Below, one piece after another: positions 1-40,061 of a DNA stretch of 40,061 nucleotides. Location: NCBI GenBank assembly GCA_045600805.1, contig JAZRYQ010000020.1, positions 1-40,061 on the forward strand. The letters are read 5' to 3'. The notes below the pieces were generated by a model that searched no databases, had not been told where the DNA came from, and saw nothing but the letters and a program-made list of their open reading frames with translations. The translations under genes and the position numbers were made by a program. The DNA comes from Candidatus Alloscillospira sp. (GTDB lineage: Bacteria; Bacillota; Clostridia; Oscillospirales; Oscillospiraceae). Every line of letters begins with the position of its first letter. Position 1 is the first letter of the stretch.

Positions 1-8
1 ATATTTCA

Positions 9-21
9 CCGAACAGCCGAA
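9..21. repeat. Direct repeat copy A (CCGAACAGCCGAA)
   Basis: Perfect 13-bp match to 1166..1178. The two copies bracket the integrase gene and the terminator hairpin. Confidence 0.7.
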
Positions 22-138
22 AAAAGAAAAATTCGCCGTCAAAATCCTTGATGGCGAGCGTTCCTATCTTGATTTATTCACACTTTTGGAGTATAATAGC
101 GGTAAAGCAACTCCTCTAATATGATATTGGATGATGGA

Positions 139-1068
139 TCACAGTAGCTTGCCTACGCGGTTCATCATTTCTTTTTTGTGCTCTTCCATCGAGTGTGCGT
201 AGCGTTTGAGCGTGATCATCGGGTTGTCGTGACCGAGGATGTCGGCGAGCGTCCGCACATCCATACCGCACTCCAGTGCGCGAGTTGCAAAGGTGTGACG
301 GAGCGAATGGAAGCCACGGTGCGGGATTTTCAGGCGCTTGAGCAGTCCCTCAAAGCTGAGTTGATACGACCGGAGCGAAAGCACTTTGTCCCCGTCGCCG
401 ACTACAAATTTCGATCCGTTTCGCTTCCTCGCTTCTTTCAGATGTGGGAGTATTTGACGTGGGATCGGAATCGTCCGCACCGAGGAATCTGTCTTCGGTG
501 TTCCCGTGATCCTTTCAAATCCACCGCCCAGTTTTGTGGTATCGTGACACGCTTTTGTGACGGATAGTTCTCCCTTTTGAAAGTCAATATCGCTCCATTC
601 GAGAGCCATCACCTCTCCGAGCCGAAGCCCGGTATAGAGGCAAAGCAGAACGCCGATCATTTTCGGTCGGTTGTCGGCAAGCACCGCCGTCTCTATCTGC
701 TTCTGCTCAGCTTTCGTGAAGCATTCGACCTTCTTCTCTTTCACCTTCGGGCGCTTGATTTTGTGAAGCTCATAGGTCGGAACAAGTCCCAATGTGTTTG
801 CCGTCCGCATCGAGTTTTGAATCACGGAAATGGTCAGATTGACCGAGCTTGGGGACATTCCGCCGCCCGTCTTCTGATTTCCGCTTTGAAGTTCCGATGT
901 CACAAACCACTGCACCTCCTGTAAGGTGATTTCGGTCAGTTCCCTGTCGCCGAGTACCAGCATCAGATGTTTTTCGGCGACTTCGGAATAGCGTCTGTAA
1001 GTTTTGTCTTTGGCTGTCGGATGGACGTAATTTTCAAGCCACTCATACAGCCATTCTTTGTATTTCAT
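139..1068 (-). CDS. Tyrosine site-specific recombinase (phage integrase / XerC-D-like, 309 aa)
   Basis: Catalytic boxes are readable in the translation: YTGLRLGEVMALEW (Arg box), HSLRHTFATRALECG (H-x-x-R), LGHDNPMITLKRYAH (catalytic Tyr). There is an N-terminal SAM-like core-binding region. SD-like GAGAGGG lies 5 nt upstream of the ATG. Confidence 0.9.
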   Translation of the reverse strand: MKYKEWLYEWLENYVHPTAKDKTYRRYSEVAEKHLMLVLGDRELTEITLQEVQWFVTSELQSGNQKTGGGMSPSSVNLTISVIQNSMRTANTLGLVPTYELHKIKRPKVKEKKVECFTKAEQKQIETAVLADNRPKMIGVLLCLYTGLRLGEVMALEWSDIDFQKGELSVTKACHDTTKLGGGFERITGTPKTDSSVRTIPIPRQILPHLKEARKRNGSKFVVGDGDKVLSLRSYQLSFEGLLKRLKIPHRGFHSLRHTFATRALECGMDVRTLADILGHDNPMITLKRYAHSMEEHKKEMMNRVGKLL

Positions 1069-1100
1069 ATTGCCCTCTCTTTCATCGTTTTTTCATAGCA

Positions 1101-1141
1101 ACGAAAAAGGAGCCGCACGGAATCTTACTCCGCGCGGCTCC
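1101..1141 (-). terminator. Rho-independent terminator after the transfer operon
   Basis: Minus strand reads GGAGCCGCGCGGA-GTAAGAT-TCCGTGCGGCTCC (13-bp stem, one mismatch, GC-rich) followed by TTTTTCGTT. It lies 100 nt downstream of the stop at 1244. Confidence 0.75.
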
Positions 1142-1165
1142 AGTCTATTTTGGTAAGCTCGTCCT

Positions 1166-1178
1166 CCGAACAGCCGAA
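1166..1178. repeat. Direct repeat copy B (CCGAACAGCCGAA)
   Basis: Perfect 13-bp match to 9..21. It sits between the stop of the 1244..2395 gene and the terminator hairpin. Confidence 0.7.
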
Positions 1179-1243
1179 TAGATGCCGTAGATACGGATTT
1201 ATTTTACCATAAAAATGTGTCTTTTTCAAGACGGCGCTATCAT

Positions 1244-2395
1244 TCAGTCGAAAAGCGCAATCCACAATTCGTCAGTGTCTTTGGAAAGCAGTTTATTGAA
1301 TAGCACCTTTTGATTCTCGTCAAACCTGTACATCTGCTCAATCTGTTTTTGTGACATGGCTGAAACGCAGATATACAGATCTGTCTTGACTACCGTCGTT
1401 TCCGCCAAAAGCATAGTTCCGTCATCCTGCGGTTCGTAATGAGTTTCCGTCACTTCCCGCTCGGTCGTGTAGGAGGCGATATTGTTGATGCTTCTGTAAG
1501 TCTCTTTCAACAGTTCCGCTTTTTCGTCATCGTACTTGTCGGCGTTCTTGGTTCCGTTGATTCTGACCGCATATACAGCCACCGCCAGTTTAAGTTCACA
1601 AGGTTCGCCGGTCACATAGCACATATCGTAATCGTACTCGCTCTTGATTCGTTCTATCTCCTGATAGTATTCGCTTTCTGCTTCTCTCACGGTTTGCGCT
1701 ACGGTCACTCCTTTATCGGTCGTATTGTTTGGCGTAAACACGTTGACTACCGCGCCGATCAAAGCACCGATCATCACGATAATCACAATAATAAGGACTG
1801 CAATCCCACCTCCGGCAGCAATAGCAGCGACGATCCCTTTGACTGCGGCAATCGCCGCTTTGGTTGCGGTAACGACCGCTTTTACAGCGGTTTTCACCGC
1901 TTTGACCGTGGCTTGTGCCGCTTTTTTGGCGGTTTCCGCCGCCTTCTTTGATGCCTTCGCAGTGGTTTGCGCGGCTTTCTTTGCCGTCTTCGCGGTCTTC
2001 TCTGCGTTCTTTACTGCCTGTTCTGCTTTCTTTGCACCGTTTTTCGGAGCAGATAATGCTTGACGCACAGGGGACGGCAACTGTTTGGGCTGTTCGACTT
2101 TGAGATCAAGTTTTTGCGATCGGCTTCGCCATTTCCGAATGTTCTTCCGTGTCTCTTTTATTCCCCAGTTACCGACCTTACCCATCATCAACGCAGAATT
2201 GCGGGCAACTCTTTCTTCGGTAGACTGAACGGCATTACCGGCATACTCGTTTTCGCTCTGATATGCGGTATTCTGCAATTCATCCGTATATTCTTTGGCT
2301 TCCTCCGCTCCGCCCTTGATCTTTTGGCCGAGCGTTTTTGCCCGGTCAAAAGTTTTTACACTTCTCAGTGATTCCCTTGTTTTGATGCTCGGCAT
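1244..2395 (-). CDS. T4SS-associated membrane protein resembling the N-terminal part of CD1108-family proteins; no hydrolase domain present
   Basis: 383 aa. It has an N-terminal MPSIKTRESL... region, a long Ala/Lys-rich amphipathic stretch (AKKAEQAVKNAEKTAKTAKKAAQ...), one TM helix (GGIAVLIIVIIVMIGALIGAVV) and a C-terminal extracytoplasmic part ending ...LLSKDTDELWIALFD. Its position directly after VirB4 is where Firmicutes ICEs usually encode a cell-wall hydrolase. Confidence 0.6.
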   Translation of the reverse strand: MPSIKTRESLRSVKTFDRAKTLGQKIKGGAEEAKEYTDELQNTAYQSENEYAGNAVQSTEERVARNSALMMGKVGNWGIKETRKNIRKWRSRSQKLDLKVEQPKQLPSPVRQALSAPKNGAKKAEQAVKNAEKTAKTAKKAAQTTAKASKKAAETAKKAAQATVKAVKTAVKAVVTATKAAIAAVKGIVAAIAAGGGIAVLIIVIIVMIGALIGAVVNVFTPNNTTDKGVTVAQTVREAESEYYQEIERIKSEYDYDMCYVTGEPCELKLAVAVYAVRINGTKNADKYDDEKAELLKETYRSINNIASYTTEREVTETHYEPQDDGTMLLAETTVVKTDLYICVSAMSQKQIEQMYRFDENQKVLFNKLLSKDTDELWIALFD

Positions 2396-2399
2396 TTAC

Positions 2400-2780
2400 T
2401 TACCTCGCATCGTCTCTCGCTTTGTGAGTCGTTTCCTTTACGGGTTCGGGAAGGAGTTCGTACTTGGCAATCTCATTTCGGTCAAATTGATATTCCAGAT
2501 AGGTACAGTAACCGCTTCTTCCAACCCGTCCGGTAGGCTTACCGAGTTTGTTTTTGACGATAAAATCATGTGCTTCGGGAAAATAGGTAGCATCCACAAA
2601 AGCACAATTCTCTTTCACGGGATAATTCACAAGATTCACCGTGAGCGTTGCAAAGGGTTCAAGAAAATCACCCTCGACACAGTATAACTGTAATGCAAGT
2701 CCGTCGCCCTCTATATAGTGGTCAACGTCGATAACGATGTCGTAATCGACATCAAATTGTTTTAACTTCAAATAGTCCAT
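2400..2780 (-). CDS. Conserved ICE protein, DUF4313-like (126 aa)
   Basis: Compact ORF tightly packed between VirB4 (stop 2783) and the next gene (start 2395). Motifs LTVNL...AFVD...KLGKPTGR..RSGYCTYLEY match my memory of DUF4313. Not verified. Confidence 0.55.
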   Translation of the reverse strand: MDYLKLKQFDVDYDIVIDVDHYIEGDGLALQLYCVEGDFLEPFATLTVNLVNYPVKENCAFVDATYFPEAHDFIVKNKLGKPTGRVGRSGYCTYLEYQFDRNEIAKYELLPEPVKETTHKARDDAR

Positions 2781-2782
2781 GG

Positions 2783-5101
2783 TTATTCTCCAAAACGAGT
2801 CGTTATGAGATTATAAAGCCGCGTGTCCTTTGGCATTTTGTTGACGAAAGGTACCATTGCCGCACCGATCTTCACAAGTCCGTGACCTGCTTCCACGTTG
2901 GTGATATAGCCCATCTGCAAATCGGAAATACCCATAAGACTTGCCAGTTCTTCACGGTCGGTAGATGCCTGATTCAGCATCACGACCAGTTCCGAGTTTG
3001 CAAGCATTGTACGGGCAGTATGCGACTGGAGCAAATCTTCCACATTTTGAGTTATTCCCGTAATAAACGCACCGTACTTACGGACACGCTTCCATAGCGT
3101 AAAGAGGAAGTTTGCCGAGTATTCGTGCTGAAACAGCAAGTAGATTTCATCAATGAAAATATAGGTCTTCCTTCCTTTTGCCTTGTTTGCGGTAATGCGG
3201 TTGAGGATGTTATCAAGCACGACAAGCATACCGATGGGCATCAATGCTCTGCCGAGGTCGTGAATGTCATAACAGATTAGTCTGTTCTTGGTATCCACAT
3301 TGGTTTCGTTGGCAAAGGTATCAAGACTTCCGCTTGTAAACAGTTCGAGCGACAAGGCAATATCCTTTGCTTCGGGTTCGGGCTGTGCTTTGAGTTCTTC
3401 ATAGAAGTCTTTGAGCGTTGGTGCTTTGCCCTCAAAATTATTTCTCATATAGGCGTTGAGCAGATTTGCCGTACAACGGTCGATCAGGGATTTCTGTTTC
3501 GGACCGAGGTTGGAAACCGCCTGCTCGCACAGAGAAAGCATATACTCGGATTTGAGTGTGACAGGGTTCTGCCCATCGGCATAATCAATATTGATGTCCA
3601 TCGCGTTGATGTGGTTCTTACTCGTCGCGGAAATATCCACATTCTCTCCCCCGAACGCATCAATGATCTTACCGTATTCCCGCTCCGGATCAATGATGAT
3701 AATATCCGCATTTTTGTCCGACAGATACAGGTTAATAAGCTCCTGCTTTGCAATCATGGACTTACCCGAACCGGAAACGCCGGTAATGAAGCTGTTGCCG
3801 TTGAGCAGTTCCGAACGGTTGATCATAATCAGATTCTTGCTGATGGCGTTGTTGGCAAAATAGATACCATTGTTGTGGCATACCTCCTGTACGCGGAACG
3901 GCATAAACACGGCAAGAGATTCCGTCGTTAACGTTCTTCGGATATTAAGCTTCGGTACGCCATACGGCAATACCGTGTTGAGTCCTTCCATCTGTTGCCA
4001 ACGCAGAATGTTGAGTGAGCAAAGGTGCTTTCTCGCACACTGACGAATAGATTCCGTATCGGCATCCAACTGCTCTTTGGTGTCGGCGGTATGAACGATG
4101 GTAATGAGTGCCGGAATCATTCTCTGATCACGTGCAACCAAGTCGTTCAAAAACTCTCTGCTTTCTTCTCTTTGCCGTTCCATATCGTATGGGATAACCG
4201 CCGAAAAGTTATTGTTGGTATTCTGCTTTCTTTGCCAATTCGTTATGTTTGTCTCGACGGAGAGAAGCTTATTTTCACCGAGCTTGATAGCTGCATCTGT
4301 TGTGATGGGACTTGCGTCAATCGAAAGGATCAATCCTCGGTCAATATCGGTCAGTTCCGAAAGGAAACTGTCCTTGATGAAGTTGGCATAATCGCGCAGA
4401 TACATCACTCTTCCATATCTGCCGTCCATCTTGAAATAGTCCGTGCGAAACTCATGACTGTCGGGAGCGACACCGTCCTTGAAGCTGTATCCTCTTTTTT
4501 CGTAAAGGCACTCGTCATAGTGGAAATCGTCTTCCGCTCCGTAATGGAAGAAGTCGAAAATCACACGGAGCTTTTCTTCGGTGGATACTTCTTCAAAGTG
4601 AGAGCCGAGTTTTGAAAAAAGTGCCGTAAACTCTGCACAAACCCGATTGAAATATGCTCTCGCTTCTTCGATGTTCTTCTTCTCTACCGTAACAGTCAGA
4701 TACTTGTCCTGAATAATGCCATTTGAAAGATTGGCGTTCCCAGAAAGGATCTTGTTGTATTCGTTACGGTACTTATCCAGTGAATCTCCCATCAGTTCAA
4801 GCATATTGGTCTGCTCAAACTTTGCCTGATTCATTCGACGGTTGTTGATCGTGATTTTTGTCATGGCTCCCGCATCAAACGTGTTGAGGATTTCGGAATA
4901 GGCGAAGAACATACCCTCCTTATCCTCTTTGGAAGCCGTAGCGTAATTGACATCCGTAAACTTGAATGTCTTTGCGTAGAGGTTTCTCCCCACAAGAAAA
5001 ATCCCGTCTTCAAATACGTTTTGAATCGGGATTGCCTGCTCGACAGTGGTCGGAATCACATCCGGCTCAACTGTCTTTTTGTTTTGTTTGAATAAGCTCA
5101 T
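2783..5101 (-). CDS. virB4: VirB4-like conjugal transfer ATPase (772 aa)
   Basis: Walker A GVSGSGKSMIAKQ, Walker B-like TYIFIDEIYLLF, typical size. ATGA overlap with the upstream PrgI-like gene. Confidence 0.92.
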   Translation of the reverse strand: MSLFKQNKKTVEPDVIPTTVEQAIPIQNVFEDGIFLVGRNLYAKTFKFTDVNYATASKEDKEGMFFAYSEILNTFDAGAMTKITINNRRMNQAKFEQTNMLELMGDSLDKYRNEYNKILSGNANLSNGIIQDKYLTVTVEKKNIEEARAYFNRVCAEFTALFSKLGSHFEEVSTEEKLRVIFDFFHYGAEDDFHYDECLYEKRGYSFKDGVAPDSHEFRTDYFKMDGRYGRVMYLRDYANFIKDSFLSELTDIDRGLILSIDASPITTDAAIKLGENKLLSVETNITNWQRKQNTNNNFSAVIPYDMERQREESREFLNDLVARDQRMIPALITIVHTADTKEQLDADTESIRQCARKHLCSLNILRWQQMEGLNTVLPYGVPKLNIRRTLTTESLAVFMPFRVQEVCHNNGIYFANNAISKNLIMINRSELLNGNSFITGVSGSGKSMIAKQELINLYLSDKNADIIIIDPEREYGKIIDAFGGENVDISATSKNHINAMDINIDYADGQNPVTLKSEYMLSLCEQAVSNLGPKQKSLIDRCTANLLNAYMRNNFEGKAPTLKDFYEELKAQPEPEAKDIALSLELFTSGSLDTFANETNVDTKNRLICYDIHDLGRALMPIGMLVVLDNILNRITANKAKGRKTYIFIDEIYLLFQHEYSANFLFTLWKRVRKYGAFITGITQNVEDLLQSHTARTMLANSELVVMLNQASTDREELASLMGISDLQMGYITNVEAGHGLVKIGAAMVPFVNKMPKDTRLYNLITTRFGE

Positions 5102-5439
5102 TTTTTATTACCCTCATTCTCTTTGACAAACTTATTTGTTCCCCGGAAAAGGAGTTTTCTCGGCATCAGTATCTCGCTTCTGATCCATGCCTTCGCAAGC
5201 TGTTCGGCAGACATTCCGTTGTAACGGATAAAGCCGAGTGCCGCAAACGGTGCCGCTCCCAACATACAAAGCCACGATAGTGTCTCTGTATCAAAATAAG
5301 GTCGGCATCCAAAGTAGATACCGACCGCCGCACCGCAGGCAAGTAAAGCGAAGATAAACTGACGAACCGAAAGCCCAAAGAACATTGTCTCGTTATACTC
5401 TTTGATTTCCTTATTTACCTTTACTTCCATATTTTCCAA
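5098..5439 (-). CDS. prgI: PrgI-family (VirB3-like) small membrane protein
   Basis: About 110 aa with two TM helices (FIFALLACGAAVGIYF, WLCMLGAAPFAALGF), directly upstream of and overlapping virB4. The codon at 5439 is TTG, so the first ATG at 5430 (MEVKVNKE...) is the more likely start. Confidence 0.8.
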   Translation of the reverse strand: MENMEVKVNKEIKEYNETMFFGLSVRQFIFALLACGAAVGIYFGCRPYFDTETLSWLCMLGAAPFAALGFIRYNGMSAEQLAKAWIRSEILMPRKLLFRGTNKFVKENEGNKK

Positions 5440-5471
5440 AAGAAAAAGCCGTTACCCAAAAAGATAACGAC
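5438..5471 (-). terminator. Candidate intrinsic terminator downstream of the TA cassette, abutting the prgI start
   Basis: Minus strand reads GUCGUUAUC-UUUUUG-GGUAACGGC (9 bp including two G-U pairs) followed by UUUUUCUUUUGG. The stem is weak. Confidence 0.4.
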
Positions 5472-5481
5472 TTTCATTTCC

Positions 5482-5811
5482 TTATATTTGATTTGTTTTC
5501 CGCAATTGTTCTTCCATATTTCGTCCACCATACAGTACACGGACAATGCTTACAATATGACGTTCGGAATCCGGAATATAATACACAATGTAATGTTCCA
5601 CCGGCATAACACGTAGTCCACGGCTATGCCATGGCTCCTTTTCGTAAGCACGGAATCTTTCCGGCATTTCGTCAAGCTTCAAAATTGCTTTTTCAAGTCT
5701 TGAGATCAATCCGTCGGCAGCAATCGGATTTTGCAGGTCGCAAGCGATATAATCATATATATCGCACAAGTCCTGCTTTGCCTGACTTGTGAGACAAACT
5801 TCAAATGTCAT
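5482..5811 (-). CDS. Type II toxin, RelE/ParE superfamily (109 aa)
   Basis: Size, ATGA overlap with the upstream antitoxin, and ParE-like sequence (...DLCDIYDYIACDLQNPIAADGLISRLEKAILKLDEMPERF...YIVYYIPDSERHIVSIVRVLYGGRN). Confidence 0.85.
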   Translation of the reverse strand: MTFEVCLTSQAKQDLCDIYDYIACDLQNPIAADGLISRLEKAILKLDEMPERFRAYEKEPWHSRGLRVMPVEHYIVYYIPDSERHIVSIVRVLYGGRNMEEQLRKTNQI

Positions 5812-6116
5812 GTTCTCTTTGCCCGACGAATATCCGCAAACGCTTCCTCTGCCTTTTGTGTCCGTCCGGCGGCAATATCCGCAAATCCTTTCTCAAGCTC
5901 TGCGTCAAGTTCTTCCTCGGTCAATCGACTGACATCCGGAACTCTCGGTGCAGGCAATTTCACTTCAAACGGTAATCCGTTCTGTAAAATGATTTGCTTG
6001 TAAAACATCGTAATGGCGTTTGAGGCAGGTATTCCAAGTGCCGCAAGTATCGTTTCTGCCTGCTCTTTCACGTCCGGTTCAATACGTGCATACAAATTTG
6101 CTGATTTTGTAACCAT
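5808..6116 (-). CDS. Type II antitoxin, RelB/DinJ family
   Basis: N-terminal ribbon-helix-helix-type sequence SANLYARIEPDVKEQAETILAALGIPASNAITMFYKQII. 4-nt overlap with the toxin. GGAGG lies 9 nt upstream of the ATG at 6116; the ORF-track start at 6131 sits inside that SD. Confidence 0.85.
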   Translation of the reverse strand: MVTKSANLYARIEPDVKEQAETILAALGIPASNAITMFYKQIILQNGLPFEVKLPAPRVPDVSRLTEEELDAELEKGFADIAAGRTQKAEEAFADIRRAKRT

Positions 6117-6148
6117 ATATTTGACCTCCATTTTTTAAGTCCATATAT

Positions 6149-6200
6149 ATTATACACGATTGTACGCACAAAAGCAATACATTGTTGCAAATTTTTTGTG
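6149..6200 (-). promoter_or_regulatory. Sigma-A type promoter plus inverted-repeat operator for the TA cassette
   Basis: Minus strand has TTGCTT (6177..6172), a 17-nt spacer and TATAAT (6154..6149), about 20 nt upstream of the SD. Inverted repeat CACAAAA/TTTTGTG (6167..6173 and 6194..6200) spans the -35 region, as expected for an autoregulated TA operator. Confidence 0.6.
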
Positions 6201-6216
6201 TAAATTTTTTCCGAAA

Positions 6217-7053
6217 TCAAATTCCCATCATTTTCCCGACCACCTGATCCGAAAGTTTCACTGTTCCGACAAGCACAAGCATATTGAAGATGATCTCGCC
6301 GATATACGTCCATACCTGTGTAATCGCCGACGCGGAAGTATCCACGGACGGTGCTGCTCCGGCAAAGAGCGAGTAAATGATACAGGCGAGAACGATAATG
6401 GCTCCCTCCAAACATACGCCGGCAAACGACTTCAAAAAGCTCTTGCCGATGTTGCTTGTTTCTTCTCCGGCAAAAGAGGACAGCGGAACCGGTGCGATTG
6501 CGACGTACATGAATAATTTAAACATACGCCCATACACGGTCAGAATCAGCACAAAGGATAGTACCCAAACAAGCAAACTACCGATCAAAGTAACTGCCCA
6601 AAGCGGTATACTCTCCCAAAATCCGCAATCCTTTATCGTTTCGATCATACTGCTCGGCATGAAAACTCCCGTCGTTCCTCCGATACCGGAAGCCGACATA
6701 ATCTGTGAGATAATGCCCTGCACGATATTGAAAATCGCAAGCATCAGATCAAGTCCCCATGTAACTGCCGCTTTTGCCAGTACAAATCGGATAAATAGCT
6801 TCAATGCCTGCTCCGGTCGCTTGATCTCCTGCATGGAATTGTAATGCCTCATGATATTTACGAGGAAGAACAGCACAAGCAACGCATATCCGATTGCTTT
6901 GAGTGTGCCATTGATATTCGTCATTACGTTCCACACAGTACCTCCTTTGAAGGAAGTCGGCGACTCTGTCATGAGCCGCCATATTTCATTCAGTTTTTCG
7001 TTCCAAGTGTCGAGGGCATTTTGGATGTTCTCAACTACCCAGTTGTTCGACAT
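6217..7053 (-). CDS. VirB6-like polytopic T4SS membrane protein (CD0415/CD1112-like)
   Basis: 278 aa with about 6 predicted TM helices. It sits between the Maff2-like gene and PrgI/VirB4, as in Clostridial conjugative transposons. Confidence 0.75.
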   Translation of the reverse strand: MSNNWVVENIQNALDTWNEKLNEIWRLMTESPTSFKGGTVWNVMTNINGTLKAIGYALLVLFFLVNIMRHYNSMQEIKRPEQALKLFIRFVLAKAAVTWGLDLMLAIFNIVQGIISQIMSASGIGGTTGVFMPSSMIETIKDCGFWESIPLWAVTLIGSLLVWVLSFVLILTVYGRMFKLFMYVAIAPVPLSSFAGEETSNIGKSFLKSFAGVCLEGAIIVLACIIYSLFAGAAPSVDTSASAITQVWTYIGEIIFNMLVLVGTVKLSDQVVGKMMGI

Positions 7054-7082
7054 TCAATCGCCTCCTTGGTTTTATCATGGGA

Positions 7083-7409
7083 TTAACCGCCGGTGATGAG
7101 CGTCAGAATTTCTTTTGCGAAGGTAATGACAACACCGCCCGCAAGCGTCAGAAATCCCTGTGCTCTCTGCGAGGGATCGTGGGACTTGAGGGACAAACCG
7201 ATCTGCACGACCGCAAATCCGAGCATGATCATACCGACCGCACGGACAAGCCCGAACATAAAGTCAGAGAGGTTGTTGACGACTTGAATGGGATCATCCC
7301 CTGCGGCAAAGCAAGTCACCGCGCACATGCTGACCATCAATACCGCAATCACAACTACCGACCAAATTTTGAGAGCTTTTCTTGCTTTTTCAGGCATTTT
7401 CTTCTGCAT
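7083..7409 (-). CDS. Maff2-family small membrane protein
   Basis: Signal-anchor plus second TM (IWSVVVIAVLMVSMCAVTCFAAG...GMIMLGFAVVQIGL) and C-terminal LAGGVVITFAKEILTLITGG, immediately downstream of virD4. Start is uncertain (in-frame ATGs at 7421, 7409, 7397). The 150-aa ORF-track version runs deep into virD4. Confidence 0.65.
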   Translation of the reverse strand: MQKKMPEKARKALKIWSVVVIAVLMVSMCAVTCFAAGDDPIQVVNNLSDFMFGLVRAVGMIMLGFAVVQIGLSLKSHDPSQRAQGFLTLAGGVVITFAKEILTLITGG

Positions 7410-9297
7410 TTTGTTTTTCATCTTGCATTGCATACTTGCATATTTCCTTTTCTTCATTTTGTTTTTGTTTTTGATATTCGAGATAGACACCCAAGTCTTC
7501 ATCATCGAAAACCTCAAGATTACGAATGAACTCATCTATGATCCGGAAGTCGTTCATTTGCTTTCCGGGGTAGTCTTTGATATCGACGATTTCAATCTGA
7601 ACACCGTCATTCATCTTGACTCCGTGTTCATATTCGTTCTTTTTGTCCCCGTCTGCCGTCAAGGACAGATTCGGATGCTTGAGAATATCGTACTTGAAGT
7701 CGATAATAGGTCGCTCACCCCGGATAAAGAGAATTGCATATCGGTTATCGAGCAGACGGACTTCATCGGCAGTCATAAGCTCTCGTCCGGTGTTTTGATA
7801 GTTCGTAGAGAAGTTACCTTTTAATCCGTCGCTCCTACCGTAAGTGTTGGTGTCAATCGTCGCTTTACCGAGAAGCTCGGACACATATTTATGTGTGCTC
7901 TGCTCATTCCCACCCAAATAAACAAATTCGTCGCAGTTACCGACAATGCTTTCCCATTGCTTTTCAAAAAGTGCTTTCAACTGCGCCATGTTTTGGAGAA
8001 TAATTGAAACGCTTACGCCACGGGAACGCATAACCGAAAGAATCTTGTCAAAGTCATCCGGCAGCGAAACATTTGCGAACTCGTCCATCATAAAATGGAC
8101 GGGAACCGGCAAAGCACCGCCCCCATCGTCTGCTACCTTGAATAGCTGTTGGAACAACTGGGTGTAAAGGATGGAAACAAGAAAGTTGAACGAAGTATCG
8201 TTATCCGGGATGATTGCAAACAATGCCACTTTCTTTGTGCCGATAGTTCTGAGGTCAAGTTCATCTGCCGAACAGAGCAAGTTCAGACTTTCAAGATTGA
8301 ACTTTTCAAGTCGTGATTGGAGCGTAATTTGAATGGATTTGAGCGTCTTTGCGGCACCGCCACGGTATGCGTGGTAATACTTCAAAGCAATATGCCCGCT
8401 CGGATACTCCTCTGCCAAATCGTCAAACATTTCGTCCAGTACCGATTTTTGATTGCTGTCATCCTCGTTTACATCCCCCGCCGCCAATAGTTCCAGCACC
8501 TTGCCAAAGGTCTGTTGACTCGGATATGCCTTTGTTTTTACATAAAAAATGAGTGCCATCAGAAGCATACTTGCCGCCGTATCCCAAAACGGATCGTTTG
8601 ACTGGCTTCCCTTCGGAGTTGTCGCTTTGAACAGGTTCGTCACAAGGCGCTGAACGTCGTTATCGCTGTCAGCATACAAAAGCGGGTTGTAACACATTGA
8701 CTTATCCATGTGGATGAGGTCAAGCACCCGTACTTCATACCCTTTGGCTTCAAGAAGTCTCCCGGTATCCCGAAGAATCTCTCCTTTCGGATCAAGCGTC
8801 ACAAAACTGGTATTGCACTGCATCAGGTTTGGCTTGGCATAAAAGCGTGTTTTACCCGCGCCGGAACCGCCGACAACCAATGTGTTCATGTTTCGTCTGT
8901 GCTTGTGGGCATCGTACCCGATTTCCACATTCTGCGTGAGTATCTTGTTCATCTCGGGAGGCGACTGACGGTAATGGGTGCAAATCTTCTTGGTATCTCC
9001 CCATTCGGCAGAACCGTGTTCCTCTCTGCGGCGGTAGTTGGGCTTTGTATAATGGTAAATCAAGATAACAAACCCGTATACTACCGACAGAATCAGCACG
9101 CACGGCAAAGTCTTTTCGCACCAAGTAAAATGAAACGGGCGTGAAAACACCTCTCCGAGCTTGGGAATCATTTCGGGAAGACCGCCGCCGAGCGCCGGTG
9201 CTAAAAGCACCGACACCCATATTACTGCGATGAGTCCGAAGCCGATGGCGATCCATCTTATCTTCGTGTTATTTGCAAAATAACGGTCATCTTTCAT
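7390..9297 (-). CDS. virD4: Type IV coupling protein (VirD4/TraG/TcpA-like, 635 aa)
   Basis: Two N-terminal TM helices, Walker A VVGGSGAGKTRF, Walker B VHFMMDEFANV. Confidence 0.92.
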   Translation of the reverse strand: MKDDRYFANNTKIRWIAIGFGLIAVIWVSVLLAPALGGGLPEMIPKLGEVFSRPFHFTWCEKTLPCVLILSVVYGFVILIYHYTKPNYRRREEHGSAEWGDTKKICTHYRQSPPEMNKILTQNVEIGYDAHKHRRNMNTLVVGGSGAGKTRFYAKPNLMQCNTSFVTLDPKGEILRDTGRLLEAKGYEVRVLDLIHMDKSMCYNPLLYADSDNDVQRLVTNLFKATTPKGSQSNDPFWDTAASMLLMALIFYVKTKAYPSQQTFGKVLELLAAGDVNEDDSNQKSVLDEMFDDLAEEYPSGHIALKYYHAYRGGAAKTLKSIQITLQSRLEKFNLESLNLLCSADELDLRTIGTKKVALFAIIPDNDTSFNFLVSILYTQLFQQLFKVADDGGGALPVPVHFMMDEFANVSLPDDFDKILSVMRSRGVSVSIILQNMAQLKALFEKQWESIVGNCDEFVYLGGNEQSTHKYVSELLGKATIDTNTYGRSDGLKGNFSTNYQNTGRELMTADEVRLLDNRYAILFIRGERPIIDFKYDILKHPNLSLTADGDKKNEYEHGVKMNDGVQIEIVDIKDYPGKQMNDFRIIDEFIRNLEVFDDEDLGVYLEYQKQKQNEEKEICKYAMQDEKQNAEENA

Positions 9298-9487
9298 CCT
9301 TGCCTTTATCCTTCTGCTTCTTCGGCTCTGCGTCTAATGTCTTTTCAAGCAGAGCGTTGATGTCCTCGGTAGGTGTCTCATTTTGCAGACAACGGTTTCT
9401 TGTTTCGGCAAGTACACCGATCAGTGTTCTTCGCTCATAATCGTCTACTTCGATCTGGTACTTATTTCCCTTCTTCGTGCAAGTCAT
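9287..9487 (-). CDS. Small conserved hypothetical protein (66 aa)
   Basis: ATGA-coupled to the upstream gene and overlaps the virD4 start by 11 nt. No recognisable motif. Confidence 0.55.
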   Translation of the reverse strand: MTCTKKGNKYQIEVDDYERRTLIGVLAETRNRCLQNETPTEDINALLEKTLDAEPKKQKDKGKDER

Positions 9488-10374
9488 CGGGCATCACCGC
9501 CCCTCGCACTTTTAGATTTTGGGGAAACTTCATTCTCCTTGACGAGTGCCTTATACATACCGCTGTCAATTGCTTTCGCCGCATCGTGAATACGGGCAAG
9601 ACTCTCCCGGATATTAGCGGCATCCATAGAAGCATATTCGTCGGGGATTCGTTCGATCTTCAAAGCATCCGTCGGAACGCCGTATTTCTTGGCAAGGATA
9701 TAGGCGGCACAACGTGCTTCAAAAGCATGAGACGCAGTTGCGTAATCCTCAACTCCCCTGCTCATTTCCGCATGAGCAAGCGCCACGGTCACACTTGTAA
9801 AGATCTGTTCTTCATTCATACCGCATTTTGCGTAAATGCACTTATCGTTGGTATCATAAAGTGCGCCGTACTGACGGTTTTCGGGATAATCGGGAATCGT
9901 CTTGACTTCGACCGCCTTGTGTTTGAACAATGCCTTGACAACATCGTGCAAGGAATAAGCAGGATGGTTTTCGGGTTCTGCTCCGCTTACGTTGCTGATA
10001 TCAAACATGGACTTGCGTTCAAAGTTCGTGTATTCCTTGCCGTCCTTCATGACCTTCTTCGGTTCATAAATGTGGATGGACTTGGCACCCTTGTTGACTC
10101 TCGCTTTTTCTTTGTTCCAAAGATCCATGCCCTTGAGGCGGGTGGCATCGGGACGCTGGGCGAAAATCAGCAAATTATTGTTCGCAGAGTATCTGTCGAA
10201 GCGGCTCTGCACCGCAAGATAACTCTGAAAGTTATCCACACTGGATACCGCTTTTTTTGCCGCCTCATTCAGTTCGGCAATGCGCTGTTCGTTTCTTTCC
10301 TGCGACGACATTTTCATCGGTTTGTTTGCCGTCGCATCCTGCTTCTTCTGCAGGGCCTCATCAAAATTGCTCAT
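9484..10374 (-). CDS. ArdC-N-like (ssDNA-binding antirestriction-type) domain protein (296 aa)
   Basis: The motif SANNNLLIFAQRPDATRLKGMDLWNK...VNKGAKSIHI parallels the N-terminus of the giant ORF (SDQVLIFAQRPNATACAELEMWNK...VNRNAKGIAL), which I recognise as the ArdC N-terminal fold. The C-terminal half is unassigned. Confidence 0.6.
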   Translation of the reverse strand: MSNFDEALQKKQDATANKPMKMSSQERNEQRIAELNEAAKKAVSSVDNFQSYLAVQSRFDRYSANNNLLIFAQRPDATRLKGMDLWNKEKARVNKGAKSIHIYEPKKVMKDGKEYTNFERKSMFDISNVSGAEPENHPAYSLHDVVKALFKHKAVEVKTIPDYPENRQYGALYDTNDKCIYAKCGMNEEQIFTSVTVALAHAEMSRGVEDYATASHAFEARCAAYILAKKYGVPTDALKIERIPDEYASMDAANIRESLARIHDAAKAIDSGMYKALVKENEVSPKSKSARGGDAR

Positions 10375-10377
10375 AGA

Positions 10378-11373
10378 TCATCTATCCTCTTTCGTAGATT
10401 TTTTGGGAAGCTGTACGTCCAATCCGGCAACAGATTTTTCCTGCTTTGCCATTTCGGCTCTTGCTTCTTTTTTCTTTTTGATCACGTCCGAAATATCAAC
10501 TCTTCCGTCGGGAGTCTTGTATTCTGCGGATTTCGGCTGTGATGTCAATTCTCCCTCTTGGGGCTTTGGTTCGCTTGACGTCGGGCTCGACATGGTCGAT
10601 GACTTTTCCGTTACCGCCGTGCTGGACTTGTCCGTTTCCTTTGACGGCTTGCCCTCGTCCGTAATGGATTTTTCCGGCAACGGTTCTTCTCGCTCCTGCC
10701 GAGCCATAGTGGGGTTTTCAGTAACCGGCTTTTCTCCGTTCAGAATGGCAAGCTCGTCCATGTTCTGCTCGGCAGAAGGCGGCGTTGCACGTTCCGGCTC
10801 TTCCTTTTCATCGTCATCCCCAACGGTTGCGGTGACGATAGGCGGTTCAACTGTGTTTTCCGGATTTTCCTCCGGCTTCTCATCAACCGTCTGTTCTTCC
10901 TCTTTTTTCTCTGTGGAAGAAGGTGCAGTTTCCGGGGTTTTGTCGTCAGCGGCTTTGCTTTCCTTCTCTTTTTCCATAGAGGTACGAAGATCGGCGGTAT
11001 CATAAGTGGTAAACTTGAAGCGTTCCACGATACGTTTGATTTTGCTTTCGTCGTCGGCTCTGACAAGAACGTCAAACACACCGTCCTTATCATCCTTTTC
11101 TTTCAGCACGGTATAAAGGACACCGTACTCTTTGGCGACTTCCTTAAACTTGGGCAGGTTCTCGCTGTTAAAGGTATAAACCTTCAACGGCTTACCGGAA
11201 CGCAACATATTGCTGAGGCGTTCCTTACCTCTTGTTTTGTTCTGTTCCTTGTAAATGGAATACAAAAGAACAGCGGCATTTTTTGCTCCGCTGCCTGTCA
11301 GCTTGATCAGGACTTCCGCTCCTTCGAGCGACATCCTCATTACCTGCTCGGCAGCATCTCCTGATGCATTCAT
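10378..11373 (-). CDS. pcfB: PcfB-family (DUF3801) protein with a long disordered acidic/Ser/Thr/Pro/Lys-rich tail
   Basis: The N-terminal 125 aa (EQVMRMSLEGAEVLIKLTGSGAKNAAVLLYSIYKEQNKTRGKERL...KVYTF...FKEVAKEYGVLY) match my memory of the PcfB family. Residues from about 130 to 331 are low complexity. Confidence 0.75.
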   Translation of the reverse strand: MNASGDAAEQVMRMSLEGAEVLIKLTGSGAKNAAVLLYSIYKEQNKTRGKERLSNMLRSGKPLKVYTFNSENLPKFKEVAKEYGVLYTVLKEKDDKDGVFDVLVRADDESKIKRIVERFKFTTYDTADLRTSMEKEKESKAADDKTPETAPSSTEKKEEEQTVDEKPEENPENTVEPPIVTATVGDDDEKEEPERATPPSAEQNMDELAILNGEKPVTENPTMARQEREEPLPEKSITDEGKPSKETDKSSTAVTEKSSTMSSPTSSEPKPQEGELTSQPKSAEYKTPDGRVDISDVIKKKKEARAEMAKQEKSVAGLDVQLPKKSTKEDR

Positions 11374-11396
11374 GTTAGAAATACTCCTTTTCTTTG

Positions 11397-11416
11397 GAAA
11401 TTTGCTTGCAAATTTC
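11397..11416 (-). promoter_or_regulatory. Perfect palindromic hairpin immediately 5' of the pcfB SD
   Basis: Minus strand reads CCC-GAAATTTGC-AA-GCAAATTTC-CAAAGAAAAGGAG-N10-ATG. Related elements lie at 24470..24489 and 39200..39221. Confidence 0.6.
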
Positions 11417-11440
11417 GGGCAACCGTAAATTCAGTTGGGC

Positions 11441-12799
11441 TTATCTCATACTACCTCGGTTGCCTGTACTCTCTTTCTTAGTGATTTGTTTTTCTTTCTC
11501 CGTTGTCTTGGATTCGTATCCTCGGTCAATGGTATTGACCACATCCTCAATGGCTCCGCTTCGTGCGGCAATATCTTCGCAAAGCTTCATTTGCTTCCGG
11601 ATCACTGCCATCTGTGCCGTCAAGTCGTAAACGGTTTCCTTGACCGGTTGCATGGCATCACTGTCGTGCATCCTGCGTAACCTGTTTCGATTCTTTGCCC
11701 TCTCATAAGCCAGTGCTTTGAAACGCTCGCTCAGTTCCGCAGTGAACGCTGTCATATCCTCCGATGTTCTGATATTGTGTGCGGCAAGTAACTTTGCTTC
11801 GTCGCTGTACATTTCCATCCGGTTTACATCCTGACGCATTGCCACATACTCCACTCGATTGAACGGACGTACTTCATTCGGGAAGTGCCGAAGCAAATAG
11901 ACATAGTGGTGATACAGCCCGACAATGCCGGTTGCCTTATCCCACTTTTTCAAAGTCGGATAGTATCTCGGCTCCCTCGGTCTGTTCTTGTAATTATCTT
12001 CACACCTTTGTCGGATCTCCGCTTCGGAGTATCCCTCGCCGAGTCTGTCAAGACGGCGGAACTTGGTTCCCTCGTCCGGGCGAATACGGAGAAAGCTTCC
12101 TCGGTATTCAAGCAGATACCCTCGGTTTTGAATCTCCTCGGAAAACTCCCGGAAGCTCGTTGCATATTCCAATACCGCATCAAGATCGGCATACAGATTT
12201 TTCATAATGCCGTTCTTTTCAAGCCATTGGTTATATGGAATCGTGGTGTGACCGGGGTTCTTTATGACGGACAACCCGTAATCCTCGCAAAGGTCATCGG
12301 ACATCTCACGCATCAGATGGTAAGTCCGCTTTTGATCGTAATACCTCTTTCCATCCACGAAAGAAACGCTGTTCAGGCAAAAATGATTATGGAGCTTGCC
12401 TGTGTTTAAATGAGTTGAAACCAAAACCTGAAAGCGATCTCCCCAAAGCTCCTGTGCCAGCTTCACACCGATCTCATGTGCCTGTTCGGGTGTTACTTCA
12501 TCCTCTTTGAAGGACTGGTATCCATGAAAGCATACGATGCCTCCGGTCTTTCCCCAAGTCATTTTCGTGGAAGCGAATTGCTCCGCCGCCATCGCCGGGT
12601 TATCCGAGCAGTTGACTCCCGTCACATAAAACTGTTTCTCGGTCTTCATCGAATCGGAATCGTATTCCATCACATTGTTGACTGCGTGAAATCCTGCCGC
12701 CTTTTCGTACTCTCCGTTCCATGTTTTAACGGGATTAGCGGTATACCTGATAACCGTGTTGGCACTTCCCTTGACGGACCATATTGCCGTGACCGCCAT
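11441..12799 (-). CDS. Relaxase / mobilisation nuclease (452 aa)
   Basis: Relaxase-type N-terminus (MAVTAIWSVKGSANTVIRYTANPVKT) and metal-binding His cluster STHLNTGKLHNHFCLNS, directly downstream of a MobC gene. Confidence 0.88.
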   Translation of the reverse strand: MAVTAIWSVKGSANTVIRYTANPVKTWNGEYEKAAGFHAVNNVMEYDSDSMKTEKQFYVTGVNCSDNPAMAAEQFASTKMTWGKTGGIVCFHGYQSFKEDEVTPEQAHEIGVKLAQELWGDRFQVLVSTHLNTGKLHNHFCLNSVSFVDGKRYYDQKRTYHLMREMSDDLCEDYGLSVIKNPGHTTIPYNQWLEKNGIMKNLYADLDAVLEYATSFREFSEEIQNRGYLLEYRGSFLRIRPDEGTKFRRLDRLGEGYSEAEIRQRCEDNYKNRPREPRYYPTLKKWDKATGIVGLYHHYVYLLRHFPNEVRPFNRVEYVAMRQDVNRMEMYSDEAKLLAAHNIRTSEDMTAFTAELSERFKALAYERAKNRNRLRRMHDSDAMQPVKETVYDLTAQMAVIRKQMKLCEDIAARSGAIEDVVNTIDRGYESKTTEKEKQITKKESTGNRGSMR

Positions 12800-12802
12800 G
12801 GG

Positions 12803-13138
12803 TTAGTCCTCCTGTGAAAACGCCTTTGTGAAAACCTTCTCCAACAAATGAAGCGACTGCACGGCTTCTTTCAGCATCGGTTCATCCACAAAGCCGTGCG
12901 TGTGAATCTTGGCGGCGACTTGATTGACGTTGTTTCCGATGCGGTTAAGCTCCCGGATGATTGCACCGTATTCGGCGGGCGGCGTTTCTTTGATCGTCAT
13001 GCCGGCAATCAACTTACGAAGAACTTGTTCCCGATTCAAAGAAGTGGAAGCTACCAACAAATTGAGGTTCTGATACTCATCATCATTGAGCCAAACCTGA
13101 ATATGGTGAGGATGTGACTTGTTCAAATAGTAGGACAT
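12803..13138 (-). CDS. mobC: MobC-family relaxosome accessory protein (111 aa)
   Basis: Signature LNRIGNNVNQVAAKIH. Right size and position upstream of the relaxase. Confidence 0.85.
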   Translation of the reverse strand: MSYYLNKSHPHHIQVWLNDDEYQNLNLLVASTSLNREQVLRKLIAGMTIKETPPAEYGAIIRELNRIGNNVNQVAAKIHTHGFVDEPMLKEAVQSLHLLEKVFTKAFSQED

Positions 13139-13294
13139 AGCCGTATCAGAGGCAGCGGGGGTATTAGGGGGCGCAGTCCACTCACAAGCGAATTACGAGA
13201 AAAAAGCCGCTTTTGTAGCGGGTTTTGTATCAGTCATTCAGTGCTTGCTAAGACTTAGCGACACCTTTACCCGTTCGCCGCCTCGTTCCTCCTT
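13139..13294 (-). other. Candidate oriT region
   Basis: Largest non-coding gap in the MOB module, upstream of mobC. Minus strand has the inverted repeat AACCCGCT-ACAA-AAGCGGCTT (13224..13204, also followed by a T-run) and, 27 nt 3' of it, ACTGCGCCCCCTAA (13177..13164). That motif resembles the MOBQ-type nic core GTGCGCCCT. Confidence 0.4.
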
Positions 13295-13504
13295 TCAGCG
13301 ACTTTCCCGACTTCTTCTGCTCTTGCTCGGAACGTCCTCTGTCGCTTCAAATTCAACGCCGACAAAATTGTCGGCATCGAGAATATAGTCTTCATTATGC
13401 CAGTTATCCGATGCGATCTGCTCCGCTTCTTCACGGGAATCCGCTTCAATGTCAACGATCATTACAAGAGATTCCGTAATCTTGACCTTAAAATCCTTTG
13501 CCAT
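13295..13504 (-). CDS. DpnD/PcfM-like small protein
   Basis: MAKDFKVKITESLVMIVDIEADSREEAEQIASDNWHNEDYILDADNFVGVEFE matches my memory of the DpnD/PcfM pattern. The start is taken at the internal ATG (13504); the ORF-track start is 13540. Confidence 0.65.
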   Translation of the reverse strand: MAKDFKVKITESLVMIVDIEADSREEAEQIASDNWHNEDYILDADNFVGVEFEATEDVPSKSRRSRESR

Positions 13505-13508
13505 CGTA

Positions 13509-14030
13509 TCACTCCTCGTACATATCTGTATTGTTTTCAATCAGATTTTCAATGCGGTCGAGTAAATCGAGAACGTCACAGTAAGGATCAAAGTTTTCAA
13601 GCTTTTTACCGATGACAAATCGGTATGCCATATGTTCTTCGTCGTTGTCGGTCATCTCAATGCAACGAACAACCGCAAATGACATATCCTCAAGCAACCA
13701 AAGCTCGTTTCTGTCTTTGACGGTTGCCACCGCTTCCTCGCATTTGGTTTCCACATCGCAAAGATGCTTGCCATTGCACTTGAACAGCGCATTGTAGCGA
13801 ACAGAGAAGCCTTCATAGGGCAAAGCCGCTTCACAGGCACTTACAGGGCGGAACATCCAATACAGCACCGGATTGAAGCTTTCGTTCTCGGAAAGCTCCT
13901 TTACACGTTCCTTGACAATCTCCTTGTCAGCCGGAAGCGAGGTCCCGTCCGTGAGAAACTTTTCGAGATTGCGATAGAACTTTGCTTTCAACCGTTCTTC
14001 GTGCATCACCTTTTTCATAAGAGTTTTCAT
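13509..14030 (-). CDS. Hypothetical protein
   Basis: Long ORF with coding-like composition. Best SD (AGAAGGA, 8-nt spacer) precedes the ATG at 14030. With any in-frame ATG it overlaps the 3' end of the Toprim gene by about 80-120 nt. Confidence 0.55.
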   Translation of the reverse strand: MKTLMKKVMHEERLKAKFYRNLEKFLTDGTSLPADKEIVKERVKELSENESFNPVLYWMFRPVSACEAALPYEGFSVRYNALFKCNGKHLCDVETKCEEAVATVKDRNELWLLEDMSFAVVRCIEMTDNDEEHMAYRFVIGKKLENFDPYCDVLDLLDRIENLIENNTDMYEE

Positions 14031-14982
14031 AATCGTTTTCCTTCTCATTTTTTATATTTTGCAAATGGATGAGGTGCATAAGGTAATCGTTGTAGTCTTT
14101 TCCGTACTTCGGTGGCAAGTACTTTACTGTATAGGAATCACCGAGAGCCGTAATCATGCCGGCGGCACCTCTGCGCCCGGCGTAATCCGAATCCAAGTGA
14201 AGAAAGATGGAAGCCGTGTCCTTGTGTTCATCCAGAAAACGTCCCAGTGACGTCGGGATCTTAAAGCTCGTTTCATCCTTTCCCGGTAAATAGATACCGG
14301 ATAGCGACATCATGTTAAACTGCCTGTAATCAACGCCGCGCATTTTGAGAATCGTTGCGAACGACAACAGGTCAATCGCACTTTCAAAAACGCTGACACT
14401 CGGACACGGGGACTCTGCAAGACAGGCGAAGAAATAGCTTCGGTCGCTCCCTGCACAATCCTTTTTGTTTGTTGTTCCGTCAGTTGCCCGTTCGGAACAT
14501 TGTCTGATCTTACCTTCGCCGTTCCTCCCGAAGAACAAAGCCGAACCGGTTTCATCCGATTCGGCTATCTGTCCACCCGCTATGAAGTCATCGAGAATAT
14601 CTTTGTCTATGCCCCGTCCGAGGAGATATGCCCGTACTTTTTTACATTCATAATTGAACGGCGGAAGGTAAAGCTGTTTCTTTTTTGGCGCAGTGCTATG
14701 GTCGGCAGAAAAAACAAGAGCCGTCTGATTGATTACAGCTTCTACTGCCGGAATGAAGTCCATTCCCTGTACCTTGATAAGATAATCGAGAGCAGAAGCT
14801 CCGCCGACTCCGTGGCTCCACCAGTACCATTTGCCGTGCGAAATCTTCAAGCTGTCGTGTTCCCTTGTGCAATACTCATCCGCACCGCACTTTACAAGCT
14901 CATCGGGCGAGGTAGATCGAAGATATGAAAGTAAGTCCACATCACGCGCCCGTTCCACCGTTTCGTGTGTGACATAGTGCAT
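13927..14982 (-). CDS. DUF3991 + Toprim domain protein (conjugative primase-like, 351 aa)
   Basis: N-terminal VERARDVDLLSYL...HDSLKISHGKWYWWSHGVGGASALDYLIKVQGMDF. Toprim Glu (VFESAIDLLSF) and DxD (LHLDSDYAGR). Confidence 0.8.
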   Translation of the reverse strand: MHYVTHETVERARDVDLLSYLRSTSPDELVKCGADEYCTREHDSLKISHGKWYWWSHGVGGASALDYLIKVQGMDFIPAVEAVINQTALVFSADHSTAPKKKQLYLPPFNYECKKVRAYLLGRGIDKDILDDFIAGGQIAESDETGSALFFGRNGEGKIRQCSERATDGTTNKKDCAGSDRSYFFACLAESPCPSVSVFESAIDLLSFATILKMRGVDYRQFNMMSLSGIYLPGKDETSFKIPTSLGRFLDEHKDTASIFLHLDSDYAGRRGAAGMITALGDSYTVKYLPPKYGKDYNDYLMHLIHLQNIKNEKENDYENSYEKGDARRTVESKVLSQSRKVSHGRDLASG

Positions 14983-14988
14983 AGGTCT

Positions 14989-15348
14989 TTACCTCTCCGA
15001 CCTGTTCTTCTTTTGCTGAACAATAAACTCACACCGGAGCATTTCATTCGCTTTTTCTCTTACAACGTCGAGAATACGATCCACATAACAAGAATCCGTA
15101 TGCTCCCATCGGTCATAGATTTCATCAAGCGGATGTTCATACTTGAGCAGGGCTTCGGCTTGCTTTTCCGGAATGTCATTGCATTCCAAAGCAAATACAA
15201 TATCTTGCTTTATGACATACTCGTATGCGCTCTTGAGAATTTCTTCGCCGGAATGCGTGAGCAGTTCGTCTTCATACATTTGCAGTTCTTCGAGCAACCG
15301 GAAGTATAACTGCACATTCATTGACTTGGATTCATCTTCCATCGTCAT
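14989..15348 (-). CDS. Hypothetical protein, DUF3848-like (119 aa)
   Basis: Coupled to the upstream small gene. The EEILKSAYEYVIKQDIVFALE...EKQAEALLK...PLDEIY pattern resembles DUF3848 from memory. Confidence 0.5.
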   Translation of the reverse strand: MTMEDESKSMNVQLYFRLLEELQMYEDELLTHSGEEILKSAYEYVIKQDIVFALECNDIPEKQAEALLKYEHPLDEIYDRWEHTDSCYVDRILDVVREKANEMLRCEFIVQQKKNRSER

Positions 15349-15538
15349 CCCTGCCCTTCTCTCTCGAAAGCAGTTCCGCAGAGGAATCTGTCACTTCAAG
15401 GTCGCCCCAAATGACATTCCCCTCACTGATTTTATCCTCTGCCATCGCTTCGGCTTCCTCTTTGGAGTCTGCTTCAACCTCAAAGTATCCGTATTCAAGG
15501 ACACTGATACGGACACCGTATTTCTTTTTGTTACTCAT
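15332..15538 (-). CDS. Second DpnD/PcfM-like small protein (68 aa)
   Basis: YFEVEADSKEEAEAMAEDKISEGNVIWGDLEV parallels VDIEADSREEAEQIASDNWHNEDYILDADNFVGVEF of the 13295..13504 product. Confidence 0.55.
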   Translation of the reverse strand: MSNKKKYGVRISVLEYGYFEVEADSKEEAEAMAEDKISEGNVIWGDLEVTDSSAELLSREKGRDDDGR

Positions 15539-15556
15539 CGTTCTTCCTTTCAGGGA

Positions 15557-18500
15557 TCAACGCTCGTCGATTTCATCATCGGGTTCACGTTCCTCCCGGT
15601 TTTCTTCGGTGCTTCTTTCTTTACTTTCGGGAGCAGAACCGTCGTCCTCTTTTTCTTCATCAACAAGATCGTTTTCGCGCTTGTCCATGTCAAGCTCGGA
15701 GTTGAGTTCATCGAGCCGTTTCATTTTGGCTTCCAGTTCTTCTTCCCTCGGGAACGGTGCTTCGACTTCTGCCTTTGCGTTTTCTATCTGCTTGTGCAGT
15801 TCGGCAAGCTGATCCCTACAGTTTTCAAGCTTCACGGAAAACGACTCAATCATATTGTCAAGACGGGTAATGATACCGTTTGCATCCTGTCCGAGTGAAA
15901 CCTTATGACTCAAAGTACCTTTCAGGTACACAAAGAACTCATGTCCTATCGTATCAAAGCCGATGTCCATTTTGAATCCTCTGTACTCTCCAAGTGGACG
16001 AGGGTCGGGGCTTGTGATCTTCTTACAGATTTCAAGTATTGCTTTACCTGCGTCCGCCTTGACGGTGATTTGCTGTCCCATAACCGTCATCGGTGAAAAG
16101 CCCTTATCATCTTCAAAGGTGTTCTCTTTGGCTCTTTGAATATCTGCCTCGTAACCTGCAATGCGTTCTTCTTTTGCCGAAACCTCTCTCGGATATTCCT
16201 TGAGGAGCTTATCTTCAAGCATATACCTTTGAGACAAGTGTGAGGACTTCTGTAACTTGAGTTTAGCAACGTCCGCGTCAAGCTGCATCTTCTCCATGAT
16301 CTTCGGGTTGCCCGTAGCCAGTGCTTTTATCTCTGCATAGGACAGAGCCGTATCGTCTACGTCCTCCGCACATCGAACCGGGGATTTACTCGTCATGATC
16401 TGCGAAATAAACTTCTGCTTGGATTCAAGCAACTGGTACATATACGCATCGAAGGTTCCTTCGGTGATATATCTGTAAATCTCGACTTCCGGGTTGGAGT
16501 TGCCCTGACGCACAATTCGTCCGAGCCGTTGTTCAAGGTCGGAGGGACGCCAGGGGCAATCAAGGTCATGGAGTGCGATCAAGCGTTCCTGCACATTCGT
16601 GCCGGCTCCCATTTTGAAGGTACTGCCCATGAGCACTCTCACCTGTCCGCTTCTCACCTTTGCAAACAAGTCTTTCTTCTTTACATCGGTATCCGCATCG
16701 TGAATAAATGCAATTTCTTGTTCCGGAATACCCTCGGAAATGAGTTTTTTCCGGATATCGTCGTACACGCTGAACTTGCCATCGTTATGCGGCGTTGACA
16801 AATCGCAGAACACAAGCTGTGCGGATTTCTGCTCGGAAGTCTTATGCCAGACGTCCACCACATTGCGGACGCATTGGTTGACTTTACTGTCAACGAAGTC
16901 TTCGAGCGTGCTGTTGATAAGCCGCTGATCAAGTGCGGCTTTTCGACCGTCGTTCGTGATGAGAAGCATATTGTCTTCATCGGAGGAAACCATGTGTGCA
17001 TGGACTCTCGCTGCTCTGTCGGCAAAGGACTGCACCAGTTCTTTCTGAATGTCGGAGGAAGGAACCTTTACAACGTGGAAGTTTGCTTTCGGGACAGGGA
17101 GGTTCAGCATATCTGCCGTCTGCACATCTGCGACCTCCTTGAACATTGCCATAAGTTCGGGAATGTTAAAGAATTTGGCAAACCTTGTCTTGGCTCGATA
17201 ACCCGAACCGTCCGGTGCAAGCTCAATTGCCGTTAAGGTTTCACCGAAGGTTGATGCCCACGAGTCGAAATTCGTGAGCCCCTTTTCCTTCATAGCGTCA
17301 TACTGAAGATACTTTTGCATGGTATAAAGCTCGACCATCGTATTGCTGATCGGAGTACCGGTCGCAAAGGTTACGCCCTTCCCGCCTGTCAGTTCGTCAA
17401 GATAGCGGCACTTCATATAAAGGTCACTGCTCTTTTGTGCTTCGGTCTGCGAGATACCTGCGACGTTACGCATCTTGGTGTATGCGGCAAGGTTCTTATA
17501 GAAATGCGCTTCATCCACAAAGAGCCGGTCAACACCGAGTTGCTCAAAGGTAACGACGTCATCCTTTCGGCTTCGGTCGTTGAGCTTGTCGAGCTTCTGT
17601 TGAAGTTGCTTTTTGGTTTTCTCCAACTGCTTGATTGTGAATCGCTCTCCGCGTTCATGCTTGAGCGTTTCAATGCTTTCCATGACCTCTTCTATCTCCG
17701 CCTGAATCATTTGCGTCTGCCGTTCAATCGACATCGGGATCTTTTCAAACTGAGAGTGACCGATAATGACGGCATCGTAATCGCCAGTTGCGATTCTCGC
17801 ACAGAATTTCTTACGGTTCTTCGTTTCAAAATCTTTCTTCGTGGCAACAAGGATATTGGCACTCGGATAGAGTTGCAGGTACTCACTTGCCCACTGAGAA
17901 ATAAGGTGGTTCGGGACAACGAACATACTCTTGGAACACAGTCCGATACGCTTCTGCTCCTGTGCGGCGGCAACCATCGTAAAGGTTTTGCCGGCACCGA
18001 CAACATGAGCCAGTAACGTATTGCCTCCGTACATAATACGGGCTACTGCGTCTACCTGATGGTCGCGCAATTTGATTTCCGGCGACATCCCGTAGAATTG
18101 AATGTGTTTACCGCTGTACTCACGGGGACGGATGCTGTTGAACTTTTCGTTGTAGAGCGTACAGAGCCGGTCACGCCGCGCCGGATCTTTCCAGATCCAT
18201 TCTTCAAACTTACGGCGAATCTCTTCCTGCTTGCCCTGTGCAATGGTGGTTTCCTTTTTATTGAGCACCGGCTTTTTGTTGCCGTGTTCATCCTCCACAT
18301 AATCAAACACCCGCACATCCTTGAGGTTCAACGAATCCTCGATGATGTTATAGGCATTGGCTCGTCCTGTTCCGAATACGCTCGTGGCTTTGACGTTGAA
18401 TCGGTCATAGGTCTTATCCGTAATCTGCCACTGTCCGGTGATCGGCTCAAACTTCACTTGAATCCGATACTTGTAATAGTACGGCGTTCCGAGCAATTCA

Positions 18501-21500
18501 TAGACAAACGCCTGAATATCCTCGGGTGGAATCCATGTTGCCCCAAGCCGTACACCGATTTCCGCCGCCGACAAATCCTTTGGCTGTACCTTTTCCAGTG
18601 CTTCAACATTGTCTTTGTAATCATCGGGATATTGTTCGGCACTGCGTCGTGCGACCGCAAGTTTTTCACGGACATTGCCCGACAGGTATTCGTCGGCGGG
18701 CAGATACTTCGGTGTCTTATCGTTGCCGAAGCCGTACAGGGGATTGAGGAAAATGACACCCTTGAGGTCATCAAAGATTTCATCTTCACTCTTTCCGGTC
18801 AGTTCCATCATATAGTCCATATCCACAAACGCTCTCTCACCGAGGGAAACAGCCAGTGCTTCACTTGCCGTATCGGTTTTCTCAACCGATAACTTCGGCT
18901 TGATCGTCCGCTTGGTAAAGATGTCTGCTTTTTCTTTGAGATTTCCTTCCTCGTCAAGCTTTTCAAGAGAACACAAGAGGAAGTAGGCATTATCATCATC
19001 GAATACGGATGCGTTGCCACGGCTGCCCAAGAGCCCGTATTTCGCGGTAAACTTATCGTACTGCTCATTGAGCTTCTGTTGCAGAGCGTGTACCGAACTG
19101 TCGGGATAGTTTTCAAGCTGCGCGTCGATCAGTTCACGAACCGTATCCCGAATGGCTATCATACCCTTGATTCTGTTCTCGCCTGTTGCCGTTGTCTCCA
19201 CCGGCTTCATCATACTGTTCTCGCGGTAATATATCTTACCGTTCACAACTGTGTATGAGAAATTCCGCACATTCGGATCGGCGGGGATCATGCCATCCGC
19301 TTCTTCTCCTGTCAGTTCTTCGGTTTGGATTTCATCAATCTCGGCATGAATATTCGCAACTGCTTCTGCCAGAAGGTCTTCCAGCTTCTCGTCTTCAAAA
19401 GGTCGGCAGCTTGACTGCGGACCGAATGGTCCCGAAACCATTTCCATATTGCCGAGGATCATTTCGGGATGGTCGATAAAGTATTGGTTCATCTCGATCC
19501 CGTTTGCATCGACTCCGAGGTGACACCAATCGGGATCGCATTCGATCACCCTGTCCCGCTTCTGGAGGAAGATGATATCGGCTACCGCTTCCGTTCCGGC
19601 GTTTGCTTTGAATGTGTTGTCGGGAAGTCTGATCGCTCCGAGAAAATCTGCTCTTGCGGCGATATACTTACGCACAGAAGCGTTCTGCTTGTCCATTGTG
19701 CCTTTACTGGTGATAAAGGCGATCACGCCACCGGGGCGTACTTGGTCAAGTGCCTTTCCGAAGAAGTAATCGTGAATGAGGAAGTTGTGCTTGTCGTATT
19801 TCTTATCCTGCACCTTAAACTGACCGAACGGCACGTTGCCGATTGCCACATCGAAGAAGCTATCCGGGAAGGAAGTGTTTTCAAAACCGCTGACCGTGAT
19901 GTTCTGCTTTTGATATAACTGCTGTGCAATACGTCCACTTATCGAATCAAGTTCGACACCGTAGAAGCGGGATTCGCTCATTGACTCGGGAACAAGTCCC
20001 ATAAAGTTGCCGACACCGCAGGACGGTTCAAGGATATTGCCACGGGTAAAGCCCATATTTGAAAGTGCCTTGTAGATTCCGTTGATCACGACAGGCGGCG
20101 TGTAAAATGCCGTCAGCGTGCTTTCTCTTGCGGCGGCATATTCGTCTTCGGTAAGCAGTTCTTTCAGTTCCGAATAGTGCGGACTGTCTTCTTCAAAACA
20201 ATCTGCAAGGCTGCCCCAGCCAACGTAACCGGCAAGGATTTTCTGCTCATTTTCATCGGCGAGTCTGTCTTCGCTTTCCAGTTTTTTCAACAGTCGAATG
20301 GCATCGACGTTTGCCTGATACTTCTCTACCGCTTTAAATGCAGTACCTTCATAGTCCGCCGTCTGAATACGGTAATCAAGCTTTTCGTCATACGGCACTT
20401 CCGGATGGAAAGCCGTAATCGCTTTTTTCGGCTTCGGCTTTTCTTCCTGCATGGTCGGCATTTCAGAGAATTCTTCGTCAGCGTCGGGCGCATTGCCCGG
20501 AAACATCCGGTATCCGTCTGCTCCTAACTCTGCTTCATATACGTCGCCCGCCTTCTCTGCTTCAAGATTTGAAATATAAGTTTCGATCTCACGGTCAATC
20601 TTATTGAGGTTTTCGGGAGTAAATTCCACATAGTCCGGCTCTGTTTCAAAGGTAGCCATCGCTTGCGTAAAATACGGTGTCCGTTCATTGGCAAGCTCAC
20701 AATCCGCCATCTCGCTGATACTCTCCACGAAAGCGTCAAGCTGTTCGCTGTCGGCAAAATCCCCCTCGTGACTTACAAAATCATCATACGCTTCTTTGAA
20801 AACGGAGAATGCGAGAGTGCTTGTAACAAACTGTCCGCCATCGGTTGCGTCCGGATTGTAATAAATCCAATAGAGTTCTTCTTTCGTTGAATCAAGGAAA
20901 ATGTGCGTTTCGTCGGAGATATTGGTTTTCGACTCTTTGATGGAAGACCAATACGCTTCAAGCGAATCGTAGATGTCAATTCGATAATCGGCTTCCGTCA
21001 ACTGTCTCAGGTATTTTTCCTGTACATGATTCGGAATACCGCACATCGGAACACGCTCGCCGTTTTCCATCTGCCTTGTTGTCAGCGTCAATCCGAGAAG
21101 ATTTGCGGCAGCTTGAGCTTCTTCACCGAGAAATTCAAGGAAGTCACCGACTATAACGGCTTTGATCCTCTTGATTTCCTTCTTCGGCTCATCCATTACC
21201 TCTGCTGTCGGCAGTTCAATCGGCTCGTGATAAATGAATGACTCATTCAACGGGTTCTCTTTGACACGACGGACAAACACATCAAGCGGCATTTCCATCG
21301 GGATCAGTGTGCCGTCAAACAACGATACTTCACCGTTTGTCGCCGACATCAACTGCACTTCGTCTTTCCCGATATGGAGCCAATCGCCGAGCTTCATGTC
21401 CAAACCGTGCTTTTTGAAATCCACATCGACCGTCGGCTCTTCCGCCGCAGGTTCTGCGGCTCGCAAAGCGATTTGCTCTCCCGGCTCGGGCTTGTGCTTT

Positions 21501-24448
21501 CTGTAAGACGAATGCGGGAACAGATCATACTTTCCGTTATCGAACTTGATAAGGTCTTCAAGAACCTTTTTATCATGATCGTAATATCTGCTACCCGGCA
21601 TTTCGCTGTCGAACACTTCCTGCATGGAAGCAATCAACTCACGGAGTTTTTCCTTGTCCTCCAGAAGAGGGATAATCTCTTCGGTTTTATCCTCAAAGAA
21701 GCTGTCCTTTTCCATGCTGAACGGTCTTGCCACATCTGACGGTTTTCCCGAATAGAAGCCCTGCACTCCCTGTGCAAGGATCGACAGTTCGTACCGGTCA
21801 AGCGATGCCGCTTCTTTCGGAGTCAGGTATCTGTTCTCTTTTATAAGAGCCGCGATGCGATTGGCAACCTGTGTCCAACTCATAAGAATGTCCCTGTGAT
21901 CAAACTTGTCAAGTCCGCCGGCAATCGCCAAGCCCTTCCCGTCGTGGTTTTCATTCACTCGTGAAGTGGAAGATCCGCCGATTCCATATTCGTTTGACAG
22001 GAACTTGGCTCTTTCCCCGTTGTCCTTGTGGTTAAGAAAAAAAGAGTAAATACGGTACTTTCCCTCGCTGATACTGCTGCCTTGCCGAATCAGATTGTTA
22101 TCAATCTGGTCTTGCGAGAGATAGTGTTCGGGAGGAAGTACATATTCTTCCTGCGGGTACTCCATCGGATCTCTGCGGTAACTGTTGACAAGCATCTTGA
22201 CAAACTGCGGCGTATATCCGTCCCGTCTGCGCGGATTCTCTGTCATTTCATCTACTGCCTTTTCAAAAGCCGGAATGAACTGTTCGGCTCTTTCCGGTTT
22301 ATTCAAGGTCGCATAAAAAGAAACCACCTGCTCCGGATACCCATTATCTGTCGGTTCAAACGGAAGCTTGGCATCCCGGAAGAAATCCCTGTAAACATTG
22401 GTCAGCCGTTCAGCAACGTCCTTGTTGTAGATACCGATTGCCCTCGGCACATCATCTTTGGAGATATACTGACCGAGTTCGATCAGTTGTCGGATACGGC
22501 TATCCATCTCCGCCCATGTGAGCGTTGACGTTCTCCATGCCTTTGCCACACTGTCGCCGGTTGAGAAAGTAACGCCGTCCTCATTCCATGACACCGCACA
22601 TTTCTGCCCGTTGACGATCAATCCAACAGCGTCGCTTTCATATTCGGCACGGAGATAACGGATATTTTCCTCCTGATTGTTTGCTCGGAGATAATACCCA
22701 TATATACGGTAGTTGCTGTTTTTCGTGCAACCGCCGAGACGAAGAAAACCGTCAATGACCTCCTGCGAAACGCAGAGATCTGTCCGGGGTTTCGGTGCAT
22801 CAATCGGCTTTGGCTTTTCAACTACAACTTCTGTCGGCTTTTCTTCTTTCAAGTCCGGCATCTTTTCTACTTTGGGATCAAGGTAGTTATTATCCTTGAT
22901 CAGTGCTTCGATCAGCGTTCTGGTCAAGTCCCAACTGAATGTCGCACTTGCTGACGGGTTCAGGAAAGTGCCACGAAATAAATGAAGACCGTCATCAAAA
23001 AGTCCGCTGTATCCGAGATAATCATCTTTGTTTTCATCTTTCCAAAAACTGATTGTGGCTTTCGGGAAGCACTCCCGGATATAATCGTTCTTTCTCTGCT
23101 CATTCTTTTCCCCGGACAGAAAAAGCACAATGTCTTCCTTACTGTGCGTAAGGTCATCACTGTGCTTTAAGATTTTGATCATTTCCTCCGGCAAAAGGAA
23201 TGCGGGAGGTTCTTCTTTTTGTGGCTCGTCGGTTATGCGTAAATATGATTTATTTAACAATAAATCAGTTCGCTCAGAACCGTCTCCTCCGCCGAAGCTT
23301 TGATGTTGTTCATCTCCTGTACCCACAGCATCTGATCCTTGGCTTTCAGCGATTCGTTGATCCCACGGCTCGTCGCCATTTGGTTCATAAGGCGCGAAAG
23401 CATCGTCTTCGCCTCCAGGTCGATCTTGTGCAGATACTCGTTCAGGCGGAACTGCGTCAGAAGCGTCGTATAGGTTCCCTTCCGGTGTTCCTTGATGAAT
23501 TGCAGTCTCAGGTCGCCGTACTTCCCGATTGGGTAATTCGTCTGCTCCGGCACTTTCAGTTCGGGATACAGCATCCCGTCTGTCCCCTCGCGGTAAGTCA
23601 GATTCAGTTTTTCCATATTCTTGTCCTCCTTGATCGGTAGTTTTTTCTTTTTCAGCACTATTGTATTCCTTTTCTTTTTTCTCGTCAAATGTGCGAATTT
23701 CTTTTTCGCAGTTTTTGACCGTTCGCTCAATATCCCGCAAAACCACCTGTGCAATATCGCTTGTCGCATTACCGAGCAGGTTAATGGTTTCGGGGGTGTC
23801 GAACTCCCACAGACTGTCAAAGTCCACATCCCCAAGGTACAGATCTGCGTCAGCCCCCAGTCTCGTCAACACCGTATAGGCAACGCTGATTCCAAGCAAC
23901 GGCTGAAATCTTGCACGGATATTATCCTCATCAAGCCCCTCAAGGTTACTGTTTTCTGTAAGTGAGAGCAGATCAGCCATATAGTCGGTCATGTTATCCT
24001 GTACCGCATTTCTGCAAGCGGATTCTACGGCAATAAAGAATTCGTCTGTGTCTTCCAGTTCGCCGAAACGGTTTTCCAGAGAATCAAGAACATCGTCTTT
24101 GTATTCGTCTTTGAGCTTCCACAGGTTCAACTGTTCGCCGTGACGACCGTGGGTATCCGCCACGTCGAAGACATAGCGGATACCGGTGTACGTGCCTTTG
24201 TCCTGAATCAATGCAATCCCCTTTGCGTTTCGATTTACCCATCGGTCAAAGGTTTTATTCCACATTTCAAGTTCGGCACATGCGGTTGCATTCGGACGCT
24301 GAGCAAAAATGAGAACCTGATCGGAAAAAGGATACTTATACTGAAATGCCGCCGTTTTTAAGAAGCCGCACCATGTTTCAAGCGTATCCGTTAAGATACC
24401 AAGCTGACGGTCATATACTTCTCGAATCAAGTCTATTTTTCTCGGCAT
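15557..24448 (-). CDS. Giant polyvalent protein (2963 aa): ArdC-N-like, duplicated unknown domain, MutS-domain-I-like, N6-adenine DNA methyltransferase, SNF2/DEAD-like helicase, coiled-coil acidic tail
   Basis: Single uninterrupted ORF. Motifs located on the DNA: MTase motif I EPSCGVGNFMG (19998..20029), motif IV GNVPFG (19823..19840); helicase Walker A VVGAGKTF (17981..18004), DEAH VDEAHFYKN (17492..17518), motif VI QRLGRIVRQG (16501..16530). Confidence 0.9.
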   Translation of the reverse strand: MPRKIDLIREVYDRQLGILTDTLETWCGFLKTAAFQYKYPFSDQVLIFAQRPNATACAELEMWNKTFDRWVNRNAKGIALIQDKGTYTGIRYVFDVADTHGRHGEQLNLWKLKDEYKDDVLDSLENRFGELEDTDEFFIAVESACRNAVQDNMTDYMADLLSLTENSNLEGLDEDNIRARFQPLLGISVAYTVLTRLGADADLYLGDVDFDSLWEFDTPETINLLGNATSDIAQVVLRDIERTVKNCEKEIRTFDEKKEKEYNSAEKEKTTDQGGQEYGKTESDLPRGDRRDAVSRTESAGADELPNREVRRPETAIHQGTPEGNLYDASDAVPPERVSAQDRPGGEDDAFAPYEPNGDEPWDQRIAESQGSDAVGTGDEQHQSFGGGDGSERTDLLLNKSYLRITDEPQKEEPPAFLLPEEMIKILKHSDDLTHSKEDIVLFLSGEKNEQRKNDYIRECFPKATISFWKDENKDDYLGYSGLFDDGLHLFRGTFLNPSASATFSWDLTRTLIEALIKDNNYLDPKVEKMPDLKEEKPTEVVVEKPKPIDAPKPRTDLCVSQEVIDGFLRLGGCTKNSNYRIYGYYLRANNQEENIRYLRAEYESDAVGLIVNGQKCAVSWNEDGVTFSTGDSVAKAWRTSTLTWAEMDSRIRQLIELGQYISKDDVPRAIGIYNKDVAERLTNVYRDFFRDAKLPFEPTDNGYPEQVVSFYATLNKPERAEQFIPAFEKAVDEMTENPRRRDGYTPQFVKMLVNSYRRDPMEYPQEEYVLPPEHYLSQDQIDNNLIRQGSSISEGKYRIYSFFLNHKDNGERAKFLSNEYGIGGSSTSRVNENHDGKGLAIAGGLDKFDHRDILMSWTQVANRIAALIKENRYLTPKEAASLDRYELSILAQGVQGFYSGKPSDVARPFSMEKDSFFEDKTEEIIPLLEDKEKLRELIASMQEVFDSEMPGSRYYDHDKKVLEDLIKFDNGKYDLFPHSSYRKHKPEPGEQIALRAAEPAAEEPTVDVDFKKHGLDMKLGDWLHIGKDEVQLMSATNGEVSLFDGTLIPMEMPLDVFVRRVKENPLNESFIYHEPIELPTAEVMDEPKKEIKRIKAVIVGDFLEFLGEEAQAAANLLGLTLTTRQMENGERVPMCGIPNHVQEKYLRQLTEADYRIDIYDSLEAYWSSIKESKTNISDETHIFLDSTKEELYWIYYNPDATDGGQFVTSTLAFSVFKEAYDDFVSHEGDFADSEQLDAFVESISEMADCELANERTPYFTQAMATFETEPDYVEFTPENLNKIDREIETYISNLEAEKAGDVYEAELGADGYRMFPGNAPDADEEFSEMPTMQEEKPKPKKAITAFHPEVPYDEKLDYRIQTADYEGTAFKAVEKYQANVDAIRLLKKLESEDRLADENEQKILAGYVGWGSLADCFEEDSPHYSELKELLTEDEYAAARESTLTAFYTPPVVINGIYKALSNMGFTRGNILEPSCGVGNFMGLVPESMSESRFYGVELDSISGRIAQQLYQKQNITVSGFENTSFPDSFFDVAIGNVPFGQFKVQDKKYDKHNFLIHDYFFGKALDQVRPGGVIAFITSKGTMDKQNASVRKYIAARADFLGAIRLPDNTFKANAGTEAVADIIFLQKRDRVIECDPDWCHLGVDANGIEMNQYFIDHPEMILGNMEMVSGPFGPQSSCRPFEDEKLEDLLAEAVANIHAEIDEIQTEELTGEEADGMIPADPNVRNFSYTVVNGKIYYRENSMMKPVETTATGENRIKGMIAIRDTVRELIDAQLENYPDSSVHALQQKLNEQYDKFTAKYGLLGSRGNASVFDDDNAYFLLCSLEKLDEEGNLKEKADIFTKRTIKPKLSVEKTDTASEALAVSLGERAFVDMDYMMELTGKSEDEIFDDLKGVIFLNPLYGFGNDKTPKYLPADEYLSGNVREKLAVARRSAEQYPDDYKDNVEALEKVQPKDLSAAEIGVRLGATWIPPEDIQAFVYELLGTPYYYKYRIQVKFEPITGQWQITDKTYDRFNVKATSVFGTGRANAYNIIEDSLNLKDVRVFDYVEDEHGNKKPVLNKKETTIAQGKQEEIRRKFEEWIWKDPARRDRLCTLYNEKFNSIRPREYSGKHIQFYGMSPEIKLRDHQVDAVARIMYGGNTLLAHVVGAGKTFTMVAAAQEQKRIGLCSKSMFVVPNHLISQWASEYLQLYPSANILVATKKDFETKNRKKFCARIATGDYDAVIIGHSQFEKIPMSIERQTQMIQAEIEEVMESIETLKHERGERFTIKQLEKTKKQLQQKLDKLNDRSRKDDVVTFEQLGVDRLFVDEAHFYKNLAAYTKMRNVAGISQTEAQKSSDLYMKCRYLDELTGGKGVTFATGTPISNTMVELYTMQKYLQYDAMKEKGLTNFDSWASTFGETLTAIELAPDGSGYRAKTRFAKFFNIPELMAMFKEVADVQTADMLNLPVPKANFHVVKVPSSDIQKELVQSFADRAARVHAHMVSSDEDNMLLITNDGRKAALDQRLINSTLEDFVDSKVNQCVRNVVDVWHKTSEQKSAQLVFCDLSTPHNDGKFSVYDDIRKKLISEGIPEQEIAFIHDADTDVKKKDLFAKVRSGQVRVLMGSTFKMGAGTNVQERLIALHDLDCPWRPSDLEQRLGRIVRQGNSNPEVEIYRYITEGTFDAYMYQLLESKQKFISQIMTSKSPVRCAEDVDDTALSYAEIKALATGNPKIMEKMQLDADVAKLKLQKSSHLSQRYMLEDKLLKEYPREVSAKEERIAGYEADIQRAKENTFEDDKGFSPMTVMGQQITVKADAGKAILEICKKITSPDPRPLGEYRGFKMDIGFDTIGHEFFVYLKGTLSHKVSLGQDANGIITRLDNMIESFSVKLENCRDQLAELHKQIENAKAEVEAPFPREEELEAKMKRLDELNSELDMDKRENDLVDEEKEDDGSAPESKERSTEENREEREPDDEIDER
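16450..18080 (-). other. SNF2-family helicase core (approximate bounds)
   Basis: Walker A, DEAH and motif VI, as listed for the giant ORF. Confidence 0.8.
19450..20340 (-). other. N6-adenine DNA methyltransferase domain (approximate bounds)
   Basis: SAM-binding motif I (GVGNF) and catalytic motif IV (NVPFG, the NPPY-type variant) in gamma-class order. Confidence 0.8.
20966..21175 (-). other. MutS domain-I-like module within the giant protein
   Basis: IVGDFLEFLGEEAQAAANLLGLTLTTRQMENGERVPMCGIPNHVQEKYLRQLTEADYRIDIYD aligns by eye to E. coli MutS [62 protein letters not shown]. The Phe-x-Glu motif is retained. Confidence 0.6.
23254..23616 (-). CDS. tnpV: TnpV-family protein (120 aa) encoded in the +1 frame inside the giant ORF
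   Basis: AAGGAGG lies 8 nt upstream of the ATG at 23616 and the stop is TAA at 23254. The product MEKLNLTYREGTDGMLYPELKVPEQTNYPIGKYGDLRLQFIKEHRKGTYTTLLTQFRLNEYLHKIDLEAK...SLKAKDQMLWVQEMNNIKASAEETVLSELIYC carries the hallmarks I recall for TnpV (PIGKYG, HR.GTYTTLLT, RLNEYL, WVQEMNN, AEE.VL.E.IY). The overlapping frame of the giant ORF encodes only a low-complexity linker here. Confidence 0.6.
   Translation of the reverse strand: MEKLNLTYREGTDGMLYPELKVPEQTNYPIGKYGDLRLQFIKEHRKGTYTTLLTQFRLNEYLHKIDLEAKTMLSRLMNQMATSRGINESLKAKDQMLWVQEMNNIKASAEETVLSELIYC
23850..24448 (-). other. ArdC-N-like domain of the giant protein (approximate bounds)
   Basis: FSDQVLIFAQRPNATACAELEMWNKTFDRWVNRNAKGIALI. Paralogous to the 9484..10374 product. 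Confidence 0.6.
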
Positions 24449-24469
24449 ATAGGTTTTCTTTTTTTATCG

Positions 24470-24540
24470 GCACTTTGTTTACAAAGTGCGGTGTGAAACC
24501 ATCTGCACAATAGATTGTGATGAGTCTTCATGTTTCACAC
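24470..24540 (-). promoter_or_regulatory. Two-hairpin intergenic element upstream of the giant ORF
   Basis: Minus strand has GTGTGAAAC (24540..24532), a 32-nt spacer beginning ATGAAGA, then GTTTCACAC (24499..24491). A perfect palindrome GCACTTTGT-AA-ACAAAGTGC (24489..24470) follows, then an A-rich leader and the ATG at 24448. Confidence 0.6.
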
Positions 24541-24542
24541 TG

Positions 24543-24887
24543 TTACCTTTCTTTTGATTTTTCTTTCTTTACGGGGTACGCTTTCATATAGTCATCAAGC
24601 GTCATCGTCTCTCCTGTATAGTTCCAGTCTTCCTCGGGATCAATATCCAAATAGCCGTCACCGTCAAGGTCAATGGGCTTGTTCGTAATCAGCGTCCCCC
24701 AGTGATTGACCATAATGCTCCTTGCGATTTGACAAGGATCACCGTTTCCGTAATCGTCCTCACGGACTTCATAACGGAAATATCCTTTGGGAACTGTATC
24801 CAGATCCACTCTGAGGTTTGTGAAAAGCATGGGACGGTCAAAGAGTTCCACGATTTCATAGGTTTCTTCCCTTGCGTCAACTCTCAT
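24543..24887 (-). CDS. Small polyvalent-protein-type domain protein (LPD-like, 114 aa)
   Basis: ATGA-coupled to the upstream gene. The pattern LFDRPMLFTNLRVDLDTVPKGYFRYEVREDD...VNHWGTLIT resembles a large-polyvalent-protein-associated domain as I remember it. Not verified. Confidence 0.5.
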   Translation of the reverse strand: MRVDAREETYEIVELFDRPMLFTNLRVDLDTVPKGYFRYEVREDDYGNGDPCQIARSIMVNHWGTLITNKPIDLDGDGYLDIDPEEDWNYTGETMTLDDYMKAYPVKKEKSKER

Positions 24888-25723
24888 CGGGCATCTCCTC
24901 CTTTTGCACGTTCTTTTCGTTCAAAGATAACGTCAGGCAGATCGTAACCGTACACATCTGCTACAAGGTTCCCGATCTTCTCCGTCACCTTATCAATATC
25001 CTCCTGTGTGGCTTCCCCGTTATAGAGCTTCAATTCCAAATCAGAAAGATCATCGTCGGTCGCGTTTTCTTTTACTTTACGGTACACATAACGGTTGGTT
25101 CCGTCGTGATGAGCCTGCGAGCCGCAGAACTCTCCGTCACGGGTAACATACCATTCCGCACTGTCGTATTTGTAATCGAGACAATCCCGCAGATTGGCAT
25201 TCCGGATTTCTTTATATCCCTGATGGTGTCCGTCCCATAAACCGAGATCGGCGATGACAAGGAGAGTGCCGCCGATTGGCTTATTCAGATTGGCTCTTTC
25301 GTCGTCGAGATATCCGGCATTCAGTTCGACCATTTTTTCATATAAGTCAAATTCGTCATACCCGGGATAATCCTCTTCGAGATACTCCCTCCAGTCCTCA
25401 AGGTCCAAATTCATATCCGACCACACAATATGCTTTTCGGGGCATTCCGCATAGGATGCCCCAATTCGCTCCATTGTTTCGGCAAACTCACAGATATGCC
25501 ATCCTCTCCCGTCGGAAGTGGCAAAATGATATTCGTCAAGGTAACGGCACTGGTATGCTTTCATGACTCCGTCGCGGTATTTGATTTGAATAAAACCGTT
25601 GTCCGGGATCTTGAAAAGAAGCGAATAATCAGACTTAATAAATCGGATTTCTTTGGGCTGGTTCAGTGTGACTTCATCATTTACGGTGAGAACACCGCAT
25701 TCGTTTCCGAAAACATAACCCAT
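24884..25723 (-). CDS. Hypothetical protein (279 aa)
   Basis: Coupled ORF with coding-like composition. No motif recognised. Confidence 0.6.
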   Translation of the reverse strand: MGYVFGNECGVLTVNDEVTLNQPKEIRFIKSDYSLLFKIPDNGFIQIKYRDGVMKAYQCRYLDEYHFATSDGRGWHICEFAETMERIGASYAECPEKHIVWSDMNLDLEDWREYLEEDYPGYDEFDLYEKMVELNAGYLDDERANLNKPIGGTLLVIADLGLWDGHHQGYKEIRNANLRDCLDYKYDSAEWYVTRDGEFCGSQAHHDGTNRYVYRKVKENATDDDLSDLELKLYNGEATQEDIDKVTEKIGNLVADVYGYDLPDVIFERKERAKGGDAR

Positions 25724-27150
25724 CAGCGATCCTCCTTATCATTCTGCTTCGGCTCCTTTGCTTCCTTGATCGGCATGACGTGAAGCTCACCGTTCACGCG
25801 GAAGAACATTTCGGGATTCTTGAACTTCTCAGAATACTTGTCGATCATCTCCGTGTCGAGTGAAGCAAAGTCGTCTTCACCGATTCCGGCGATCATAAAT
25901 GTACCGGCGATAATGTCAATCATTTCTCCGTCATCGGAACGAACTGCTCTGTTCAGCGGAAGCCCGTTGATTTTTCCCTCTTCATTGACGATGAATACCA
26001 CGTTGTCTTCTGTTGGATAAAAGGTTTCAATATCACCGTCAACCACACCCTGGAGCGATTTCAAGCCGGAATCAATCTCTTTGACATAGGGCTTCTTTTC
26101 AGGTTCGATAATGAGGACGGTGAGCTTTTCATTTTTGATTTCTTGGGTGCGGCTTGTATCGAAATCAACCTTTTCAAATCCAACGCTGTCACAGTAGTAA
26201 CAGCCGGGTTCAACAGAATCCGACTCCATGACTTCCACAATGTCGGAAACGGAAATTGAACGTCCCTTATAATCGTCGGGACAATCAATATTGAAGGTGC
26301 GGTAAACATCCTCAAGCGAGTTTCCTTCCATTTCACATTCATACACCTTGTCGTAAATCCCGGGGCAAACCTTGTCCGTTCCCTGCAACGTCACAAAACG
26401 CTCCAATCCTTCAAACGCAACACAGTCATTGTCTCTGTCGGGATTTATCTGATAAATTGCAATTTTCATGCCTTTATGCTCCTGTTTTTTATAATTTTTG
26501 GGGTCTGCACCCGGCACACGCCAGCCGAACATGGAGCCGGCTTCCATTGCCTGCCGCTGTTCATAGGTGACACCGATGGCTTTATTCAGTTCCTCCACCG
26601 TAGCACCGTCCGGCAACTGAAAAGGATAGTATCCTCTTTCGGCATATCGGATCATAATGGGTTCTCCCGTACTCGGCAGAGTGGAATAACAGTGCGTCGG
26701 CATCCCCTTTTCCCCTGCGAGGTGTGCCATCAGTCTGGCTGTTTCATAACAGTAAACATAGCACTCGTAGTCGCCGGGAGTCGGCATACAGCGAATATAA
26801 TAGGCGTATTTATTTGTCAGCACACGGAACCCCCAACAGTCCTCCGTATAGGAATGTGTATTCCTGCAATCTTCCCTGTCACGGCAGAACCTTCTCATTT
26901 CGGTTCTGCTTTTGAGAACGCCGGTACGAAGGTCGTCGATAAACATATCGAATACACCTTTGAAATAGGAATCGTTCATTTTACTGTTGGCATGGTCAAA
27001 CCAGGAACAGTAAAACTCTTCTCCGCTTGAACCGAAATCAATGCGGAGGTGTCCGATGGTGCCGAGTGCTTCGTCTTTTTCTTTATCCGAGTAAAACAGA
27101 AGCTCTTCGGCTTCTGTCTCCACGGGTTCAAGTTTGTTTTTCATCGGCAT
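25723..27150 (-). CDS. Multidomain protein: unknown N-terminal domain (paralog of 27409..28110) + YodL-like + DUF3846-like
   Basis: YodL-like: KIAIYQINPDRDNDCVAFEGLERF...IYDKVYECEMEGNSLEDVYRTFNIDCPDDYKGRSISVSDIVEV. DUF3846-like: LTVLIIEPEKKPYVKEIDSGLKSLQGVVDGDIETFYP...VFIVNEEGKINGLPLNR...IAGTFMIAG. Confidence 0.7.
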   Translation of the reverse strand: MPMKNKLEPVETEAEELLFYSDKEKDEALGTIGHLRIDFGSSGEEFYCSWFDHANSKMNDSYFKGVFDMFIDDLRTGVLKSRTEMRRFCRDREDCRNTHSYTEDCWGFRVLTNKYAYYIRCMPTPGDYECYVYCYETARLMAHLAGEKGMPTHCYSTLPSTGEPIMIRYAERGYYPFQLPDGATVEELNKAIGVTYEQRQAMEAGSMFGWRVPGADPKNYKKQEHKGMKIAIYQINPDRDNDCVAFEGLERFVTLQGTDKVCPGIYDKVYECEMEGNSLEDVYRTFNIDCPDDYKGRSISVSDIVEVMESDSVEPGCYYCDSVGFEKVDFDTSRTQEIKNEKLTVLIIEPEKKPYVKEIDSGLKSLQGVVDGDIETFYPTEDNVVFIVNEEGKINGLPLNRAVRSDDGEMIDIIAGTFMIAGIGEDDFASLDTEMIDKYSEKFKNPEMFFRVNGELHVMPIKEAKEPKQNDKEDR

Positions 27151-27395
27151 TATCTTACATCCTTATCCCTGTCGTGGATCTTGTGAAAAGAGTCCTCACC
27201 GGGAACAAGCCCGAGATATCTGCCGTTATCGAAACGGCAGTGGATCGTACCGATGGAGTCAACGTGATCCACAGTTCCTTTTGTACCGGGTTCAATCGGG
27301 TGCGGATCATTATCCATTCGGTCTACCATAACACGGCTGCCTGCCGGATACTGTTTGCGTAAAAGTTCTACTTCTTCTGCATCAATTCCAAACAT
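27150..27395 (-). CDS. DUF4314-like small protein (81 aa)
   Basis: YPAGSRVMVDRMDNDPHPIEPGTKGTVDHVDSIGTIHCRFDNGRYLGLVPGEDSF. Start chosen at the ATG at 27395 (AAAGGA SD, 8-nt spacer, 13 nt after the upstream stop); the ORF-track start is 27458. Confidence 0.65.
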   Translation of the reverse strand: MFGIDAEEVELLRKQYPAGSRVMVDRMDNDPHPIEPGTKGTVDHVDSIGTIHCRFDNGRYLGLVPGEDSFHKIHDRDKDVR

Positions 27396-27408
27396 CTTGT
27401 TTGTCCTT

Positions 27409-28110
27409 TCATCTTTTGTTTTTTGCTTCTTGCGGGGCGTAATATCCGTCTTTGTCATAATTCAGAATATCTGCCATCGGGCTTTCCCAACCGTATATGA
27501 CGCCGCCGATCATCGCCGATGTCTGCTGTTTGCTGACCTTGAGTTCCTTGTTTTGCTCTGCCACATAGGTCTCGTTTTCCTGTTTGTTATTTCCGTATTG
27601 GGGGTATTCCTCAAATCCCGTCTCGCCGAAGCGAATACGGATTCGGGTTCCGTCAAACGGGTTGAGGGCATAGCAAGCTTCGGGAAGTTCCCTTGCCTTT
27701 GCGAGCTCGCGCATCAAAACAGAACGGTCATAGGCATAAATGCAAAACTGCTTTTTCTCGTTCCACGGTGTGCAGGCGATATACCAGATGTGATTTTCCG
27801 TCAGAACACGAAAGCCCCAACATTCACGGTTATACGAATACGGAATGTGGCACTGCAAGTGTTCCCGGCAATACGCTTCCATAGCGGATTTGCTTTTGAG
27901 CAGATAGTGCCCAAGCTCGGAAGATAAAAAACACAGCAGAGTATCATACTCATACTGTGTTTCACTGTCCACATTGAAAAGACCTGTATTGATATCCGGC
28001 GTTTCGTCCCTGAACACACCTCTCACAAATCCGAGATAGCCGAGTTTACTGTTTTCCTGCTCGGTAAAGAGCGTCTGTTCATTCCACAGAGCGATTTTCT
28101 CCAATTTCAT
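27409..28110 (-). CDS. Hypothetical protein, paralog of the N-terminal domain of 25723..27150
   Basis: Shared blocks: ECWGFRVLTENHIWYIACTP vs DCWGFRVLTNKYAYYIRCMP; LPEACYALNPFDGTRIRIRFGETGF vs MPTHCYSTLPSTGEPIMIRYAERGY. Start chosen at the ATG at 28110 (AAGGAGG, 6-nt spacer). Confidence 0.65.
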   Translation of the reverse strand: MKLEKIALWNEQTLFTEQENSKLGYLGFVRGVFRDETPDINTGLFNVDSETQYEYDTLLCFLSSELGHYLLKSKSAMEAYCREHLQCHIPYSYNRECWGFRVLTENHIWYIACTPWNEKKQFCIYAYDRSVLMRELAKARELPEACYALNPFDGTRIRIRFGETGFEEYPQYGNNKQENETYVAEQNKELKVSKQQTSAMIGGVIYGWESPMADILNYDKDGYYAPQEAKNKR

Positions 28111-28351
28111 CGGCATCCTCCTTGTTTTCGTTTTCTCCCGGCTTTGCGTTTTCGTCAATGAGGTAAGCAAGCAGTTTGTTTGACTTTACCGCCTGCATAC
28201 ACTCAAGAACGCTGACAAGGTCAAGGCGGCAACAGCGAGGCAGCTTAACGGCATCGTTTATCGTAAGCGAAGCGATCTGCTTCTCTTCCTTAAAACCGGC
28301 TTCGATCAGATTTTTCAAAATGGCAACGTGCTTGTAGTTTACAGAAGCCAT
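28079..28351 (-). CDS. Hypothetical small protein (90 aa)
   Basis: ORF sharing one nucleotide (28351) with the upstream gene. No motif recognised. Confidence 0.5.
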   Translation of the reverse strand: MASVNYKHVAILKNLIEAGFKEEKQIASLTINDAVKLPRCCRLDLVSVLECMQAVKSNKLLAYLIDENAKPGENENKEDADEIGENRSVE

Positions 28352-28989
28352 CAGCGTTCACCCTCCGTTTTCTTTTTGATTTTCGTTCTGTCGTATTCCT
28401 CCTTGAGCACACCTTTGCAAATATCCGACACTGTTTTCTTTGCATAAGGCGGGAGCAAATTTTCGGGGACGATTCCCATCACATGAGAACGCTCAACACG
28501 CACCCGACTGCGAGAATACAAATTCCATCCGAAGCATGCACTGCCCCGGCTGTTCGCCTCCGATCCAAACCCGCCGTCGATATAGAACAGTTGATTTGAG
28601 ATGTTTCTTCTGCCGTCAGACAAGGACTGCGGCCGGATAGCGACCACCGTCCCCTTGATGGAATCCTCCCATCCGCAAGGAATCATGTCCTTTGCTTCAA
28701 GGCAGGAGACATCCGATAGCGGAATCGCCCGTTTTTCGTTTTCAAGGATAATTGCCTCGGCTTTGATATTATCCGCATAGTGTTTGATCGCCTCGAAATA
28801 ATCGTCGGAAACAATTCCTTCGTATCTGCCGAATAATCCGTTATCCAGCACGATGCAGGAGATATACCTTGGCTTTTCTTTGTTTTTCTCGTTGACACCA
28901 AACACGATTCGTTTTCCGTCAATCCAGGTCGAGGACTCGATTTCATAGTCCTCGATCATTTCTTTTTCTTCGTCTCTGTATCCCATCAT
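28351..28989 (-). CDS. Hypothetical protein (about 212 aa)
   Basis: The ATG at 28989 forms an ATGA overlap with the stop of the 1623-aa gene. No motif recognised. Confidence 0.55.
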   Translation of the reverse strand: MMGYRDEEKEMIEDYEIESSTWIDGKRIVFGVNEKNKEKPRYISCIVLDNGLFGRYEGIVSDDYFEAIKHYADNIKAEAIILENEKRAIPLSDVSCLEAKDMIPCGWEDSIKGTVVAIRPQSLSDGRRNISNQLFYIDGGFGSEANSRGSACFGWNLYSRSRVRVERSHVMGIVPENLLPPYAKKTVSDICKGVLKEEYDRTKIKKKTEGER

Positions 28990-31900
28990 TTCTGCCCCAG
29001 GTACCAATCATCATAGATCGTTCCGTTGATCGCAACGGTGTTGGCGTTTCGTGTCGCGGTAATCATCCCTGCGGGAGTCCAGATCTGTGTTGCGGTTACA
29101 GATACAACATAGTTTCCATCCTTAAACCACACGGGAATGAAATGAACCCGACCGCTGTTTTCCGCACATGAATTCGGGGCAAAGCAATAAGTGCCTCCGA
29201 CAAGCTGCAAAGTGCGGCAAGAGCCGTTTGCCAAAGAGTAATTAAACTCGGGGAATGCGGCTACTACGCTCTGCGCTCCCGTATAGGCATTGCTGTCAGG
29301 CATGGAATAGCCGCCCAGAGTACTAATGCCCGGAGCATACGAAACCGTGATTCCGTACCCGGACTTCATCGTCCATTTGCCCGATTCATAGACAGCCGTT
29401 GAGCAGTTACCCTCCGGTGCTACCGACGGAGAAGCGGTGCTGACTTTTATTCCGTAGTTTTTCAAAACAAAAGCACCGTTTTCATAAACGTACTGATTCC
29501 ACGTGGCACTTCCTGCCGTAACGCTCGGAGCACTCAAACCGCCGTAAGATGCCGGCTTGTCCGCCTCATATCTTGTGTTCGGTGTCTGTGAATCCGCAAC
29601 GGTTACGATCTTTTTGGAAAAGGTGACTGTATTATTCGTGCGGTCTTCTTCATTCAACGTCCCGCCGTAGTTGGTAGTACATTCACAATAGACCGTCTTT
29701 CCGGCAAGAGTTGTCGGAACAGTCCATTTGAAATAGACGAGATTGCTCTTTCCGGTCGGAATCACGAAATCCTCCCAATCCTGACTTGTAACGCTGACCT
29801 CGGCACTGCCGCTGAAATAATATGCTCGGAAATGCACTCTGTTGTGCTTATCCGGGACAATATCTTCCGTCCCGTCGTTGTAAATAATGAAGCTTGAAAT
29901 CACGGTGTTCCCTGCCACATAGTCAGCGTCAACTGTAACCTGTTTTACTGACTGCGCATAGTCGTAATCCTTTACAGTCAGAACGGCGGATTTACTGTTG
30001 TTGGATGAATCCACTTCCCGGCTGCGATCAGCCCAGTTGATTCTTACCGTAACCGTATGATCACCGGTCGCACTGCCAACCGAAAGCGTGAAGGTCAAAG
30101 TAGCTCGTCCGTATGCCGACAGGTTTATTGTCTTGGCGGATACCACGCTCCCGTCGTACAGCAATTCAACAGAAATACCTGAATAAGCATTTTTCATATC
30201 CCAACTATCGACTACGGAAGTAACCGTAACACTGCCGTATTTGGATGACTCGGTTTCGGAAAGCGAGATACTTGTCACAGACAAATCGTAGTTGGTCTTT
30301 TCCCATACGGCATACAAGGTGATTGCTCCGTTTGCCGTATAGCTTGCACCGGGCACATAGGTGGCAGACGTTGCCTTGCTGTCCGCACTCCAACCGAGAA
30401 AATCGTAACCGCTTCTTGTCGGCTTTGCCGATGAGAGCGTCAACGCGATTCCATAAGTCTTTGTTTGACTTGCGGGTACTCCGCTGCCGCCGTTACCGTT
30501 ATATACAACGGAATAGGTTTTGATCCTCCATACTGCGTACAGGGTTGCCCCGGCGTTTGCCGTATAGCTTCCGCCTGCCGTGTAAGTTGCCGACGTTGCG
30601 GTGCTGTTTGTACTCCATCCCAGAAAATCGTATCCTTCCATTGTAGGCTTTACGGAAGAAAGCGTCAATGTTACTCCATAGGTCTTTATCTGACTTGCGG
30701 GTGCTCCGGTGCCGCCATTCGCATTAAAACTGACTGTATAGGTATCCGGCGTATAAGACCAGACCGCATATAAGGTTGCTCCGGCATTTACCGTATAACT
30801 TCCTCCTGCCGAATAGGTGGCAGTTGTTGCCGTACTGCTTGTACTCCATCCGAGAAATGTGTACTGGCTTCTCGTCGGTTTTACAGACGAAAGTGTAAGC
30901 GTTACGCCGTAGGTCTTTGTCTGACTTGCAGGTGCTCCGGTGCCGCCATTGGCGTGATACGAAACCGTATAGGTGTCCGGCGTATAAGACCAAACGGCAT
31001 ATAAAGTGATACTTGCATTGGCGGTGTATGAGCCGCCCGCCGAATACGCGGCACTCGTTGCCGTACTGTTTGTTGCCCAACCAAGAAACGTATACTGGCT
31101 TCTTGTCGGTATCGTTGCAGGCAAGATGAGCGTTACATCATCGGTTTTCGTCTGATCTGACGGTGCTCCGCTGCCTCCGTTGGCATGAAATGATACTGTG
31201 TAAGTTGCAGGTGTATAACTCCATACCGCGTATAAGGTTGCAGACGCATTGACCGTATAGCTTCCCCCTGCGGAGTAAGTGGCGCTTGTCGCCGTACTGC
31301 ATGCAGACCAACCGAGAAAGGTATAATTCTTTCTTGTAGGTTTAGTAGACGAGAGCGTCAGTGCTTCACCATAAATCTTTGTCTGACTTGACGGCGCACC
31401 GGAGCCGCCGTTTGCACTATACGAAATTGTATAGGTCGTCGGGGTATAAGTCCATACCGCATATAAGGTCACAGAGGTATTTAATGTGAATATCCCTCCT
31501 GCGAGATACTCGGCACCGGTTGCCGTATTGCTTTTAGCCCATCCAAGAAACGTATAATTCGTTCTCGTCGGTTGCGTGGAGGATAACGTCAGCGTGACGT
31601 CCTCCGTTTTGGTTTGACTTGCAGGCGCGCCTGAACCGCCGTTTGCGTTATAGGAAATCGTATAGGTGTTCGGAGGGATTGCCTCCCATATTGCATATAA
31701 CGTAAGTGCACCGTTACCGGTATAACTACTGCCCGGCTGATAGGATGCCGTCGTTGCCTTGCTTGATGTTCCCCATCCCATAAAAGTATAGCCGTTTCTG
31801 GTAGGTACAACAGAGGAAAGAGTTAAAGCCACACCATAGGTTTTGGTTTGACTTGACGGTGCCCCCGAACCGCCGTTCGCATTAAAAGAAACCGTATAAG

Positions 31901-33857
31901 TCGGAGGGGTATACTTCCATACTGCGTACAATGTGGTATCGGCATTCGCTGTAAATGAACCGCCTGCCGAATAGGTTGCGCTCGCCGCACCGCTGCTCGT
32001 GCTCCATCCGAGGAAAGTGTAATTCGTTCTCGTCGGTATTACACCCGAAAGCACCAATGAAACACCGTAAGTCTTGGTTTGACTTGCGGGTGCGCCTGAA
32101 CCTCCATTGGCGTTATAGGAGATCGTATAAGTCGGAGGCGTATACTCCCAAACGGCATACAGCATCGTATTTGCATTTGTTGTAAAGGTTCCACCTGCGG
32201 CATAGGTGGCAACCGTTGCCGTACTGCTTACACTCCAACCGAGAAACGTATAATACGTTTTTGTCGGTTTGGTAACGGAAAGGATCAAGGTCACGCCGTG
32301 CGTCTTGGTTTGAGCGGACGGTGCGCCTGTGCCACCGTTTGCGCTATACGAAATCGTATATGTGGTAGGCGAATAACTCCATACCGCATACAATGTCGTG
32401 TTTGCATTTGTGGAAAAGGAACCGCCCGCCGAATAGGTGGCACTTGTTGCCGTACTGCTTGTACTCCAACCGAGAAAAGTGTAATTGGAACGTGTTGGCT
32501 TTGTATTCGACAGTGTCAGTGTCACGCCATAGGTCTTGGTTTGACTGGAAGGTGCTCCGCTTCCGCCGTTGGCATTATACGATATTGTGTATTTCGCCGG
32601 CGAATAACTCCACACCGCATATAAAGTCGTATTTGCATTGGTTGTAAAGGACGCACCCGGTGAATACGTCGCACTTGTCGCCGTACTGCTTGTACTCCAT
32701 CCAAGGAAAGCATAATTGCTTCTCGTCGGCTTTGTACTTGATAGCGTCAAGGTTACATTTTGCGTTTTGGTCTGACTTGCAGGCGCACCGGAACCGCCGT
32801 TGGCGTTATAGGAAATCGTATATGTTTTTGGCGTATTGGATTCCCATACCGCGTATAAAGTCTTCGTGGAATTGACCGTGTACGATCCACCCGGCTGATA
32901 GGATGCCACGCTTGAGCTACTGCTTGTTCCCCAACCCTTGAAGGTATACCCGCTACGAGTCGGAACGTCCGATGGAAGAGTCATATCCCTGCCGTAAATT
33001 TTGGTAACGCTGCCCGGCGCTCCGCTGCCGCCGTTAGCATCAAAACTGATGGTATAGGTGTTCAAATCATAATAGTAGTCGATATTACAAACACGATTAA
33101 TGCAATAGTCCATCTTACCATGCTTTGATTCACTATACGTAGACCAATCGTCCATATCTTCCGATAAAGGTGTGTTTACATATTTATAACTGTAACAACG
33201 CGGACTGGAAGGCATATTTTTGTACTTTCCAACCCATGTCCACGAGAACTTACCGGAAATACTCGACTCATAACCGTCTTTGAGATGATAGCCGGTAATT
33301 GTCCTTTTGGATGTCGAAATATAGTCATAGTAGTCAATGGTTGACGAGGCTGAATCGTACTTTGTGTAGTACTTGTAATTCGGATTGGTCGGGTCAATAT
33401 TCTGAATATAGTGATTTACAACAAGTTGTATACTCTCGGATTTTCTTACAGTAACAGTGGCCTCTAGTTGGCTCTTACTAAGTCCGGTGTAAAACTGATA
33501 ATTGATTTGAATATATGCCGATGTGCAAAGGCCTGTCCCACTCGTCCACGTAATTTTACAGGTTTCAAGCAGACTTTGGTTGCTTGAAAAAGCTACGATA
33601 TCGTAGCCATACAGAGAAAGCGAAATTAGATCGTCCTCTCCTGTTTTAGTATGATAAGTTACCTTCTTGACAAGACTTCCGCTTGTATCCACACAACTTA
33701 CGACGACCGTTCGGTTGCATTCGCTTGACGGAAACAGATACTCTACCGAAGATGTTCCGTCCGGCTCATAGTATGTTGCGCTGACTGCAAGTGACATAAC
33801 CATGAGCATCATGATCGCAAACAGCGCAACAAATAAGATTTTTATTTTTCTCTTCAT
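28986..33857 (-). CDS. Giant secreted repeat protein / putative adhesin: signal peptide, Cys/Tyr-rich N-domain, 12 Listeria-Bacteroides (Flg_new-type) repeats, two CARDB-like domains, C-terminal beta-rich domain; no LPXTG
   Basis: Signal peptide MKRKIKILFVALFAIMMLMVMSLAVSA. Repeat unit YT[IV]S[YF]NANGGSGAP.SQTKTYGV.LTLSS.KPTR..YTFLGW.T.S.AT.A.Y.AGGS.T.NA..TLYAVW. CARDB-like ends ...EVDSSNNSKSAVLTV and ...EEDRTNNTVTF. Confidence 0.85.
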   Translation of the reverse strand: MKRKIKILFVALFAIMMLMVMSLAVSATYYEPDGTSSVEYLFPSSECNRTVVVSCVDTSGSLVKKVTYHTKTGEDDLISLSLYGYDIVAFSSNQSLLETCKITWTSGTGLCTSAYIQINYQFYTGLSKSQLEATVTVRKSESIQLVVNHYIQNIDPTNPNYKYYTKYDSASSTIDYYDYISTSKRTITGYHLKDGYESSISGKFSWTWVGKYKNMPSSPRCYSYKYVNTPLSEDMDDWSTYSESKHGKMDYCINRVCNIDYYYDLNTYTISFDANGGSGAPGSVTKIYGRDMTLPSDVPTRSGYTFKGWGTSSSSSVASYQPGGSYTVNSTKTLYAVWESNTPKTYTISYNANGGSGAPASQTKTQNVTLTLSSTKPTRSNYAFLGWSTSSTATSATYSPGASFTTNANTTLYAVWSYSPAKYTISYNANGGSGAPSSQTKTYGVTLTLSNTKPTRSNYTFLGWSTSSTATSATYSAGGSFSTNANTTLYAVWSYSPTTYTISYSANGGTGAPSAQTKTHGVTLILSVTKPTKTYYTFLGWSVSSTATVATYAAGGTFTTNANTMLYAVWEYTPPTYTISYNANGGSGAPASQTKTYGVSLVLSGVIPTRTNYTFLGWSTSSGAASATYSAGGSFTANADTTLYAVWKYTPPTYTVSFNANGGSGAPSSQTKTYGVALTLSSVVPTRNGYTFMGWGTSSKATTASYQPGSSYTGNGALTLYAIWEAIPPNTYTISYNANGGSGAPASQTKTEDVTLTLSSTQPTRTNYTFLGWAKSNTATGAEYLAGGIFTLNTSVTLYAVWTYTPTTYTISYSANGGSGAPSSQTKIYGEALTLSSTKPTRKNYTFLGWSACSTATSATYSAGGSYTVNASATLYAVWSYTPATYTVSFHANGGSGAPSDQTKTDDVTLILPATIPTRSQYTFLGWATNSTATSAAYSAGGSYTANASITLYAVWSYTPDTYTVSYHANGGTGAPASQTKTYGVTLTLSSVKPTRSQYTFLGWSTSSTATTATYSAGGSYTVNAGATLYAVWSYTPDTYTVSFNANGGTGAPASQIKTYGVTLTLSSVKPTMEGYDFLGWSTNSTATSATYTAGGSYTANAGATLYAVWRIKTYSVVYNGNGGSGVPASQTKTYGIALTLSSAKPTRSGYDFLGWSADSKATSATYVPGASYTANGAITLYAVWEKTNYDLSVTSISLSETESSKYGSVTVTSVVDSWDMKNAYSGISVELLYDGSVVSAKTINLSAYGRATLTFTLSVGSATGDHTVTVRINWADRSREVDSSNNSKSAVLTVKDYDYAQSVKQVTVDADYVAGNTVISSFIIYNDGTEDIVPDKHNRVHFRAYYFSGSAEVSVTSQDWEDFVIPTGKSNLVYFKWTVPTTLAGKTVYCECTTNYGGTLNEEDRTNNTVTFSKKIVTVADSQTPNTRYEADKPASYGGLSAPSVTAGSATWNQYVYENGAFVLKNYGIKVSTASPSVAPEGNCSTAVYESGKWTMKSGYGITVSYAPGISTLGGYSMPDSNAYTGAQSVVAAFPEFNYSLANGSCRTLQLVGGTYCFAPNSCAENSGRVHFIPVWFKDGNYVVSVTATQIWTPAGMITATRNANTVAINGTIYDDWYLGQK
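30300..33056 (-). repeat. 12 tandem coding repeats of about 231 bp (about 77 aa)
   Basis: Counted from the translation. First unit starts at the TAT at 33056 and the last ends ...TLYAVWE at about 30300. Confidence 0.85.
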
Positions 33858-34816
33858 TCATTTCCTCCGTTAAACACTGTCTTGCCGTCAAGATAATCCA
33901 AAAGGAGACAGTTGCCTTCAATGGACACACCGAATTGTTCCATAGCTGTCCTTTCCAGTCTATCCTTTTCAGATTCCTCGGATTCTGCAAAACAAGAAAC
34001 AAGCTTTTCCTGCCAGTCCGCATGGTATTCGGACTGCGCCAAAGAGCCGACGTAAAGGAGTTGTGCTTCCACGATTTCTTTTTCGCCGACACCTTTTTCC
34101 GTTAAATATGCGACAATCGCTTCAAGCCATCCCGTGGTGTCGTCAAGTTCTCTTGCAATGCAAAGCTTTGCGGCAGTCCCATCAAGAGTGACCGTCCGTG
34201 GCTTGACTTCCGAAAACAGCACAAACAGCGGCATAGCCCCCATGGTGTCGTTTTTCACAATGTCGAATATGTTATCCGCATTGATACCGAACACCTTATT
34301 CACAAGGTTCGGAAAATCCTCGGTAATGCCGTACTCGGGTACACAAGCCGACAGCATTTCAAGATAATCGGCATCGTTCACGTCATACGACAAGCCGAAA
34401 TTGAAATGGAATCTCTGCACCTGCCGAATGGCATCTTCGCAATATCCCTTATCCGCAAAATGGTTGATCAGAACAAACAGATCGTTTTCGACCTTATTGT
34501 AATAATCGTCATTCGGTTCGGGATAAATGAGATTCATGTTATCATCCGTAAGATACAACCCGTTCTCATCTGTCTGCGCCACGCCTAGGCTCATCCGATA
34601 AGCGAGAGACAAAATGCCGTCTTCAAGGAGGATTCTGCGTTCATCGGATAATGAAACAACATCGTTTTCATGAATATCTGTTTCGGTAACATCCACGTCA
34701 CCCGTGTCTGCCGGATGATCCGCGCTTTCGGGGATCACATAAAGGATGATCGGAACGAGGATTGCCGCACAGCAAAAAATCGCCACCACAGCGATAAACC
34801 ATTTATTCCTCATCAC
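33854..34816 (-). CDS. Membrane-anchored extracytoplasmic protein (320 aa), unknown function
   Basis: N-terminal signal-anchor MMRNKWFIAVVAIFCCAAILVPIILYV. ATGA overlap with the adhesin gene start. Confidence 0.6.
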   Translation of the reverse strand: MMRNKWFIAVVAIFCCAAILVPIILYVIPESADHPADTGDVDVTETDIHENDVVSLSDERRILLEDGILSLAYRMSLGVAQTDENGLYLTDDNMNLIYPEPNDDYYNKVENDLFVLINHFADKGYCEDAIRQVQRFHFNFGLSYDVNDADYLEMLSACVPEYGITEDFPNLVNKVFGINADNIFDIVKNDTMGAMPLFVLFSEVKPRTVTLDGTAAKLCIARELDDTTGWLEAIVAYLTEKGVGEKEIVEAQLLYVGSLAQSEYHADWQEKLVSCFAESEESEKDRLERTAMEQFGVSIEGNCLLLDYLDGKTVFNGGNE

Positions 34817-35123
34817 CCGGCATCTCCTTTGTTCCGTATTCCACGTCCCCGGATATTACAATGGCGGAGTCTTCTCTCTCCTGCTCATTCAAATCGAAAT
34901 CCAACTCCCCTTTTTTCGCACTTGGAATCGGATCATCGTTGACAATCGGGGCAATATTCGGTTTGGTATCAGTTGCCGGAATGTCAGTCGGATCTTCAAT
35001 GGGAAAATCCGACTGCACCGGCGGTTCCTTTCGGTCGCCTCTCAAAATAACGCCGACTGTCAGGCAACCGATGACAACGGCGATAACAGCAATAAATGCT
35101 ATCAAAAATACTTTGTTTTTCAT
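34803..35123 (-). CDS. Small membrane-anchored Pro/Asp-rich protein (106 aa)
   Basis: Signal-anchor MKNKVFLIAFIAVIAVVIGCLTV is similar to that of the next gene. The rest is low complexity. Confidence 0.5.
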   Translation of the reverse strand: MKNKVFLIAFIAVIAVVIGCLTVGVILRGDRKEPPVQSDFPIEDPTDIPATDTKPNIAPIVNDDPIPSAKKGELDFDLNEQEREDSAIVISGDVEYGTKEMPGDEE

Positions 35124-35142
35124 CTGCGAAACATAATTCCTT

Positions 35143-35619
35143 TCATTTTTCTATCAGACTGCTCACGATTTCCACGGGAATCCGAACAGTTATAGCGGTC
35201 TTGCCGAACATCCGAAACGGTATTGAAAGCGTATATCGGACAGTCACACCGACAGAATCCCCTGTTGCTGCACGGATGCTCGGTCTGCTCATCGAATAGG
35301 AGATCTCTCCTTTTGTCGTCACGACCGAGGAAGTCCCGCTGTTCCCAAAGCCAAGCTCGGAATACGCGCGGTTTACAAGGTTGGTTCTGTCGATGCTGTT
35401 TTCCCAAGCGTCGCCCTGTTTGAGTGAATTGTATTTTTCCACCGAATACTTCGTCACAAGACTGTCCATTGCCAGTTGCTTCTCCACCTTGTCTGCATCG
35501 GCAAGGTGAAAGATAAGCGAATACTGAATGGAAACGGCAATGATCATCACAACGATCAGGACGAGAACGCAGGTGAGTATATAGGAAAATCCGGCTTTTG
35601 AGGAAAGTATCTTTCTCAT
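35143..35619 (-). CDS. Prepilin-like / pseudopilin-like protein (158 aa)
   Basis: Leader MRKILSSKAG followed by FSYILTCVLVLIVVMIIAV (class III signal-like, Gly then Phe). GAGGTG SD 4 nt upstream of the ATG at 35619. Confidence 0.6.
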   Translation of the reverse strand: MRKILSSKAGFSYILTCVLVLIVVMIIAVSIQYSLIFHLADADKVEKQLAMDSLVTKYSVEKYNSLKQGDAWENSIDRTNLVNRAYSELGFGNSGTSSVVTTKGEISYSMSRPSIRAATGDSVGVTVRYTLSIPFRMFGKTAITVRIPVEIVSSLIEK

Positions 35620-35626
35620 AGGCACC

Positions 35627-36037
35627 TCATTTCCAATACACACGGGACAAGCCCGATTGCGTAACCGTTACCGTAAACGGCAAGGTGAACTCTCCGAACC
35701 CCTGCAAGGTGATTTCATGTGAGATGGTACAAGTGATCGTGTCTCCAAGCTGAACCTGTTTTTTCGCGGCATTGTAATAGGTTGCATTCCAACTGACAGT
35801 CGGAGTAATACCCGTTTCAGAGCACAATTCCGCAAAGCGCCGATTGACTTCATCCCCGATTTTTCCGGTTGAGGTTGCCGTTTCAATCAGTTCCTCGCAC
35901 ATATACCGCATATCCTGCTTGAGCGTAATAGCAGACCAAAGAGAAATGGCGACAACAAGGATAAAGACAAGAACCAGTACGGCTACGGCAAGGTCGATGT
36001 ATCCTTCTCCGTTTTTGCTTTTGAGAATCTTTTTCAT
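35627..36037 (-). CDS. Prepilin-like TadE/DUF4320-like protein (136 aa)
   Basis: Leader MKKILKSKNG followed by EGYIDLAVAVLVLVFILVVAISL, with an acidic residue at +5 after the Gly. Confidence 0.6.
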   Translation of the reverse strand: MKKILKSKNGEGYIDLAVAVLVLVFILVVAISLWSAITLKQDMRYMCEELIETATSTGKIGDEVNRRFAELCSETGITPTVSWNATYYNAAKKQVQLGDTITCTISHEITLQGFGEFTLPFTVTVTQSGLSRVYWK

Positions 36038-36049
36038 ACCGTCACCGCC

Positions 36050-36925
36050 TTACATAATTCCGCTGAGCGAGTTCATCAATACCTGCCCGATAACCGCCAC
36101 ATAGATCAGCAGGAAGCAAAGCATCAAAGCCATTGAAAGCTTCTTTACTTTTCGGGGGATCGCATTTGCCTGCGCTTTCAGATTCAGACGTTGCAATTCC
36201 TTGAATTTCATGGAAAGTGAAGTCCAAAGTGCCGTAGTGTCGGCAGAATTCTCTACCGTTTCAAGTGCTCTGACCACTTCACTCAGCCATGTGGAACCGA
36301 TTCGCTTATCCAAAGCATCGAGTGAATGACGGATATTGCCGGAACTGCGCATTTCCGCAACAGTGATCAGCAATTCCTCTTTCAATTCCGGCTTTGCAAT
36401 CGGGATATACGCTTCGAGAATATAGATAATGTCCCGGCTGTGTGACAGCAGCTTTTCAATATGACCGACGAACCTCGGCAATTCATATTCGATGTTGGCA
36501 CGTTTTTGGCGTATCTTTTTTGTAACCTTCTTTGATTCGCTCAAATAGGTGAACACCGCAAATCCCAACAGAATAATGCCGATGATCCTGGAAATAAAAA
36601 ACGCCGGGATCGCAAATACCGCAACCACCAACGCTTTAACAATGGCATCTGCGATATACTGCTCCGGCGTAATATCCATGTTGGCGGTTCTCAAGTCAAT
36701 GACGAGGTTGGCGCGCTTTATTTCGTTGAGCTTCAGTTTTCCTGCCAGTTTTGTAGAAAAGTCCGTCAGATACAATTCAATGACGCTTGTCTTTTTGTTG
36801 CCTTTACGGCCGACGGAATTTGCCGCCTTTGACGCTTTGAGCGACGGTATCTTGAATAAGTCTGCAAGGATCAGTCCGATACCGATGGCGGAAACAACGC
36901 CGATTACGATTTGAAGAATAATCAT
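36050..36925 (-). CDS. tadC: TadC-like (type II secretion system F-family) inner-membrane platform protein
   Basis: 291 aa with N-terminal and C-terminal TM helices and a central cytoplasmic domain. Follows a TadB-like paralog and CpaF. Confidence 0.65.
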   Translation of the reverse strand: MIILQIVIGVVSAIGIGLILADLFKIPSLKASKAANSVGRKGNKKTSVIELYLTDFSTKLAGKLKLNEIKRANLVIDLRTANMDITPEQYIADAIVKALVVAVFAIPAFFISRIIGIILLGFAVFTYLSESKKVTKKIRQKRANIEYELPRFVGHIEKLLSHSRDIIYILEAYIPIAKPELKEELLITVAEMRSSGNIRHSLDALDKRIGSTWLSEVVRALETVENSADTTALWTSLSMKFKELQRLNLKAQANAIPRKVKKLSMALMLCFLLIYVAVIGQVLMNSLSGIM

Positions 36926-36936
36926 ACGTCGCCTCC

Positions 36937-37863
36937 TTATCTGCGGTATTCGACCGGTTTACAATACTGATTCATCTTGATGAATGTGAACAGCATCACG
37001 GCTCCGCAAACGGCGAGCGTGATCTTACCGAACTGCGTAAACATCAGCGCCGCATACCAGTCCTGATTGAGAAAATACAGAAGAGGAATGTTACCGACGA
37101 CCATCAAAGCCATCATGTAATACTCTCGTTTGTTTTCCGCGATCATGACCTTTAACTCTGCGTTTACGATACGCATATCGGTCAGTTTTTCCACCACCGG
37201 ATACAAGGTTCCGATCAGTTGGTTATCGTCCTGACAGGAAGAAAGCGTGTCGCACCATTCTTCCCATACAACGTCATGAACCTTTTCTTTGAGGTGGGTT
37301 ATTGCCTGTTTTACGTCCGGATTGATAACGGTAATCTCGGCAAGAAAGCTTTGAAACAGTCCTTGCACGGGAGGTTTCAAGCTGTCGATGTTTTCTTCAA
37401 CGGCGATTTTGAGGTTCATGGTACGCTCATAAGAAGAAGTGATTGCCGCAAGACCGGTTTCAAGCTCCAGTTTTACCTGATCTTCGTACTGATCAACCGT
37501 TTTCAGAAGATAAAGAAACGGGATCATCGCCATAGCAATGGCAAGGATCGGAGCCAGGAACGGGTTGCCGATCACCACTGCAAATACTGCACCGGCAATC
37601 ATCAGAAGAAGTGCGACCGCACACGCAACGCCAAAGAACTTTTCCTTGCCTGTGTCGTTCAATGCTCTGCGGATCTTATCGAACCAAAGCACGATTTTAT
37701 TGGTTTTCTTCTTTCCCCGGGCTGTCAATGCCTTATCCCGAAGACTCTTTTTCCTATCCAGAATGGAAGTGATATCTTCACCGATTTTTTCGGGTGTCAG
37801 TTCCAGAACGCTGACAATTCCGAATGCGATCAGTAAAAAGCAAACGATATAAACGACTGTCAT
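36937..37863 (-). CDS. tadB: TadB-like (T2SS F-family) platform protein
   Basis: 308 aa with the same topology as the tadC-like gene. ATGA overlap with cpaF. Confidence 0.65.
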   Translation of the reverse strand: MTVVYIVCFLLIAFGIVSVLELTPEKIGEDITSILDRKKSLRDKALTARGKKKTNKIVLWFDKIRRALNDTGKEKFFGVACAVALLLMIAGAVFAVVIGNPFLAPILAIAMAMIPFLYLLKTVDQYEDQVKLELETGLAAITSSYERTMNLKIAVEENIDSLKPPVQGLFQSFLAEITVINPDVKQAITHLKEKVHDVVWEEWCDTLSSCQDDNQLIGTLYPVVEKLTDMRIVNAELKVMIAENKREYYMMALMVVGNIPLLYFLNQDWYAALMFTQFGKITLAVCGAVMLFTFIKMNQYCKPVEYRR

Positions 37864-39182
37864 TCGTTGATCTCCTTTCCTGCCGTTTCGCCGGCTGTGT
37901 ATTTTTCAAGAAGCTCCTGCGGTACACCGCCGCGCATCAACTTGTTTTTGAGCGAGTCTGAAATGGTGTTTTCCTTTACGAACTCACCTTCAATGTGGTA
38001 TTTTCCGTTATCGTATTCGTTACTGCGGATCTTGTAACGCCAAAGCTTGCGGTAATCGAGATCGCCGTTATCGTCTACAACACATTCGGAAATATCCATA
38101 ACCTTTCGGGAATTATCCTCAAGCTTGTGGGCAAACACAACGATCGGAAACGCCAGCGCCGCCTGTTGGAGCGACTGCCTTTCAAAGTTTCCGTATGCAA
38201 GCGATGCGATACGACGATGCGCAAATCGTCCTCCGCCGCCGTGAACGGTAGACACAACCGTATGGTCTGTGGAGCTTGCTTCGATCGCATAATATGCTTC
38301 TTTGTTTCGCATCTCACCGACGCAGATAACGTCAGGATCGAAACGAAGAGCAGCCATGACAAGGTCATCCTGTGAAATGTTGTAGGACGGATTATCCGAA
38401 GGTCGGGAAAGCGTATGAACGACGTTATTGATAACTGCACCGTTCTCGTCTCTCTTTACAAGGGACAATTCTCTTGCACCGCTTTCAATCGTGTAGATAC
38501 GTTTATTATCGGGGATTCCGGCGAGCAAGGCGTTCAGCAGGGTGGTTTTACCGGAAGAGGTTCGACCTGCAACAACGAAGGACACGCCGTATCGGATGCA
38601 GGTTTCGAGAAAGCCAAGCATTTCTTCTGTCAATGCCTCGGTGCGGATCAGGTTTTCCCTGTCCACTCTCTGCGGATGAAGCATACGAATGGAAACTGCG
38701 ATACCCCTGTCAGCATCCACAATCGGATCTTTGAGTGCCGTTACACGGGTGTTGTTGGGGAGATGCCCCTGTGCCATCGGCGCGGCATTGTCAATAATCA
38801 TACCGGAATGCTGCAACAGTTTCTTTACAACGTCGGTTGCGTGTTGCGGACTGAAAAAGAACTCGGTCGCCTTTTCGATATATCCGTTCAAATGCGTGAC
38901 GGCAATATCGTCCCATCCGTTGATGTTCACTTCTTCAACGTCCGGATCAGTCAGATATTTTGTCAATACCGAATACTCCGCCATTTCGGAATACAATCGG
39001 TCAACGAGCTTTCTTGTGTCATACCCCGCAACCGTATATCCGGTATCGTAGAGGTACTGCGAGATATACGATTTCAGTTCGGCTACCTTGGTTTTGTCGA
39101 TCAGAGCCGTGGCATATTTTCGGGAAATGAACTGCTGTACATTGCCGGCAAGAGTTGCCAAATCTATCTGTGCCACGATCAA
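37860..39182 (-). CDS. cpaF: CpaF/TadA-family secretion ATPase (VirB11-like superfamily)
   Basis: Walker A VVAGRTSSGKTTLLNAL, Asp/Walker B box DVICVGEMR, His box VVSTVHGG. The codon at 39182 is TTG; the GTG at 39176 has better spacing from GGCGGTGA. Confidence 0.88.
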   Translation of the reverse strand: MIVAQIDLATLAGNVQQFISRKYATALIDKTKVAELKSYISQYLYDTGYTVAGYDTRKLVDRLYSEMAEYSVLTKYLTDPDVEEVNINGWDDIAVTHLNGYIEKATEFFFSPQHATDVVKKLLQHSGMIIDNAAPMAQGHLPNNTRVTALKDPIVDADRGIAVSIRMLHPQRVDRENLIRTEALTEEMLGFLETCIRYGVSFVVAGRTSSGKTTLLNALLAGIPDNKRIYTIESGARELSLVKRDENGAVINNVVHTLSRPSDNPSYNISQDDLVMAALRFDPDVICVGEMRNKEAYYAIEASSTDHTVVSTVHGGGGRFAHRRIASLAYGNFERQSLQQAALAFPIVVFAHKLEDNSRKVMDISECVVDDNGDLDYRKLWRYKIRSNEYDNGKYHIEGEFVKENTISDSLKNKLMRGGVPQELLEKYTAGETAGKEINE

Positions 39183-39199
39183 TCACCGCCTTTCTTTGG

Positions 39200-39270
39200 C
39201 AAGTTGTGCTTGCACAACTTGGGGGTGAAACAAGATAACTTACGATATTTTGTTTTCTTCATGTTTCACC
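39200..39270 (-). promoter_or_regulatory. Two-hairpin intergenic element upstream of cpaF (homologous to 24470..24540)
   Basis: Minus strand has GGTGAAAC (39270..39263), a 31-nt spacer beginning ATGAAGA, then GTTTCACC (39231..39224). A perfect palindrome CAAGTTGTGC-AA-GCACAACTTG (39221..39200) follows, then CCAAAGAAAGGCGGTGA and the start codon. Confidence 0.6.
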
Positions 39271-40012
39271 CTTTCACCTTCTCTGCAATCATTCCGACAA
39301 CCTGCATGAAACGGCGGTCTTTCAATTCCTCGCTGACGGTTCCTTCCAGAGACTGCTCTGCAAGTGCCGAACTGAACGGAAGCGTGAAAGCAATCTTTCC
39401 GAGATGTCCCCTGACATCCGAAACCGGCATGGCAAACGCCTGAACGGGCGTATTGATCACCGTAATTTGCGTCTGCGGCATATAGCCGTTGCTCATAAAG
39501 TGTTTGCCCTGCGACATGGAATAGGACAGACATTTCAGATCCGGTGTGGTCAAGCGAATGCTTTGATCCGCTTCAAGCAAAGCGGTTTCCGCAAGAATGC
39601 TGTCGGCAGGATTTGTCATGCAGTCGATGATGGCGTAGTCGGTATTGGCGACGAGGATATTCAGAAAAGTCCGTGCCTTTTCCTGATTGTATTCGGGATG
39701 GCTGTGACAATTCTCGTTCTCTTTGTAGCCGATAACACCCAAGTTTTCTTTGCCTTTAATCAGCGTAGTATAGCTGAAAATATCATCCGCCGTAATGGTT
39801 GTTTTGGCGAGCAAGTCGCCGAGGGAATAGATGTCGTCCGAACGATACATAGGAAAGACAACAGGCATGGAGGGCGCTGTTACATCGGTCAACACAACAA
39901 CCACCTTTACTTGCTTTCTCCTGCCCGACTGGTAGAGAGATTCGGCAAGCTTCATCGAAAATGCCGTCTTTCCGCTGTTCGGAGTCCCCCAAACTGCTAT
40001 CATCTTACCCAT
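39266..40012 (-). CDS. CpaE/TadZ-like ParA/MinD-family ATPase
   Basis: Deviant Walker A IAVWGTPNSGKTAFSMKLA, positioned immediately upstream of cpaF. GGAGG lies 6 nt upstream of the ATG at 40012; the ORF-track start is 40039. Confidence 0.7.
   Translation of the reverse strand: MGKMIAVWGTPNSGKTAFSMKLAESLYQSGRRKQVKVVVVLTDVTAPSMPVVFPMYRSDDIYSLGDLLAKTTITADDIFSYTTLIKGKENLGVIGYKENENCHSHPEYNQEKARTFLNILVANTDYAIIDCMTNPADSILAETALLEADQSIRLTTPDLKCLSYSMSQGKHFMSNGYMPQTQITVINTPVQAFAMPVSDVRGHLGKIAFTLPFSSALAEQSLEGTVSEELKDRRFMQVVGMIAEKVKG

Positions 40013-40061: not shown

Follow-up and report, generated by a model that had tools for sequence, protein, structure and literature searches.

The locus

The window analysed here is a stretch of 40,061 nucleotides from Candidatus Alloscillospira sp., and a very long open reading frame (ORF) on its minus strand contains a tnpV coding sequence in another frame. 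The features are as follows.

15557..24448, minus strand: 2963-aa polyvalent-type ORF containing all features below, in the order N-domain, linker, MutS_I, Eco57I-type methylase, SNF2/ResIII helicase, Helicase_C
23663..24448, minus strand: N-terminal domain (N-domain) of the giant protein, residues 1–262, possibly ArdC-N-like (AF2 pLDDT about 90)
23660..23688, minus strand: sigma-A-type promoter-like element inside the giant ORF, TTGACG-17 nt-TACAAT (consensus and cross-locus conservation)
23210..23665, minus strand: predicted disordered Gly/Asp/Glu/Arg/Ser/Pro-rich linker, residues 262–413, whose codons overlap tnpV (AF2)
23625..23631, minus strand: Shine-Dalgarno sequence (SD) AAGGAGG, 8 nt 5' of the tnpV ATG (read directly, conserved)
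23254..23616, minus strand: tnpV coding sequence of 120 codons and a TAA stop, nested within the giant ORF (translation, PF14198)
22901..23209, minus strand: first folded domain 3' of the linker, residues 414–516 (AF2 pLDDT 72–90)

Since (24448 − 23616) mod 3 = 1, tnpV occupies the +1 frame relative to the giant ORF. An earlier note on this DNA had described a second open frame with a canonical SD, a TnpV-family product and a giant-frame reading that is only a linker, and all of these were recovered. The second frame is a minus-strand ORF of 193 aa from TTG (23835..23254). Within it the tnpV ATG occupies 23616..23614 and the TAA 23256..23254, and AAGGAGG at 23631..23625 is followed by exactly 8 nt and then the ATG. 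The product (MEKLNLTYREG...PIGKYG...HRKGTYTTLLT...RLNEYL...WVQEMNN...AEETVLSELIYC) matches the Pfam profile PF14198 with 135 bits (cut-off 27, E = 1.2e-39) over positions 5–111 of 111, that is, end to end. AF2 predicts a beta-hairpin and five helices with a mean pLDDT of 86.6, and searches of the PDB and BFVD gave no match to this fold.

The giant-frame reading of the same DNA is the linker (...GKTESDLPRGDRRDAVSRTESAGADE...GTGDEQHQSFGGGDGSERTDL), predicted with pLDDT below 50 (about 30) and flanked on either side by a confident domain. A linker motif of the kind quoted in the earlier note, ...G..DEQ....GGG.....L.L, is present in an alignment of 21 homologs, in which the invariant E380 is the giant-frame reading of the conserved M-N of TnpV (ATGAAC). 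The domain at residues 414–516 shares its frame and ORF segment with the N-domain in nearly all loci; a Pfam search gave no match for it and it has no similarity to DUF6809. The ArdC-N-like label proposed for the N-domain is tentative: Pfam and NCBIfam searches with residues 1–262 gave no match, but the best Foldseek match is ArdC of R388 (6sna_F, E = 0.017, probability 0.99).

The giant ORF lies within a T4SS element and has the architecture described for polyvalent proteins, with an N-terminal ssDNA-binding-type head, MutS-I and a module of SNF2 ATPase and DNA methylase (Iyer et al. 2017, PMC5512222). The terms TnpV, "overlapping", "frameshift" and "linker" are absent from the text of that study, and the system it describes includes no second gene within the head-to-body linker.

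Recurrence across Bacillota

To the window we added 80 species-level relatives with 31–65% amino acid identity, the best-scoring 80 of at least 518, together with three metagenome loci and one C. perfringens plasmid. The arrangement is as widespread as had been supposed: each of the 80 diverse Bacillota loci has a full-length TnpV whose position and relative frame match those of the window, and the three metagenome loci and the plasmid have it too. Its ORF is free of stops in 84/84 sources (the window and 83 others), at saturated divergence. Across loci TnpV scores 125–174 bits, lies approximately 50–100 nt 3' of the N-domain and is in frame N+1 without exception.

In 78 of the 81 usable loci, which are independent assemblies and include isolate genomes, the N-domain ORF passes unbroken through tnpV and on, without a change of frame, into the next domain. 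In locus L100 the N-domain and linker form an ORF of 437 aa separate from the SNF2 giant, in L072 the N-domain ORF terminates 38 nt 3' of tnpV, and L003 has a split gene call. L100 and L072, where little of the N-domain ORF follows tnpV, show that the overlapping frame is not always an inter-domain linker; nonetheless this ORF reads fully through tnpV in both. Each of three RefSeq plasmid records that we examined annotates one gene of the two.

Selection on both frames

The hand counts of the earlier note were correct: 36 tnpV codons begin with AA, AG or GA, and not one of them is preceded by any of the 16 that end in T. An open giant frame is unlikely by chance, whether synonymous codons are shuffled within tnpV (3.9 stops expected, P = 0.003) or codons are sampled according to usage elsewhere in the giant ORF (8.1 stops expected, P = 1e-4). 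Over all loci, T at the third position (T3) occurs at 0/2911 tnpV codons that precede an AA, AG or GA codon, compared with 14.3% where the same genes have a non-risky context and approximately 29% in risky contexts of the single-coding flanks (Fisher p about 1e-160). Nested tnpV genes have a third-position G content (G3) of 41–58%, and even where the context is non-risky their T3 is 14%, versus 32% in the flanks. Stand-alone tnpV genes, by comparison, contain 3, 4, 4, 10, 14 and 14 stops when read in the corresponding frame, with T3 of 16–38% and ordinary G3.

Codon-position entropy in the TnpV frame (1.06/0.80/1.33) follows the classical pattern, while the third codon position of the linker frame is the most conserved of its three. 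Mean pairwise amino acid identity is 47% for TnpV, equal to that of the N-domain, versus 29% for the linker frame, and dN/dS is 0.23 in the TnpV frame against an apparent 1.64 in the linker frame. At the level of sequence these values identify TnpV as the constrained frame, under purifying selection, and both frames as conserved, with the giant frame held open by selection. The claim of selection on both frames therefore stands for openness, but the suppressed synonymous rate that had been expected was not seen: relative to the neighbouring N-domain, tnpV shows no measurable decrease in this rate (median ratio 0.89), and the ratio is below 1 in 11 of 20 independent pairs (sign test p = 0.82). 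As the synonymous rate is not significantly reduced, the second frame restricts the allowed bases (no stop-creating T, T-poor, G-rich) rather than the sequence of the linker, and classical tests for suppressed synonymous variation might give a weak signal.

Expression signals

The arrangement GAAAGGAG-N8-ATG is conserved across loci, with the 8-nt spacing in 48 of them. The tnpV starts comprise 78 ATG, 3 GTG and 2 TTG, and in several loci tnpV-frame stops fall between the SD and the ATG. In the window the promoter-like −10 hexamer ends 43 nt 5' of the tnpV ATG. An equivalent element is found in 66/78 loci, 25–49 nt 5' of the ATG, with a spacer of exactly 17 and identical codon phase, and a score >=10 is reached in 56% of loci, as compared with 1.8% of the 496 windows used as controls. 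In the R-T-F codons (CGC ACA TTT), synonymous third positions are conserved at 0.9–1.6 bits versus 0.1–0.4 bits in the spacer, in a profile whose anchoring partly forces the −10 positions. A promoter scan of the window alone gave 2 sites versus 2.9 expected, which is not above chance, so the case for a promoter rests on cross-locus conservation. The SD, start and promoter-like motifs are thus conserved in sequence, and their consensus and conservation suggest function as an SD and a promoter.

Interpretation and alternatives

We consider it very probable that tnpV is a genuine nested gene, in which one stretch of DNA codes for both a folded TnpV and a linker of the giant protein, with TnpV made independently. 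The tnpV frame would give the folded 120-aa protein, and the frame one base earlier a disordered linker that connects the (ArdC-N-like) N-terminal head with the remainder of a conjugative-element polyvalent protein. TnpV would be the older, sequence-constrained reading and the linker a passenger, of which only two things may be demanded, that it be without stops and hydrophilic. TnpV would be synthesized separately from the giant protein through its own conserved SD and ATG, and its gene is probably transcribed from a sigma-A promoter of its own, located where the N-domain coding sequence ends; transcription and translation of the nested gene are what these signals predict. The likely origin is a fusion in which the frame of a head-domain gene came to be read through a tnpV that lay, in another frame, between that gene and effector modules downstream, after which synonymous recoding of tnpV would have purged every T-AA, T-AG and T-GA junction. 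This evolutionary route is our reconstruction.

One alternative concerns transcription. TnpV could be translated only through internal initiation on the giant mRNA, the promoter-like motif being conserved as part of the protein or as a different signal in DNA or RNA, and we regard this as a serious possibility, though not the favored one. An SD and ATG are by themselves enough, the window scan is at chance level, and an R-T-F...Y-[DN] motif could serve the protein at the end of the N-domain helix. Against this, the third positions of CGC-ACA-TTT are conserved well above the spacer, the 17-nt spacer is fixed in length but variable in sequence, and the −35/−10 quality far exceeds that of control windows. 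It is very unlikely that tnpV is instead an unexpressed relic, with constraint acting on the giant linker while the TnpV frame passively persists, or while the Pfam family merely mirrors that linker. At loci of this kind gene callers and RefSeq do report the giant gene alone, but TnpV also occurs as a stand-alone gene in settings unrelated to this one: downstream of a serine recombinase, within tnpV-DUF6809 cargo modules, and on plasmids of Campylobacter and Salmonella. The frame contrasts in dN/dS, third-position conservation and identity, the full-length ORF in every source, the conserved SD, ATG and promoter-like motif, and a confident predicted fold for TnpV where the linker has none all argue in the same direction.

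The earlier note had also raised the idea that an upstream A-rich tract allows a +1 shift, here taken as programmed ribosomal frameshifting, or transcriptional slippage, which would make TnpV the C-terminal domain of an N-domain-TnpV fusion. The window has A5–A6 runs at 23640–23690 and a tnpV frame open back to 23835, and PF14198 is in frame with the N-domain in seven public ORFs (P0058, P0100, P0107, P0109, P0083, P0114 and P0003), the frame difference between P0100 and P0107 falling within the A-rich tract. This proposal is not supported and we give it hardly any credence. Over the 150 nt upstream, the longest run of A is just 3–8 nt and not conserved in position, a stop closes the tnpV frame no more than 36 nt 5' of the ATG in 37/79 loci, the zero frame runs approximately 2,600 codons past the putative shift site without terminating there, and a fusion has no need of a strong, canonically spaced SD and ATG. 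The frame-switch sites also differ, with deletions in P0003, P0083 and P0114 and single-base shifts in P0058 and P0109, so that the fused ORFs look like mutations or assembly errors. Least probable of all is that the 2963-aa ORF is a frameshift or assembly artefact, or open by chance, and truly represents three genes (head domain, tnpV and helicase/methylase). The divided ORFs of L100, L072 and L003 point that way; yet the single ORF recurs in the 78 independent assemblies, the N-domain ORFs of L100 and L072 still span all of tnpV, and chance openness is excluded by the codon statistics.

Relation to known systems

We found no publication describing this nested tnpV arrangement. One of the closest known parallels is comS, a gene of 46 codons and narrow taxonomic range nested out of frame in srfAB, a surfactin synthetase gene of Bacillus subtilis. 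We know of no stand-alone family for comS. Both are small, same-strand, out-of-frame genes within a very large multi-domain Firmicute gene, independently translated in the case of comS and presumably so in that of tnpV. In contrast, tnpV has 120 codons, belongs to a widespread Pfam family that also stands alone, and has an overlap conserved across Bacillota classes; its outer frame is a disordered linker whereas that of srfAB is an enzymatic domain.

Rz1, in the +1 frame of Rz in the phage lambda spanin genes, resembles tnpV in its same-strand +1 nesting on a mobile genetic element. Rz and Rz1 interact, whereas any interaction or other functional link between TnpV and the giant protein would be conjectural. 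In viral overprinting, reviewed in PMC8227390, it is usually the nested or new frame that yields the novel protein. A further shared feature is that one reading is compositionally biased or disordered, which is typical of the younger frame. Unlike in Rz/Rz1 and viral overprinting, the nested frame of tnpV would be the ancestral folded protein and the new reading the fusing linker.

For stand-alone TnpV of Tn4451/Tn4453-type mobilisable transposons an Xis-like function has been postulated (PMC3158075), and in MOBQ2 IMEs its function is given as "unknown, possibly transfer" (PMC12084326). The nested copy belongs to the same family (PF14198), has the same length and shares the mobile-element context. 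Stand-alone copies have 3–14 stops in the giant-gene frame and an ordinary third-position composition, whereas the nested copies are recoded, with no T before AA, AG or GA and the elevated G3 given above.

A tnpV gene nested within the giant ORF

The 2963-aa polyvalent-type ORF of the window, here called the giant ORF, contains a second open frame on the same strand. The features of the overlap, in window coordinates, are as follows.

Features of the giant ORF and the nested tnpV gene
24448..15557, minus strand, 2963-aa giant ORF (ORF reading)
23835..23254, minus strand, ORF in the +1 frame inside the giant ORF (ORF reading)
23688..23660, minus strand, σA-like element TTGACG-17-TACAAT within the giant ORF, with the -10 ending 43 nt before the ATG
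23631..23625, minus strand, AAGGAGG Shine-Dalgarno sequence (SD), followed by an 8-nt spacer and the ATG at 23616 (direct read)
23256..23254, minus strand, TAA stop codon of tnpV (direct read)

The giant ORF and tnpV share 363 nt in different frames. The inner product is 120 aa long, has its own ATG start and TAA stop and lies on a mobile element, which fits the size of TnpV proteins (approximately 110-125 aa). The Pfam TnpV profile PF14198, with a gathering score of 27 bits, matches it at 135.2 bits (E = 1.2e-39) over positions 5-111 of 111, essentially the full profile length. Profile score, length and context all place the predicted product in the TnpV family, as the earlier note had proposed from motifs. 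The codon counts made by hand in that note also proved exact: 36 tnpV codons start with AA, AG or GA, 16 end in T, and no T-ending codon precedes one of the 36. When synonymous codons were shuffled using tnpV's own codons the probability of an open giant frame in the window was 0.003, and with the codon usage of the remainder of the giant ORF it was 1e-4. The overlap is a genuine observation, well past chance expectation.

The confident AlphaFold2 model of TnpV (pLDDT 86.6) comprises a β-hairpin and five helices; a fold search with this model gave no significant match in the PDB or BFVD and no functional lead. An NCBIfam scan of TnpV and the first 516 aa of the giant protein returned no matches. 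At 23266..23282 on the minus strand there is a weak terminator-like hairpin, a 6-bp stem followed by ATTTATTGTT that finishes at the tnpV stop codon. The frequency of such hairpins is not above chance for the region, and the position would fall within the giant ORF.

Conservation of the nested arrangement

When the first 516 residues of the giant protein served as query, the protein search returned homologs that align across the linker (residues 262-413) and a number of 380–410-aa ORFs in which PF14198 is in frame. The linker motif cited in the earlier note (REVR ... DEQ....GGG....L.L) is present in an alignment of 21 homologs. We then collected 80 loci with 31–65% identity from a species-representative genome collection, the best 80 of at least 518 relatives, which include Clostridia, Bacilli, Paenibacillus, Cohnella, Dehalobacter and Desulfosporosinus. 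Three-frame translations were scanned with profiles of TnpV, the N-domain (giant residues 1-262) and the post-linker domain. A full-length TnpV (125–174 bits) was found in all 84 sources, the window and 83 others, approximately 50–100 nt past the N-domain, and its frame is N+1 in 81 of the 84. The others are two frame-shifted metagenome contigs (L002 and L003) and a locus with a stop within the N-domain (L028). In 78/81 the N-domain ORF is open across tnpV into the next domain, in most cases as far as the fetched sequence extends. The same layout recurs on a C. perfringens plasmid whose N-domain is far more distant (114 bits). The guess that dual coding is widespread is thus borne out in at least 80 species-level lineages, and the main overprinting interpretation is supported.

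Some loci depart from this layout. In L028 (Desulfosporosinus sp. Tol-M) the in-frame stop lies at 4148-4150 and the nested tnpV is intact. At L072 (3414-4640) the ORF covering N-domain and linker stops 38 nt past tnpV, and at L100 this ORF and the SNF2 giant are called as two genes (4001-5314 and 5399-9314). In these two loci the ORF ends 38-122 nt past the nested gene, yet it reads through all of tnpV, and therefore the overlap persists although there is no further domain for it to join. This ending may reflect a recent split or an assembly error.

Selection for an open giant frame

A T at the third position (T3) of a tnpV codon that precedes an AA, AG or GA codon creates a stop in the giant frame. 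Pooling 81 loci gave 2911 tnpV codons in such risky contexts, and none of them ends in T (0/2911). T3 is 14.3% in the non-risky contexts of the same tnpV genes. Where only one frame is coding, in the N-domain and the parts downstream, risky contexts have a T3 of approximately 29% (Fisher p about 1e-160). The stand-alone tnpV genes used for comparison represent pSGG1, tnpV–DUF6809 cargo modules, a Salmonella IncHI2 plasmid, a Vescimonas plasmid, and a Campylobacter or Pusillibacter copy directly after a serine recombinase, five contexts in all. Their equivalent frame is interrupted by 3, 10, 14, 14, 4 and 4 stops, and their T3 is ordinary (16–38%). Together with the missing T3, these stops show that the giant frame is kept open by selection, as had been suspected from the window. 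The third positions of nested tnpV are rich in G (41–58%) and poor in T, including sites at which T would create no stop; therefore the linker frame, the giant-ORF reading of the tnpV DNA, also disfavours the T-initial codons of Phe, Leu, Ser, Tyr, Cys and Trp.

Sequence constraint in the two frames

The frames differ in the constraint that they carry, as compared below.

Conservation of the TnpV frame, the linker frame and the N-domain
Entropy at codon positions 1/2/3: TnpV frame 1.06/0.80/1.33; N-domain 1.09/0.83/1.65; linker frame, third position most conserved (0.83)
Mean pairwise amino acid identity: TnpV frame 47%; linker frame 29%; N-domain 47%
Nei–Gojobori dN/dS: TnpV frame 0.23; linker frame 1.64; N-domain 0.13

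TnpV is under purifying selection. In the AlphaFold2 prediction, giant residues 262–413 are disordered, with a pLDDT of about 30, and are flanked by two domains modelled with confidence. The suppression of synonymous variation anticipated for tnpV did not appear: relative to the N-domain, the median Nei–Gojobori dS ratio was 0.89 in 20 independent close pairs, with 11/20 ratios below 1 (sign test, p = 0.82). As the synonymous rate is not significantly lowered, the outer frame limits which bases are tolerated rather than preserving the linker sequence. The outer-frame constraint is compositional and not a reduction in rate.

Expression signals and the frameshift alternative

No nucleotide feature of the region is better conserved than a G-A-A-A-G-G-A-G block followed by eight bases and the ATG. 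Across loci the start codons are 78 ATG, 3 GTG and 2 TTG; at L012 (approximately 1325-1340) ATT replaces the ATG of its relatives downstream of an intact GAAAGGAGG. The region around the start is rich in A (45%) and looks unstructured, as RNA folding around the SD and start was no more stable than shuffles (z = +1.16) and revealed no frameshift-stimulating structure.

Taken alone, the promoter-like site of the window is at chance level. An equivalent σA-like element is found 25–49 nt upstream of the ATG in 66/78 loci, with a spacer of exactly 17 in nearly all of them, and scores of at least 10 occur in 56% of loci vs 1.8% of 496 windows drawn as controls from the same ORFs. The family consensus, from equivalent positions in L004-L083, is TCGCACATTTGnnA-17-TATGAT/TATAAT. 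The -35 region, TCGCACATTTG, supplies the giant-frame codons R-T-F, whose third positions are conserved in 58–73 of the 78 loci, while spacer third positions are nearly random. A DNA signal would therefore explain the conserved 'RTF...Y[ND]' protein motif in the homolog alignment, and a promoter is the simplest reading of the element. The conserved SD and start (GAAAGGAG-N8-ATG across loci) and the likewise conserved -35/17/-10 motif constitute, at the level of sequence, independent translation and putative transcription signals for the inner gene.

The earlier note also offered a fallback, in which A-runs upstream of tnpV allow a +1 shift or transcriptional slippage that yields an N-domain–TnpV fusion. 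In its favour could be counted seven metagenome-derived ORFs of 374-414 aa with PF14198 in frame with the N-domain (P0003, which stands for 38 member sequences, P0058 at L003 3594-4745, P0100 at L002 6001-7230, P0107, P0109, P0083 and P0114). Each of these changes frame at its own position, some by losing internal sequence and others by a single-base shift, and in some cases within an A-rich tract. They are probably mutations or assembly errors. There is no conserved slippery site, the upstream A-runs (3–8 nt) are not conserved in position, and the tnpV frame is closed at most 36 nt upstream of the ATG in 37/79 loci, so the fallback was rejected both as a programmed frameshift or slippage gene and as a fusion. 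In several loci the tnpV frame is closed by a stop that falls after the SD and before the ATG, and therefore TnpV must initiate by itself. With overprinting as the preferred reading, both products would be expressed, TnpV from its own start and probably from an internal promoter.

The giant protein and its conjugative element

Pfam identifies MutS_I, an Eco57I-type methylase, SNF2-rel_dom/ResIII and Helicase_C within the one giant ORF. This ORF belongs to a T4SS conjugative element, and nearby genes encode a relaxase, a VirD4/TraG-type coupling protein and a VirB4-like ATPase, together with YodL/DUF3846, LPD28 and a Flg_new-repeat surface protein. This multi-effector architecture beside T4SS genes fits the polyvalent proteins of conjugative elements (PMC5512222). 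The Pfam ArdcN profile did not match the N-domain even at E ≤ 10, and Pfam at this threshold gave nothing credible for the N-domain, the post-linker domain or residues 521–1020. The top Foldseek match of the N-domain is ArdC (6sna_F; E = 0.017, probability 0.99, low TM-score), a faint suggestion that the head of the giant protein may be an ArdC-N domain.

A 296-aa ORF (9484..10374, minus strand) matches the first approximately 110 positions of the N-domain profile and contains no nested TnpV; it follows directly downstream of a DUF3801 gene and the relaxase. The 1623-aa ORF at 28986..33857 (minus strand) has 12 Listeria-Bacteroides (Flg_new) repeats and probably encodes a surface adhesin of the element. 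L001 carries a gene of similar kind upstream of the N-domain gene.

Stand-alone tnpV genes

At L087-L094 a stand-alone tnpV, 61-64% identical to the TnpV of the window, forms a two-gene module with a DUF6809 gene, stop and start overlapping, for example at L087 (5001-5351 and 5348-5614). These modules adjoin MarR/MatE or ABC-transporter cargo and recombinase or integrase genes. Derivation of the post-linker domain from DUF6809 was considered and rejected, as the two share no similarity. In a rough neighbour-joining tree of TnpV, drawn without support values, the stand-alone copies are scattered among nested ones and the tnpV–DUF6809 group is sister to the clade of the window and L004, which suggests several transitions between the nested and stand-alone states.

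Proposed origin and significance

An ancestral head-domain gene and downstream effector genes could have become one translocated polyvalent protein, with the fusion arising by reading through a tnpV that lay between them in another frame and was still functional. The nested gene would have retained or gained its own promoter, so that TnpV might be made at a different time or in a different cell (donor vs recipient) from the giant protein, and it may act on or with the giant protein or the transferred DNA. We advance this joint proposal of a 'bridge-over-a-gene' fusion, an own promoter, a separate schedule or cell and an action with the giant protein or DNA tentatively, and consider it somewhat doubtful as a whole.

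If true, few conserved long same-strand overlaps known in bacteria would be as deep or as widespread as this one, which standard annotation systematically misses. Long overlaps between bacterial genes are rarely described and mostly contested, and annotation pipelines forbid them by design. The present case is unusually clean: the nested reading belongs to a curated family also known as stand-alone genes, it is conserved in no fewer than 80 species-level lineages, from at least 518 detected relatives, the recoding signature is unmistakable (0/2911 stop-creating T), and the nested gene has, as far as sequence can tell, its own expression signals. It offers a natural system for codon sharing between a folded protein and a disordered linker, and a plausible route for gene fusion across an intervening gene. 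The puzzling conserved linker motifs of these polyvalent proteins would then be traces that TnpV, its SD and its promoter leave in the giant frame. As TnpV accompanies this polyvalent-protein family almost universally, it is a priority for functional work in ICE biology.

Known systems and annotation

Nested, out-of-frame, same-strand genes include comS in srfAB and Rz1 in Rz, and the tnpV overlap is likewise of this kind. In contrast to these, here the nested reading would be the ancestral folded protein and the new reading a disordered linker joining parts of a larger protein. TnpV function has been postulated to be Xis-like (PMC3158075) or described as 'unknown, maybe transfer' (PMC12084326), and the polyvalent-protein paper (PMC5512222) mentions neither TnpV nor any overlap. 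We found no earlier description of the overlap in the openly searchable literature.

RefSeq plasmids of C. perfringens, C. botulinum and E. faecalis have the outer gene alone annotated, as 'helicase-related' or 'SNF2-related protein', a concrete annotation gap under which TnpV is hidden. In C. perfringens NZ_CP102305.1 (L085, 2292-6348) the giant 'helicase-related protein' is annotated and TnpV is not. On the Cohnella herbarum plasmid NZ_CP051681.1 (L084), 3001-3339 is annotated as 'TnpV protein' and the open giant ORF (2115-6332) is absent from the gene table, where a minus-strand 'hypothetical protein' is listed in its place.

Follow-up and report, generated by a model that had tools for sequence, protein, structure and literature searches.

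Small repeats such as the BOX, ERIC, BIME and Correia elements insert in operons, where they give upstream genes new stop codons and create mini-ORFs (PMC3049150). Here we describe three double-hairpin segments of about 90 bases, each located exactly between neighbouring genes of one gut-bacterial integrative conjugative element (ICE), in a window of 40,061 nt (the whole stretch of DNA that was analysed). The original prediction described two structured elements, ahead of a giant ORF and ahead of cpaF. Both exist as written, with arms, loops and second hairpins confirmed on the minus strand, and a third copy was newly found. The interpretation given with them is partly supported overall.

Three copies of one double-hairpin architecture

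All three copies lie on the gene-sense (minus) strand with near-identical geometry. The first hairpin (H1) has a stem of 8 to 9 bp and a loop of 31 to 32 nt. It is followed by a 1-nt spacer and by a second hairpin (H2), which is a perfect palindrome of 9 to 10 bp with an AA centre. The A-rich tail after H2, 21 to 23 nt in length, ends at the next start codon. Stop codons occur in all three frames within 12 to 60 nt of the 5' end of the copies. A strict structural descriptor found 3 copies in the window, against a mean of 0.001 expected from 1000 dinucleotide shuffles.

Copy 1 is located between the LPD28 gene and the giant gene, in a gap of 94 nt (24449-24542). Its H1 (24491..24540, minus strand) has a 9-bp stem with the arms GTGTGAAAC (24540-24532) and GTTTCACAC (24499-24491) around a 32-nt loop, and the outer 2 bp are built from flank bases 24540-24539. 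A single C separates it from H2 (24470..24489, minus strand), the perfect palindrome GCACTTTGT-AA-ACAAAGTGC. The A-rich 21-nt tail CGATAAAAAAAGAAAACCTAT (24449..24469, minus strand) has no clear Shine-Dalgarno (SD) sequence and ends at the giant ORF ATG (24448).

Copy 2 is located between a TadZ-like gene and cpaF. The arms of its H1 (39223..39271, minus strand, 31-nt loop) are GGGTGAAAC (39271-39263) and GTTTCACCC (39231-39223), and H2 (39200..39221, minus strand) is CAAGTTGTGC-AA-GCACAACTTG. With the copy, the TadZ-like gene gains a new TGA stop, and cpaF receives both the SD GGCGGTGA and the G of its GTG start. The true start of cpaF is GTG 39176 (MAQIDLATLAGN, matching the relatives) and not TTG 39182.

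Copy 3 is located between the relaxase gene and the DUF3801/PcfB gene. Its H1 (11418..11464, minus strand) has the arms GGCAACCG/CGGTTGCC and a 31-nt loop which contains TAG, TGA and TAA, one per frame. H2 (11397..11416, minus strand) is GAAATTTGC-AA-GCAAATTTC, and the tail CAAAGAAAAGGAGTATTTCTAAC (11374..11396, minus strand) carries the SD AAGGAG 9 nt upstream of the DUF3801 ATG. The relaxase reading frame continues across the 5' arm to the end ...STGNRGSMR*, compared with ...STER* in sister elements.

Copies 1 and 2 are related in sequence, as had been proposed. They share the 14-mer GTGAAACATGAAGA, found nowhere else in the window, and the pattern GTGAAAC-N15-45-GTTTCAC occurs 2 times against 0.01 expected. 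The motif CCAAAGAAA(A)GG is common to the tails of copies 2 and 3, and the H2 core, TNTGY-AA-RCANA, is semi-conserved across the copies. The outer arms of copy 3 are completely different from those of copies 1 and 2 in the same architecture. When the covariance-model check suggested earlier was run with a model from copy 1 alone, copies 2 and 3 were the best non-self matches, copy 3 being recovered at 26 bits (E 0.002).

Over the three copies, 18 pairs could be aligned and 53/53 pair cells are Watson-Crick. Both sides have changed in 12 of the 18 pairs and one side only in none, while slid controls were 25-44% paired. The covariation claimed for the first two copies is strengthened by copy 3, whose outer arms still pair fully. 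All 54 pairs are Watson-Crick, with 0 G-U pairs. RNA folding gave z = -3.2 for copy 1 and for copy 2; for ssDNA, z lay between -3.8 and -5.7 whichever strand was folded, with equal stability on both. The elements show no U-tract or terminator signal, in agreement with the view that they are not intrinsic terminators, and no promoter-like site was found on the gene-sense strand at any copy. Rfam gave no match for the elements, and the three copies have no alternative pairing or switch in common.

Every copy is a lineage-specific insertion

At all three sites, sister elements (79-95% protein identity) have a stop/start junction of 0 to 5 nt. Copy 1 is an 89-nt insert (24450..24538, minus strand) that follows the LPD28 stop and precedes the giant gene ATG, and it is absent from the closest relative, L070. 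By pairwise alignment, the L070 junction reads ...GGTAATAGT|TATGCCGAG and the window reads ...GGTAACAGT[GTGAAAC...AAAACCTA]TATGCCGAG. The copy is absent from all 11 loci L070-L080 (66-79% LPD28 identity), where the gaps are 4-24 nt, and also from more distant loci in which the giant gene follows LPD28. Copy 2, a 97-nt insert (39176..39272, minus strand), stands in place of the 4-nt junction GTAA that L081 and L183, relatives at 95% identity, have here, and is absent in 5 of 5 relatives, the other three being L082-84 (70-81%). Its left boundary is ambiguous because its 5' arm looks like native GGTGA-N3-4-ATG junctions. Copy 3, a 92-nt insert (11374..11465, minus strand), replaces the 6-nt TGAAAG of L184 and L185 (90%), the two close relatives, and is absent in both. 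The flanks of the insert sites are collinear, with 81-91% nucleotide identity and a clean indel.

Every copy is thus a lineage-specific insertion. Because close relatives lack the segments at the same sites, we regard them as recent insertions and not as ancestral regulatory RNA. The conserved cis-regulatory element implied by the original prediction is not borne out, as the equivalent junctions are bare stop/start junctions in all relatives read at these sites, an outcome that the prediction itself had named as refuting.

L081 and L184, which share a sample of origin, look like one sister ICE without copies 2 and 3. Relatives carry other structured inserts at other junctions (L084; L186-L192), so such insertions recur in this ICE family. 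In L084, the 5' arm of the tight hairpin is TGAAAGATGA, a native sequence of the junction that L082 also has.

Origin and possible roles of the segments

The segments may well be miniature insertion cassettes, defined by their structure, that operons tolerate at gene junctions, with hairpins that probably act at the DNA level and mRNA effects that follow; we hold this reading tentatively. Such cassettes, about 86-93 nt net each, would form a family whose members share a structure rather than a sequence, and each would have inserted recently and independently into the short stretch that separates a stop codon or SD from the following start codon. The 5' part, with its stops in three frames, would terminate the upstream ORF in any frame. 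After the two perfect hairpins, the A-rich linker would re-supply an SD, which is present in the tails of copies 2 and 3, and the 3' end would adjoin the downstream start codon. With these stops, a new SD and a 3' end abutting the start, the operon would stay expressed. A short translated ORF may, in copies 1 and 2, also span the distance from the stop codon of the preceding gene to the start codon of the following one. The cassettes may come from a varied stock of elements that are mobile or recombine. Since 54/54 pairs are Watson-Crick and both strands fold equally, the hairpins may primarily belong to the DNA, being recognised or generated while it is single-stranded or cruciform. In mRNA they could play a secondary role as intercistronic stem-loops that uncouple cistrons and maybe stabilise upstream segments.

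Several observations speak against such cassettes. The known copies number three, all within one 40-kb contig, and they differ far too much from one another to stem from a single master that spread in a recent burst. Junction bases were replaced rather than simply split at copies 2 and 3, and one boundary of copy 2 is ambiguous. The copies have no terminal inverted repeats or target-site duplication, and the window encodes no transposase, RAYT or integron integrase, only an Xer-like tyrosine recombinase. Exact-pattern or blastn searches, which are blind to structure-only relatives, found no further copy in 263 kb of related loci, PLSDB plasmids or IMG/VR; nor did an equally blind exact-pattern search of JGI metagenomes with the copy-1/2 pattern.

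Somewhat unlikely, in our view, is an adaptive cis-acting RNA module, in which the double hairpin and A-rich linker, acquired in this lineage by recombination, were selected as an intercistronic processing/stability or translation-uncoupling site that sets the relaxase/PcfB, LPD28/giant and TadZ/CpaF expression ratios. Every copy is on the sense strand at a cistron boundary, the stems covary strongly, and H1 would be opened by ribosomes terminating upstream, judging from the stop positions. The order of stable hairpins, single-stranded A-rich stretch, SD and start is typical of processed polycistronic mRNAs, as in the intercistronic stem-loops of puf, pap and malEFG-REP or at RNase Y sites. 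However, no relative keeps the structure at the same junctions, and sister ICEs work with overlapping stop/start codons. The absence of G-U pairs is unexpected under RNA-only selection with 12/18 positions diverged, and neither an Rfam family nor a common switch was found. The segments may still affect how the RNA is processed or how stable it is, but then as a result of having been inserted.

A function of ssDNA in conjugation or rolling-circle replication is improbable. The hairpins of the transferred strand would then be priming sites (ssi/sso-like) for the DUF3991-Toprim primase, or secondary relaxase sites. The element encodes both enzymes, and perfect Watson-Crick stems, strong ssDNA folding and uniform orientation would fit. 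Upstream of mobC there is a candidate oriT, probable because it looks like the MOBQ nick sequence, and transfer from it would carry the gene-sense strand. This strand assignment is tentative; if it is right, the proposed ssDNA promoters for these genes are unlikely. All copies are missing from sister elements that are presumably transferable nonetheless, and this function would leave the exact placement at start codons unexplained. The stem sequences vary by copy, which speaks against recognition by a single sequence-specific primase or relaxase. The sso elements known so far exceed the present segments in size (>130 nt) and have conserved motifs such as CS-6 TAGCGT, which are absent from the segments by direct reading.

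We also doubt that the stems are a mutational by-product without selected function. On this view, DNA synthesis that folds back or switches template at junctions would make and then 'perfect' quasi-palindromes, so that pairing and apparent covariation would need no selection. The perfect stems without G-U, the copy 1 stem running 2 bp into native flank, the junction-derived arm in L084 and the copy 2 5' arm, which resembles a native GGTGA-N-ATG junction, are consistent with this. Loops, H2 and tails, however, have no source elsewhere in the ICE (only chance 10-14-mer matches), sister junctions lack the 5' arms that copies 1 and 3 have, and the shared geometry, H2 centre and CCAAAGAAA tail are hard to produce independently.

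Genes for functional basic, Cys-containing peptides or regulatory leaders are very unlikely. Both predicted mini-ORFs exist (32 and 27 aa), each from the conserved ATG just after the upstream stop. Mini-ORF 1 (24433..24531, minus strand, 32 codons plus stop) opens 11 nt downstream of the LPD28 stop codon and runs to 13 nt beyond the giant ATG. Mini-ORF 2 (39179..39262, minus strand, 27 codons plus stop) begins 3 nt after the TadZ-like stop; with cpaF starting at GTG 39176, it ends 2 nt before that start and not at or past it as first described. The peptides share [LI]CK[QH] and a K-rich tail, but the likeness arises because the shared residues are encoded by TGY-AA-RCA, the centre of the palindrome, and by the A-rich tail, and copies 1 and 2 read the H1 3' arm in different frames. 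Copy 3 has no mini-ORF, as the relaxase reads in, a stop lies in the loop and there is no start codon. Pfam and NCBIfam gave no match, and among 1.84 billion representative proteins only two marginal matches, to long repetitive proteins, were found. The leader-peptide idea is thus weak. The stop/start spacing of both mini-ORFs supports a bridging role, and mini-ORF 1 is probably a translated bridge rather than a functional peptide.

Double-stranded DNA operators, with H2 (a 9-2-9 palindrome) and the H1 arms as binding sites for dimeric regulators, are hardly credible despite the perfect palindromes and semi-conserved H2 core, since the copies lie inside operons without promoter-like sites, are absent from sister ICEs and differ wholly at the outer half-site positions, in keeping with the earlier view that a single shared sequence-specific operator is unlikely.

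The insertion cassettes that we tentatively prefer have a precedent. BOX, ERIC, BIME and Correia elements are operon-inserted small repeats that give stops and mini-ORFs.

Three double hairpins at gene junctions

The window, which spans its whole contig, carries a 40-kb integrative conjugative element (ICE) of the gut Clostridia type, with every gene on the minus strand. The genes include a Xer-like tyrosine recombinase (139-1068), a pCF10-like type IV secretion set (PrgI, VirB4-like ATPase, TrbL and coupling protein), MobC (12803-13138), a relaxase (11441-12799), DUF3801/PcfB (10378-11373) and a Toprim primase. An LPD28 gene (24543-24887) lies 5' of the gene for a giant polyvalent protein of 2963 aa (15557-24448), which unites MutS domain I (MutS_I), a methylase domain of Eco57I-like type and an SNF2 helicase domain. 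A Tad-like pilus locus holds a TadZ/ParA-like gene (39266-40039) and the CpaF/TadA ATPase gene (37860-39176). Besides a small DpnD/PcfM gene and long inverted repeats, the 370-nt region 5' of mobC (13139-13508, minus strand) contains the motif ACTGCGCCCCC, which we take to resemble a MOBQ nick sequence. This region is the probable oriT and, if it is oriT, the transferred strand is the gene-sense strand. Toxin-antitoxin pairs occupy differing operon junctions in the window (5482-6131, minus strand), in sister element L184 (11396-11943) and in related locus L186 (3237-3886); they are of RelB/ParE type in the window and L184 and of Gp49/HTH_3 type in L186-187.

It had been predicted that the junctions upstream of the giant gene (copy 1, 24450-24538) and of cpaF (copy 2, 39176-39272) each fold into a long-loop hairpin followed by a tight perfect hairpin. 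All elements of that description are present there on the sense strand, and only the cpaF start codon had to be corrected, to GTG 39176, by comparison with relatives. The 14-mer GTGAAACATGAAGA occurs in the window only at these two copies, and the arm pair GTGAAAC...GTTTCAC, expected 0.01 times, is present twice. The copy 1 and copy 2 regions fold better than shuffled sequences do, with z = -3.2 for RNA and about -5.5 for ssDNA of either strand.

When the window was scanned for structures in which a tight palindrome comes after a long-loop stem, a third copy emerged at 11464-11374 (minus strand), between the relaxase and DUF3801 genes. Copy 3 reads GGCAACCG-N31-CGGTTGCC-C-GAAATTTGC-AA-GCAAATTTC-CAAAGAAAAGGAGTATTTCTAAC-ATG. 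Its outer arms (stem H1) have nothing in common with those of copies 1 and 2, and its palindrome (H2) is a third distinct sequence with the centre unchanged (TGY-AA-RCA). That the stems serve as operators is very improbable. The tails of copies 2 and 3 share CCAAAGAAA(A)GG, and the copy 3 tail provides the Shine-Dalgarno (SD) sequence of the downstream gene. Among the three copies the geometry is nearly constant, with a loop of 31-32 nt, a spacer of 1 nt, a tail of 21-23 nt and 92-95 nt from the 5' arm to the start codon.

With copy 1 as its only input, a covariance model run over the window with filters off had copies 2 (33.7 bits, E = 7e-5) and 3 (26 bits, E = 2e-3) as its top non-self matches. 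In a model-based alignment of the three copies, which is small and fitted to the structure, all 53 of 53 pair cells hold standard pairs, and 12 of the 18 pairs are altered on both sides while none is altered on one side only; when the partners were slid as a control, pairing fell to 25-44%. A strict descriptor (perfect 8-bp outer stem and perfect 9-bp palindrome with a 2-nt centre) found three sites, all on the sense strand, against a mean of 0.001 over 1000 dinucleotide shuffles. Gaps of 180-208 nt at 15349-15556, 9298-9483 and 28171-28350 (minus strand) have no such hairpins; they hold apparent unlisted small ORFs, and genes of 69 and 66 aa are called at the equivalent places in L184.

No further member was found in 263 kb of related ICE loci by a relaxed descriptor, a three-sequence covariance model or a survey of intergenic gaps. 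IMG/VR, JGI metagenomes and PLSDB were searched by pattern or by blastn, methods that depend on sequence and are blind to relatives alike in structure only. Blastn of the three copies against PLSDB returned only chance matches of 19-38 nt. In IMG/VR the pattern GTGAAACATGAAR-N-GTTTCAC had four chance matches, and TGCAAGCA-N-CCAAAGAAA and TTTGYAARCAAA-N-AAAGAAA had chance matches only, with palindromes of at most 7 bp. The 36 matches of GTGAAACATGAAGA-N-GTTTCAC in JGI metagenomes were all unrelated soil arrays of heptamer palindromes. These arrays (L034-L069, high-GC soil and rhizosphere contigs) are large, lie at gene ends and consist of mirrored heptamer-like units (GTGAAACGTGAAGAC GTGAAACATGAAGA ...). 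A blastn-short search of the ICE and its relatives for a source of the inserted sequence found none.

Empty sites and other inserts in relatives

At all three junctions the relatives lack the hairpins. In 29 GTDB loci (37-62% identity) the giant gene, where it follows LPD28, does so after a short gap with a strong SD, and the closest database relatives (11 loci, 66-79%) have a gap of 4-24 nt before ATGCCGAGAAAA... The nearest relative at this site, L070, joins GGTAATAGT to TATGCCGAG, while the window has 89 nt between GGTAACAGT and TATGCCGAG. TadZ and CpaF overlap or are separated by 4-nt junctions in L081 and L183 (95% protein identity) and in L082-L084 (70-81%); at copy 2, GTAA is replaced by 97 nt that bring a stop codon and an SD, and the start codon changes from ATG to GTG. 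In the sister elements L184 and L185 (90%) relaxase and DUF3801 overlap at ATGA; at copy 3, TGAAAG is replaced by 92 nt, and the relaxase now ends in ...STGNRGSMR where the sisters have ...STER, each followed by its stop codon. L081 and L184, both from a single sample, look like one sister ICE without copies 2 and 3. LPD28 loci of this Firmicutes-type element are also present in MAGs assigned to Prevotella, Bacteroidales, Bacteroides uniformis and Oxalobacter (L010, L014, L019, L022, L025), probably through binning contamination or possibly through cross-phylum carriage.

Each indel is flanked on either side by collinear sequence with 81-91% nucleotide identity, so the copies are clean insertions rather than patches of divergent sequence brought in from elsewhere. 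It is far more parsimonious to assume that this lineage gained three copies than that every relative repeatedly underwent exact loss. The flanks are near those of the sisters but the copies are mutually only about 40-60% identical, so divergence in place is impossible, and the copies, judged from their sequences, derive from different sources.

The original observation of paired hairpins therefore holds and extends to a third copy. The reading that these operons share a conserved regulatory RNA is not supported, because the equivalent junctions of relatives are bare, a finding that the original prediction itself had set against it. Perfect covariation among so few hairpins is not in itself a sign of such an RNA, and here it was the empty-site comparison with sister elements that changed the interpretation. 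The best-supported reading, still a tentative one, is that the copies are a family of miniature insertion cassettes, defined by structure and tolerated at stop/start junctions.

Two junctions that overlap or are 3 nt apart in the window also carry structured inserts in relatives: one of 97 nt that separates cpaF from the gene after it (L084:3621-3717) and one of 127 nt that separates DUF3801 from its following gene (L186:4994-5120; also L187 and L189-L192). They have a second architecture, with a tight hairpin of 10-12 bp, a stem of 8-11 bp around two small hairpins and an SD tail adjoining the ATG, and the sequences of the two inserts are unrelated. With toxin-antitoxin pairs at differing places too, the junctions of this ICE family look like general hot spots of small insertion. 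The tight hairpin of L084 has as its 5' arm a stretch native to the junction (TGAAAGATGA, found likewise in L082), which keeps a contribution of fold-back or template switching in play. That the palindromes of the three copies arose by mutation alone is improbable.

Translation, level of action and competing readings

Every copy contains stop codons in all frames. Counted from the first base of the 5' arm, these are TGA at nt 4 and nt 11 in copies 1 and 2, followed by TAA at nt 60 (copy 1) or nt 30 (copy 2), and TAG at nt 12, TGA at nt 17 and TAA at nt 22 in copy 3. The upstream gene ends 5' of H1 in copy 1, inside the 5' arm of H1 in copy 2 and inside the H1 loop in copy 3, and the 3' end of all three copies adjoins the downstream start codon (at most 1 nt). 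A good SD lies 6-9 nt upstream of the start in copies 2 and 3 (GGCGGTGA, AAGGAG); copy 1 has none. The copy 1 insert parts the giant gene's native SD from its ATG, and translation of this gene is therefore probably reliant on a bridging mini-ORF. This mini-ORF of 32 codons starts 11 nt past the LPD28 stop and ends 13 nt beyond the giant gene's ATG, a layout that seems suited to termination-reinitiation.

The mini-ORFs predicted in copies 1 and 2 exist, the second (27 codons) starting 3 nt past the TadZ stop and ending 2 nt before the cpaF GTG, but the results speak against a conserved small protein or leader peptide. Copy 3 has no equivalent, the peptides had no match in Pfam or NCBIfam, and phmmer of the first against 1.84 billion representative proteins gave two marginal repetitive matches and no credible homologue. 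The reading frame through the 3' arm of H1 differs between copies 1 and 2, and the common [LI]CK[QH] and K-rich tail result from the palindrome centre and the A-rich linker. From the missing ORF in copy 3, the lack of a family, the shifted frames and the residues explained by composition, we conclude that the hairpins are likely the conserved feature and the peptides not, the mini-ORFs being at most translated bridges; a role for the encoded peptides is scarcely credible.

An adaptive RNA module, acting in the transcript, is possible if somewhat unlikely. A transcribed cassette would form an intercistronic stem-loop module of two hairpins and an unstructured A-rich linker, and by analogy with the effects of REP, BOX and ERIC elements (PMC3049150) we infer translational uncoupling and possibly protection of the upstream segment. 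As originally predicted, the hairpins are not intrinsic terminators: no copy has a terminator-like site on the sense strand, and H2 is followed by C-C/G-A-rich sequence (CCAAAGAAA / CGATAAAA). A promoter scan of the gene-sense strand at the copies gave no signal. Rfam had no match at the gathering threshold in the whole window or in the relatives L084 and L186, a permissive scan of 24350-24650 gave only snoRNA-type noise (E of at least 2), and ARAGORN detected neither tRNA nor tmRNA. The 54 pairs include no G-U, despite replacement of 12 of the 18 aligned pairs, and ssDNA of both strands folds equally well. This favours DNA-level pairing (single-strand or cruciform recognition), pairing on both strands, or a templated process that perfects palindromes. 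A function of the single-stranded form in conjugation is improbable.

For the insertion cassettes, the sense-strand orientation and SD-bearing tails imply that only those allowing translation of the operon survive. If this reading is true, tightly coupled conjugation operons can take insertions at the 1-2 bases between stop and start, with tolerance conditional on the insert's own translation signals, as a natural counterpart of synthetic intercistronic insulators. Gut Clostridia would then hold an unrecognised pool of elements in which structure is kept and sequence is free, missed by repeat finders based on sequence. A more speculative proposal, which we regard as unlikely, is an undescribed class of structure-specific mobile cassettes in conjugative elements of gut Firmicutes ('portable intercistronic junctions'), moved by a single-strand DNA enzyme that recognises hairpins. 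The mover might be an HUH relaxase/transposase or an attC-like recombination system in a phylum that is not known to carry integrons. The target would be overlapping stop/start junctions, three-frame stops and a ribosome-binding site would let operons survive, and the second architecture (L084, L186-192) would be a sister family.

Comparison with known elements

Several known elements were considered and rejected. An ssoA origin is a folded region of more than 130 nt with RSB and a CS-6 (TAGCGT) loop motif; the copies have about 70 nt of structure, and on direct reading none contains TAGCGT. For an Frpo-type ssDNA promoter the stems are too short for -35/-10 boxes, and it is probably the sense strand that is transferred. 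The mini-ORF peptides are basic and not hydrophobic as in a type I toxin, and there is no reverse transcriptase for a retron. Complementarity of the 3' arm to the SD, as in an RNA thermometer or SD-sequestering switch, is found in copy 2 only. A long target-site duplication of the purine-rich flank is suggested only by a 12/17 similarity at copy 3, which generic RBS composition explains.

Like the intercistronic stem-loops of Rhodobacter puf, E. coli malE-malF (REP) and the pap operon, the cassettes place stable hairpins without a U-tract between cistrons, and by analogy a block to 3'-5' exonucleases and segmental stability may be expected. Those stem-loops are conserved operon features, whereas the cassettes, known here from sequence, are recent insertions that the sisters do not have.

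Like the PATEs of IS200/IS605 and REP/RAYT, which move by HUH single-strand transposition, the cassettes are about 100 nt, have hairpins as their hallmark, insert strand-specifically and lack terminal inverted repeats (TIRs) and target-site duplications (TSD). PATEs and REPs have similar hairpins at both ends and conserved guide/target tetranucleotides (5' GTAG in REP). In the cassettes H1 is unlike H2, stem sequence varies from copy to copy, and no common target is seen in the left flanks (..CAGT, ..GTGAA, ..GTAC). No HUH transposase, TnpA or RAYT was found among the window proteins.

Like integron attC sites (57-141 nt), the cassettes lie between consecutive genes and keep a folded single-strand structure with little sequence conservation (pairing in 53 of 53 cells, with both partners altered in 12 of 18 pairs), and all three copies have an AAC...GTT core at the inner end of the basal stem. 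Unlike attC, they have perfect stems without extrahelical bases, a second independent palindrome and no gene in the insert. GTGAAAC/GTTTCAC and GGCAACCG/CGGTTGCC depart from the R''/R' consensus RYYYAAC/GTTRRRY at Y/R positions, and there is no IntI, the sole tyrosine recombinase (139-1068) scoring 53.9 bits against the TIGR02249 cutoff of 265. The resemblance to attC is conceptual, and the cassettes are not members.

As in MITEs and other interspersed repeats, filled and empty sites occur among close relatives. The ends of copy 1 in the empty-site alignment (5' GTGAAAC... and ...AAAACCTA 3') are not inverted repeats, no flank is duplicated, and copies 2 and 3 take the place of 4-6 native bases. 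The closest known relatives of the cassettes are BOX, RUP and SPRITE of pneumococci, ERIC and BIME/REP of enterobacteria and the Correia elements of Neisseria. Like these small interspersed repeats, which insert in operons, the cassettes are about 100 nt, form hairpins, are co-transcribed with flanking genes, lie at gene ends, can supply the upstream stop codon and mini-ORFs, and have empty sites in close relatives. Repeats of this type alter mRNA stability or processing (PMC3049150). They are known by the sequence similarity of many copies, while the cassettes share geometry and almost no sequence, and unlike the MITE-type members of the group have neither TIRs nor TSD. The cassettes further differ from them in lying no more than about 1 nt from the downstream start codon, with a built-in SD and a junction function.
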